From Phyllobates terribilis (lineage: Eukaryota), in contig NW_027362767.1 of the NCBI RefSeq assembly GCF_046119375.1, positions 265,794,001 to 265,858,000 of the forward strand: 64,000 nt of DNA. Reading direction: 5' to 3'. Numbering within the stretch: position 1 is the first letter of the stretch; every line of letters begins with the position of its first letter. This document shows positions 1 to 64,000 of the stretch, one piece after another. Position numbers and translations under genes: made by a program. A model generated the notes under the pieces. That model did no database searches and was not told the DNA's origin. It saw only the letters and a list, made by a program, of their open reading frames with translations.

Positions 1-540
1 ACTACCACCAAGGCTGTGCCAACCACCAAACTCCAGAACTGTACTACCACCAAATCTGTGCCAACTACCAAGCATCAATACAGTACTACCACCAAGGCTG
101 TGCCAACCACCAAACTCCAGAACTGTACTACCACCAAATCTGTGCTAGTACCACCAATACAGTACTACCACCGAGAATGTGCTAACTACCAAGCATCAAT
201 ACAGTACTGCCACCAAGGCTGTGCCAACCAAACCCCAGTACTGTACCGCCAGCAAGACTGTGCCAACTACCAAGCATCAATACCATCATGACTGTACCAA
301 CCACCAAGCATCAATACAGTACTACCACTGAGGCTGTGCCAACTACCAAGCATCAATACAATACTATCACCGAGGCTGTGCCAACTACCAAGCATCAATA
401 CAGTAATACCACCATGACTGTACCAACTGCTGAGCCAATACAGTACTACCACCCTATCTGGGCCAACCAGCAAGAATAAATACAGTGCTACCACCAGGAC
501 TGTGCCAACCACCAAGCTCCAGTACCATACTACCACCATT
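1..540. repeat. Degenerate 36-42 bp ACC/ACT-rich tandem repeat in a PAXX intron
   Basis: Recurring units such as ACTACCACCAAGGCTGTGCCAACCACCAAACTCCAGAACTGT. Lies downstream (minus strand) of the PAXX donor at 585. Confidence 0.8.
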
Positions 541-585
541 GTGGCCAGTTGTCTTCTCAGATGCCAATGGTTAACAAGAACTTAC

Positions 586-1941
586 CGCAATTTCTCCAGC
601 AGATCATGAGACGTTAGATTACGGACCGCGTCCTGGAATACAGAAGTCAGATGTGAAGAGAAGCGTGATACCACTCGGCAGGTGCACGATGAGGTCACTA
701 CTGGGAGGACAGTGATGTCATCTGTGTCACGTGACCAACATGGCATATTAGAATGCGTGAATGACAGCCACCTTACCCAGTCCTCCAGAGCCTCCTCTAC
801 GGGGTCCGTCCTCCACACTTCATTGGCGTTAGTCACACTGTGCAGAGAGGAGAAGATGAAATGAATAACGTCTGCAGATACACAATACATCAAATGGCCG
901 CACACGGGTTAGAGGCACCTGGTGGTGCTATCACTGTCATATGGCCATATAGTGTGGGAATAGCTATACCTCATACAGGATGGTGCCCACACAATGGTCA
1001 GAGGTTGCACACTGCTATTTTACATATTTTTTTTCCCCAGGCAGCACTGCCCTAAAGACTCCAGAGCCGTAACATCACAGGGCTGTAGTGGAAGCCCTGT
1101 ACAGGAGACTAATGCCACCGGCAGGACTACTTACAGCCTAGGGCGTATGCCATCCATTCCTGGCTGTCTAACCCTTTGATCAAGAGTGACCCCTATATGA
1201 TTACAGGAGACTCCCTTCCCCCGATCCAGATACCTATTAACCAGTTAACTCTATATAGATAGATATTACACACACAAATACACACACAAACAGATGCGAT
1301 AAGGAGCTGGGGTGTCCTTATACAGTCAGCCCTGGGGACTTAGACAGGACCCTTTAAGGGATTTTTAACCCCTTCGCCATAACTTTTTTGGGTTTTGTTT
1401 TTATGGTGATCGTTGTGCGGTAAATATCACCTGGCAGCACCATTCTCCAGGTGATTTCTGTGATATCAAAGGTAGAAGTATTTTTAAATTTAGCAGTTAA
1501 AAAAAAAATACAATTCAGAACCTTTAAAAAAATATTTGTGTCGCCATTTTCTGAGATCTGTACTTTTTTTTTTTTTTTAACATTTTTCCATCAATGGGGC
1601 CGAGTGAGGTCCAGTTTTTTACGCCCTGGGCTAGGACTTATACACATAGCGTATGGTTGCCAGAGTTATCCCCGACTTAACTCTTTGTGCACTTTTTTTT
1701 TTTTTCAACTCAACCGGGCAAGGACTTGGGACAGCTATAGTTAACCATCTGTACACCTTCCTCCCTCATTAATTATGGCTGCTATGCAACAAACAGCCCT
1801 GACAACATGGCCGCCCCCCTGCAGCCCTGGCATGGAGGTCACTCACTGGATCCTGGTGCCAGGCTGGATCTTACTGAGGCACAGGTACCGCTGGCCAGCA
1901 TGGCTCACACTGCACAGGCAGGACCAGGCCTCTGCGGCCAT
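586..1941 (-). CDS. PAXX: PAXX non-homologous end-joining factor (C9orf142), 5' part; continues beyond window start
   Basis: Exons 1941-1847 (ATG in GTCACCATGG Kozak; donor GTGAGT), 837-777 and 632-586, with phases 2/0/2 consistent. Product MAAEAWSCLCSVSHAGQRYLCLSKIQPGTRIHVTNANEVWRTDPVEEALEDWDAVRNLTSHDLLEKLR aligns with recalled human PAXX (LCTLP...RFVCYC; YVTDAAELWST; ...EDITPRFR). Human PAXX is at 9q34.3 near EDF1/MAMDC4. Confidence 0.8.
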
Positions 1942-1970
1942 GGTGACGTACAGGATCACTTCCTGCAGCA
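1800..1970. promoter_or_regulatory. Candidate promoter motifs around the PAXX start (YY1-like, CRE half-site, ETS)
   Basis: CAACATGGCCGCC near 1803, GTGACGTA near 1943, CACTTCCTG near 1957. Motif match only. Confidence 0.35.
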
Positions 1971-2549
1971 GGAAGAGGGAGGCCATAATGGGAGTGATCA
2001 GCCCTGGGAGGAGTCTGCAGGATTAACCCTTAAGACACAAGATAAAAGGCAGGCAGGAAAGTTTATATTGAGAGGATTTGTAAGGAGCTGACCTCCATCA
2101 TTGCCAGTGACCCTGGGAGAATGGGAGTTGTGGTCAATGATGGAGCAGATGGTGAGGTTTCCTGTCATTCACTTTTCTATATTTAACCCCCGCTGCACTG
2201 AAGAGGTAAAAAACATCACATAATTGTCCTGCGACTTTTCATACTCTAGGGTTACATTCACATCTGCCAGATTTTTTTTGCAAAAACAATTCTGCAGCTA
2301 TTAATCAATCCCAGTCATCTAAGTGAGGTTATCCCTGCAGCTGAGGCTGGCATTTAGGTACGCTTCATTCAGATGATGGTACAGATGATTCTGCTTCTAC
2401 ATCACCCGATCGTCAATTCTCACCGGATATCATGTAGGACAGGGGTGCGATACCTGCCAGACGCCACATCACCTCCATGGTTATCCCCCTGATGCTCTGT
2501 AGAAAAATTCTACGTTTTTTTTTTTCTATGAGCAGACGGATGTCACATT

Positions 2550-4370
2550 CAGGAATCTGGGAAAGCTGGGTGACAACCAGTACAGCCACCATTATTGATC
2601 CCATAAGGTTGTCATTGAGCTTTCCTAGATTCCAGCATGGATAACCTGCCTAGTTTTGCTCTAATATTTCCCTTGCTTCTATATCTCTAAACTAGACAGG
2701 TTTACCATTCAGGAGTCTAGAAAAGCTGTCTGACAACCAGAATAACCAACATCATTGTAACTGAGCTTTCCTGGATTTCCAGAGCGGCTATCCTGCCTAG
2801 TTTCCCTCTGATAAATAGCTTGTATTTATATTTTTTGTATAACTTATCAGGTTTGTCATTCAGGAGTCTGGGAAAGCTGTCTGACAACTAGAATAACTTC
2901 AAATTTTGCTCCCTTAAGGGTTGTCATTGAGCGTTCCTAGATTCATAAACTCCTATCCTCCTTACTTTTGCTTTGATTACATCTCTTTTTTTGTACCACT
3001 GTATAATTAGGCAGGTTTACCATTCAGGAGTCTAGGAAAGCTGGCTGACAACCAGTATAATCTCTATTATTGCTCCCACTAGGGTTGTCAGTGAGCTTTC
3101 CTAGATTCCAGCATGGCTATCCTGCCTAGTTTAGCTCTGATACATCCCTTGGTGGTATATCTATGTGTAAATAGGCAGGCGTCTGGGAAAGCTGGCTGAC
3201 AACCAGTATAACTTGTAGTAATCCTCTTATAGGGTTGTCACCCAGCTTTTCTAGATTCCTGACCATTACAATTTTGTCGCTGCGATATTTTATAGTGAAT
3301 GTGGATGCAGTAAAATTTAGTCGGTTCGGATTTTTGGGTCACGTGACCACGACTTTGCGATCTTAAAATTGCTTAAAAATTATTGCTCTCTTTTTATATT
3401 TGTCAATCAGGAGTGTGGGAAAACTGGGTGACAACCCGTCTAGGAGCCATAATGATTGACAGCCAGGGCAGTAGATGTAAGTGGCACGGGGAGGGAAACC
3501 CCACTATTTGGGGTGTGTGGAGTGGAGGACACAGTAACCGGCAGCTGCTCCCTGCCTCCTGGAGGACGGTCCTCACCGCTGATTGGAGAAACTCAAGGAA
3601 AACTCATTGATCTTGGAAGGAAAAGTGCAGCAAAGCTACAAAACGTCTCATCAGCCCAGGGGCAAGGAGGACACAGGTAAGACGTCCCTGCACGGGTCAC
3701 ACAACACAACAGCCCATACTGTGCCGCCACTTATTACACCTGCACCAGGTATATGGCAAATAGAGGGAATTCTGCTAATCTGGCATCCGCAGGATCTGAT
3801 AATCTGGCACTGATTTACGATTGAGAAATGCAATATATGGCGGAATTTCACAAAACTGAAGGATCACAAGAAAATAAAGAGATCCCTCTAGCCCCATAAT
3901 CTGGAATATCTGATAATCGTTACCATTAACATCAGATTAAGGGAATTTTGGAAGTATTACTTTAGATATAGGACAGCATGGCAGTGAGCACTCCAAGTGT
4001 TCCTGTAGGAAATTGATTTCTTAGCAGGTAGATGTACCATTCAGGAGCCTGCGAAAGCTGTCTGACAACCAGTATGACCTCCATTATTGCTGCTATAAGT
4101 GTTGTCAGTCAGCTTTCCTAGATTCCTGAACGGCCATTCTTCCTAGCTTTGTTCTGATTCATCCTTTGCTTCTTTGACTCTGTATCTTCTATTTCTGACA
4201 ACCAGTATGACCTCCCTTATTGCTCCTATAAGCGTTGTCAGCGAGCTTTCCTAGATTCCTGAACAGCTATCCTGCCTAATTTTGCAGGTTTGCCATTCAG
4301 GAGTCTGGGAAAGCTGGCTGACAACCCGTACAGCTGCCATTCTCCCTCCCAAGTTTGTCTAGGACTAGGC
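2550..4370. repeat. Array of at least 8 short inverted-repeat (hairpin/MITE-like) units, period about 150-165 bp, in two clusters
   Basis: Left arm GGAATCTGGGAAAGCTGGGTGACAACC (2552) and right arm GGTTGTCATTGAGCTTTCCTAGATTCC (to 2633) are near reverse complements. Copies start near 2550, 2710, 2861, 3025, 3181, 3408 (partial), 4041, 4195 and 4297. Confidence 0.75.
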
Positions 4371-5432
4371 AGCAAATTTGTCACAGCGACATTTTAGTTC
4401 ACTGCTAAACTTGCAACTAATGAGGGGCTCCCAAAGGTGCTGTATAATGGGGGCCCCCAAAGGCGCTGGATAATGGGGGTGCCCACATGTCTCTCCATTG
4501 GGCACTTTTTCTTAAATTTCGGCAGTCACACCTCATCACCTCTCCGCACGGGACTGATACCGATGCAAAAAAGCCGCAGTGAAATCTGCAGCGGCACAAA
4601 ATGCACAATGTGATTTTTTTTTTTTTTTTTTTTTTTTTATAAAAATGTGGAATTTCAGCAAATTGTACCCAATCCACTGCAGAGGGATGAAAGCAGTGAC
4701 AATTCTGAAATTGAATGTCCATATTTGCAAATTATTATTTTTTTAACACAGTTTGGATGTGATTTGGTAATGCACCTTTCTAGTGTGAAAATATCCTAAA
4801 GCTAAGTTCACACGTCACATATTTTTACACAGTGGATCTGCAATAAATCTGTTCATGTTACACCCGGATTTTGCTGCGGATTCAGCACAGATTTTCCATT
4901 TTCCATGCTGCATTTTGAAAAATCCGCACCACACAAATTCCGTGCAAAAAATGTCCACAATGTGCAGATTTATTGAAGCCTTATCTCCTTAGCTGGTACT
5001 GTGTTACGCTGTGGATTTTCTGCGCAGATACCACAACCCAGGGCCGGATCCTTACTCGATGGAAAACGGCGGCACATATCATGTTCCACTGACTTATATT
5101 GGGGTCTATCCGGCTCTAACCACCATCTTCATAAAAAAAATTGCGCTTCATTCAGTACTTTTTTCACCCCCCGTCAGGAACAACAGAAACTATGAGGGAA
5201 AAACGTAAAGCCGACAAGAACGTGGCCCTTTAAGTGTGCAAAGTTCTCAAGATGTTTCAGCCTCCGACTTCTAACATGTTGTCCACCGAAGTCTATGGGG
5301 CTATAAGTAACCTGGATGATTTTACATGTGGGGGCATAGTTGCGTCTTATTATGGAAAATAACAAGGAGATGATGTACTCTGGGTGGAGTTACCCTTTAA
5401 AATCCAAACATATCCTCTGCTTGTTTTGGCAG

Positions 5433-8400
5433 GCACCTCATGGTGACAGAAGAGCTAACAATTAAGACTGTAGTCATGGACAGCCTCTTGCCCCGGCTCC
5501 TCTCCCCGTTGCCAGACGAAGTGCAGGAATGCGTCGCCCTGTTGATGGGTGAAGTTCAGAGTCAATGTGAAGAATTGGTGGAGGCTTTGATAAAAGATCC
5601 TCAGTGTGATCAGTACCTGGCTGCCCTGTGCCGATTCCTGCACACCGCTAATATTCGGTAAGCATTATCCACTCCATATATTACAGGGTGGATCGTAGTA
5701 ATGCCAACATACATATCATGCACTAATAATACCGCCATGTGGTGCTTACATGAATGTACCATACAGTGATATTAATGAGTGGTATGGAGCTGGATACAGT
5801 TTTGGAGTAACCTGTCCAGGGTTTACTAGATCAGTAGAGGGTTCCCAGCGGATGGAACGGGCACGATAAGAGAACTTCTTCCTACCCCTTAACCACCTCC
5901 TTGTAGACTACACCATTGGGTCATGTCAGGATAAGTGAAGGCGATCCCCTACTATAATTGCGATCATAACAAGACGATATTATTAGACATTCTCTAGATT
6001 TGCCTCTCGCTCAATGCCAGTCAGCTGCCTTTCAGCACATACATTCATGTATTACTCCAGGGTGAAGGTAACATGACGGCGCTCCAATCCTGTACACTTG
6101 GCCTCATTAGACGAGTCGTAGAGAGGACATTAGTGGCTTTAACGCAGATTGTCCTCCAGATACACACATCAAACAAGCTGCGGATGAAGTGTACTCAGGG
6201 TGGAGGGTGACTCTGCTGCGGCCTGGACCTTTCGTTGGGGATCATAGCATAATAGCGAGGCTAAACATAATATATCCGCAGGGTAAACACATCCCTTAAG
6301 AAGCATGACAGATCCTCGGCAACCGAGCCTAAAATACATTGTAGGTTAAATAACAATCGCGGTCGAGCAAACACGTGCGACCAATGGGGAAAATGTCAAC
6401 GAGGTCGTGTTCACCCGCTGCTAACTGCTGGCCTCGGTCTTAGGAGGGAGGACGGTTCATCCCTATCTTTCTATTACTGCGAGCAACTGCAATGGCAGAA
6501 TTTCATAGCAAATTGGGAGAAAATCTCCGTCATTCACATAAAATTTACCCCCCCGGTGTATAATGTCTGGCCCCATCGCCCCCCTCCGGTGTATAATGTC
6601 CGGCACAACCGCCCCCCTAGTGTATAACGACCGGCCCCATCGCCCCCCCCCTTCCCTGGTGTATAACGTCCGACCACCCCATATGGACAATTATAGCTTC
6701 CGACTTTGTGGGAACAGTTTGGGGAAGACCCTTTTCTGTCCCCCGTGACTGTGCCCAGTGCATAAGCTCCATACAGACATGGGGGGGAGAACATGACCGG
6801 CTGCACAAAGCCCGGACCTCAGCCCCATCCAAGAATGGAGATTGTGAGCCCGGTCTCCCCCAACATCAGGGTCTGACCTCACAAATGCTCTCCTGGATGA
6901 AGGGGCAAAAATCCACACAGACTACCAAAACTTTGTAGAAGTCCTTCCCAGAAGAGCAGGGGTCATTATATCTGCATAGGGGAAGACTCCATATTATGTG
7001 TAGGGATGTAGGCTGGGTGGTCAAAGAAAACCCAGGAGGGGGCACATACTTTTTCGTGTACATTAGAATAGTGGGACGGTGGTTTGCAGATCGCACCCTG
7101 GTTACAGTCAGGGTCACCCTGTGTCAGTCTTTTCCTATGTGACCAGTCCGGGATTAGTGAGGGCTCTCTCTACGTTCTCAGTGATTGTGCTGGAAATCCT
7201 TCTGGTCTGCTTGTTTACATGCCCAGCCCCGCGGCCGCCTGTCTGTAATCCTGCGCCTTTCAGATCCGCTGGCACCTTTCCATTCCTGGCTCCACAAGTC
7301 TCCGCTTGCTTACAAAGTGTTACCCCAGTAACTGGTGAGCAGAGCTGGCTTCATGTTGTTTACCAAGAGCCTCTCCTCCCTGCGCCCGCCATGCAGAGGT
7401 GACTGAGGCCATCTACCCGCCTACATGCCCTAATAATACTGCCACCCCTGCACCGAGCATGGGGTGATATAAAGGGGTGATGCCGGGACCCCCGGGCTGA
7501 GTGATCAATACACACAAGTACCTCTGTGTCCATCCAAACATTGCACCAAGCAGCTGCAATGTATTATCTGCTATGTGCTCACTGTATGGCAGTATTATAC
7601 GGGCATTATACTGCACTGTATGGGGTTTCTATTTAGTACTGCAGATTCTGATATGATATGACTCCTGTTGTTGCAGCCTCTGCAGTAATGTTGCCTACAT
7701 TCTTGGCATGGTGGCGGAAGATCCCGGAGTTGCAATCATGTTGGTGAACCTGGCAGAAATAGCGACAGACTGGGACTTGCTGGGGGGACTGGGAGCGATG
7801 CTGCTATGGGATGATGCAGAATCTGTGATGAATGCAGCTGGTGCCCTGGGAACACTGGTGAGAGATGAGCCGGACTGCTGAGAGTGGGTGTCCAGACTGT
7901 GCCATAGGAATGTGGGCCCATAAAGTATCATTATATATGGGGCCTCTGGTATTATACTCCAGAGCTGCACTCACGATTCTGCTGGTACAGTCACTGTGTA
8001 CATGCATTACATTACTGACCCTGAGTTACATCCTGTATTATACTCCAGAGCTGCACTCACTAATCTGTTGGTGCAGTCAGGGCTGTGGAGTCGGAGTCGA
8101 GGAGTCGGTATAAAATGGACCGACTCCAACTCCTAAAATATATAATAAATTGGGTACAGTAGTTCAGTGCAGTTTGTGGGGAATATTTTTTCATAAGAAT
8201 TTGGGAAAGTTATGAAATGTCCTATAAATGTCTGTCCTATTCCTGATCTAAGGGTCTAGACTTTTAGCTGAGAGGAATCTGTGCTACAGTAAATTTATCA
8301 CTTACACATGAGCCGTGTATGAGGGAGTCAGAGTCGGTGTCATGGAAATTGAGGAGTCGGAGGTTTGGCTTACCAACCCCACAGCCCTGGGTGCAGTCAC

Positions 8401-11400
8401 TGTGTAAAAACATTGCATCACTTATCCTGTATTGATCCTAAGTTACATCCTGTATTATACTCCAGAGCTGCACTCACTATTCTGCTGGTGCAGTCACTGT
8501 GTACACACATTGCATTACTGATCCTGTACTGATCCTGAGTTACATCCTGTATTATACTCCAGAGCTACACTCACTATTCTGCTGGTGCAGTCTCTGTGTA
8601 CATACATTACATTACTGATCCTGTACTGATCCTGAGTTACCTCCTGTATTATACTCCAGAGCTGCACTCACTATTCTGCAGTTTCTGAGCTGACGCCCTG
8701 TTGCTCTCTTTGCTGCAGTGACTTTGGCAGGTTGTAGTTTTGCCGGTGTCACATCAGAAAGATCCGGTTACCAGTGCATTCTGTGGCAGGTAACTCCGAT
8801 CATTCAGTGATATGTTGCGGCTTCTTATGACTTTGCACCGTGTGTGTGAATACAGATCCAGTCGTGAGCCATGCGGTGGATGTGGGACGGTGATCAGACA
8901 TTGATGACTGAGCTGATGACATTTCTTCCTACAGGCGGAGAGCGGCCATGGCAGACATTGGCTCCTCTCCTCTGCAGATTCTGACTTCATCATCGAGAAC
9001 ATCACAAAACTCCTGGATTCTCCAGATGACTGGACCGCCAGCAACTGTGCCCTGGTGCTCGCCCGCATCTCAATGTGCCAGGAGGGGTGCACACGTCTCC
9101 TGGAGCATCCAAACTCTGACATAGTACTACAGAAGATAATGGCATCCCTCCATGTGGATGAGGCAGGTAAGAGAAAGAAAGAATCCAAGCATTGATACTA
9201 CCTACATCAGAGGCACCGCTGTGCCCCAAGATGCCAGCTAAGTGGCACTGTATACTCACAAAATAATACTGAAGACAGTGGAAATGCTGTGACTCTGCTG
9301 CTTGGGCTCTTGTATGATTTGCATTGACTTCTGTGGAGTACAGGCCTTGCTGCAGCTGTCACATTAGGTCACACTTGCCATCAGCTGCCACCTCTGGTGC
9401 CACGTTGTGTCGGCAATCTGTGGTTGTGGCGGCAATCTATGGTTGTAGCTTCCAGGTCAATGCATCTCCTCTCTCTCTTAGGCTGTGGTCTGAATGCGGC
9501 TTTTACTCTCGGACGTCTGTGCGACACGGACAGAGGCAGGAGACGGGTGCTGGCTCTGCAGGAAGCCGACAACATGGTGAGTGCAATTACCACACATTCC
9601 CAAAATTGCATTTACTTAGATTGTGACCCAAGTGTCAGGTCGCCTCTCCCCGGCCGTCCCCCGAGTGTCAGGTCGCCTCTCCCCGGCCGTCCCCCGAGTG
9701 TCAGGGCGCCACTCCCTGAAGTCTGCATGCCCTCTGCCCCTTCAGGAGTAGATTGCCGCTGTCACCTCTGGTAAAGTCATGTCTTCCCCTGATAAGTCTA
9801 GATCTGCAGCCTGGAGGCAATGATGTCCGGAGGAGATGCCGGCGGAAGCAGAAACGCTTGCTTTGCCCTCACGTGCCTTGCGACTAGCCCAGCTGGCCAC
9901 CAGCATGTCCTGAAGAGCCCGCACTTCCCACAGGTCCTGGAGACGCTCTGCCACCTCCTGCAGTCCAGCGAGCAGGACTCCTGCTGGTTTGCTGCCATGT
10001 AAGTTCTTCAGTTTCCCTTTGTTTTGCAGGCGCCACTTGAGTTTCACTTCACAAAGACACTGACTCCCGGACGTGGCCCTGGCACCGGCGCTGACGCCAA
10101 AATCACGCCACCATTCTGCAAATGTTGAAACTTATACTTGCTGACCCTCTAAGGTTTCCTCCATCAGATCGGATCATTAAATGGTTGCGATGCCACCTTT
10201 TACAATACCGCACCCTCGTTATCAGTGCCACATTTATAATATCGCACCCTGAGTATCAGTGCCACATAATCATCTTGGTGAGGATGCTTACACACAAATT
10301 TTTATTTCTAGAACTGTCAAGGGATTATCCAAGTTTCCTTCAGGAGTTGTGAGACTGCGGCAGCACCCAACGCTCGAAGCGATCCTAAAAGTAAGTGTCC
10401 CAGACCTGTGGTTAGGGGATGTGTGGGATCGGAGAAACATGGCGGCACCACAGCTGCCCGTTTACTACCCGGAACACTCGCCAGCTCTCCGGGGAATATC
10501 CAGGAGGCTCAGGGAAAGAGGAGGAATCTCCTGGACACCGCAGAAGCCTTCTGTAAATTGTCACTTTCTGAAGGTCTCTGGTGTGCGTTGCTGAGATACT
10601 TTGACACCGGACTGAGCCCCAGCATCCAGACGCACATTTAGGGTTGGGAAATTGGGGTTTAGGGGGATCATGGCGATGAAAAAAAGTAAGTGCAAGACCA
10701 CATCCTGAGATCTTCACTGTGTCATATGAGAACTAAGGAGGCCTCACCATTAATCTACATCTGCCATAGACGAATGCCCTGCCCCCTCTCACTGCTGTCT
10801 CTCCAGAGAGTCTCTGTATCTGTTGTCTCTATGGAAACCCCCCATAAATACTTTACTGGTAACGGTGCTGTCACCGATGAGTTTAATGGTGAACTAGTTA
10901 CCATGGAGACCATTGTCATGGATATTCCAGGAGAAAAGACAATTATATCAGCGGAGGACGCAGAAGGCCGGACTGATAGCGCCCAGGATGAATCCTGCAC
11001 ACATCGTACCTAGGTTATTTCAAGGGGGATTTTGTAACCGTAGTAGAAATGTTGCCGATTCCTAGTAAATCGGCGGTGAGTGAGCCAGGATGGGGGTCTT
11101 GGGGTCATATTGTAAATGTACATACGGTGATCAGCTGGAAATCTCAGCTCGGCATCTGGTGACAACGGCAACTAGAAAACAGGCTCAGATAAACCTCAAA
11201 ACAGTGGGTCTTGCGGGGTGTTGCCAGTATATGGCGGGCCTTGCGGGATGATCCCGGTACACGGTGGATCTTGCTGGGTGATCCCGGTACACGGTGGGCC
11301 TTGCAGGGTGTTGCCTGTATATGGCGGGCCTTGCGGGGTGATCCCGGTACACGGTGGGCCTTGCGGGGTGTTGCCTGTATATGGCGGGCCTTGCGGGGTG

Positions 11401-14400
11401 ATCCCGGTACACGGTGGGTCTTGCTGGGTGATCCCAGTACACGGTGGGTCTTGCGGGGTGTTCCCTGGTCTTGTGGGGTGCTCCCAGTACACGGTGGGTC
11501 TTGTGGGGTGCTCCCAGTACACGGTGGGTCTAGTGGCGTGATTACGGTACAAGGCGGGTCTTGCGGGGTGATTACCTTACAGGGCCGATCTTGCGGGTGT
11601 GTTCCCAGTATACAATGTGAAGGCATTGTGTGGATGTGACACGCACCATCTACCAAACATTGTACGGCCCTCCCTTCTCTCTCAGCATGGTAATGTTCGG
11701 TCACTCCTCTCTGTGATGCGCTGGGGTATTGCACTTTATTTGATTGCTTCTGAATATTGCAGCCTTTATATGTTACTTCCATGTATATTTTTTTTTTTTA
11801 TGTCCACAATAGAAAATTTCAGCATTGCATGTGGCCGGAGAGGAGCTGCTACAAGAGGTAGAGGTCACATTAAGGACCCTCCAGCGTCTCCCCCAGCCCG
11901 GGCCTCCTACAGCAAAGATCTTGGAGTCTGGCTCCGTTGTGGTGGCCTGGAAGGAATATAGACCCCACAGTGGCCTGACTGTCACTTACAGGTCAGAAGA
12001 GATTCATTAGTCCTCCATGCTGAGAAACTTATGCTCCAATCACATCCAAAGCTGCATTCCCATTTCCATTTTTTTTCACATTGTGGTCAGTCATGGGTTA
12101 AAACTAAGATACAGAGTCCAGACATACTGCAGACTTGGTCAGGGCAGCCGCTGTCTGGATCTTTACATTTTGCTGAAGCTAGAGAAGAAAATATTTAGAA
12201 TCAATAATTTTTCCTTATTTTTATATCATTTTTACACTGCGGTCCCATTTCCAAGACAAAGTTTTAAAAAAAAGAGCTGCTGCTATTCAGTTTGAATGCA
12301 GCTGTGGGTGTGACTGGAGTATATTCCAATATTAGTAAGTATAACTTTTACAAAGTTTCCTGAGCTCATGAACTATGAAGCAGGAGAGGAGAGCCCCCTG
12401 CCTCTGTCCCCCACACACGGTGTCCACTCCCTAATTTATGTGTTCCCCTTCTGTCCGCAGCCTGTATGATGGTGACCGGCTCCTTTACAGAGGACCTTCC
12501 TTCTCGCATGTCATACCTCGCTGCACCCCCGGCCACCATCCTCTGAAAGTTGTCCTGGAAACTGAAGGAGACCGTAGCCCGGCCAGCCCCCTCGCCCTGG
12601 TGACGGTGGAGGAGCCGCTGCCCGGATGCCCCACAGATTTCCAAGTCACGGGACGCACGGTCACAAAAGTAAAGTTGTCCTGGAACCCGCCGGCCGGCTC
12701 CGGCCCAGGGATTAAATATGCGGTGTATAGAGAGGACCACCTTGAGGAGACCACCTCCGATGTGACCTGTATTGTGGCCGGCCTGGCCCCTGCCACTTCG
12801 TACACCTTCAGCGTATGTTCCTGCAACTCCAGGGGGCACAGTCCAAGAGTCGCTGTGGTCACCCGGACTATGGACGGAGGAGACCACGCTCCGGACAGAC
12901 TCACGGTCTACGTGGTCGGGCGCAGCGAAATGTTCATCACCTGGGAGGGGCCCAAGGACCCCGTTGGCAGGTTTTTCAATTACGAACTGAGCCTGAACGG
13001 GAAGTCTGTGTATCTAGGGACAGAGCGCTCGTTCACCGCCCGGCGCCTGACGCCCAGCACTGAGTACACCTGCACTGTATGCTCCATCACCAGCGAAGGC
13101 CGCCACGAGAGCCGCCCTGTCACCAAGAGGACCGCCAGGGATGAATACACCAACCTAAACAAGTATGTGGCTTTCCACCCACGCCGGGTAAGATACATAC
13201 ACGGCTCATACACCCAGCCCCGCAGTTATGTCAGCGACATGATCAAGATTTTCATCCTCTGGATGTAAATTAAGAAAAAAACAACTAAATTCTCCATTCG
13301 CTGACAGCAAGCAGAGATATTGTAGAGTAAGGAAGGCGATTAGAAAGTTGAATGTTTTTTTAAGCCCATTATCCCCTTAATGACTGGCAATAACCCTTGC
13401 CATGGCGGTCATTAAAAGGTAGGTGATAACTTGCTTTTTGGTGGGCTCTGAGATGCCACATCTGTATGGAGGGGTGGCCACGTCTGAATGAAGGGGTGGC
13501 CACATCTGCTGCACATTTCTTTGCTCATTGTCTATGGGACGGTCAGGGGGAAAAAACGAGCGCTTTACTCCGCTATCTCCGGAAATGAATGAAACACCGC
13601 TCCATTACATCGGGGCATATCAGAGCCCTGTTTTGGGATCGGAGGGGGTCCCTGTGGTCGGACCGTCGACAATAAGATTCTAAGGGGCCTAATTACACAG
13701 CACCCTGTTATTACCATGGAATAATCGCTGTATGGGTGTCCCCTCCCGCCCGGAGCAGGAGCTCGGCTCCCTAATGATTACCAAGTTGCTGCTCCGCGAT
13801 CGAAGGAACTTCCAATCCCTGCTGTTTATCCTTTTCATTGCCATGGTCAAGCTTGACTATGTCATGCTTAAAAAGGTCTCGGTTTCCCTTCCCTCCCGAT
13901 CACACCAACGGGGACCTAAGAAAAGACGCAGAGCTGAAATGCTGAAAAAGAAAAAGCGTAAAAAGAAAAGATGCAGAGCTGAAATGTTAAAAAAGAAAAA
14001 ACGTAAAAAGAAAAGACGCAGAGCTGAAATGCTAAAAAAGCAAAACCATAAGGGGGAAAAAAAATTGTTGGTCATTAAATGGTTAATACCCGGTCACATA
14101 TCCCCCCCCCCCATCTTCTCATATCAATTAGCATTAATCCCAGCAGTGGTTTCCAATAAGAAATCTGATTGCGTATAATCCCCTCACATCCACTTTAAGA
14201 ATAAGCCTCCATCCATAAAGCAGGCGAGGATTAATCCGTCATCTGGATCAGACTGTGAAAATGATCCAGATTCTACCAGATGGATGTTATTACAGAGCCA
14301 CACTCGACGTCGGGCTGCGTTTACTGGTTTCCTGCAAAAAAATTAAAATGAATTATGCTCTGGAAACCGTCAGCAAGCAGGATTTTTAACAAAGACGTTT

Positions 14401-17337
14401 TAGGAAACTTTCCTAAGTATAAGAAATGGTATAAAACAATCCCCGCGTCCTGTCCATCACAGCGCTCCAATCACCTGGCCAACGTGCGCTTGTCGCCTAA
14501 ATGGGGCCATCACAGGACCACACACCCTTACATTTGAATCTACCCCAGAGACATGGCTGCACATTTAAAGGCACAGCACTCATAATAAATAAATAAATCT
14601 TCCATGCAAAAGAGAGTGCGTTCTCAGTCCTTCCACACTTGCTGATGGTTTCCATTTCTCTCTAGTGCAAAGGTAAAAAAGAAAAATACCTAAACACAAC
14701 GTGACAAAGACAAAAAAAAAAGATTCATGACCGTAGAGGCAGATATAGCAAGGACCTGATCTGATATTTTTTTTGGGATAGAAACCAAATAGGGGGCTCT
14801 CGCCACACATCGGGCGCACCACCGGCAGAGGCGACCGATCAGAGCGAGAAACCGTCCAGGAGAAGCTCTCTCACCAAGAGCCAGGGCGTGCGGATGCTGG
14901 TGAGCAAGCAGACGAGCAGAACCAAACGAGACAACAAAGCCGTCTCCACCAGAACACGGTAGGTGACCATCACGGTGCAGCATCGGGGATACAACTATCT
15001 GGGGATGACGTATTCTCTTTTCTGTGTAGGAGAGATTCCGATGTATCCTGGACGGCAGAAACCAACGACTGCCCTGTGACCGGTCAGTCACTTGTGATCA
15101 AGGTAAAAGTGTGCAAATGTACAGCTTGTAATCCTGTGGGGAGAAAATAATCTGCAGCACAAGTGCTGGAGAATCCGGCCTTTAAGGGGTTGTCCTAGCT
15201 GTATTCTGGTATGATATGGAAGCATAGAGGGAGTTACTATCTCATACCCTTTTTTCTTTACTTTAACCAGCCTCCTTCACTCAGCGACGTAACGCCGGGA
15301 CTATCGAGCAAAAACATCAAAAAGGAGAACAAAAAATGTCTCGAACAGACAGAAAACTGCTACGACAAGTCAGAGAGGGATCCTGCTGCCATCGCCGGCC
15401 CGAAGGTACAACATAAAGTTATAATCATTTATACCATTTATCTGTCATCTGCGTATTATATGTGAGCAACTCCAGAAAACTTACTCCAGTCACATCCAGA
15501 GCTGCACTCAAAATTCTGCTCACGTGGTCACACAGTCTGTGGACTAGGAGGTGCTTTCAATGGCATCTCACAAAATGCTGTGCCCTGCTTCAAAGGAACT
15601 CTGCTCAGTTGTTTTGGCTGCAGCTTTGGATGTGATTGGAGGAGACAACTTTTTTTTAAATGAAATAAGTAAATTTCTAGAAGAAAAAAAAAAGTAGATT
15701 AGAGCCAGATATTTGCAATTTTATGACGGGAATAAAACACGGACAGGATGCACACAGGTTTTGGAAGTGGACACTGCTGGATTTTGGTCGTCACCATTAC
15801 GTTTTTTATTGTTTTGCAGCCTGCAAAGCAGAAGACCCCGGACATCACCCCAGTCCAGACCACCACAGCTGCAGTCCAGACCACCACAGCCGACACCAAA
15901 AAGCCACAAAGCGCGTCTGGATTTCGGCTGACGCCTATCGCCTCTCTCTGTAGCCTGGAGCCCGAATATTTACTGAGCAGCAGGGCCAAGACAGACAGTG
16001 ATCTGACCAGGCCGGACCACCCGGACGGGCCCGCACCACCCAAGTGGGTTTACTGCAGACACATATAACATGTATACACTGCAGGGTCTGAAGGGCGGAC
16101 TACTCCTCTGTGTGCGGACCTGGAGTGGGCTCCATCGAGCACCCAGTATGCACTGATGAGAGTTGTTGTCCCGTTCCTGCTGACTATAACTGCTGCTGAA
16201 TTTGCACTGCTGTAAACTACTTTCTCCTCACTTTAGCAAAAAGCTGCTGGGATCTGTAGTTCCAAAGATATATAAATTGGTTGACAGATACTATTTTTTT
16301 TCTATTCCAGCCTCTTCCAGGATTGTTCCAGGGTGTCGGATAAAGACAGATGCATCACTCAGAAGAAAGCGCTGCAGCCGGTGCGAGGTGAGGCGTCCGC
16401 ATGCAACCACCTAAAATCTGTCCAAAATATTCAACCAAATTGGTTCAGTTCATAGTCGTCTCTCCGGCTTCCATTCCCGGCAGATCCCATCGTGCGGTAC
16501 AGACACAGGAGCCTGAAGGCCAATGCTTGGGACTTCACGGACGCTTTAACCAGCAGAGAGAAAATACTGTGCAAGTTTTCTGCCACGTGTCCCCTGACTC
16601 CTACCGAGGAAGCCTTGTCCAACCTATCCAACATGTCCCAGGGCCTGGTGCGCAGAGGCAGCCTCTTATCGCGCCGTGCTGGTGAGACGCCATGTTTGTT
16701 CACAGCAAAAAAAAAGTTACTTCTTTTATGATGGCAGCCTGTGAGACGTGTTGCAGTAGCTGTTGGGCAGTGGGGTATGGCCGGAGTTCTTCCCGGGGTG
16801 GACCGATATGGAGGTCTGATCACGTAATGTTACGGGCCTGAGGCTGCACTGCTGGGAGATTCTGACATTTTGCCTTTCCGTTCCCTATGGTGTGGTCATA
16901 GAGACCCCAAATCAACACTGTCTTTGTGCACACAAGACCCAGATCCGTAGGGGACGCGTTCTGAATGGTTATAATGCCTCCGTGTTTTCCTCTCCAGGTC
17001 ACAGTGACGGCAGACGTCATTCCTGGTCTCACCTCCGCTCCGAACTGTCATCTCTCCACGATCTGAAGAGCATGGAAGCAAAATCTGTGGAATCGCTGCG
17101 AGGCCCAAGGTAGGAGAAAAGAGATCCGCTGGCACCTGCCAAAAAGTTGCCAGGCATGCAAGACCCCCAATAAAAAAAATAAATAGAAAATTGTTGTTTT
17201 TATTTCTTAGGAGCAATCCATCTGTATCCAGAACTTTCCAAAAGGATGTTCACGTCCTAATTGCAGACTCAGGAGTGACCTTCCGCCTCCCGCCTGCCCC
17301 CGTCCGCCTCCCTCAGAGGGTCCATCCCCACCACTGA
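5433..17337 (+). CDS. Uncharacterised armadillo-repeat + 3x fibronectin type III protein with Ser/Arg/Lys-rich tail (at least 1001 aa)
   Basis: Sixteen GT-AG exons with continuous phase: 5433(ATG 5440)-5657, 7677-7857, 8935-9166, 9482-9576, 9802-9998, 10312-10390, 11813-11991, 12461-13162, 14782-14958, 15030-15102, 15271-15405, 15820-16043, 16311-16387, 16484-16681, 16998-17109, 17211-17337(TGA). Total 3006 nt from ATG 5440 with no internal stop. ARM helix-3 motifs: SNVAYILG, MNAAGALG, SNCALVLA, LNAAFTLG, RNACFALT, WFAAITVK. FN3 motifs: LSWNPP..Y..GLAPATSYTFSV and ITWEGP..Y..LTPSTEYTCTV. The 5' end is unresolved. Confidence 0.85.
6545..6685. repeat. Short ~32 bp tandem repeat (about 4 copies)
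   Basis: CCCCCGGTGTATAATGTCTGGCCCCATCGCC-like units. Confidence 0.6.
6690..6860 (+). mobile_element. Highly degenerate Tc1-like transposase fragment
   Basis: TTTGGGGAAGACCCTTTTCTG...GACTGTGCCCAGTGCATAAG...GCACAAAGCCCGGACCTCAGCCCCATC resembles the Tc1 FQHDxAPxH...WPAQSPDLNPIE region with frameshifts. Confidence 0.5.
7945..8685. repeat. 97-bp satellite family copies (TATTATACTCCAGAGCTGCACTCACTATTCTGCTGGTGCAGTCACTGTG...), interrupted by a MITE
   Basis: The same unit occurs at about 24600-24830 (both orientations) and as a clean array at 63010-63462. Confidence 0.8.
8078..8389. mobile_element. hAT-superfamily MITE (312 bp)
   Basis: Perfect 11-bp TIR CAGGGCTGTGG...CCACAGCCCTG; perfect 8-bp TSD GGTGCAGT at 8070-8077 and 8390-8397. 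Confidence 0.85.
9626..9722. repeat. 33-bp tandem repeat, about 3 copies
   Basis: CCCAAGTGTCAGGTCGCCTCTCCCCGGCCGTCC units (PSVRSPLPGRP periodicity in the ORF track). Confidence 0.8.
11205..11610. repeat. 30-bp minisatellite with 60-bp dimeric structure
   Basis: CCCGGTACACGGTGGGCCTTGCGGGGTGTT alternating with GCCTGTATATGGCGGGCCTTGCGGGGTGAT. Confidence 0.85.
13369..14086. mobile_element. Probable TTAA-type (piggyBac-like) non-autonomous element containing a 48-bp A-rich repeat x3
   Basis: Left end CCCCTTAATGAC (13373) and right end GTCATTAAATGGTTAA (to 14086) form imperfect inverted termini. Internal repeat at 13920-14045. Confidence 0.5.
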
Positions 17338-17988
17338 CATCACTCACCTCCCCTTTAATTTTAGGGTAACCCAACACCTATACCTCCCATAATCGGGGGC
17401 AGGGATCCGTGTGCTCTGGTGTCACCAGCTGCTGTAACCCGTCATTACAGGAACAAAGCGACTCGAAGGTGGCCGGTGATGACTGCAATAGCTTGAACCA
17501 GAGCTAGAGCAATGCCAAAAGCAAGAAGGGGCTTCTAGAGGAACCTGCACTCAATGTCTCTCCGGTACCCCAATATAAATCCTGGGTAACAATATGGCTG
17601 TCACCCAACTTTCCCAGGTTCCTGAAATATACATATGAATGAACAAATAATTCTGGGCATTCCAAGAATATGGCATCCGCTCAGCCTGGCAGAATATAGG
17701 GTTCCCCATCCAGCACCTGAACACTTGTTGGGGAGAGGGGGAAGGGGCAACAGGACATTTGGCCAAGGAGCCCAGGATTATTCCACAGCGACTTCGACCT
17801 GCTGCAGAGAAGACAGAAGGTGCTGTGATCTTGTGCTGCCACCAGACGGCACTGTGGAGGCATAATCCCCCAGAACAGCCTCTTATCCGTGCGCGGCTTC
17901 ATTACCATCATAATGGACATTTCCAGCTTTGGAGATGATTATTTTACAAATGCAACAAAAATTAGAAGGAACTTAAATAGCAAAAATA

Positions 17989-17994
17989 TTTATT
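17989..17994 (-). terminator. Putative COQ4 polyadenylation signal (AATAAA on minus strand)
   Basis: TTTATT on the plus strand; the only canonical hexamer I found between the COQ4 stop (18369) and the neighbouring stop (17337). Confidence 0.55.
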
Positions 17995-18014
17995 TTCTTT
18001 AATGTAGAAACTTC

Positions 18015-18020
18015 AATAAA
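18015..18020 (+). terminator. Putative polyadenylation signal of the ARM-FN3 gene
   Basis: First AATAAA I found downstream of the TGA at 17337. Confidence 0.55.
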
Positions 18021-18368
18021 AATCACAGATTATCTATAAACAAGCAGAGGACAACCCCCACCTATTATCAGGAGATTGGGGGTCTCGGAGACCGCTGTGT
18101 GAACGGAGAGGTAGGGAGCATGTGCGACCATGGTCTATAGGAGTGGTGGTCACACAGCGGACTCCGGGGGTCGCAGCGATCGGACCTCCATACAATCATC
18201 CTATGCAGCAATAGGACCCCTACTACAGGGGGTCCTAATATACAAAGGGAGAAATCTGCAGTGAAAAAAGTCAGTAGACCTCCACAGGGCGGTCCATGTT
18301 ATTTCTTAGCAGCGTGTGGATGACATCTTTGCTCTCTATGGGAGGATGAGTGTCAGCGATGGGACCGA

Positions 18369-21263
18369 TCAGACCCTGATAGCGGGAGGGGGCAGGATTC
18401 CGATCTCTTCTCTCAGGGACGCCACCGTCTGCTCCCATCGATTCTCATAGTAAAAACTAAGAACGCAGCGGGCATCGCGCCCACTCTGCACGGCCCAGGG
18501 CACCAAATCAAGCAATTTCCTCTTCCTCCTGAAAAGAAAAAAAAACCTATTATACGCAGGGTGCACCGGATATCGTTACAGCTGACCACTATGGGTGTGA
18601 ATAAGGCCCAATCCATGGGGAGGTGATCTATGTAAGATTGTGGGGGGTCCTGGATGCCACTACCCCATTCACAGTCTATGTGAGTGGTGGTATAGACCTC
18701 CTGCTTCTCACAGCTGAAGATTCGCTACAGCTGCATCCAGTCTAAACAATCTTCCCAGGGCAAAACACATGAGCAAAAGTAATCTCTCTCTCCTGTCCGG
18801 GCAGTTCCTGTATATAGAGGACCCTAGTAAGAAGTAGTTATATATGGGGCAGGTGATAACTACTAGATCAGTGTGGGTCTGACCACTGAGACCCCAAATG
18901 ATGACAGACTTCATTACCCTGAGTGAATGGGCCCACTTCCTGATGATCTTCTGTACGGAATCAAGAACATTCCCATTCACTGACAGCAAGCAGAGTTTGT
19001 GAAAGTCTATTAGAAAGTTGCAAAACTTTACTTAATAATTAGCCCAAAAACTCTTTGCTCTTTAGCCCATCCTGACAGGGCATCGTTGTAAAGACCATGC
19101 TACCGGGAGGGTTTGGGTACAAGAGCTGTGCCCGTCTGCGGTGGGCGATATGCCACTGTGCTCCTACCTGGCGCTGAGGCGTAGAGGTCCAAACACAGCT
19201 CCCAGCATGCACATTGGCAGCCCGGTCTGCACGGCTTCAAACCACTTCACTACGACTTCCCCTGAAGGGAGAACAGAACGTGATCAGCAGCGCCACAACG
19301 TCTTATCTGCCTCTGGACGGCTCGAGATGCCCCCGGACAGCTCAGATCTCACCTAGCATGTTGGTGGGCATCCCCAGCAGGGTGTGCAGGAGGTCGTGCA
19401 CTTCTCGGTATCGCTGAGCCACATACGCCAGCTCCTCGTCATCCACAAACTTCACCGGCATGCGGGTGTCAGGGGTGACACGCTGCAGCAAACGCGACAT
19501 TCATTCATTAGAGGCGATACAAATAAAAAGATCGGCAGGCTGCGCACACTTTGGATATGATTGGAGTAGAAGACCTGACAAGTCGATCATCATCATCCCC
19601 TAAATCACATTGTTAAAGTGACAGCGCACTTACATTGACATCCAGGAACCTGGCGTACTCTCTGCCGAACGTCCCATCAGGCAGCGCTCTGAACCGCTCC
19701 ATATCCAGGGTAGACATGCGGATACGGGGGCGCTCCCTGAGGGGAAAAGGCAGAGCCAGCGGATGAAGAATCCAAACAGCTGACTTATACTACTTCCGTT
19801 ACATCCAGAGCTGCAATCACAATGCTGCTGCCAGCGAAACTGGCTACTGAACATCTCGTAGTGAACAAGCAGCAGAGCAGAACTTTGCACGCAGCTCTGG
19901 ATGTAATTGGAGCACAAGATGAAATGTGACACCCTATATATCATGGGATAACGCACTGTAGGACCTGCATCCCCTCTGGGTCTTTGCTCATTTTTTCGTA
20001 CAGGTTCTGCAGAGCCAGGGTGCCAGTGGTTTCCCCGAGAACGGCGATCATATCTGCAGATTTCAGAGAGAAACATAAGAATTATTGTCAACCATGTGTG
20101 AAAGCAGAAGTGAAACAGCAACTATGGATCAAACAGCGCTGTGCCCCACTATATACTGTACAATGCCATGCTGGGAGCCGCTATAATCTGCATGGTGCCA
20201 TGCTCCGCTCCACACTGTGCGCTGCCACACTCTAGGGTGCGAGGCGCCATCCTCCTCTCCACACACTATCCTGTACTTCACCTACCTCCGTGGGCCAATA
20301 GCTGCACAATTATATAAATTAAAAAATATGTAACTAACTAGTGCTAATTAAGAATCCTACCGTTTAATGTCTGCAGCTCCTGTGCAAATCGATGCATCAC
20401 CCTGGTTACAGACAAACCCTCTGTAGTCTGACCCTACAGTCCTTCTCCCTGACCAAATAAGTTATTAGCATGAAATAAGTGACAGATGAAAGACGAGTCA
20501 GACTACACAGGACTTGTCCATAGTCTGTAACCATCGAGCTGCATAGATGTGCACAGGGGCTGCAGACACAAAACGGTAGGGGCTATTGTGTGTGATCAGA
20601 GTGTCGGGCAGATTATTACCATGTCTGTAGGGGTCATATAAAGACATAAAGGCGGAGCCGGCGGACAGCAGCAGCTTCTGCAGCGCGGTGGTGGGAATGT
20701 GGTGTGGGTACAGGACTGGCGGTTCCCGGATCTGCGAGATGGATTCATGGTCTCCGGGGGGATCCACTGATGCAATGTGATGGGTCTGGGTACAGCGGAC
20801 GCCTGTGAGGAGAGACAGTGACAGATCAGGATCAAACTAGACATGGGGGTCCCAGGGGCCACCGATCTCCACACATGTACGGCCCTGTGATCTTGCTGCT
20901 GAAATGGCCGGGATTGAAGATGTCTCTGATCCCGGGCATTTAATACCTTAGATGCTGCAGCACTAGTGATCAGAGCAGGTGACCGGTCCTCAGCATCACT
21001 CTGCACTAAATCCCCTCTTAGACCTCAAGAAAAAATGTAAAAAAAAAAAATATATAAATCTAAAAAAAAATTAAAAGTAAGAAAAACAAAACTGTTTTCT
21101 CATTGGAATCTCTGCCGGCTTTGGCCCCTCTGCAGAGAGATCATAGGAGCCCCAGGGTCAGGCTGAAGGTTATAGGGACTTCACCTTGGAGGAGGGAAGG
21201 GAAACCTGCAGCAGCTCTCAGGGTCCTCCAAGCAGGAGATGGCAGCAGCCCCCTCACCAACAT
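18369..21263 (-). CDS. COQ4: Ubiquinone biosynthesis protein COQ4, mitochondrial (281 aa)
   Basis: Exons 21263-21185, 20802-20620, 20053-19957, 19736-19634, 19482-19353, 19261-19168, 18528-18369 (846 nt). Contains [38 protein letters not shown] (HDxxH..E metal motif), [17 protein letters not shown] and YYENRWEQ. Internal exon sizes 97/103/130/94 match recalled human boundaries. Exon 1 ([20 protein letters not shown]) looks like a mitochondrial presequence and is the least certain exon. Confidence 0.95.
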
Positions 21264-22080
21264 CCCGGCCACTCCCAGCGCACGCTGGGGTTTGTAGTTC
21301 AGCCCTAGGGACCTAAGGTTTCTCCTTATGGAGAGTGACAAGCGAGGCTCGTTATAGAGGAGCTATTATTGAATTCTAGGATCGCTGCTTCCTATAGGTG
21401 GGGCTAGAGTTCTGGTCCTCTTCCTCTCTGCACAGACAATTTGCATAGTTCAGCCCTATAATAAAGTACACAGCTCGGTTACGGCTACCAACAACGGTCA
21501 AAACAAAAAAAGCGAAACTTCCAGCCACATGTGTCAGCCCCTGGAACATCAGCAGCAAGCCCTGCTGGTAAGGGTTAATGTTTACAAGCTTCTTACATCA
21601 GCCAGTAGAGTTAGAGTGTGGCAGCGCTCCTAACCAATCAGAATTCAGCTGGTCATTACTTTTAATCCAATCAGCAGCAGAGAACAACCAGCCAATCACC
21701 ACAGAGCGTTCTACCGTTACAGCCAATGAGCGTCTTCGTTAGTCCTAAGCATCAGCCTTCCAGATCTTTCCCCAGGAATTAGCCAATGCGGAGAGCCTGG
21801 AGGCATTCCCCCAATCAGCGCTTGGTTCTACACTGATTGATGGCTGTTGTGACAAACCAGATGGCAGAGGAGGCGGGGTTTGCAGGTTTGTCGCCCGTCG
21901 GACAGTGTTAGGGGTTTGTTTGTTAGTGTGAAACGTCTGCTGAGGTAAAGACGAGACATGGCGGAGAGCGACTGGGACACCGTGACCGTGCTGCGGAAGA
22001 AGGGCCCGACGGCGGCGCAGGCCAAGTCTAAACAGGTATGGTGAGGACTACGACTCCCAGCAGCGGACGTCACGTGTCGC
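21264..22080. promoter_or_regulatory. COQ4/EDF1 bidirectional promoter: six CCAAT boxes and two ACTAYRNNNCCCR motifs
   Basis: CCAAT at 21634, 21667, 21692, 21723, 21783 and 21811. ACTACAAACCCCA on minus at 21298-21286 and ACTACGACTCCCA on plus at 22047-22059. GACGTCACGTG near 22066. CpG-rich around the EDF1 ATG. Confidence 0.75.
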
Positions 22081-25000
22081 CGCTGCCCAGCTCACACTGT
22101 GCGGCCTGTACGTGCGGCTTCTGCCCAACTAATGTGCCGGATAAATGCAGCATTCTTAGGTTTTTTTTGCAATGTTTAATATACCTCTGCTGGCTGTCAG
22201 TGACTAGAAGCAGTCCACCCGATCCGTCTCACTGCTGTCTCCAGTCATAGTAAGAGGAGCCAGCGTGATCCGGGGGATCTGCCACAAGGTCCATCCATCA
22301 GCCCTAAGTGGGGCTGCGTACACAGCGCCGACCACTGACCATGAGCCGTGTAGATGTCACCGTCAGTCTTTTGACAGCAGCGTTTAGATGGGTCCCAGCA
22401 GCCGGGGATGTCGCTGCCAGCTCTGCCATTTACCTTCACACGGCTCCGTCCACGGAAATAAAGGGGTGCCGAGATCCGAAACTTTTTTATTTTCATATGG
22501 ATGGGACCCGTCTCTGTGAGATCTGACTGTCAGGGATGGGGCTGAGCGAGCACCGCAGGATGGGACCCGCCTCTGTGAGATCTGACTGTCGGATGGGGCT
22601 GAGCGAGCACTGCAGGATGGGACCCGCCTCTGTGAGATCTGACTGTCAGGGATGGGGCTGAGCGAGCACTGCAGGATGGGACCCGCCTCTGTGAGATCTG
22701 ACTGTCAGGGATGGGGCTGAGCGAGCACCGCAGAATGGGACCCGCCTCTGTGAGATCTGACTGTCAGGGATGGGGCTGAGCGAGCACCGCAGGATGGGGG
22801 ACCTGCCTCTGTGGGATCTGACTGTCAGGGATGGGGCTGAGCGAGCACCGCAGGATGGGGGACCTGCCTCTGTGGGATCTGACTGTCAGGGATGGGGCTG
22901 AGCGAGCACCGCAGGATGGGACCCGCCTCTGTGAGATCTGACTGTCAGGGATGGGGCAGAGTAAGCACCGCAGGATGGGACCCGCCTCTGTGAGATCTGA
23001 CTGTCAGGGATGGGGCTGAGCGAGCACCGCAGGATGGGACCCGCCTCTGTGAGATCTGACTGTCAGGGATGGGGCTGAGCGAGCACTGCAGGATGGGACC
23101 CGCCTCTGTGAGATCTGACTGTCAGGGATGGGGCAGAGTAAGCACCGCAGGATGGGACCCGCCTCTGTGAGATCTGACTGTCAGGGATGGGGCTGAGCGA
23201 GCACTGCAGGATGGGACCCGCCTCTGTGAGATCTGACTGTCAGGGATGGGGCTGAGCGAGAACCGCAGGATGGGACCCGCCTCTGTGAGATCTGACTGTC
23301 AGGGATGGGGCTGAGCGAGCACTGCAGGATGGGACCCGCCTCTGTGAGATCTGACTGTCAGGGATGGGGCTGAGCGAGCACCGCAGGATGGGACCCGCCT
23401 CTGTGAGATCTGACTGTCAGGGATGGGGCTGAGCGAGCACCGCAGGATGGGGGACCTGCCTCTGTGAGATCTGACTTTCGGGGATGGGGCAGAGTGAGCA
23501 CCGCAGGATGGGACCCGCTTCTGTGAGATCTGACTGTCAGGGATGAGGTTGAGCGAGCACCGCAGGATGGGATCCACTTCTGTGAGATCTGACTGTCAGG
23601 GATGGGGCTGAGCGAGCACTGCAGGATGGGACCCGCCTCTGTGAGATCTGACTGTCAGGGATGGGGCTGAGCGAGAACCACAGGATGGGACCCGTCTCTG
23701 TGAGATCTGACTGTCAGGGAGGAGGCTGAGTGAGCACCGCAGGATGGGATCCACCTCTCTGAGATCTGACTTTCAGGGATGGGGCAGAGTGAGCACCGCA
23801 GGATGGGACCCGCTTCTGTGAGATCTGACAGGGATGGGGTTGCCCCTATAAGAGATGAGATTTGTTCTTGTGGGGTCTTCTGGCTCGGATTGAAGATCTG
23901 TGTGTACCTGATGCTCCACATTCCTTACCTGTGAGTCAGGGCATGCTGGGAGTTGTAGTTTTGCAGCAGTTGTGGAGCCACAGAACTCCGCTGCCTCCTG
24001 ACTACTCCGCATGAGGCAGAATAAATAAGGAAGTCGGCCTCAGGTTTATCAGATGTGGCACAAGCCCTGGACTTCCCCAAACAGGCAGTGGCCAGGAGGG
24101 GGTGTAGATTCGAGCAGGGGCTGTGGGTGTCAGTTACTGCTGTTTATTGTCTTGTGGGACCTCAGCTATAATTGGGCTCCTGCTTTATCCTCCATGCTGT
24201 ACACTGCAGCTCTGCTTGGTCTGTTTGACTTCTCTGTAAGCAGAAGCTTAGGGTCAGATAGTCACAGGGCTCGGGTGTGTATGAGCCTCTAGTGTAGTCA
24301 CTGCTGGGGAATTCTGAGGTTTCGTCACTTTGTTGCCGTTTCTATTGCTGTGCAATAACAAATACAGAAGTCGCTCCTGTGACAAAGTGCAAACAATCCT
24401 GTCTGCTGTCACGTGTGTGATTTGTACACCTGGGTGTGTGTCCTGTGGGCCTTCTACAGGGCCGTACTCTGCACTATCTACAGCCTCTAGATGGCGCCAG
24501 GTCATACTACAATCCCCATAGGTAAATGCTGGACCAACTGCTGCACTTCTCTGCTGCTGTTTACTCATGCTGACCAGCTCTGTGTATCATTCATTACTCT
24601 ACAGAGACAGTCACTGAATTACATCCTGAATTATACTCCAGAGCTGCACTCAACATTCTGCTGGTGGAGTCAAATGAAACACCGTGACTGCACTAGCAGA
24701 ATAGTGAGCGCAGCTCTGGGGTATAATATAGGATAAGTAATGCATGTACACAGTGACTGCACCAGCAGAATAGGGAGTACAGCTCTGGAGTATAATACAG
24801 GATGTAACTTAGGATCATTAGTGTATGTACACAGTGATTCTTTCTTGAAGATTTATTCTTTGTGATTGAAGGCCAACCCCTCTAATTTGTCAGGGCAGCT
24901 TTCTAGTCATTGCCAGTGTTGTGCTCCTCCATACACAGAAGTGTGAGTTCTGCTCTGAGTGTTGCCAGCGTGTGACGCCTTGGTACTAATAATATGAGTT

Positions 25001-28000
25001 TCTTATTGTATTGATGGCTCTTTGTGTTTGTGTCTTACAGGCCGTTATTGCAGCTCAGAGACGAGGTGATGCGCTGGAGACTTCCAAGAAATGTAAGTTG
25101 CATCGGGGGTGGGGATGTTTGCCCATTGTATGCCAAAAGTTTCACCCCATTACCAAAGTTAGTACACCCCTCTGCTATATACTCTTAGCTACAGCCAGCA
25201 TGGTCTCAGTAGACGGTCGGGCTGTGGCCTGTATAGACGTTTCTAATAGATGTATTAGTTTGGATCTATGTTATCTGCAGCCGGATCCATAGGATGAGCA
25301 TGAGGGAAGTCAGTGAGGTGCTCCACGTCTTCCCCCGCTGTGATGTTGTAGGGCCGCAGTTTCTTTTCTGGACATATCTGACATTATCACTGCGTCCCCA
25401 GGGTCTGCAGGACAGAACAAGCAGCACGTCATAACCAAGAACACAGCCAAGCTGGACCGAGAGACGGAAGAGCTGCACCATGACAGAGTGACTCTGGAAG
25501 TGGGCAAGGTCATCCAGCAGGGCCGCCAGACCAAGGGCCTAACACAGAAGGACCTGGCCACGGTAAGGACTTGGGATCTTAAGGGGCAGGTTGTATTTTG
25601 TATTGATCGTAAAATGGCTTAGTAGATCATTTAGGAGTAGAGAGATGAGGGTCACAACCCTGAGCTTTCAGATTACGCTCACTGATCACTGGCAGCTTAT
25701 TCTATAGCCTGTACTGTGATACACAGAAGATGTAGAAGACCATTGCTACAAGATGATTAACCACTTCGCACCAGAGCCTGTTTTTGCCTTCGTGACCGGG
25801 CCAATTTTTACATTTCTGACCACTGTCACTTTATGAGGTAATTACTCTGGAATGCTTCAACGGATCCCCCTGATTCTGAGACTGTTTTTTCGTGACATAT
25901 TGTACTTCATGATAGTGGTAACATTTCTTCGATATCACTTGCGTTTATTTGTGAAAAAATCGGAAATTTGGCGAAAATTTTGCAATTTTCAAACTTTGAA
26001 TTTTCATGTCCTTAAATCAGAGAGATATGTCACACAAAATAGTTAATAAATAACATTTCCCACATGTCTACTTTACATCAGCACAATTTTGGAACCCAAA
26101 TTTTTTTTTGTTAGGAAGCTATAAGGGTTAAAAGTTGACCAGCGATTTCTCATTTTTCCAACAAAATTTACAAAAACATTTTTTTAAGGACTACATCTTA
26201 TTTGAAGTGACTTTGAGGGGCCTTTATGACAGAAAATACCCAATAGTGACACCATTCTAAAAACTGCACCCCTCAAGGTGCTCAAAACCACATTCAAGAA
26301 GTTTATTAACCCTTCAGGTGCTTCACGGGAATTTTTGGAATGTGGAAGAAAACAATGAACATTTAACTTTTTTTCACAAAAATGTTACTTTAGACCCAAT
26401 TTTTTTTATTTTCACAAGGGTAACAGGAAAAAATGGAATACACAATTTGTAGTGCAATTTCTAATGAGCACGCTGATTCCCCATATGTGGGGGGAAAACC
26501 ACTGTTTGGGTGCACGGCAGGGCTCGGAAGGGAGGGAGCGCCATTAGACTTTTTGAATATAAAATTTGTTTGAATAATTAGCGGACGCCATGTTGCGTTT
26601 GGAGAGCTCCTGATGTGCCTAAACAGTGGAAACCACCCGCAAGTGACACCATTTTGGAAAGTAGACCCCTTAGGGATCTTATCTAGATGTGTGGTGAGCA
26701 CCTTGCACCCCCAGGTGCTTCATAGAAGTTTATAATATTGAGCTGTAAAAATAAAATTTTCACATTGTTCCCACAAAAACGTTTTTCATCCCTTCATTTT
26801 GCATTATCATAAGGGTAATAGGATAAATTGCACCATGAAATTTGTTGTGCAGTTTCTCCTGAACACGCCGATACCCCATATGTGGAGGCAAACCACTATT
26901 TGGGTACACTGCAGGGTTCGGAAGGGAAGGAGCACCATTTGACTTTTTGAATGTAAAATTTGCTTGAATAATTAGCGGACGCCATGTTGCATTTGGAGAG
27001 CTCCTGATGTGCCTAAACAGTGGAAACCCCCCGCAAGTGACACCATTTTGGAAACTAGACCCCTTAGGGAACTTATCTAGATGTGTGGTGAGCACCTTGT
27101 ACCCCCAGGTGCTTCACAGAAGTTTATAATATTGAGCAGTAAAAATAAAATTTTCACATTTTTCCCACAAAAAATGTTTTTCATCCCCTAATTTTGCATT
27201 ATCATAAGGGTAACAGGATAAATTGCACCATGAAATTTCTTGTGCAATTTCTCCTGAGTACGTCGATACCCCATATGTGGGGGAAAACCACTGCTTTGGT
27301 GTACGGCAGGGTTCGGAAGAGAAAGGAGCGCTATGTTGGCTGGGATAGGTTGCAGACACCATGTCATCTAGGGAAGTAGTGAGTATTTTTTAATTTTTAA
27401 ATTTATACCATTGGGCAGTGAAAAAAAACATAATTATATTTTTACCACAAAAAAATAATGTTTTACCCTCAGATTTTACATTTTCACACAGGGCAATGGG
27501 TAAAAATGGTGCCAAAATGTGTCACACAATTTCTTCTAAAAGTGTCAATACCCCATATGTGGCTGTATCGTACCGCTCAGCCATACGGTGAGATCTGGGG
27601 GGGACGGAGCGCTATTTGACAATTGGAGAACAAATTATTGTAGAATAGGCATTTGGATTTGGGAGCACAAAATTTTCTGAATTTCTTTTGGGGGGCAAGG
27701 GCCATTTCGCTTTTCCAGAGCCTTTCTGCTACCAGTAACTTGGAAGTCCCTTATATTTTTAACAGATGACGGACCTGAGTGGGGACTAGCTTTTTTTGAG
27801 GACAGAGTTGAAGCTTTTATTGGGAATATTTTACGTAACATTTATCCGGCGCTCGAGGCTGAGCACTTACATCGGGGTTTCCATCTAAATTTCCAAGTGA
27901 TGTAATTCAGATGAAACCCCTGCAGGATCCATTCACTGTAATGAGGCAGCAGAGTTACTCTGGACTCCGTCTGGCCTCTGTTTAGCGGTGTCCTTTTTTT

Positions 28001-31000
28001 TTCAGAAATGCACAAAACTGTGGCCAACTGCACTTTTATGCTCGCCTTAAAAAAACTGACACCATGGGATCACAGGCCAGATGGCATCCACAATGGCCTA
28101 TATCTGCCTCATTACAGGGAATCTTCCGTCATGGGTTCGGTCTGATTCACGTATTTCAGAGATTTACACGGAAACTCTGGTGTAAGTGCTCAGCGCAGAG
28201 CGCAGGATAAATGTGAGCAGAGCCTTACTGTGATCTTTGGGAGACATAATAAACAAATCAGTAACAGGTGAAGAATTGGTTTTATTTATTTTTTACGCCG
28301 TTCCTCGTGCGAAGTGATGAAATTACTTTATTCTTTGGGTCGATGCGATTACAGAGATACCAGATTTATATTGGGTTTTTATGATTGACAGCTGTCACAC
28401 ACTAAGAGACGCTTTTTTTTGCAAGATCTAGTTTTTGCATCGCCATATTTTGAGAGCTATAATTTTTCCATATTTCAGCCGACCGAGTCATGTGACGGCT
28501 TGTTTTTTGCGGGACGAGTTGACGTTTTTATTGGTACCATTTTTGGGTACGTGACCTTTTTTGGGAGGTAAAATTAACAAAAAACAACAATTCAGGAATT
28601 GTTTTTTGAGGGGTTTTTTTATGCCGTTCTGCGTGTGGTAAAAGTGATCAGGCAGCGTTATTCTTCGGGTCAGTACGTTTACAGCGATACTACACTTACT
28701 GTATATTTTTTTTATGTTTTGGCGCTTTTACACAATAAAACAATTTTATAGAAAAAATATTTTTTTTGCATCGCTTTATTCTGAGAGCTATAACTTTTTT
28801 ATTTTTCGGCTGATGGAGCTGTATGGCGGCTTTTTTTTTTGCGGAACTAGATGACGTTTTCAGCGGTACCATTTTTATTTCCAATTTACTTTTTGATTGC
28901 ATTTTTTTCCACTTTTTGTTTGGCGATATGAAAAAGCATAGTTTTTTGCTCCTTTTTTTATTTATTTTTATTACGGTGTGCACAGAAGGAGTTAATTAGT
29001 GTGACAGTTTTATAGATCGGGTTGTTTCGGACGCGGCGATACCAAATGTGTACTTTTTTTGTTTTTGCATAAATATACGGATTTATTGATTTAATATTTT
29101 ATTTATTTATTTTTATTTATTTTGTGGGGGTTTTTTTAACAGTTTGAAAACATTTTTTTGACTATTTTTTTACATTTTTACTTAGTCCCTGTATAGGACA
29201 TTCATTTTTATTTTTCTAATCACTGTTCTCATGCAATGCAATAGACATGTATTGCATTGGATGAGATCTTTGCTGACCGTTTTACACTGTCTGTCTCCTG
29301 CTAGAGTTCAGCTGCAGGCTGAGCCTAGCAGGACACCATATATGGCAGATCCGGATGTGGTCATGTGACCTCCGGCTGCCATAACAACGGCAGGCCCTGG
29401 AAGACATCAGGGGGCCATCGGAGAGGTAAGTTGACGACCCCCTCTCCTCTCACTATCTTCTATATGCCGCGATCACTATAGATCGCGGCATATAGAAGAT
29501 AGCAAAGGGTTAACATCATTGGGACCTGATCCAATCAGGTCCCGATGATGTCCCCTGTCAGAGCTATCGCTCTGCACCGGAACCGCAGCGCTTGCAGGGC
29601 CCTGGGGGTCCTAAGCGCTGCGGGACCACCCACCGTTTTTAAACGTCGGCGCTGCACAGAGCCCAGGCAGGACCGACTTTTATCTACAGTGGGCCGTCCT
29701 GAACCGGTTAATGAAACGGAAGGAGGGTGGGGGGGTGACTGCGGTGGAGCGTGGTCACAGGAGTTTGGCGGCCGCAGTAGTGGGGTGATGCTGTGGGCCC
29801 TGCGATCTCAAAGAATGTCGACCAGCCCTNNNNNNNNNNNNNNNNNNNNNNNNNNNNNNNNNNNNNNNNNNNNNNNNNNNNNNNNNNNNNNNNNNNNNNN
29901 NNNNNNNNNNNNNNNNNNNNNNNNNNNNNNNNNNNNNNNNNNNNNNNNNNNNNNNNNNNNNNNNNNNNNNNNTCCTTGTGCTGCACGAGGCGGCTATTTG
30001 ATGACATAGGCTGCTTCTGCCAAGACTAAGTTGTCAGACTAGGATTCTTATGCTACCTTATGGTTGTTATTATCTTGGTTTCTTCTATTATATGTTTTTT
30101 GTATTGATAATTTTAGTATATTAGAGATTGCAGTTGCCATCAATTTTAACATATTTCTGTTAAAAGTTATCTTTTTGATGTATTATGGAATATATAGAAA
30201 TGGCAATCTCCTATGAAGCCCGGCCACAGTCCCCATCCCACTTGAAGTTAAAGATGGTGGCCGGCGCGAGCTCTGATCTCTGCGGTGGTGGTGGCGGCGG
30301 CGGCAGCCAGTGCTCGCTCTGATCTCTCCTGCGGTGGGGGCCAGCGCTCGCGCTGATCTCTTTGGTGGGGGTCAGTGCTTGCTCTAATCTTTGCTGTGGT
30401 GGTTGTGGCGAACGGCACTCACTCTGATCTCGGTGGTGGCCAGCGCTTGGTCTGATCCCTTCTGTGGTGGCGGCTGCCAGCGCTTGCTCTGATCTCTGTG
30501 ATGGCGGTGGCTGCCGGTGCTCGCTCTGATCTCTGCTGTGGTGGTGGCGGCGGCGGCGGCCAGTACTCACTCTGATATCTGTGGTGGGGGTCAGTGCTGG
30601 CTCTGATCTTTGCTGTGGTGGTTGTGGCGAACGGCACTCACTCTGATCTCGGTGGTGGCCAGCGCTTGGTCTGATCCCTTCTGTGGTGGCGGCTGCCAGC
30701 GCTTGCTCTGATCTCTGTGATGGCGGTGGCTGCCGGTGCTTGCTCTGATCTCTGCTGTGGTGGTGGCGGCGGCGGCCAGTACTCACTCTGATATCTGTGG
30801 TGGGGGTCAGTGCTGGCTCTGATCTTTGCTGTGGTGGTTGTGGCGAATGGCACCCACTCTGATCTCGGTGGTGGCCAGCGCTTGGTCTGATCTCTTCGAT
30901 GGTGGTGACGGCCAGCGCTTGCTCTGATCTCTGTGATGGCGGTGGCTGCCGGTGCTCTCTCTGATCTCTGCTGTGGTGGTGGTGGCCAATGCTCACTCTG

Positions 31001-31932
31001 ATCTCTGTGGCGGGGGTCAGTGCTCGCTCTGATCTTTGCTGTGATGGTTGTGGCGAACGGCACCCACTCTGATCTCGGTGGTGGCCAGCGCTTGGTCTGA
31101 TCTCTGCAGTGGTGGCGGCGGCGGCCAGCGCTTGCTCTGATCTCTGCTGTGGGTTCCGGCATTTGCTCTGCCCGCTACTATGGTGGTGGCGGCTGGTGCT
31201 CGCTATATAACCCGTGCATGTAGAGAGTCCCTGGTCCAGCAGTTGTCAGTCAGTATTTTGTGGTTGTCAAATGTGAACTCTGCAAACCGCCTCCTACCTG
31301 TGGGCATCCCTGGCAGGTGGGTACTAAAAAGTAGAGGCTACCAGCTTGTAGTAAGTGGCTTGCAGGACTCCTTTCTGGCAGCCGCTAGACCATAGTCCTG
31401 CAAATCGATTTGCCCTTCTTATGCATACATACATAGCAGATTTTGCTATTTACTGGCAGGAGAGAAAGGGGATAGCCGGTGAGTTTGCCATAAGTTTATT
31501 GTGTGAATACCCCATTAAAGGGGGCATCCGTGTTATTAATCGTCAATCGCCCCTTATATCTTCTGGTCTCTTTTCATGTACAGAGAATCAATGAAAAACC
31601 GCAGGTGATCGCCGACTACGAAAGTGGAAAAGCGATTCCAAGCAACCAAGTCATGGGGAAGATTGAGCGAGCCATAGGTAAGTGTCGTGAATGCGCAGGA
31701 ACCGGCTCCAACATTGTTATATTTGCCTTTATTTGAATCTGGCCCCAGAGCCTGCACCACATCTGGGGTACAAGCTCCCCCACCATGAACTCCTCAGCTG
31801 TATTAACTGTCTGATACCTGGGAGGTGTTTGCATTATTAAAAGTTCTGCTCTCTGATTCTTGTCTTTCAGGTCTCAAGCTGCGGGGGAAGGATATTGGAA
31901 CACCCCTCGAAATAGCTCCTAAAAAGAAATGA
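21958..31932 (+). CDS. EDF1: Endothelial differentiation-related factor 1 (MBF1), 148 aa
   Basis: Exons 21958-22035, 25041-25092, 25402-25562, 31584-31677, 31871-31932 (447 nt). [26 protein letters not shown]...[16 protein letters not shown]...[50 protein letters not shown]. Confidence 0.98.
22500..23840. repeat. 59-bp GC-rich minisatellite, about 22 copies, EDF1 intron 1
   Basis: Unit GGGATGGGGCTGAGCGAGCACCGCAGGATGGGACCCGCCTCTGTGAGATCTGACTGTCA. Confidence 0.95.
25757..29711. mobile_element. ~3.95-kb non-autonomous TTAA-flanked DNA transposon (piggyBac-type termini) with internal ~394-bp repeats
   Basis: TTAA-CCACTTC at 25757 and GAACCGG-TTAA ending at 29711. Internal direct repeats such as GTGACACCATTTTGGAAA(G/C)TAGACCCC near 26643 and 27037. 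No transposase ORF seen. Confidence 0.7.
29830..29972. other. Assembly gap (143 N) in EDF1 intron 3
   Basis: Run of N. Confidence 1.
30250..31190. repeat. GC-rich ~36-bp degenerate repeat (CTCTGATCTC core) with a near-exact 219-bp duplication
   Basis: 30419-30637 and 30638-30856 are almost identical; more diverged copies follow. Confidence 0.85.
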
Positions 31933-32684
31933 AAATAAAGCCTCGAAATCAGTGTACCCCCGCTGATCTCGCCCAGTCCCTCTCCGGAGCAGACTGGCTC
32001 CTTACATTGCCAAGCTGAACACATGGGGGTTATTGGATAATAAACCAGATGGGACAATGATCACAGTCTCTTACCTGCCTGAAAATGAGAATTAGCGCAT
32101 TTCTTCCAGATTAAAAAAAAACAAAACACAAGGTTCCTGCCAAGAACGGCACTTAACCACCTCCGGGCAGGAACGGGCTGGCTAGCCGTGAGATTCGGTG
32201 GTTCTCTTTAGTTGGTTTTTCCCACGGGAAGGTGGGGTTGCTTTTTTTTTTTTTTTTCTCTCCAGCAGCGAGGAGGCTCCGTCCTTCCGGTTCTAAGTTC
32301 TCACATCTTTTCTTGTATGTAATTGTAAAATAAAATTATCTTCCTTCACCGATGATTTCTTAACTACTTCCCTGCAAACCATTGCAGCACTGTATCCACA
32401 GTGTACGCTGGGATCAGTTGTGAGGTCCCATCTTGATGGCTGCCTACACCCTCTGTCATCCACTACAAGGGGAGTTACAGTCACGGTGTAGCTTGCTGTG
32501 CTACCACCTGTATGTATATATGTCCCTAGCACCCAGATAATCTGTAGGTATACGCATGGACCTGATGCACAGCAACAGACGCTTACACGGACAGGTTTTA
32601 TTTGTGATAAATGGGCAGTAAAGCATGGACATATTTTGCAGCTGTGGTTTGAAGGCAGCACATGGGAGATATTTACTACTTTAT

Positions 32685-35600
32685 TCAGCTATCTGAAGAA
32701 TCTATGTCGTAAGTCACGTTATCGAAACTCTCGATGTCGTCGGCTTGTTCAGGCAGTGACGGTGCGCTCTGCACACTCCTTCTCCATCTGCGGTACAGGA
32801 GGAAGATCAACAGCAGGCACAGCACAACGATGATCACTCCAATGACGATGGCCCAGGTCCGTCCCGAATTGTCTGTACCTGGAAGAACACATGCACACAT
32901 ACTGGAAGGAGCGAGTAGCGAAGGTGAATGATCATCCCTAGGAAATTCTTTAATTATAAAGTAAGGGAAAATGGCAAACAAATCCAACTGCAGTGAAAAG
33001 GTGGAAAAAAAATGCAAATCTGCCATTGGTTTGCCCAGATCTGTGGGTGAAGGGTCCTGTCCTAGATATTGGCCTTCAGGGGGGTCTCCTTTAGTCCTAA
33101 GCAAATGTGCATCCTAAGGCTTGGCACTTACCTTTCTGTATCTCTACAGTGTTGCATAGCCTGTCCAGGGTGTACGTCAGATCATCCAGCGCGATGACGG
33201 CGGTGTGCGGGCGACTGCCCTTCGTTACTTCAAATATAATCTGTAAAGAGGCAGAACATGAGACAACCTCACACAACAGTGGCCTCACTACCAACAGACG
33301 GTGATAGGCATCCACACCTGATACTCCCCAGTGCTGTTGAGCTGCAGCTTTTCTTCCTGCCAGTCCCCGCTGTGATAGCCGTGTAGTGCCCAGACGGGCA
33401 GAAGGCCCTGAGCTCCAGCCACGTACAGGACCAGCTCCCCCAGATCTGCAAACGAAAGAGGAGCTTGAAAGGGAAAACTTACAGATCTGGTATAGTTAGC
33501 TCTAGTATAGGGCCTGCGGGGGGAGAAGGGGGATAGAGCAATAATTAGGACGTCGGTATAGGAATCGCTGCCTGGTAATGTTCTGTGGATGGGTATAGTG
33601 AGGAATGATGGCTGCCTGCTGGTGTACAGGGGATCTGGGGACTTACGGAAATGGGCCGAGGAGTCCGTGCGGTAAGAGAAGGTGAAGCAGGATCCAGCAG
33701 TCGCTGACAGATGCTCACTGAGCAGCCAGGCGGAGGCCCCCTCTGTGTGCAGCGCCCCTGTATCCACAAAGGCGTAGTGTCCTGCAGGGGGAGATATTAA
33801 AGGGGCTTTGTAGATTTAGGTCACTAGGGTGGGATGCTCTGATTACAGATTCTGTGGGCATTACCCTCTGCAGAGCCCAGGCTGCGGTCCTTCTCCGGAG
33901 CAGCACTAGGCCTATTTATGGCCGCCCCATTCGTCCAATCCCAATCGTACGTATCCATGAGTGGAATGCGGACGTTGGTCCAAGAACAAGACCCCCATTC
34001 AAAGTCACATGATGCTGCGAAAGCGAACGGTTTATTGCAGTTAATACTCTGTCAATTCACTAGCATCTAGTTATACCTTCCCTGAATGCAGCTCCCCTGC
34101 CTCATCGATGGGAGTACGGTGATGAATGGATGGCAGGCTGCCGGACTGGGTACATGTATGAGGGGGGAGGGGAGAGAAATCAGTTACCTGTATTATATAG
34201 TTGGATATGGTACCTGATTCATGACAACGGTGATGACCGGTGTGAATGTCATCGATGGCGATGTAAGCGTGCTCACCGCCTGCACCGACCGCTTCCAAGA
34301 GCAACTGCAAGGAGGACAGACAGAGTCAGCTCACAACTAGGGAGAGGATGCATAGCACCCTGTACTCCGGGTGGGAGATACACGCTCTGCTCACACTGGG
34401 GTGACCGCGTGGCTACCTGCGTTTCCATGTCATTATTTCAAGGCGCTGTCCAGGATTAACCACGCCACCACCACAACTCCGCAGAGGGTTTCTGCTACTG
34501 CAGCTCGGCTTTATTACAATGCCAGGAGCGGAGCTGCACTACCAGACGCTGGTTCTGCCATACGAACACTCCGCACCATGAGACGTATCTGCGTTACCTT
34601 CCACTGCACCTCGGCCTGCAGAGCCGCGCTGCCGTACCGCCAGCTGCCAGGTTTTGCGTCTGAAATCCTAAATATTTCCCTCTTCACTTTCTTCTTTCCG
34701 GTGTCCTCCTCAATAGATACGATCAATGTTCCTGCCGATTTCAAAAAGACAATTTGTGCATAATTACTATTTAAGTTCTGTACAATCGCTGGGTACCAGC
34801 ACATGGTTCTGGGCCATTAGGAGCATGCGATGATGCCAGGCTGCTGTAATAGTGTGGCTGCAGCTCATATACTGACCTGGGCTGGTGCCCCCCATCTGGT
34901 ACCAGAAGCTCAGGCAGCCATGGTCCGGGTGGGCATTGTACACGCTGGATGTTAGAGTTGCAGTCGACTTCCTGGGCAGGTTACTGGAGCTGGTATCCAC
35001 CGCCATGTAATGCCCTGTGGATGCCAACATACATATAGCAGTGTCCGTACCGCCCCGATCAGCTGCTGTCTGCGCCGGAGTAGCCCTTACCTGTAAAACT
35101 CTGCAGGGTGTGATCACGAGCCAGGCCCGGCTGGTGGCTGAAGGGGACGGTCTGGTGTAACCGCCACATATATGGCCCCTGGGAGGAAAAGCCACAGGTT
35201 CCAGCCTCAAAAGAGCAGTGGGAGGGCGCTGCACAGGGTCCGCTCCTCACCGCAATGTCGTCGATAGCGATGTGGCCAATGGAACCGTCACGCACTGCTT
35301 CAAAGATCAGCTGAGACAAGAATAAAGATCGGTGGCCATTCATTAGCGCACACAGCGATCCGTAATACATCTGTAATAGATGGCTCAGTGCACATGGGCT
35401 GCCACGTTCTCACAAGCACAGGACAAGAATGAGGATTTCACTTCACTCCTTGGGTGATTGGCAGATTATTGGGAAGTGCCATCAAACTATGACCCTGCAC
35501 CCAAACAGCGGCCCCCAGTGTTCATGAAGGAAAGTGCCACCCGGTCACATACCTGGTACTTCTTACTCGCCAGTGTAACCGTTTCCCGATGCCACCGATT

Positions 35601-38600
35601 CCCACGGGTTCCTGTGCTGGTCCAGATTAACGTCTCTTCTCCCCCGTCGTATTTACTGTACAGGTTCAAGGTACCTGGATTCCCCAGAAATAAAGGATTT
35701 ATTAGTGATCGGATGGAGGTCCATCCTGTGAGGGGGCGGCCATTGTATCTTCATGGCAAACTGACATGTAACAAGATGGCCGCAAGTTACTGAACACGTC
35801 GCCTGCGGTCAGACTGTCCATCGCTCAGGCTACTGCTGCACACCAACACCCACCAAGCTTGGAGGGCACCGCTGTACCCATGCAGATAAATGGCACATGT
35901 CTGTTCAGCAATGCTCCAGCCAAATGACGCATGAGGACAGATATCTGACAGCCAAATCCCCTGACACCACCCAACAGATGGACATGTTTCCTGCTGTGGA
36001 GAGAAGGGACGTGCCTCAGCCAACTCCAAGTGCCGGACTGCTGCAAATTGGACATTAACAATTACTGCCAAAAAACAGTTTCTCATTTGTCTATGGGTTG
36101 TGTCTGGTGATGGTGATGAGCTGAAATACCAGACAACCTGTAGAGAGAGGGGGAGCTGTTTTTGGAAATAAATAAATGTTATAGTGCCCGTGGATCGACC
36201 AGGAGAATAATGCATGTAGGTGCAACCAACAATTCATGGTAGAAACATATGACCCTAAAACCGAGACAGAAGTAAAGACTCAGTCCTCTACCGGTGTGCA
36301 GCCGCATCATGGCAGGGAATCAGGAGGCCCCATGCCCAGGTCTGCCAACACATGTATAACAATACATTCTGCAGACACAGGTTTGTGCACCCCACATGAG
36401 GTGGGGTGTGATGTCCTCACCTGTGTCAGGACCAAACATTCTGTGGTGGAAGGATAGGCAGGAGGCGTCAGATGCCACAGATTGCGGGTACGACAACAGA
36501 CGAGCCTTAGTACCACGATCCGAGTGAGACTTTCCCGCCACAAACATATAACGACCTGTGACAGAAAGAAATTTAGCGTGGCCACAACAAGCCGGCCGGT
36601 TCATTGCCGCAGGCGGACAATAGTTCTGCCAGGCATCGGAGGCGCTCACCCTGTCCTGTTGTGTGGTCGGATGACGTGCCCCACTCCCAGTCAATCTCGT
36701 CTGGGACATCTTGATACCAACCGCAGGGTCCGGTCTCGAAATTACAAGTCACAGGCGCTGAAAAATCACAAAATACATAAAGCTAATGTCTTACAAGTCT
36801 GCTTTCCCTGATGGCAGCCATGCTCAGCACTGACCACCTACACGTACAACCACCCAGCGCTTCATGGCTCTTACTGTTTTCAGTTGCCTCCTCCTCACAG
36901 CTGAGAAACTTTATGTCACTCACTGCAGCGCTCCAGCTCTCAACAGGTCCAGGGTCCACGGCCCCCGACAGCACCAACTACAAGCGGCACAGAAACGCCA
37001 GGATCAATACTGAGCCCCCCAATTATATATAAATACATACACACACACACACATATACACATACACACACATGCGCGCGCTAGAGAGATACACTCAGACA
37101 GACACACACACACACACACCTGCCTGCCTTCCTACACACATAGGCATAGACACACCTACATACTTTACTCACATAGGTAATCACGCACATCTGCCTACCT
37201 ACACACATAGGTATACATACACACACCTGCCTATGTGTGTAGGTAGATATACACACATACATACACAATCACACCTGCCTAGCTACACACAAAGGTATAC
37301 ACAATCACACCTGCCTAGCTACACACATAGGCATACACAATCACACCTGCCTAGCTACGCACATAGGCATACACAATCACACCTGCCTAGCTACGCACAT
37401 AGACATACACAATCACACCTGCCTAGCTACGCACATAGGCATACACAATCACACCTGCCTAGCTACACATATAGATATACTGTATACCTATCTGTGTAGG
37501 TAGGTGTCTATACCTATATGTGTCAGTAGGTAGGTGTGCATGTGTATACTGTATACACACATAGGTATACATATGCACACCTACATACATGCATAGGTAT
37601 ACACACGCACACCTCCCTACCTACATACATAGCGCTCACATCCCCCCCTGCTTCCTTCTATACCACAGGCCACTGCTTTAAAGCGCTTGTCTGTTCTCAG
37701 AATAAAAGTCCATAGTCATCTACCACCGCAGACTGTGCGACGTAAAGAAGCTCCTCATCCGCTACCTGGAAATTTTTCCGTTGCTCTCCCAGAGGAATCA
37801 GAAGAGATTTCCACGCATTACTCTTTTCTCCACGGCTCTGCCAGACATGCGAGTGTGTATGGAGCTGCGGATCCCACACACTAAGAGAGACGAAGCCTGA
37901 AACAGACGGTGCTGGTCTCTTAGGACATGTTCATACACAGCATTTTGATGCTTTTTTTCCATGTGTTTTTTTTTGTGTGAATAAATGCAGCATCTTACAG
38001 TAACAGCAAAATGATCACCGTTTGTAAAATCTCATTCACACAGTGCATTTTTACTGTAAAACGCTGCATTTTTTTTCTGCATGAAAAAAAAAAAAATGAA
38101 TGAAAAATGCTACTTGTGAACAAGCCCTGAGGCTGCGTGCCTTACTGAGACATCAGGTTGCAGTGTCTGGGATGAGCGCTACGTCTCCTGCCGTGCGCCA
38201 TGGCACAGAACACCCCGAGCAGACACTGAACCAGCAGGGAGGATGATGATGGCACATTGATGACGCACCTGCAGGTCCAGTGTGAAGGTAGTATGTCATG
38301 TTAATACAGGACGGTCCCGTGGGGCACAGGAGAGGGCTGCGGGATTCAGCGTCAGTCTTTAAATTGCCTTCAGCTTTGAGCACGGTCAGAGGGGAGCCTG
38401 AAGCGAGAATTAAAAAAAAAAATCATCAGTATAGATGGCGGCAGGTGTTCTGTGCAGATATAGCATGACCGATGTGGCTGCCATGTCTGCTCCTTGCTGT
38501 GCAGGTGAAATACCGATTTCCATTTGATGGATTTGCTATAACCAATTATTATTCTACCAATTAAGACACCAGAGGTGAAAATACGGATCCTTAAAAGATG

Positions 38601-41600
38601 GTGTCTGCAGAGAAGAAGGAGAATGACGCAGCCATAGGAGGGGGCAGCAGATATAGTTTGGCCCTTACCTGTTGTAGACCGTCCCCACTTGTGCGCCCCA
38701 ATACTGACGTCCGTCCATCCGACAACACTGCTCTCATTTGCTTCAGGAAAAAAAAAAACAGTTATGACTGTTTAAACAATCCCCAGCCCATTTCCCTCAT
38801 CCATTTATTAAGCACGTGGCCCCTACTCTGGGCCCCCATTAACCAGACGTAATCACTGTGTGGGGCACCCCATGAATATGATCATTCAGCCCAGTGTAAA
38901 TCACGGAATGGCAACTTTTGTAGGACGGGTGGAGGTCCTAGAGGTTGGACGGTGACTGCAGCCCCTTCATTCACAGACAGATATCCACTGTCCATATATC
39001 AATAGAATATCACAGCGATAAGTCGGCACTCTCCGAGATGTGAACACTCCACTTACATGAGGAGCTGCAATCACAATTCAGCCTGGGGCTTGTAGGAATC
39101 CAACAAGCCAAAAAAACACAATCTCTTGTACAGACACAGAGACAGCAGGAAGCAAAAGGAAGATGGAGGTTTGTACGGCTGGAGAACTTATAGGAAGTGA
39201 CAACTTTGAATGCAGCTCTTGCTGTGACTGGAGAATATGGAATTATGCAATGAAATACGAATACAAGATAATGAAGAAAACGTTGTAAAGTACAGACAAC
39301 CCTGTGCAATAATGTCGGCACCCCAGTGCTGCACAGAGGCTTGTCCTACCTGGCGTACAAGCTTCTCTCACACTCCAGACCGCGCCGTCCCGTCCAGCCG
39401 AGGAGATCACTGATCCAGCGGATTCATCTGCAAAATGGAGAAAGGTCATTACAGGGTGAAGGCGGTGCAGGATCTCTGCTCCACCTGCACGAATACGGAC
39501 GAGTCCCCTGCACAAACTGAGGGCGAAGCTAAAGATGCAGGAAGCAATGGACTTTCCTGGTGGATGTGCCCTCAACCCCAGAATCTGAAGAATTTTGGAC
39601 TTTGTTCACCCTCTTTTTTTTCATGTTGCTTTGGAAAAATTTCCATTGTCGGGTGATCACATGGGTGACAATATTCGGGTGGAACCACGAAGGGCACCAT
39701 ATTGGATGGGGTGCAGAGGCAGGGTGTGAGAAGTAGGTCAGTAGAGAGACCAGCCATGGGCTGGCGGTGCTGGAGATCGGATAGGACAACAGTAGTGGGC
39801 AGGAGGGCGAAAACGGGCCGGAGAAGAGGGAAGAGGACCTAAATATAAGGTGGTGGCCACCTGGGGGGACAAGCAGGGTTCAGTCCTCAGACTCCTGGCT
39901 ACAACCACACACCTTACTGTATTCTTTGCATGCTTATTGGCTAGTGGTGTCCAGGGGATTTCTAAGTGTCCTCCAGTAATAAGGCTGCTCAGTAAACATA
40001 TCATATGGCTCAGCGTCCGAGAACAAGATCAGATCCCGCCCTATTTGACCATTCAGGTTTCATGCCGGATAAACCCATGGCTATTAATTTGAGAAGGCTT
40101 TTCTTAAATATGCAATTGAGAGCTAAAGATATGGGTTCACGGGCGGCTCATTCACGGGCGGCTCATTCACGGGCGGTTCAGTCACGGGCGGTTCATTAAT
40201 GGGCGGCTCATTCACGGGCGGCTCATTCACGGGCGGTTCATTCACAGGCGGTTCGTTCACGGGCGGTTCGTTCACGGGCGGCTCGTTCACGGGCGGCTCG
40301 TTCACGGGCGGCTCGTTCACGGGCGGTTCGTTCACGGGCGGTTCGTTCACGGGCGGCTCGTTCACGGGCGGCTCGTTCACGGGCGGCTCATTCACGGGCG
40401 GTTCATTAATGGGCGGCTCATTCACGGGCGGTTCATTCACGGGCGGTTCATTCACGGGCGGCTCATTCACGGGCAGCTCATTCACGGGCGGCTCGTTCTT
40501 TGGATACTGCAAAGCATTCGACACCATTGAATGGACTTTTCTGTGGATGGTTTTAATAGGATAGGATTTGGTTCTAACTTTCTCGCGTTTATCAAATTGC
40601 TGTATAATGAACCAACTGTTAGAATAAGGGTTAATAGAAATTTGTTGGGCAGGTTGGCACTGGGGAGGGGTCACGTCAGGGTTGCCCCCTGTCTGCCCTC
40701 CTTTTTGCCATAGACCCCGTGGCGTGTCTTATATGCGCTTCCCCAAAGGTAAAAGATTCAGACGTGGCAAGATGGAAGAACGCATATCTCTCTATGCGGA
40801 TGCTATGCTCTTGTTTCTTGGGGATGTTCCCTCTTCAATTAAACTGGTAATGGCAATTTTGGAAGAATTTGGGACTTCTCATAAACTGGGACAAATCAGT
40901 TCTTATGCCCTCAGATCCGATATGGGATTCACAGTAGATGGATTCCACTAACATTCAAGTGGTAAAAGAATTCAGATACCTGTATGTTATAGAAACAGTG
41001 AGACCTCAGGGCTATGTAACCCTACATCTGACTCCACTTTTAGACCGGTTTATAAATAAGATTAATGTGTGGTGTCGTCTGCCCATCTCAATTGTGGGTA
41101 GGGGCAACCTGGTAAAAATAGTATTAATGCCCCAACTGTTATGTACATTGCACAATTCCCCTGTCTGGATACCGACATATTATTTCCAAAAAGCCCACAG
41201 GTTACATAGATTATTACTATGGAAAAAGCAACAAGCCAGAATAAAGTTGGAGAATCTTCGAAGGGAAAAAACAGACGGGGCCAGCTATTCCCAATGCTCG
41301 GATTTACTATCTAGCTGCCCAAATCCAACAGATGAAAAGATGGGATCAGGGGAATGGCCAGGGGACAAGTGGACAACTAGTAAACAGATAACTTCTTGAC
41401 ATGAACCTATTTATATTTTGTTGAGGCGGGGGAGAGTGGAATACAACATCCCATTTACCAACATTGTCGATGATCTGTAAAGTGTGGGACAGAGGGAAGA
41501 ATTGGCTGATTGGTAATGGTTGCCCAGTGGTCACGCCGCTCTGGCACAATTCCCTCTTGCCGGAGTTAATGAAGTTGGAGGGAAGAGAGCGGTGTCCATA

Positions 41601-44600
41601 CTCTGACCCAAATCCAGTCCGGGAATATCTTGAAGAATCTTGAGCAGTTGCAAAGTGAGATTAACATTCCTCATCGCCAGTTCTATAGATTTCTGCCATC
41701 CGACATGTCTACACAGATCAGCTCAAGACTAAAGGCCTGGCCATATGGCAGAACCCTGTGGTTGGATGGGTGTCGGGGGAAGGAACAACGAGAGGCCATA
41801 TTTCTAACCTTTATAAACTTCTGCCAACTGCAAACCTAAATAAGCTCCCTCTTACTATTAAACTCAATGGGAAGCCGATGTGCGAGTGATCCCAGAGGAT
41901 CAGTGGGAATCTGATGTAGGAGTGATCCCAGAGGATCAGTGGGAAGCTGGTGTGGGAGTGATTGCAGAGGATCAGTGGGAAGCCGATGTGGAAGAGATCC
42001 CGGAGGAACAGTAGGAAGCCGATGTGGGAGAGATCCCGGAGGATCAGTGGGAAGCCGATGTGGGAGAGATCCCGGAGGATCAGTGGGAAGCCGATGTGGG
42101 AGAGATCCCGGAGGAACAGTAGGAAGCAGATGTGGGAGAGATCCCAGAGGAACAGTGGGAAGCCGATGTGGGAGAGATCCCAGAGGATCAGTGAGAATCT
42201 GATGCGGGAGTGATCCCGGAGGATCAGTGGGAAGCAGATGTGGGAAAGATCCCGGAGGATCAGTGGGAAGCTGGTGTGGGAGTGATTGCAGCGGATCAGT
42301 GGGAAGCCGATGTGAGAGAGATCCCGGAGGATCAGTGGGAAGCTGGTGTGAGAGAGATCCCGGAGGATCAGTGGGAAGCCGATGTGGGAGAGATCCCGGA
42401 GGATCAGTGGGAAGCCGATGTGGGGGAGATCCCAGAGGATCCGTGGAACTCATGCACATGATGTGGGAATGCAATAATATTGGATCCTTCTGGAATGCTG
42501 TTCTAGACATAGTTAACAGAATTTATGGTATAGTAATGAACCCAGAGTCATATATGTATATTGGGAGTCATAGTCATCAAAATATGTATATTAGGAGTCA
42601 TAGCAGATCTCCCCGAGGAGGATCGGGGGCAATTGGTACGGCCAGAATACTGTATATTGCAAGAAAAACTATTGCTTCTCACTGGATACAACCTACTCCA
42701 CCATCCACTGGGGAATTTATTAATAGAGTAAATGGGTTTATATGTTTAGAAAAAGGAACTTATAAAAAAAAAAAGAAATGTAATTAAAAAATGTGATAAT
42801 ATTTGGGGTCCTTGGATCAACACCCCGGGTTTACCGTCGAGAATCCTACTGTAGGAAAGCATTTTCTCCTCTCTACACAGATCTAACTTTCCCTTTCTAG
42901 CCTGTAATAAACAGTGTGAATGGACACTTGCTGGACGTCAGATAACGATTCTTTACACGATGAATCAGAGGAATTACTCTTGGTCTTATTTGCATCTATG
43001 GAAATGTGAATATGGTTATACAGAATATATTTTTTAATCTCCCTATATAACTGTATAACTTCCTATATATCCTGCTTTTGTGTGTCATTTATTTGGGGAG
43101 ATGTTCCCTGTGGTTGTAATTATTTGAAAAATGTTTAATAAAAAGAATTTTATAAAAAACAATAATGAATGGTCACCTACTCTGCACTGCGCATCCAGGG
43201 GAAAGGATCAGGTCGTCCACTGCCAAGCTCCCCGGCGGGCTGTCACCGGAGCCCTCCAAGAAAACCTGGGGCGCAGATGAATACAATGCGTCAGTGAGAA
43301 CGACCCTGCGCCGGGGGACGGCTTCCATCATCGCATTTACTTCACCAACACGATAGGAAATGACAATACACGGGGGGCGACAGGAGGGTATGAGGTCATT
43401 ATCTGTGCCCATGTGTCCCTAGTGGTTGCCAGCTGCACATCATATAGGTGCCAAAGCGCCGGCGGCATCGCTATTCTGTGTTACAGTTACCTGGAATGAT
43501 TGGTTGGTCTGACTGAAGGAGACTTTTTCCCGGATCCACAGGGCGCCCCTCCGTCCTTGCAGCTTTAACTCTACATTGTCTTTCTGTTCGGACCCAGTGA
43601 GGCGATAACCCACAGACAGGGAGGCCGCGTCAGATCTATCCATGTAATAATAAAACACGAGCTGTAAGGGAAAAGCCAAGATCAGGGACCAGAAGTCACT
43701 ATCAGTCCGCTGCCCCTACACACAGCAGAGGGTCCTATCTGTACATAGACCCCCCTAGATTGCAATACATTGTATAAAGCCCCATGGAGGTCCGGGACAC
43801 AGATACTAATGACGTCCGTGGTCAGGGACTGTTCACATCCATTAGGATCCAACATGGCCCCTCATCATCACATTCTGATCATAATGGGGTCAGCAGAATA
43901 GGGTATCTATGGGGGCAGCATGAGACAGATCGGGCACGTTAGATGGATGTCTGGGCTACCGATATCCCTGCTGTATTCACCGTCCACCAGAGACATCTCC
44001 AGGCACAACTACATGAGGGAGAATGGGGCATAGTAGGAAGGTGACGTACATAGCAGGGCACCGGGCCGGCCCGCACCGTGGGGCTCTCCAGTCTGTGCGC
44101 ACCGCTCTCTGGAGCTCGCAGGAAAAAGCCTGAAATAAAGGTGAAAGCACAAAACAATGGAACTTATTAATGTAAGGACATCTGGACCCCGAGACCACCA
44201 ACCCTGCAAGAACTAAGGATCCAGAGTTAAAGGGTCACCGTGACTACAACTCTCAACATGTAGTAATAATGACTATGGTGTGCTGCACCGATGTGTATCT
44301 AATCATATGATGCTGTCTGCCGAACTGTGTATCTAATCCTGTGATACTGTCTGATAAACCGTGTATATAATCCTATCCTGTGTGACACTGTGCTGAGCCG
44401 TGTATCTAATCCTATCCTGTGTGATCCTGTCTGCTGAGCCATGTATCTAATCCTCTCCTGTGTGATCCTGTCTGCTGAGCCATGTATCTAATCCTCTCCT
44501 GTGTGATACTGTCTGCTGAGCCGTGTATCTAATCCTATTATGTGTGATACTGTCTGCTGAGTTGTGTATCTAATCTTATCCTGTGTGATACTGTCTGCTG

Positions 44601-47600
44601 AGCTCTGTATCTAATCCTATTATGTGTGATACTGTCTGCTGAGTTGTGTATCTAATCCTATCCTGTGTGATACTGTCTGCTGAGTTGTGTATCTAATCCT
44701 ATCCTGTGTGATACTGTCTGCTGAGCTGTGTATCTAATCCCATCCTGTGTGATACTGTCTGCTGAGCTGTGTATCTAATCCTATTATGTGTGATACTGTC
44801 TGCTGAGTTGTGTATCTAATCTTATCCTGTGTGATACTGTCTGCTGAGCTCTGTATCTAATCCTATTGTGATACTTGCTTCTGAGCCGTGTATCTAAGCC
44901 TATCTTGTATGATACTGTCTGCAGAGCTGTGTCTTTAATACTATCATATGTGATACTGTCTGTTGAGCTGTGTATCTAATTCTATCCTGTGTGATACTGT
45001 CTGCTAAGCTGTATCTAATCCTATCATATGTGATACTGTCTGTTGAGCTGTGTATCTAATCCTATCCTGTGTGATACTGTCTGTTGAGCTGTGTATCTAA
45101 TCCTATCCTGTGTGATACTGTCTGTTGAGCTGTGTATCTAATTCTATCCTGTGTGATACTGTCTGCTAAGCTGTATCTAATCCTATCATATGTGATACTG
45201 TCTGTTGAGCTGTGTATCTAATCCTATCCTGTGTGATACTGTCTGTTGAGCTGTGTATCTAATCCTATCCTGTGTGATACTGTCTGTTGAGCTGTGTATC
45301 TAATCCTATCCTGTGTGATATTGTCTGCTAAGCTGTATCTAATCCTATCATATGTGATACTGTCTGTTGAGCTGTGTATCTAATCCTATCCTGTGTGATA
45401 CTGTCTGTTGAGCTGTGTATCTAATCCTATCCTGTGTGATACTGTCTGTTGAGCTGTGTATCTAATTCTATCCTGTGTGATACTGTCTGCTAAGCTGTAT
45501 CTAATCCTATCATATGTGATACTGTCTGTTGAGCTGTGTATCTAATCCTATCCTGTGTGATACTGTCTGTTGAGCTGTGTATCTAATCCTATCCTGTGTG
45601 ATACTGTCTGTTGAGCTGTGTATCTAATCCTATCCTGTGTGATATTGTCTGCTAAGCTGTATCTAATCCTATCATATGTGATACTGTCTGTTGAGCTGTG
45701 TATCTAATCCTATCCTGTGTGATACTGTCTGTTGAGCTGTGTATCTAATCCTATCCTGTGTGATACTGTCTGCTGAGCAGTACCTAAGCTTATCATGTGT
45801 GATAATGTCTGCTGAGCTGTACCTAAGCTTATCAAGTGTGATACTGTCTGCTGATCAGTATCTCAGCACTGCCCTGACGTCCGTCACCTGCTCGGCTGTT
45901 TGTGGTGTGGTCTCTCTCCGGTTTGGCGTTATATCCATCCACTCTCTCCCATGTAGACTTCCATGTACACACATCTTTTTCAAAGCTGCAGGACCGGAAC
46001 GAGCCTAAAAGGAGAATGTCAGGAGGAAATACAGAGGAACATGGGACACCAGGAACAAACATGCCAAAAAGAATGCTGGATCTCTCCCGACAGTGCCCTC
46101 CATCCGCTGTCAGCAGGGGCATTACACCAGTGCTGACCTTGATACGGGGGGATACTACGGCGCCCTACACTGGACACTCCGAGTCTGTACCATGTATACA
46201 GATCACTGACTGCAGCCAGAGAGACCTATACATCATCAAAACCACAGAGCAGGGCACTCCACCGGACAGACAGCGGACCACCAGACATAAATGGAGCCCT
46301 ATCACCCCCCACTTACCAGCCATGATGTCATCTACAGAAAGTGGAGAAGCCTGAGGCATCCAATATCAGCTATACGTAATGATAAAGGCGACCATCAGCC
46401 ACCAACACACAGCACCAAACCCAGACAAGAGCTGAAGCCGGCGGTCCGCACCGCCCCCTATGTATAATGTACAGGAAGAGGAACTCACCACAGTCACTCT
46501 CATCAGATCCATCACCACAGTCATCAGAACCGTCACACCGAGCACCGCCATCTATACAACTACCACGAAGACAGCGGTCCTGCCCGAGCCCACACACTGC
46601 CTGCAGACCTGGAAACACAGGGGAATGACAGCATAGGGGACAGTATTATAGTAGTTATATTCTTGTATATAGGGAGCAGTATTATAGTAGTTATATTCTT
46701 GTATATAGGGAGCAGTATTATAGTAGTTATATTCTTGTACATAGGGGGCAGTATTATAGTAGTTATATTCTTGTACATAGGGGGCAGGCAGTATTATAGT
46801 AGTTATATTCTTGTACATAGGGGGCAGTGTTATAGTAGTTATATTCTTGTACATAGGGGGCAGGCAGTATTATAGTAGTTATATTCTTGTACATAGGGGG
46901 CAACATTATAGTAGTTATATTCTTGTATATAGGGAGCAGTATTATAGTAGTTATATTCTTGTACATAAGGGCAGTATTATAGTAGTTATAATCTTGTACA
47001 TAGGGGGCAGTATTATAGTAGTTATATTCTTGTACATAGGGGCAGTATTATAGTAGTTATATTCTTGTACATAGGGGGCAGTATTATAGTAGTTATAATC
47101 TTGTACATAGGGGGCAGTATTATAGTAGTTATATTCTGGTACATAGGGGCAGTATTATAGTAGTTATATTCTTGTACATAGGGGGCAACATTATAGTAGT
47201 TATATTCTTGTACATAGGGGGCAGTATTATAGTAATTATATTCTTGTACATAAGGGCAGTATTATAGTAGTTATATTCTTGTACATAGGGGGCAGGCAGT
47301 ATTATAGTAGTTATATTCTTGTACATAGGGGGCAGTATTATAGTAGTTATATTATTGTACATAGGGGCAGTATTATAGTAGTTATATTCTTGTACATAGC
47401 GGCAGTATTATAGTAGTTATATTCTTGTACATAGGGGCAGTATTAAAGTAGTTATATTCTTGTACATAGGAGGCAGTATTATAGTAGTTATATTCTTGTA
47501 CATAGGGGGCAGTATTATAGTAGTTATATTCTTGTACATAGGGGCAGTATTATAGTAGTTATATTCTTGTACATAGGGGCAGTATTATAGTAGTTATATT

Positions 47601-50600
47601 CTTGTACATAGGGGGCAGTATTATAGTAGTTATATTCTTGTACATAGGAGCAGCATTATAGTAGTTATATTCTTGTACATAGGGGCAGTATTATAGTAGT
47701 TATATTCTTGTACATAAGGGGCAACATTATAGTAGTTATATTCTTGTACATAGGGGGCAGTATTATAGTAATTATATTCTTGTACATAGGGGCAGTATTA
47801 TAGTAGTTATATTCTTGTACATAGGAGGCAGTATTATAGTAGTTATACTCTTGTACATAGGGGGCAGTATTATAGTAGTTATATTCTTGTACATAGGGGG
47901 CAGTATTATAGTAATTATATTCTTGTACATAGGGGGCAGCATTATAGTAGAGATATTCTTGTACATAGGTGGCAGTACTATATTAGTTACTTTATTGTAC
48001 ATAGGGGCAGTATTATAGTAGTTATATTCTTCTTGTACATAGGGGCAGTATTATAGTAGTTATATTCTTGTACATAGGGGCAGTATTATAGCAGTTATAT
48101 TCTTGTACATAGGGGGCAGGCAGTATTATAGTAGTTATATTCTTGTACATAGGGGGCAGTATTATAGTAGTTATATTATTGTACATAGGGGCAGTATTAT
48201 AGTAGATATATTCTTGTACATAGGGGGCAGTATTATAGTAGTTATATTCTTGTACATAGGGGCAGTATTATAGTAGTTATATTCTTGTACATAGGGGGCA
48301 ACATTATAGTAGTTATATTCTTGTACATAGGGGACAGTATTATAGTAATTATATTCTTGTACATAGGGGCAGTATTATAGTAGTTATATTCTTGTACATA
48401 GGGGGCAGTATTATAGTAGTTATATTCTTGTACATAGGGGCAGTTTTATAGTAGTTATATTCTTGTACATAGGGGGCAGTATTATAGTAGTTATATTCTT
48501 GTACATAGGGGACAGTATTATAGTAGTTATATTATTGTACATAGGGGCAGTATTATAGTAGTTATATTCTTGTACATAGGGGCAGTATTATAGTAGTTAT
48601 ATTCTTGTACATAGGGGCAGTATTATAGTAGTTATACTCTTGTACAAAGGGGCAGTATTATAGTAGTTATATTCTTGTACATAGGGGGCAGTATTATAGT
48701 AGTTATATTCTTGTACAAAGGGGCAGTATTATAGTAGTTATATTCTTGTACATAGGGGGCAACATTATAGTAGTTATATTCTTGTACATAGGGGACAGTA
48801 TTATAGTAATTATATTCTTGTACATAGGGGCAGTATTATAGTAGTTATATTCTTGTACATAGGGGGCAGTATTATAGTAGTTATATTCTTGTACATAGGG
48901 GCAGTTTTATAGTAGTTATATTCTTGTACATAGGGGGCAGTATTATAGTAGTTATATTCTTGTACATAGGGGACAGTATTATAGTAGTTATATTATTGTA
49001 CATAGGGGCAGTATTATAGTAGTTATATTCTTGTACATAGGGGCAGTATTATAGTAGTTATATTCTTGTACATAGGGGCAGTATTATAGTAGTTATATTC
49101 TTGTACAAAGGGGCAGTATTATAGTAGTTATATTCTTGTACATAGGGGGCAGTATTATAGTAGTTATATTCTTGTACATAGGGGGCAGTATTATAGTAGT
49201 TATATTCTTGTACATAGGGGGCAGTATTATAGTAATTATATTCTTGTACATAGGGGGCAGTATTATAGTAGTTATATTCTTGTACATAGGGGGCAGTATT
49301 ATAGTAGTTATATTCTTGTACATAGGGGGCAGTATTATAGTAATTATATTCTTGTACATAGGGGCAGTATTATAGTAGTAATATTCTTGTACATAGGGAG
49401 CAGTATTATAGTAGTTATATTGTACATAGGAGGCAGTATTATAGTAGTAATATTCTTGTACATAGGGGCAGTATTATAGTAGTTATATTCTTGTACATAG
49501 GAGCAGTATTATAGTAGTTATATTGCACATAGGAGGCAGTATTATAGTAGTAATATTCTTGTACATAGGGGCAGTATTATAGTAGTAATATTCTTGTACA
49601 TAGGGGCAGTATTATAGTAGTTATATTGTACATAGGAGGCAGTATTATAGTAGTTATATTCTTGTACATAGGAGGCAGTATTATAGTAGTTATATTCTTG
49701 TACATAGGAGCAGTATTATGGTAGTTATATTCTTGTACATAGGTGCAGTATTATAGTAGTTATATTCTTGTACATAGGAGGCAGTATTATAGTAGTTATA
49801 GTCTTGTACATAAGGGCAATATTATAGTAGTTATATTCTTGTACATAGGTGCAGTATTATAGTAGTTATATTCTTGTACATAGGGGCAGTATTATAGTAG
49901 TTATAGTCTTGTACATAGGGTGCAGTATTATAGTAGGTATATTCTTGTACATATTGGCAGTATTATAGTAGTTATATTCTTGAACATATGAGCAGTATTA
50001 TAGTAGTAATATTCTTGTACATAGGGGGCAGTATTATAGTAGTTATATTTTTGTACACAGGTGCAGTATTATAGTAGTAATATTCTTGTATATTGGGGCA
50101 GTATTATAGTAGTTATATTCTTGTACATAGGGAACAGTATTATAGTAGTTATATAATACCTTGAAGACTGCAATGACGGAATTCCAGATCATATAGTAGT
50201 TATATTGTACATAGGAGGCAGTATTATAGTAGTAATATTCTTGTACATAGGGGCAGTATTATAGTAGCAATATTCTTGTACATAGGGGCAGTATTATAGT
50301 AGTTATATTGTACATAGGAGGCAGTATTATAGTAGTTATATTCTTGTACATAGGGGGCAGTATTATAGTAGTTATATTCTTGTACATAGGAGCAGTATTA
50401 TGGTAGTAATATTCTTGTACATAGGGGGCAGTATTATAGTAGTAATATTCTTGTATATTGGGGCAGTATTATAGTAGTTATATAATACCTTGAAGACTGC
50501 AATGACGGAATTCCAGATCATCCACAGCAAAATCTCCCTGGCTGAGAGCGTCCCGGGAGGCAGTCACAATGATCTACAGGACAGACATGTTACCATACAT

Positions 50601-53600
50601 CACTCGTTAGCTGGGGGTCTGTCAGGGACAGTGTGGGTATAAGTTGTACCTGGAATTCTCCTGTGATCCTGCCAGTGTACACGACCACTCGCCTCCATGA
50701 CATGGCACTGCTCTGGGAGCTCTCCCACATTGTGTACGTCTGGGTCTGATCCGCCAGATGCACTGAGAGACTTCCGTTCACCAGCAGAGAATCTGCACAA
50801 GACAATATCCTTTAATACAAAGTCGCTGATGGTTAAGGATCATTTTTGGGTATAACCCTACCTGCAGAATACATGTGGTAGTGGAGGTGGACCTCACACG
50901 TGGCGGCGGCATCTCTCATGAGAGGAGACTGCAGTCGTGCAGATACCGCAGATTTACCACTCTGACCCTCTGCCATCATGAACCAACCTGTGAGAAGAAT
51001 AGTCGCCCAGCCTTGTTAGTGTCCAGTGGGTGACTGCCTCGTCATGCAGTATGGAGAGACTTACCCCATCGGTTCCCCAGGGTGTGATCGCTGTGGGGTC
51101 GTGACCGCCATATAGGAGAAATCCGCTGGTCTCTCACCCATCCATAGTCAGAGGTGCTTATGTCTTTCCAACCACAATCATCATGTTCAAAGTCACAGCT
51201 GAACGGTCTGCCCCAAACCGGAGAATCCCTGTGATAACCTGGGGAGAGAAGACACCATCCGACATCACACCGAGGAACAGTCACCCCTCCCATCCCACAA
51301 AAAAAAAGCACAGAGGGTCCAGGAACATGCAGGGTACAGTCGATGTCCTGCAACAAAGGTGTCATGAAAGGGGTCCCTCCAGCAAGACTCCAAGACGGGA
51401 GACAAGCTGCAGCGAGAGGATACATGGTGCACGCTTCTCTTTACTGACAGTAAGCAGCGGGATTGAAACTAGTCAATAAATAGGGGCCCAGTACGTGCAG
51501 AGCTTTGTGTGTCTATATATACAGTATATCTGTGACTGTTCCCAGTAACCAGAGCACTCTCCTCCGATGTCTCACCGCAGTCCTGTTCATCCGCGCAGTC
51601 CCAGCAGTCACATATAAAGTTACAGCGGCTCTGTGTGCGGCCGTCACAGGAGGATGATGACGAGGAAGGAACCGCTGGGGAGAAAAAGGATGCCGGTCAG
51701 TCAAGGCTGGAAGCTACAAATGTTCACAATTAGGGATGAGTGGACCCATAGAAGTTCGGGTTCTGGTATCCGACCTGAACTTTAGTCAAAAAGTTTGGTT
51801 CGTGTAACAAAACTTTACCCAAACTTGAACCTGATTGAAATGTATGGGGATCCAAACTTTGGAGCTGGAAAACCTCTCTACCGGAACTCCAAACATTAAA
51901 ACAGACTTCCGGGAGAAGTCCATGTTCGGCATTCAGCACAGGACACTAACTGTCCGGTACGAACCTTGAACATTAAAGTTCGGGTTCACTTATCTCTATT
52001 CACAATGTCTTGTGCTGAAGTATTAAATATCACAGGGACTATGAGGCCGAGCCCTGATAACAGCCCATAGCATTATCCTTCTCCACCGGAGACAATGCAG
52101 TCAGGGGGAACGTTCTCCTGGAATCACCAAACCCAGACTCCTCCATCAGACGCAGATAGAGAAGTGTGATCCATCACGGCACAGAACACTTCTCCTCCAG
52201 AGTCCAATGGTGGCGGCTTTACACCACTCCATCCGACGCTCAGTATTGTGCTTGGTCATGTACGGCTGCATGCAGCTGCTCGACCTTGAAGCTCCAGCCG
52301 GGGGCGCAGTGTTTGTGCTGATGTTATACCAGAGGAGGTCTGGACTCTGCAGTTATGGGGTCAGCAGCACGGTGGTGACTTTTCTGCCCTCTGCTCCTCA
52401 GCACTCGGCCCTCTTCTCTAGGGGGTACTGAGGCCGGATGTTATACACCTGGGGCAATGGGACTGAAAGGGAATCCTGAATTCAATGATGAAGGTGCTGG
52501 GCCACTACCTTCCTCCTTGTTGTGCAGATTTCAGTAGTATTTTGTGGCTTCCATGTGCCCATGTGACACAGTGACCTATGGTGGCAATGCACAGAGGTCA
52601 GTCACAGCCCGTTCTGCTCCGACTGACATTCTCGCTGATTAATCCCCACACACATATACAGTGGCATGTAAAAGTTTGTGCACCCCTGGTGAAAATTGCT
52701 GTTGTTGTGAACACTTAAGTAAGTTGAAGATAAAATGATCTCTAAAAGGCCTAAAGTTAAAGATGACACATTGTCTTTGTATTTTAGGCAAAAAAATATA
52801 TATTTTTTTATTTTTTACATTTTAAAAAATACAAAAAAGAAAAATCAGCCAATTCAAAAGTTTGGGCACCCTGAATGGTTAGTACCTAGTACCACCCCCT
52901 TTTAAAAGTATCACAGCTTGTAAACGCTTTTTGTAGGCAGCCAAGAGTCTTTCAATTCTTGTTTGAGGGATTTTCCTCCATTCTTCCTTTGAAAATTCTT
53001 CCAGTTCTGCGAGATTCCTGGGTCGTCTAACACAGAGGTCCCCAACCGCCGGTCCGCGGACCAGGACCGGGCCGTTGGGGTTTTTCAGCCGGTCCGCGGC
53101 ACCGCCACAGACAATCACTAAACATTGACAGTGTGCTCTGGTCTGCGGTGGCTCAGAGCACACTGTGTGGGGTGGATGCTGCCCGCTGTTCTAGACTCCC
53201 GCAGGGTAGACCTGTAGAGGACCTGTGATGACATCAAGGTACATAACTGTGATGTCACCACAGGTCCTGAAGCAGGATGAAGCAGGGGCGGAACTACCGC
53301 CCGTGCAGCCGGTTCATTGAACGGGGGCCCCGAGGGAGAGGGGGCCCCTCCAGCCTCCAGCAGGGCCGCCATCAGGGCATGACTGCCCTGACTCCAGTAT
53401 GGGGCCCGGCCGGTAGGAGCCCCCTCGGAGCCCCCCTCTTGTGCGCCTCTCTCCTCATGGGGCCCCCGGCCCCATGCAAAGCGCCGGGTCCAGGACATCT
53501 CATAATTCCTCAGACTTCCGGTCATGTGACGGCGCCGTCACATGACCGGAAGGCAGGAGAACCTGGTGTCAGCGATTTGGACGAGCGCCAGGATTCTGCA

Positions 53601-56600
53601 GGGATCGCATGGGGGTAAGTATAACAAGTTTTATTTTTTTTTTAAATACAATTAACTAGGAGTGGGGGGAATGGGAGATGCACACGGGGGGAGGGGAGAG
53701 ATGAGAGATGCACACGGGGGAAGGGGAGAGATGAGAGATCCACATGGGGGGAGGGGAGAGATGAGAGATCCACATGGGGGGGAGGGGAGAGATGAGAGAT
53801 CCACATGGGGGGGAGGGGAGAGATGAGAGATGCACATGGGGGGGAGGGGAGAGATGAGAGATGCACATGGGGGGGAGGGGAGAGATGAGAGATGCACATG
53901 GGGGGGAGGGGAGAGATGAGAGATGCACATGGGGGGGAGGGGAGAGATGAGAGATGCACATGGGGGGGAGGGGAGAGATGAGAGATGCACATGGGGGGGA
54001 GGGGAGAGATGAGAGATGCACATGGGGGGAGGGGAGAGATGAGAGATCCACATGGGGGGGAGGGGAGAGATGAGAGATCCACATGGGGGGGAGGGGAGAG
54101 ATGAGAGATCCACATGGGGGGGAGGGGAGAGATGAGAGATCCACATGGGGGGGAGGGGAGAGATGAGAGATGCACATGGGGGGGAGGGGAGAGATGAGAG
54201 ATCCACATGGGGGGGAGGGGAGAGATGAGAGATGCACATGGGGGGGAGGGGAGAGATGAGAGATGCACATGGGGGGGAGGGGAGAGATGAGAGATGCACA
54301 TGGGGGGGAGGGGAGAGATGAGAGATGCACATGGGGGGGAGGGGAGAGATGAGAGATGCACATGGGGGGGAGGGGAGAGATGAGAGATGCACATGGGGGG
54401 GAGGGGAGAGATGAGAGATGCACATGGGGGGGAGGGGAGAGATGAGAGATGCACATGGGGGGGAGGGGAGAGATGAGAGATGCACATGGGGGAAGGGGAG
54501 AGATGAGAGATCCACATGGGGGGAGGGGAGAGATGAGAGATCCACATGGGGGGGAGGGGAGAGATGAGAGATGCACATGGGGGGGAGGGGAGAGATGAGA
54601 GATGCACATGGGGGGGAGGGGAGAGATGAGAGATGCACATGGGGGGGAGGGGAGAGATGAGAGATCCACATGGGGGGGAGGGGAGAGATGAGAGATCCAC
54701 ATGGGGGGGAGGGGAGAGATGAGAGATGCACATGGGGGGGAGGGGAGAGATGAGAGATGCACATGGGGGGGAGGGGAGAGATGAGAGATGCACATGGGGG
54801 GGAGGGGAGAGATGAGAGATGCACATGGGGGGGAGGGGAGAGATGAGAGATGCACATGGGGGGGAGGGGAGAGATGAGAGATCCACATGGGGGGGAGGGG
54901 AGAGATGAGAGATCCACATGGGGGGGAGGGGAGAGATGAGAGATCCACATGGGGGGGAGGGGAGAGATGAGAGATGCACATGGGGGGGAGGGGAGAGATG
55001 AGAGATCCACATGGGGGGGAGGGGAGAGATGAGAGATGCACATGGGGGGGAGGGGAGAGATGAGAGATGCACATGGGGGGGAGGGGAGAGATGAGAGATG
55101 CACATGGGGGGGAGGGGAGAGATGAGAGATGCACATGGGGGGGAGGGGAGAGATGAGAGATGCACATGGGGGGGAGGGGAGAGATGAGAGATGCACATGG
55201 GGGGGAGGGGAGAGATGAGAGATGCACATGGGGGGGAGGGGAGAGATGAGAGATGCACATGGGGGGGAGGGGAGAGATGAGAGATGCACATGGGGGGAGG
55301 GGAGAGATGAGAGATGCACATGGGGGGGAGGGGAGAGATGAGAGATGCACATGGGGGGAGGGGAGAGATGCACATGGGGGGGAGGGGAGAGATGAGAGAT
55401 GCACATGGGGGGGAGGGGAGAGATGAGAGATGCACATGGGGGGAGGGGAGAGATGAGAGATGCACATGGGGGGAGGGGAGAGATGCACATGGGGGGGAGG
55501 GGAGAGATGAGAGATGCACATGGGGGGGAGGGGAGAGATGAGTGATGCACATGGGGGGAGGGGAGAGATGAGAGATGCACATGGGGGGAGGGGAGAGATG
55601 CACATGGGGGAGGGGAGAGATGAGAGATGCACATGGGGGGAGGGGAGAGATGAGAGATGCACATGGGGGGAGGGGAGAGATGAGAGATGCACATGGGGGG
55701 GAGGGGAGAGATGAGAGATGCACATGGGGGGGAGGGGAGATATGAGAGATGCACATGGGGGGGAGGGGAGAGATGAGAGATGCACATGGGGGGAGGGGAG
55801 AGATGAGAGATGCACGGGGGGGATGAGAGATGCACGGAGGGGATGAGAGATGCACGGGGGGTGGATGAGAGATGCACGGGGGGGTGAGAGATGCACGGAG
55901 GGGATGAGAGATGCACGGGGGGTGGATGAGAGATGCACGGGGGGGGGAGAGATGAGAGATGCACGGGGGGGATGAGAGATGCACGGGGGGTGGATGAGAG
56001 ATGCACGGGGGGATGAGAGATGCACGGAGGGGATGAGAGATGCACGGAGGGGATGAGAGATGCACGGGGGGTGGATGAGAGATGCACGGGGGGGTGAGAG
56101 ATGCACGGAGGGGATGAGAGATGCACGGGGGGTGGATGAGAGATGCACGGGGGGTGGATGAGAGATGCACGGAGGGGATGAGAGATGCACGGGGGGGATG
56201 AGAGATGCACGGGGGGTGGATGAGAGATGCACGGGGGGTGGATGAGAGATGCACGGGGGGTGGATGAGAGATGCACGGGGGGTGGATGAGAGATGCACGG
56301 GGGGTGGATGAGAGATGCACGGGGGGATGAGAGATGCACGGGGGGGATGAGAGATGCACGGGGGGGTGAGAGATGCACGGAGGGGATGAGAGATGCACGG
56401 GGGGTGGATGAGAGATGCACGGGGGGTGGATGAGAGATGCACGGGGGGTGGATGAGAGATGCACGGGGGGGGGTGAGAGATGCACGGAGGGGGATGAGAG
56501 ATGCACGGAGGGGGATGAGAGATGCACGGAGGGGGATGAGAGATGCACGGGGGGTGAGCTGCACATGGGGGGGTGAGAGATGCACATGGTGGGGGTTATG

Positions 56601-59287
56601 TTTACATAACTTTGTTGCCTTATGAAGGGCGGGGGGGGGCCCCCAAAAATTTCTTGCACAGGGGCCCACTACAGTCTGTGTCCGCCCCTGGGATGAAGTA
56701 AATGCAGCTGAACAGCAGCTGTCAGGACAGCTGCCCTGTCCTGCTGCAGGGCGTGATGGGGCCTCAGTGATGCGGCTCCTGGCACAGCACATTATGTGGG
56801 GCTCCTGGCATAGCTCCTGGCAGGGACCTGGTCTACACTATATGATAAGTATGCACTAAACTCCAAATCCCTCCATTACCCCGCCCCCATATGACCAAAG
56901 CCCCGCCCACCCCACCCCCTCCTTGCTGGGCCATGGAAAAATGATCTTGCTTCAAGCCGGTCCCTGGTGCAAAAAAGGTTGGGGACCACTGGTCTAGTAT
57001 GCTCTGCTATTTTGCGGTCTAGCCACAGATTTTCAATGTTCAGATCAGGGGACTGTGAGGGCCATTGTAAAACCTTCAGCTTGTGCCTTTTCAGGTCGTC
57101 TATTGTGGATTTTGACGTGTGTTTAGGATCATTATCCATTTGTAGAAGCCATCCTCTTTTCAACTTCAGCTTTTTACAGATGGTGTTATGTTTGCATCAA
57201 GAATTTGATGAAATTTCATTTAATTCATTCTTCCTTCTACCTGTGAAATGTTCCCCGTGACAGTGGCTGCAACACAACCCCAAACCATGATTGATCCACC
57301 CCCATGCTTAATGGTTGGCGAGATGTTTTTTTTCCTGAAATTCTGAGCCCTTTTTTCTCCACACATACCTTTGATCATTGTGACCAAAGAGTTCTATTCT
57401 AACCTCATCGGCCCACAGGAGTTGTTTCCAAAATGCACCAGACTTGGTAGATGTTCTTTTGCATACTTCTGAGGCAGCATTTTATGGTGAGGACGCAGGA
57501 CAGGTTTACTTCTGATGACTATTCCATAAATGCCATATTTGTGCAGGTGTCTCTGAACAGTAGAACAATGTACCACAACTCCAGAGTCTGCTAAATCTTT
57601 CTGAAAGTCAAGCGGGGGTTCTGATTTGCCTCTCTAGAAATCCTAGCAGCAGCTCTAACTGAAAATTTTCTTGGTCTTCCAGACCTTATCTTGACCTCCA
57701 TTGTTCCTGTTAACTGCCATTCCTTAACTACATTTCAAACTGAGGAAAGGGCAACTTGAAAATGCTTTGCCATCTTCTTATAGCCTTCTCCTGCTTTGTG
57801 GGCCTCCACCATTTTCAGAGTGCTAGGCAGCTGCTTAGAAGACCCCTTGGCTGCTGTTTTCTGGCACAAGGTTAGAGGAGGCTGGGTTTCTATAAAGCTG
57901 GTAAATTTTCATCACCTGGCCTTTCCTAACGATGATAATGAACAAGCCATAACACTAACAGGCTAATTAAAGTCTGAAGCCTTGGTCAAAGTTATCTGAG
58001 CACAAATCTCCAAGGGTGCCCAAACTTTTGCATCGGCCCATTTTCCTTTTTGTAATTTTTAAAATGTAAAAAATTATGATATATAGATATTTTTTCCCTA
58101 AATACAAAGGAAATGTGTCATCTTTAACTTTAGGCCTTTTAGAGATAATTTAATCTTCAACTTGCTTAACTGTTCACAATAACAGTAAGTTTGACCAGAG
58201 GTGTCCAAACTTTTACATGCCACTGTGTCACTACAGCAGCTCTACACTGCACTCCTCATCCAACCGGGTTGCACGTGATGACACATTTGCACAGCACAAC
58301 GCAAAGGCACCGCAACATGTTACACAACCGCAGCTTTAAAATCTCTCAGATCCAATCCTTAAAGAGGAAAGACTGACAGTGAAGGCAGGAAATTAACCTC
58401 CTCCAAGAGTCATCATCTAATTACGTAATCCATGGACTACAAAGCAGGTTACAGCTCTTAAGGAACTAAAAGTCCCAGCACAACCTCCTTAGAAGAAGTG
58501 CTCTCCATGTCCAGTGCAGCTGTAGATTTACATCCACTAGGACCAGCAAGTCCTCCACTGGGAACTACAAGACCCAGTACATCAAGGCAATAAGGCTTTT
58601 TGCTACAACAGAGCTGGCCAGACTGGGACTTGTAGTCCTACAGCAGAGTATGCATGACCAGAACGACCCATTTTTCTGTAGAACGTGCTTTATACTAGTT
58701 TGTCGGCCGATCAGTCGCTCGTTTACACGAATCAGGGATCGGGAACAAGTCTTCTTATAAACGCCTTATAGGGTTTTTTCTGGCCCCACTCTTTGGTATT
58801 GGAGGTTAGCGGTGTCATTGAGGTTATGACCCCATACACCTGCTACGACGTGGGCGCAATCAGAAGGCATAGTGGCCGCGTCCTATTCTAATGACGACAT
58901 CCATAGGTGTGTGAGCTCGTCGGCACTGCTGACCTCCAATGTGGCGGCAGATCAACCCCTCTACCAGAGAAGAAAAGGATCGGACATGCTGAAATCCGAC
59001 GATCTATTGTGTATGGGGGGGGGGGGGGTCTGTTATTTCTTCCCATTGACTGAGTACAACCTACAGACGCTGAGTCTATTAAGCCCTGCGTCCCAGACCC
59101 CCCACTGTCCATCTGCCATATAACCGCTATACATCATCCATCTTTACCATTCCCCCAATTCGTGATTTAATGGCAACATAATTAACCCTTCAATGCCAGG
59201 TAGCCCTGACCGGACCGGACCACCATGCCGGGACTTACCTAAGCTAAACAGAGCGAGCAAAAGCAGGGATATGCGTGCGCTCCACAT
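32685..59287 (-). CDS. MAMDC4: Apical endosomal glycoprotein / endotubin (MAM and LDLa domains, type I membrane protein), 1117 aa as assembled
   Basis: 27 phase-consistent exons: 59287-59239 (signal [16 protein letters not shown]), 51674-51576 (LDLa), 51238-51065, 50987-50862, 50792-50650, 50573-50489, 46608-46489 (LDLa [16 protein letters not shown]), 46004-45888, 44129-44050, 43661-43491, 43265-43181, 39427-39350, 38397-38269, 37896-37766, 36977-36875, 36757-36650, 36555-36421, 35674-35553, 35310-35091, 35014-34877, 34731-34598, 34304-34214, 34014-33865, 33781-33647, 33445-33318, 33240-33132, 32878-32685 ([23 protein letters not shown]). Total 3354 nt. MAM motifs CDFE..C.W, DHT and IAIDDI. 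Convergent with EDF1, as in human. Confidence 0.95.
37025..37640. repeat. (CA)n microsatellite grading into a 36-bp minisatellite
   Basis: CACACCTGCCTAGCTACACACATAGGCATACACAAT units at 37270-37470. Confidence 0.9.
40135..40500. repeat. 15-bp minisatellite (GGGCGGCTCATTCAC), about 24 copies, inside the LINE
   Basis: Direct inspection; 5-aa periodicity (NEPPV, GGSFT) in the ORF track. Confidence 0.95.
41865..42445. repeat. 36-bp minisatellite, about 16 copies, inside the LINE
   Basis: GGAGGATCAGTGGGAAGCCGATGTGGGAGAGATCCC; reads [12 protein letters not shown] in the LINE frame. Confidence 0.95.
44300..45855. repeat. 41-bp minisatellite with 162-bp higher-order repeat
   Basis: GCTGTGTATCTAATCCTATCCTGTGTGATACTGTCTGCTGA; a 39-bp variant recurs at 45001, 45163, 45325, 45487 and 45649. 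Confidence 0.95.
46635..50488. repeat. 35-36 bp minisatellite, more than 100 copies, filling nearly an entire MAMDC4 intron
   Basis: GCAGTATTATAGTAGTTATATTCTTGTACATAGGGG(G). Confidence 0.97.
51730..52000. mobile_element. Probable MITE with internal inverted repeats
   Basis: TAGGGATGAG...AAGTTCGGGTTC near the left end; CGAACC...AAGTTCGGGTTCACTTATCTCTA at the right end. TSD not established. Confidence 0.4.
53283..56690. mobile_element. Second hAT non-autonomous element nested in the first
   Basis: Perfect TIR CAGGGGCGGA...TCCGCCCCTG; perfect 8-bp TSD GGATGAAG at 53275-53282 and 56691-56698. Confidence 0.9.
53660..56595. repeat. G/A-rich minisatellite (31-bp units changing to 21-23-bp units), about 2.9 kb
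   Basis: GATGCACATGGGGGGGAGGGGAGAGATGAGA, period 31 (53891 to 53922). After about 55800 units are GAGATGCACGGGGGGTGGATGA-like. Confidence 0.97.
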
Positions 59288-59889
59288 GATAAAACCCCAG
59301 GAGGACTCCGGAGAGCGAAGGAATCTCTCAGAAATAGGGAAGTGGACTTTCACCCCCGGCTGAGCAGACGTGTGACACCCAGGATCTGCAGGAAGGGCAG
59401 AAAGCACCACAAAAGTAAAATGCTGACCAGATGCGTGTAGGTGACTGCAGTGTAAGAGCGCCACCTAGCAGCTAATAACCATGGAAAATAGCAGCTGTTT
59501 CCAAGTCACTGTGCAGGGGCCGGGCCTCATACACTCGCTGAATAAAGTTTACTCTTAGAAAGTTAGAGATCTTCATGCTGAGGCCACTGCACCGTGGCTT
59601 GCCTCATTTTCCAATAGTCGTTTCCATCACTCTGCTTGCGGTCAGTGAATGGGAAACTTTGTTGACAGTCACTAGAGGGTTAATTTGCTTGTGAAGGGAA
59701 AAAAAAAAACTGCACACCCAGCGGACCATGACCCACCTGTGAAAACGAGGACGCCGCCGCAGCACATCGCATCTGACCTTAGCACGAAACTCTGGTGATG
59801 GCGGCTGTTAAACCATAAAATATGGTTCCAAGAATTTACAATCCGGGTGCTGAGAGTGACAGGAGCAGCATCAGGAGGGGGAAAAAAGT

Positions 59890-60530
59890 CCTCCATCAGC
59901 ACAGAGCATTTCAGAGAAGGAGTGTGGGGATCTAGTGAAAAATAATAAAAGGATACAGAATGGAAGGAGCAGCATCTACAGCAGCACAGAGCATGTCAGG
60001 AAATGAATAAGGGGATCTAGGATGTGTTACACAGTTAAAGCGGTTTCTCTAGCAGCACAGAGTATGTCAGGAAGCATGTGCCAATCTAGTTGGTCATAGA
60101 CTGTTATACAGTGGGTGGGAAAGGTCCTGCCAGCAGCAGAGTATTGCAGGAGAAAACGGTGCTCATGTTACAGGAGGCCGTGACCCGTCGACCTATACAT
60201 CAGTGAGGGGCTACGTCTGCACGTGACAGGGGCGACATTGTGAAGTGAGTGGAGACTCATAGTAGAGAAGCACACAGTATTTCAGGAGAGAACTGAGCAG
60301 ATCCTATTGGCTTAGGTGCTACTAGTGTGTATGTAAAAGAGGCATGATGTGAGGAAGGGACCAGAGGCAGGTTACCAGGCAGCACAGAGTATTTAAGGAC
60401 TGGAGTGTGTTGGCTGAACAAACCATTTCATGAGGACTGGGCTTCATCATGACTTGAGGAGACCATGGGCAGCCAATGCTAACAGGTAACTCCCAGCGGC
60501 ACAGAGTATTTGTAGGATACAGGTTTGATG
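59890..60530. repeat. Old degenerate ~80-120-bp tandem repeat upstream of the MAMDC4 ATG exon
   Basis: About 7 recurrences of GCAGCACAGAG(T/C)AT(T/G)TCAGGA. Confidence 0.55.
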
Positions 60531-60721
60531 GGATGTTTGTAATTCATTACAGGTATGTATGGTATACAGTGACGAGCAACAGGGTAACAATGCTTTCAGC
60601 TTCTGACTTTCAGGCTTCATATCGCACCATCCACTACTGCTTCTAACGTGAGACTACCATCATTTTATAGACAATCATCTTGGCTATCTCATACAGAAAT
60701 TTGACTTGTAACTATTTAGCA

Positions 60722-60980
60722 TATTTATGTTACTCACTTATATAGCACCATTAATTCCACAGCGCTTTACAGACATTATCGTCGCTGTCCCCATTGTGAC
60801 ACAATCTAGATTCCCTATCAGTATGTCTTTGGAGTGTGGGAGGAAACCGGAGAACCCGGAGGAAACCCGCACAAACACAGGAAGAACATACAAACTGCAG
60901 ATGTTGTCCTTGGTGGGATTTGAACCCAGGACCCCTGCGATGCAACGCTGTAGTGCTAACCACTGAGCCACCGTGCTGCC
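60722..60980 (-). mobile_element. tRNA-derived SINE (V-SINE-like core, LINE-like tail)
   Basis: Minus strand GGCAGCACGGTGGCTCAGTGGTTAGCAC (A box), GGGTTCAAATCCC (B box), GGGTTTCCTCCGGGTTCTCCGGTTTCCTCCCACA core, and TGTAAAGCGCTG...GGTGCTATATAA tail. Confidence 0.85.
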
Positions 60981-61059
60981 AGCATATGATTAGCTATGCA
61001 GATTCTTGTCATGTCACTGCATTGTTACCATTTTGCTCTTAAAAATATAAATTTTTCTT

Positions 61060-61750
61060 GAACTCTACCTACAAGTGTTAGATTGGGTTGAGATCTGGGG
61101 TCTGTGGGGGCCAATCTGGCACCTCTACTTCATTGTTATTGAACCATTTCTTCTCCAATCTCGACATATGCTCCGAGTCGTGTTCCAGCAGGACATCGAC
61201 TCGGAGTATATGTACTAAGTAATTTGTCCTGTAGGATACTCACATATAGACCACCATCCATCCTGGTCAAGTATCCAATGCCATTGGCTGTGACACAACC
61301 CCTTATCATCAGGCTTCCTCCATCGGACTTGACAGTTCCTTCAATTTCTCCATCCCTTAGCCCCTTTTCCCTTTGTATATTCCAGACCCATTTGCACCCA
61401 TCAGAGCCTAGTCTATTGACTTTCATCTTATCGCTCCAAATCACCCATTTCCAGTCTTCTACTGTCCACCTTTTGTACATTTTTACAAACTCGAGCCAAC
61501 GCTTCTCATGACATTGAAGTCGAGGCTTCTTCACCATTTTTCGGGCCACCATTTCAGACTTGTGTAACGTGCGTCACACGGTGCTTGCATGGACCTCTGT
61601 GATCCCCTATTATGAAGCATACGAGCCTCCTCCACTGATGTGTTTGTCGTACCAGAACTGATAGACCTTGTGATGAGCCGATTTGTTGACTCCTATATTT
61701 TGCCTGGACGTCCACCTCTTGGCTTTTGAATGGATGGACAGACTTCATTT
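61060..61750 (-). mobile_element. Decayed Tc1-like transposase fragment
   Basis: ORF 61136..61552: KKPRL...WTVEDWKWVIWSDKMKVN...TVKSDGGSLMIRGC...GIGYL...YVSILQDKLL. Confidence 0.85.
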
Positions 61751-62439
61751 TGTATTCTTCCTACTATCACATGCTGCAGTTTGGCGATGTTCTTGGCAGA
61801 GAGACCGCCATCTATGAGCTGGATGATGCCGTTTCTCTTTTCTTGGGAAATCTTCTTCATGGCTGCTCCTCAATGCGAAGGTATGAGATAGCCAAGAAGA
61901 TCGTCTATAAAATGATGGTAGTCTCATGTTGGAAGCAGTAGTGGATGGTGAGATATGGAGCCTGAAAGCCAGAAGCTCAAAACATTGTTACCCTTTTGCT
62001 TATCAGTGTAAGTGCTACAACCTGACATCGACATCCTGCTGTTACATACACAGATAATTATATATTAACGATGAACATCATTTCGCATCCCTGCAGTCTC
62101 TTACGTTTCATTATTTCCCTTTAGGTAAGCAGGAGGTTTCCTACCAGGCTGCCTAATGCCACCATAGGAATAATGCTGCAGAGCTGGAAATGCTCACCGC
62201 CATAATACAGACCGATGATAACACAGCACTGGCATCACATGTAACACCTACAGGAAACCAGGCACCGCGAGGAGCCATAATAGAGCACAGGACGACCCCC
62301 TGATGTATTCACACCTACTCCAGTCACAGTCAAAGCTGCTGAGAACATTAGAAATAGGACAGTTTCCAAAGTTACACATTTAATCCCTGCAGCATACAAT
62401 AATGACAAGGAGCCGGATATTACACCACCAGAACAGGCA

Positions 62440-62445
62440 TTTATT
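62440..62445 (-). terminator. Putative PHPT1 polyadenylation signal
   Basis: TTTATT on plus, about 410 nt past the PHPT1 stop. Confidence 0.45.
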
Positions 62446-62853
62446 TACACGAGATTCAGCAATGGCAAAGACCTGTCATGGAGGTGCCGGCAACAAGGGA
62501 CCCTGTACAAAACACACAAGTCAACAGTCATTACTGGTACGAGGGGTGGTAGCATCCCTGCCAGCTGCAGACAGTGAAGACATGAAAAAAAAAAAAAAAA
62601 AAGGTACTTGGTCTGATGTATTTTCTGTTGCAGACAGCAGGTGGCGCTGCCCTGATAAATGACAATACCACAAGGTACATGGGCACCTGCAATCCTCACA
62701 GCGGACCTGGTCACAGTCCCCTAGTGACAATGAATCTATGCTTCTGGCTGTTGCATAATATGACGCTGCCTCCTTGTGAGCAACGGTTGTAGAGACCGCT
62801 CCTCAGTACAAGTGTGATAAGAGTATTGGACAGGTCGCTGTGTGCTCCGGAAT

Positions 62854-62946
62854 TTAGTATCCTTCATCTGAGCAGGTCACTTCATAGTCTGGATATTTCA
62901 GTTTTATCAGTTCCATAGTCGATGCGTGTCTGGCCTGGCCAAAACC
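62854..62946 (-). CDS. PHPT1: 14-kDa phosphohistidine phosphatase, last coding exon; upstream exons lie beyond window end
   Basis: Acceptor TTACCTCTGCAG, then [30 protein letters not shown] (93 nt). Matches the recalled human C-terminus [30 protein letters not shown]. Same orientation upstream of MAMDC4 as in human. Confidence 0.9.
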
Positions 62947-63009
62947 CTGCAGAGGTAACAGAAAGAAACAGAGCTGTGGATGATAAGCTGAAAGTGCAAT
63001 AGTCCAGAG

Positions 63010-63462
63010 CTACATCCTGTATTATACTCCAGAGCTGCACTCACTATTCTGCTGGTGCAGTCACTGTGTACATACATTACATTACTTATTCTGTACTGAT
63101 CCTGAGTTACATCCTGTATTATACTCCAGAGCTGCACTCACTACTCTGCTGGTGCAGTCACTGTGTACATGCATTACATTACTTATCCTGTACTGATCCT
63201 GAGTTACATCCTGTATTATACCCCAGAGCTGCACTCACTATTCTGCTGGTGCAGTCACTGTGTACATACATTACATTACTTATCCTGTACTGATCCTGAA
63301 TTACATCCTGTATTATACCCCAGAGCTGCGCTCACTATTCTGCTGGTGCAGTCACTGTGTACATACATTACATTACTTATCCTGCACTGATCATGAATTA
63401 CATCCTGTATTATACCCCAGAGCTGCACTCACTATTCTACTGGTGCAGTCACTGTGTACACA
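63010..63462. repeat. 97-bp satellite array, about 4.7 copies
   Basis: Near-identical ORFs at 63066, 63163, 63260 and 63357 (offset 97). Confidence 0.95.
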
Positions 63463-64000
63463 CACTGCTCAAAAAAATAAAGGGAACACTTAAACAACAG
63501 AATATAACTCCAAGTAATTCAAACTTCTGTGAAATCAAACTGTCCACTTAGGAAGCAACACTGATTGACAATCAATTTCACATGCTGTTGTGCAAATGGA
63601 ATAGACAATAGATGGAAATTATTGGCAATTATCAAGACACCCTCAATAAAGGAGTGGTTCTGCAGATGGGGACCACAGACCACATCTCAGTACCAATGCT
63701 TTCTGGCTGATGTTTTGGTCACTTTTGAATGTTGGTTGTGCTTTCACACTCATGGTAGCATGAGACGGACTCTACAACCCACAGAAGTTGCTCAGGTAGT
63801 GCAGCTCATCCCGGATGGCACATCAATGTGAGCTGTGGCAAGAAGGTTTGCTGTGTCTGTCAGCGTAGTGTCCAGAGGCTGGAGGCACTACCAGGAGACA
63901 GGCCAGTACACCAGGAGACGTGGAGGAGGCCGTAGGAGGGCAACAACCCAGAAGCAGGACCGCTACCTCCGCCTTTGTGCAAGGAGGAACAGGAGGAGCA
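63463..64000 (+). mobile_element. Tc1 element, 5' end with transposase N-terminus and a premature stop; continues beyond window
   Basis: TIR CACTGCTCAAAAAAATAAAGGGAACAC. ATG 63760 [23 protein letters not shown] (TGA 63829-63831), then in frame [46 protein letters not shown] (paired-like HTH). Confidence 0.9.

What the first reader, a model, noticed from the sequence alone, without database searches (positions are those of the whole stretch)
5433..17337. Unrecognised ~1000-aa armadillo + fibronectin-III + disordered-tail protein
Seen: 16 exons join with canonical splice sites into a 3006-nt stop-free CDS, which is very unlikely by chance. About 350 N-terminal aa carry six helical repeats with the N-[AVC]-x-x-x-L signature. 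Three FN3 domains follow (first one degenerate), then about 370 aa of low-complexity basic tail. No signal peptide or TM segment is visible, so it is probably intracellular. Knowledge: I recall no named human gene with ARM repeats followed by tandem FN3, and none at this position in the human 9q34 block. Inference: a scaffold or adaptor, possibly lost in mammals. A ciliary or flagellar role by analogy with ARMC3/ODAD2/RSPH14 is speculation. It may already exist as an unnamed LOC model.
Basis: partly seen in the sequence, partly recalled or inferred. Interest (0 to 1): 0.85.

Follow-up and report, generated by a model that had tools for sequence, protein, structure and literature searches.

The report
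Unnamed ancient armadillo–FN3 scaffold gene
This is a real, expressed 16-exon frog gene for a 1001-residue intracellular protein (armadillo repeats, three fibronectin-III domains, long disordered tail) that is conserved from corals to crocodiles, is missing from mammals, birds, lizards/snakes and most laboratory model animals, and has never been named or studied.

Summary
Sixteen GT..AG exons (5440-17337, + strand) give a 3006-nt CDS of 1001 aa. It is letter-for-letter identical to an existing database entry, "uncharacterized protein [Phyllobates terribilis]". Spliced RNA contigs from four runs in two studies confirm all nine junctions from exon 7 to exon 16.

AlphaFold2 gives a canonical armadillo solenoid (aa 1-356) joined to three FN3 domains (362-620), all at pLDDT above 90. 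The tail (623-1001) is disordered and basic (pI 9.9).

Orthologues with this architecture occur in cnidarians, rotifers, lophotrochozoans, echinoderms, hemichordates, amphioxus, tunicates, lamprey, sharks, non-neoteleost fishes, coelacanth, lungfish, amphibians, turtles and crocodilians. None was seen in mammals, birds, squamates, neoteleosts, zebrafish, arthropods or nematodes. Every entry is "uncharacterized" or mislabelled (Usherin, SAPC2, TMEM141), and literature searches found nothing.

The most likely role is a non-enzymatic cytoplasmic adaptor. Five consecutive repeats carry a conserved Asn ladder, and two Arg are invariant on the groove-lining helices. This points to binding of an extended peptide. 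The tail carries conserved RRxS-type kinase motifs. This mechanism is inferred, not shown.

The ciliary idea rests only on generic fold similarity. The tissue of expression is unknown. The finding is a genuine "dark" family, already annotated, and moderately interesting.

The parts
5433..5657 (+). First coding exon (exon 1). Acceptor at 5432/5433, ATG at 5440, donor GT at 5658. Encodes aa 1-73 (N-terminal cap helices and start of ARM repeat 1).
   Evidence: translation identical to P0268
7677..7857 (+). Exon 2, aa 73-133 (ARM repeats 1-2, Asn77 and Asn125)
   Evidence: ARM model pLDDT 95
8935..9166 (+). Exon 3, aa 134-211 (ARM repeat 3 and start of repeat 4; W166, N170, invariant R177)
9482..9576 (+). 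Exon 4, aa 211-242 (ARM repeat 4; N215, invariant R222)
9802..9998 (+). Exon 5, aa 243-308 (ARM repeats 5-6; N260, invariant W304)
10312..10390 (+). Exon 6, aa 308-334 (ARM repeats 6-7; invariant R324)
11813..11991 (+). Exon 7, aa 335-394. Holds the last ARM helix (to aa 356, window 11878), a linker, and the first strands of FN3-1 (from aa 362, window 11894).
   Evidence: junction 11991|12461 seen in 4 RNA runs; structure
12461..13162 (+). Exon 8, aa 394-628. Holds the rest of FN3-1 (to 12614), FN3-2 (12621-12875), FN3-3 (12885-13139) and the start of the tail (13146 onward).
   Evidence: Pfam fn3 E 5e-23; structure; junctions at both ends in RNA
14782..14958 (+). Exon 9, aa 628-687 (tail; RRSS at aa 654)
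   Evidence: junctions 13162|14782 and 14958|15030 in RNA
15030..15102 (+). Exon 10, aa 687-711. Follows a 71-nt intron and holds the conserved R-[RP]-x-S-x-x-S motif (RRDSDVSW, aa 687-694).
   Evidence: motif conserved from frogs to cnidarians
15271..15405 (+). Exon 11, aa 712-756 (poorly conserved tail). The donor at 15406 is the one used.
   Evidence: RNA junction 15405|15820 in 4 runs
15820..16043 (+). Exon 12, aa 757-831. Holds a conserved tetrapod island, RLTPIASLCSLEPEYLL...RAKTDSD (aa 790-817).
16311..16387 (+). Exon 13, aa 831-857
16484..16681 (+). Exon 14, aa 857-923 (RYRHRS at 861, RRGS at 913)
16998..17109 (+). Exon 15, aa 923-960 (RRHSWS at 928)
17211..17337 (+). Exon 16, aa 960-1001 plus the stop codon (17335-17337). 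The 3' UTR continues more than 600 nt past 17400.
   Evidence: contig X1 record 4 extends 602 nt beyond 17400

Best explanation
Shown. The locus is an intact, transcribed, correctly spliced protein-coding gene of Phyllobates terribilis. It is already annotated but unnamed. It encodes a cytoplasmic, non-enzymatic protein with three modules: an acidic canonical armadillo solenoid of about 7 repeats (aa 1-356, pI 4.8), three tandem FN3 domains (aa 362-620) that AlphaFold2 models with the ARM domain at uniformly high confidence, including the linkers, and a 379-aa basic disordered tail. It belongs to a metazoan-wide family with one conserved architecture, found from cnidarians to crocodilians. The family has been lost, or is at least unannotated, in mammals, birds, squamates, neoteleost fishes, zebrafish, arthropods and nematodes.

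Inferred mechanism. The protein acts as a scaffold or adaptor. The concave groove formed by the H3 helices binds an extended peptide of a partner. The binding residues would be an Asn ladder (N77, N125, N170, N215, N260), working as in importin-alpha, beta-catenin and designed ARM proteins. Invariant R177 and R222, seven residues after two of these Asn, would act as 'charged buttons', which suggests an acidic or phosphorylated ligand. The FN3 triplet provides a second rigid interaction platform or spacer. The tail is a regulatory region carrying short conserved motifs, mainly basophilic-kinase sites (four RRxS, two RxRxxS). One of them, R-[RP]-x-S-x-x-S, is conserved across Metazoa. These sites plausibly control partner or 14-3-3 binding.
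For: Gene reality.
- The 16-exon, 3006-nt model is identical to P0268.
- Nine junctions are seen in spliced RNA contigs of 4 runs from 2 studies.
- Within-species RNA variants are 4 synonymous and 3 nonsynonymous.

Fold.
- The ARM-only model has pLDDT 95 and pTM 0.91.
- The full model has ARM plus 3 FN3 at pLDDT above 90, including the linkers, and the tail below 50.
- An independent AlphaFold DB model of a 558-aa urchin paralogue fragment (A0A7M7T0G5) superposes over ARM plus the first two FN3 domains with TM 0.80.

ARM assignment.
- The family profile hits designed ARM proteins (E 1.9e-11), beta-catenin (2.8e-8) and importin-alpha (5e-6).
- Foldseek against PDB gives TM 0.72-0.77 to designed ARM-peptide complexes and importin-alpha.

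Groove conservation.
- H3 helices have mean column conservation 0.80, with 39 of 83 positions at 90% or more. H1 scores 0.57 and H2 0.54, across 47 orthologues from frog to jellyfish.
- The ladder Asn are kept in 40-47 of 47 sequences. R177, R222, W304 and R324 are kept in 47 of 47.

Other points.
- No catalytic domain: Pfam finds only fn3 plus sub-threshold Arm/HEAT.
- Intracellular: no signal peptide or TM segment.
- Tail motifs and their conservation.
- Distribution.
Against: - No partner, localisation or phenotype is known for any family member.
- The tissue of the RNA runs is not on record.
- The gene was not found in the held marker tables of a Xenopus laevis cell atlas, some of which are truncated.
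- High H3 conservation partly reflects core packing, so it is not proof of a ligand groove.
- The Trp of the importin-alpha WxxxN motif is present in only one repeat, so the binding chemistry is uncertain.
- AlphaFold2 docks no tail segment onto the folded part.
- Pfam Arm and HEAT hits are mostly below the curated cut-offs.
- The kinase-site reading of RRxS rests on consensus motifs only.
- Absence from mammals, birds and squamates is absence of annotated proteins. Genomic remnants could not be searched.
Confidence: 0.6

Rival explanations
1. Motile-cilium or flagellum protein. The ARM domain would work like RSPH14/RSP14, ARMC3 or ODAD2, as an axoneme-associated module, and the gene would be expressed in multiciliated cells or sperm.
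For: The top Swiss-Prot fold neighbour is Chlamydomonas RSP14 (TM 0.77), and ARMC3 and RSPH14 are also listed. No orthologue was seen in nematodes, which lack motile cilia.
Against: - The similarity is generic: about 16% identity, with Vac8, plant U-box ARM proteins, ARMC8 and importin-alpha scoring equally.
- The family is absent from mammals, birds and Drosophila, which all build motile axonemes. All hits seen are metazoan, unlike core axonemal proteins.
- There is no RFX X-box above chance and none near the first coding exon, although the true promoter was not located.
- The gene is not in the held Xenopus cell-atlas marker tables.
Confidence: 0.12
2. Auto-inhibited importin-alpha-like adaptor. 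The basic tail (pI 9.9) would fold back as a pseudo-ligand into the acidic ARM groove (pI 4.8) until a kinase or a partner releases it.
For: The ARM domain and the tail carry opposite charge. The nearest solved structures are ARM proteins holding basic peptides in the groove. The tail has short conserved basic motifs.
Against: - There is no IBB domain, and no K-[KR]-x-[KR] NLS-like motif in the tail.
- Only one WxxxN is present.
- The invariant groove residues are Arg, which would repel a basic ligand.
- AlphaFold2 leaves the whole tail at pLDDT below 50.
Confidence: 0.1
3. Structural cytoskeletal or sarcomere-associated protein. Intracellular tandem FN3 domains are typical of muscle and cytoskeletal proteins (titin, myomesin, MyBP-C, FSD1/2). 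In this reading the FN3 triplet is the main functional part and the ARM domain is an anchoring module.
For: Three tandem FN3 domains sit in a protein with no signal peptide. Language-model feature neighbours include FSD2 fragments, but at a low score of 0.65.
Against: - The ARM domain, not the FN3 part, is the most conserved module (88% against 82% to Rhinoderma; about 40% frog to mollusc).
- There are no Ig domains, coiled coil or SPRY.
- The atlas score of 0.65 is within the range of chance.
Confidence: 0.08
4. Annotation artefact, pseudogene or retro-copy signal rather than a functional gene.
For: The runs are only guessed to be RNA ('RNA?'). Intron 8 is also covered at low depth.
Against: - Nine canonical introns are precisely removed in high-depth contigs of four runs.
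- The 1001-codon frame is intact.
- The architecture is conserved in more than 100 species from Cnidaria to Crocodylia.
- The fold is modelled at pLDDT 95.
Confidence: 0.01

Closest known systems
Importin-alpha and designed armadillo repeat proteins (dArmRP, e.g. PDB 5mfd, 5aei, 4rv1, 4pvz)
   Same: Canonical three-helix ARM solenoid of similar length (Foldseek TM 0.72-0.77; profile E 1.9e-11 to 5e-6). Asn is at the same H3 position in consecutive repeats, the feature that holds an extended peptide backbone in those structures.
   Different: No IBB domain. The WxxxN motif is in only one repeat. Invariant Arg replace the acidic pockets. Three FN3 domains and a long disordered tail follow. Sequence identity is about 16%.
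Beta-catenin / plakoglobin
   Same: The family profile matches beta-catenin ARM repeats (E 2.8e-8). It shares the concept of basic 'charged button' residues on H3 that bind acidic or phosphorylated extended ligands (established knowledge for beta-catenin K312/K435). Here the candidates are R177 and R222.
   Different: About 7 rather than 12 repeats. No GSK3/CK1 degron region or transactivation tail. Only about 50 residues align well. The FN3 module has no counterpart.
RSPH14/RSP14, ARMC3, Vac8, plant U-box (PUB) ARM domains, ARMC8
   Same: Nearest predicted shapes (TM by the query 0.68-0.81; human and mouse RSPH14 only about 0.5) in Swiss-Prot/AlphaFold DB and the ESM Atlas.
   Different: Identity is 15-18%. 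Each has a different domain context (radial spoke, EDR1-peptidase-like, myristoylated vacuole adaptor, U-box E3). None has FN3 domains. The resemblance is at the level of the ARM fold only.
Other intracellular 'repeat + FN3' proteins such as ANKFN1 and FANK1 (recalled from memory, not tested)
   Same: A solenoid repeat module followed by FN3 in a cytoplasmic protein with no enzymatic domain.
   Different: Those use ankyrin rather than armadillo repeats, have one FN3 rather than three, and are retained in mammals. No sequence relationship was seen in any search.
Usherin, FNDC1/FNDC3, PTPRQ, PTPRS, NrCAM (names given to orthologues by automatic annotation)
   Same: FN3 domains only.
   Different: Those are secreted or membrane proteins with a signal peptide, TM segment and other domains. 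This protein has none of those features and has an ARM domain instead. The names are mislabels.

Membership tests
Armadillo-repeat superfamily (Pfam PF00514 Arm / ARM-type fold) | Tandem ~42-residue three-helix repeats forming a right-handed superhelix | tested here: met
   AF2 model with 21 helices in H1-H2-H3 triplets, pLDDT 95. Foldseek TM 0.72-0.77 to solved ARM proteins.
Armadillo-repeat superfamily (Pfam PF00514 Arm / ARM-type fold) | Sequence match to ARM repeat models | tested here: met
   The family profile hits designed ARM (E 1.9e-11), beta-catenin (2.8e-8) and importin-alpha (5e-6). Single-sequence Pfam Arm hits stay below the cut-off (14-17.5 bits against 20.6) and HEAT_2 passes only in Biomphalaria.
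Fibronectin type III (PF00041) | Significant match to the fn3 model; seven-strand beta-sandwich | tested here: met
   fn3 E 5e-23, 81.6 bits against a cut-off of 25, two stretches in the frog and three in the shark, urchin, amphioxus, snail and tunicate orthologues scanned. Three beta-sandwiches at pLDDT above 90.
Importin-alpha (karyopherin-alpha) | N-terminal IBB domain | tested here: not met
   No IBB hit in Pfam. The N-terminus is a helical cap.
Importin-alpha (karyopherin-alpha) | Arrays of WxxxN on H3 forming major and minor NLS sites | tested here: not met
   Only one WxxxN (W166-N170). The other ladder Asn are preceded at -4 by R, E, G and G.
Beta-catenin / plakoglobin / p120 family | 10-12 ARM repeats with family-level sequence similarity over the whole domain | tested here: not met
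   About 7 repeats. The best aligned stretch covers only profile positions 93-141.
RSPH14 / radial spoke protein 14 | Orthology-level similarity; ARM-only protein of about 350 aa; radial spoke location | tested here: not met
   16% identity and fold-level similarity only, equal to Vac8 and PUB. The protein is 1001 aa with FN3 domains. Location is not testable here.
Usherin (USH2A) | Signal peptide, laminin-type domains, many FN3 repeats, C-terminal TM segment | tested here: not met
   No laminin domains in Pfam. No signal peptide or TM segment. Only three FN3 domains.
The unnamed metazoan ARM-3xFN3-tail family (LOC100485040 in X. tropicalis, LOC581522 in S. purpuratus) | Collinear full-length similarity with ARM at aa ~1-350 and the FN3 triplet at ~360-620 | tested here: met
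   Identical to P0268. 77% identical to the Rhinoderma protein over the full length. ARM identity is 50-53% to turtle, shark and sturgeon and 37-46% to molluscs, echinoderms and cnidarians. Profile scores of 886-1417 bits.

The most novel reading that the evidence does not exclude
The family is the core scaffold of an undescribed, ancient metazoan signalling or cell-structural module. That module has escaped study because it was independently discarded in mammals, birds, squamates, neoteleosts, zebrafish, flies and worms. Its conserved ARM groove would recognise a specific phosphorylated or acidic peptide of a partner that shows the same loss pattern.
Probability: 0.15. Interest if true: 0.75.

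Novelty: new variant of a known kind. Interest (0 to 1): 0.5.

Why it matters
A protein that has kept 37-46% identity in its ARM domain between frogs and molluscs, echinoderms or corals is under strong, long-standing constraint. Despite this it has no name, no Pfam family of its own and no literature. It is missing from every major genetic model except Xenopus, sea urchin, amphioxus and some tunicates. That makes it a clean example of conserved 'dark' biology that mammal-centred annotation cannot reach.

Xenopus (LOC100485040 and LOC108699880) offers a direct route to a first functional study. The repeated independent losses could be used for phylogenetic profiling to find its partners.

For genome annotation, the family's members are widely mislabelled (Usherin, SAPC2, TMEM141, PTPRQ, FNDC3) or fused to neighbouring genes. 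A dedicated family model would fix this.

Tried and rejected
- Literature. Four full-text searches found no paper. They used 18 gene, protein or locus identifiers from frog, urchin, amphioxus, oyster, Capitella, Lottia and alligator, plus 6 descriptive phrases. A first broad search gave only irrelevant proteomics tables.
- Expression by cell type. One Xenopus mucociliary single-cell paper has no supplements held. The X. laevis cell-landscape paper's 12 held tables do not contain the gene's identifiers.
- RFX X-box scan. It gave 10 matches against 9.6 expected and none near the first coding exon, so it is uninformative, and the promoter was not located.
- dN/dS. The DNA of the Ranitomeya and Phyllobates loci could not be fetched because the assembly files are too large. 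No second frog CDS was therefore available.
- Earlier scan notes. There are none for this place or these words.
- ESM Atlas feature search. It returned only the protein's own cluster (326 members) and chance-level ARM or FN3 clusters.
- An initial conclusion I withdrew. From I first took teleosts to lack the gene. Searches showed many non-neoteleost teleosts have it. The word-indexed search had simply missed these more divergent sequences.
- Alternative splice choices (exon 11 donor at 15418 or 15369, exon 13/14 at 16380|16456, exon 16 acceptor at 17213) were rejected by the RNA junctions.
Full report

The + strand between 5.4 and 17.3 kb holds many short open stretches whose translations look like helical repeats and FN3 domains. 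The largest, 12438-13268, matches Pfam fn3 with E 5e-23.

An exhaustive phmmer of that exon against 1.8 billion representative proteins gave two kinds of hit. One kind was giant multi-FN3 proteins. The other was about 30 proteins of 600-1400 aa, each matched once at residues ~390-630. The best of these, P0005 from the frog Rhinoderma darwinii (81% identity, 1004 aa), served as a tblastn guide.

I enumerated GT/AG sites at each junction and required an open frame. This gave 16 exons, all GT..AG. Its 1001-aa translation is identical to P0268, 'uncharacterized protein [Phyllobates terribilis]'. The annotated gene span in assembly GCA_046119375.1 is 11,898 nt, the same as 5440-17337. The window is therefore from the golden poison frog, and the gene is already annotated there without a name.

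**2. Is it expressed and spliced as modelled?**

Eight public runs of the same organism, from two studies, hold 42-62% of the sampled words of 11800-17400. I laid the contigs of four of them on that stretch. Nine joints appeared, each a GT..AG skip of 469, 1619, 71, 168, 414, 267, 96, 316 or 101 nt. These are exactly introns 7 to 15 of the model, seen in all four runs at word depth 85-305.

This settles the doubtful points: the unusually short 71-nt intron 9, the exon-11 donor at 15406 (not 15418), and the exon 13/14 pair 16387|16484.

Intron 8 is also covered at depth 10-18, which is either pre-mRNA or a minor retained-intron form. Two contigs carry 1355 nt upstream of exon 7, 353 nt more than the upstream CDS. 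An acceptor sits at 5432/5433. One contig runs 602 nt past 17400, which marks the 3' UTR.

They are supported by three things: gap-free collinearity with orthologues (88% identity to Rhinoderma over aa 1-345), identity to the deposited model, and a pLDDT of 95 for the encoded domain.

Seven exonic variants between individuals split into 4 synonymous and 3 nonsynonymous. This is weak evidence, but it points toward constraint.

**3. Anatomy of the protein**

AlphaFold2 on a 47-sequence alignment of the N-terminal 345 residues gave pLDDT 95.1 and pTM 0.91. The model is all-helical, with H1-H2-H3 triplets.

The full-length prediction on a 58-sequence alignment shows:
- the ARM solenoid, aa 1-356;
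- three beta-sandwiches at 362-445, 448-532 and 536-620, all above pLDDT 90 including the linkers;
- a tail, 623-1001, that is entirely below pLDDT 50.

An independent AlphaFold DB model of a 558-aa sea-urchin paralogue fragment (A0A7M7T0G5, LOC105441372) superposes on ARM plus the first two FN3 domains with TM 0.80. This suggests a fixed ARM-FN3 arrangement.

Composition differs by module:

| Module | pI |
|---|---|
| ARM | 4.8 |
| FN3 triplet | 8.2 |
| Tail | 9.9 |

The tail is 16% K+R and 30% S+T+P. There is no signal peptide and no transmembrane segment.

In invertebrate orthologues Pfam detects it directly.

**4. What kind of ARM domain?**

A profile of the family's ARM region hits designed consensus ARM proteins (E 1.9e-11), beta-catenin (2.8e-8), plakoglobin and importin-alpha (5e-6) among solved structures.

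By shape, the nearest solved chains are designed ARM proteins holding (KR)n peptides, and importin-alpha (TM 0.72-0.77). The nearest predicted models are RSP14, Vac8, plant U-box proteins, ARMC3, ARMC8 and RSPH14. All sit at 15-18% identity. The domain is therefore a generic canonical ARM solenoid and not a member of any named ARM subfamily.

Within the family the groove-lining H3 helices are far more conserved than the others:

| Helix class | Mean column conservation | Positions at 90% or more |
|---|---|---|
| H3 | 0.80 | 39 of 83 |
| H1 | 0.57 | 14 of 58 |
| H2 | 0.54 | 10 of 79 |

Five consecutive H3 helices carry Asn at the same position, kept in 40-47 of 47 orthologues. R177 and R222, seven residues after two of these Asn, are invariant, as are W304 and R324.

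In importin-alpha, beta-catenin and designed ARM proteins such an Asn ladder hydrogen-bonds the backbone of an extended peptide (established structural knowledge). That is the basis for proposing a peptide-binding groove here. The Arg pair suggests an acidic or phosphorylated ligand. This step is inference.

**5. The tail**

Across 30 vertebrate orthologues the tail is poorly conserved (mean 0.2-0.45) except for short islands:
- RTRRDSxVSW (aa 685-694);
- RLTPIASLCSLEPEYLL...RAKTDSD (790-817);
- ALQPVRDPIVRYRHRSL..W (851-872);
- RRHSW (928-932);
- GVTFRLPP (980-987).

The first island aligns across Metazoa as R-[RP]-x-S-x-x-S. The others are tetrapod- or frog-specific. The tail has four RRx[ST] and two RxRxx[ST] motifs and no classical NLS. 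This is the pattern of a disordered regulatory region with basophilic-kinase sites.

**6. Distribution**

A profile search returned 139 proteins with E of 1e-20 or better. Cluster look-ups, a teleost query and an alligator ARM query added more.

Together they show the family in these groups:
- Cnidaria (Pocillopora, Stylophora, Acropora, Sanderia, Rhopilema);
- rotifers;
- molluscs, annelids, nemerteans, a brachiopod and a bryozoan;
- echinoderms, including a crinoid, and hemichordates;
- amphioxus and tunicates (Styela, Clavelina);
- lamprey, chimaera, sharks and rays;
- bichir, sturgeon, paddlefish, gar and bowfin;
- eels, tarpon, herrings, carps, characins, catfishes, salmonids and a mudminnow;
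- coelacanth and lungfish;
- caecilians, salamanders and frogs;
- turtles and crocodilians.

No mammal, bird, squamate, neoteleost, Danio rerio, arthropod or nematode appeared.

Three results make this absence credible:
- The exhaustive search would have listed a mammalian orthologue of turtle-like similarity. The turtle scored E 2e-72.
- Alligator and turtle ARM domains are 70% identical, so a bird orthologue should have topped.
- The cypriniform query found eleven cypriniform species but not zebrafish.

The caveat is that only annotated or predicted proteins were searched. Decayed genomic remnants and unassembled GC-rich regions, which are common in birds, could not be examined.

**7. Synteny**

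The annotation around P0268 reads: CLIC-like (+), PAXX (-), this gene (+), COQ4 (-), EDF1 (+). The - strand from 32.7 to 51.4 kb carries several MAM-domain exons and a terminal TM segment, which is MAMDC4-like. In Ranitomeya the gene also lies between PAXX and COQ4.

Two chimeric database models point to further neighbours in other species. One joins the gene to SAPCD2 (Polypterus) and the other to TMEM141 (Pristimantis).

**8. Function**

Nothing is known experimentally for any family member. Literature searches on 18 identifiers and 6 phrases found nothing.

The domain content (ARM, FN3, disordered tail, no catalytic domain) and the conserved groove make a cytoplasmic adaptor or scaffold the best-supported reading.

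The ciliary hypothesis has only generic fold similarity in its favour. Against it, the gene is lost in mammals, birds and flies, which all build motile axonemes.

An importin-alpha-like autoinhibition by the basic tail is conceivable from the charge pattern. It is disfavoured by the invariant Arg in the groove, the absence of NLS-like motifs, and the lack of any docked tail segment in the model.

The tissue source of the RNA runs is not on record. The gene's identifiers are absent from the held marker tables of one Xenopus cell atlas.

**9. Verdict**

- The interpretation (unnamed, adaptor-like, lost in mammals, probably present as a LOC model) is supported.
- The gene is not new to databases, but the family is uncharacterised and its ARM-3xFN3-tail architecture is not that of any named family.
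- Interest is moderate. This is a well-defined, deeply conserved 'dark' gene with an accessible model (Xenopus), but there is as yet no hint of a surprising mechanism.

Noticed in passing
window 1-1986 (-), 18369-21263 (-), 21958 onward (+): According to the deposited annotation the flanking genes are PAXX (- strand, upstream, head-to-head with this gene), COQ4 (-) and EDF1 (+, MBF1/HTH_3 domains). A CLIC-like gene lies further upstream. PAXX and this gene may share a bidirectional promoter region.
   Followed up: partly
window 32685-51425 (-): Several exons with MAM domains (Pfam E 1e-6 to 3e-9) and a C-terminal exon with a transmembrane segment. This is a MAMDC4/endotubin-like gene, consistent with 9q34.3 synteny.
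   Followed up: partly
window 13133-14811: Intron 8 is covered by RNA contigs at about 5-10% of exon depth. Read-through from exon 8 would add 35 codons and stop at 13266-13268. The product would be a tail-less ARM+FN3 protein of about 660 aa, similar in length to the ~700-aa shark models. It could equally be plain pre-mRNA.
   Followed up: no
window 15353-15539 (intron 11): Word depth rises to 176-473 here, with many chimeric, non-canonical joints and loose ends at 15482-15484. This is probably a dispersed repeat transcribed elsewhere in the genome.
   Followed up: no
window 11204-11606 (intron 6): A minisatellite of 30-nt units (12.6 copies, 77% match) that creates long spurious ORFs on both strands.
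   Followed up: no
window 46632-50483, 53664-56585, 44340-45854, 22499-23829: Large tandem arrays: 36 nt x 108 copies; a G-rich 31/22-nt array of about 2.9 kb (GC skew 0.76) that produces 1000-aa artefactual ORFs on the - strand; 41 nt x 37 copies; 59 nt x 22.5 copies. Smaller arrays lie at 30302-31152, 40136-40498 and 41864-42446.
   Followed up: partly
window 8390-8679 and 63003-63464: The same ~97-nt tandem unit occurs in intron 2 of this gene and again 54 kb downstream. It is probably a dispersed satellite or transposon-derived repeat.
   Followed up: no
window 56876-57163 (-), 52879-53163 (-), 61136-61552 (-): ORFs that read like Tc1/mariner transposase fragments (for example ...DNDPKHTSK...QSPDLN...). 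This is judged from the translation only. The one ORF tested against Pfam gave no hit at E below 0.01.
   Followed up: no
window 29830-29972: A run of 143 N (assembly gap or masked). It was left as it is.
   Followed up: no
orthologues P0032, P0162, P0006, P0262, P0367, P0071, AFDB A0A813U4Q5: Family members are named Usherin/USH2A, SAPC2, 'TMEM141 protein family', PTPRQ, PTPRS-like, FNDC1-like and 'Hemoglobinase' in public records. These are FN3-driven mislabels or fusions with neighbouring genes.
   Followed up: partly
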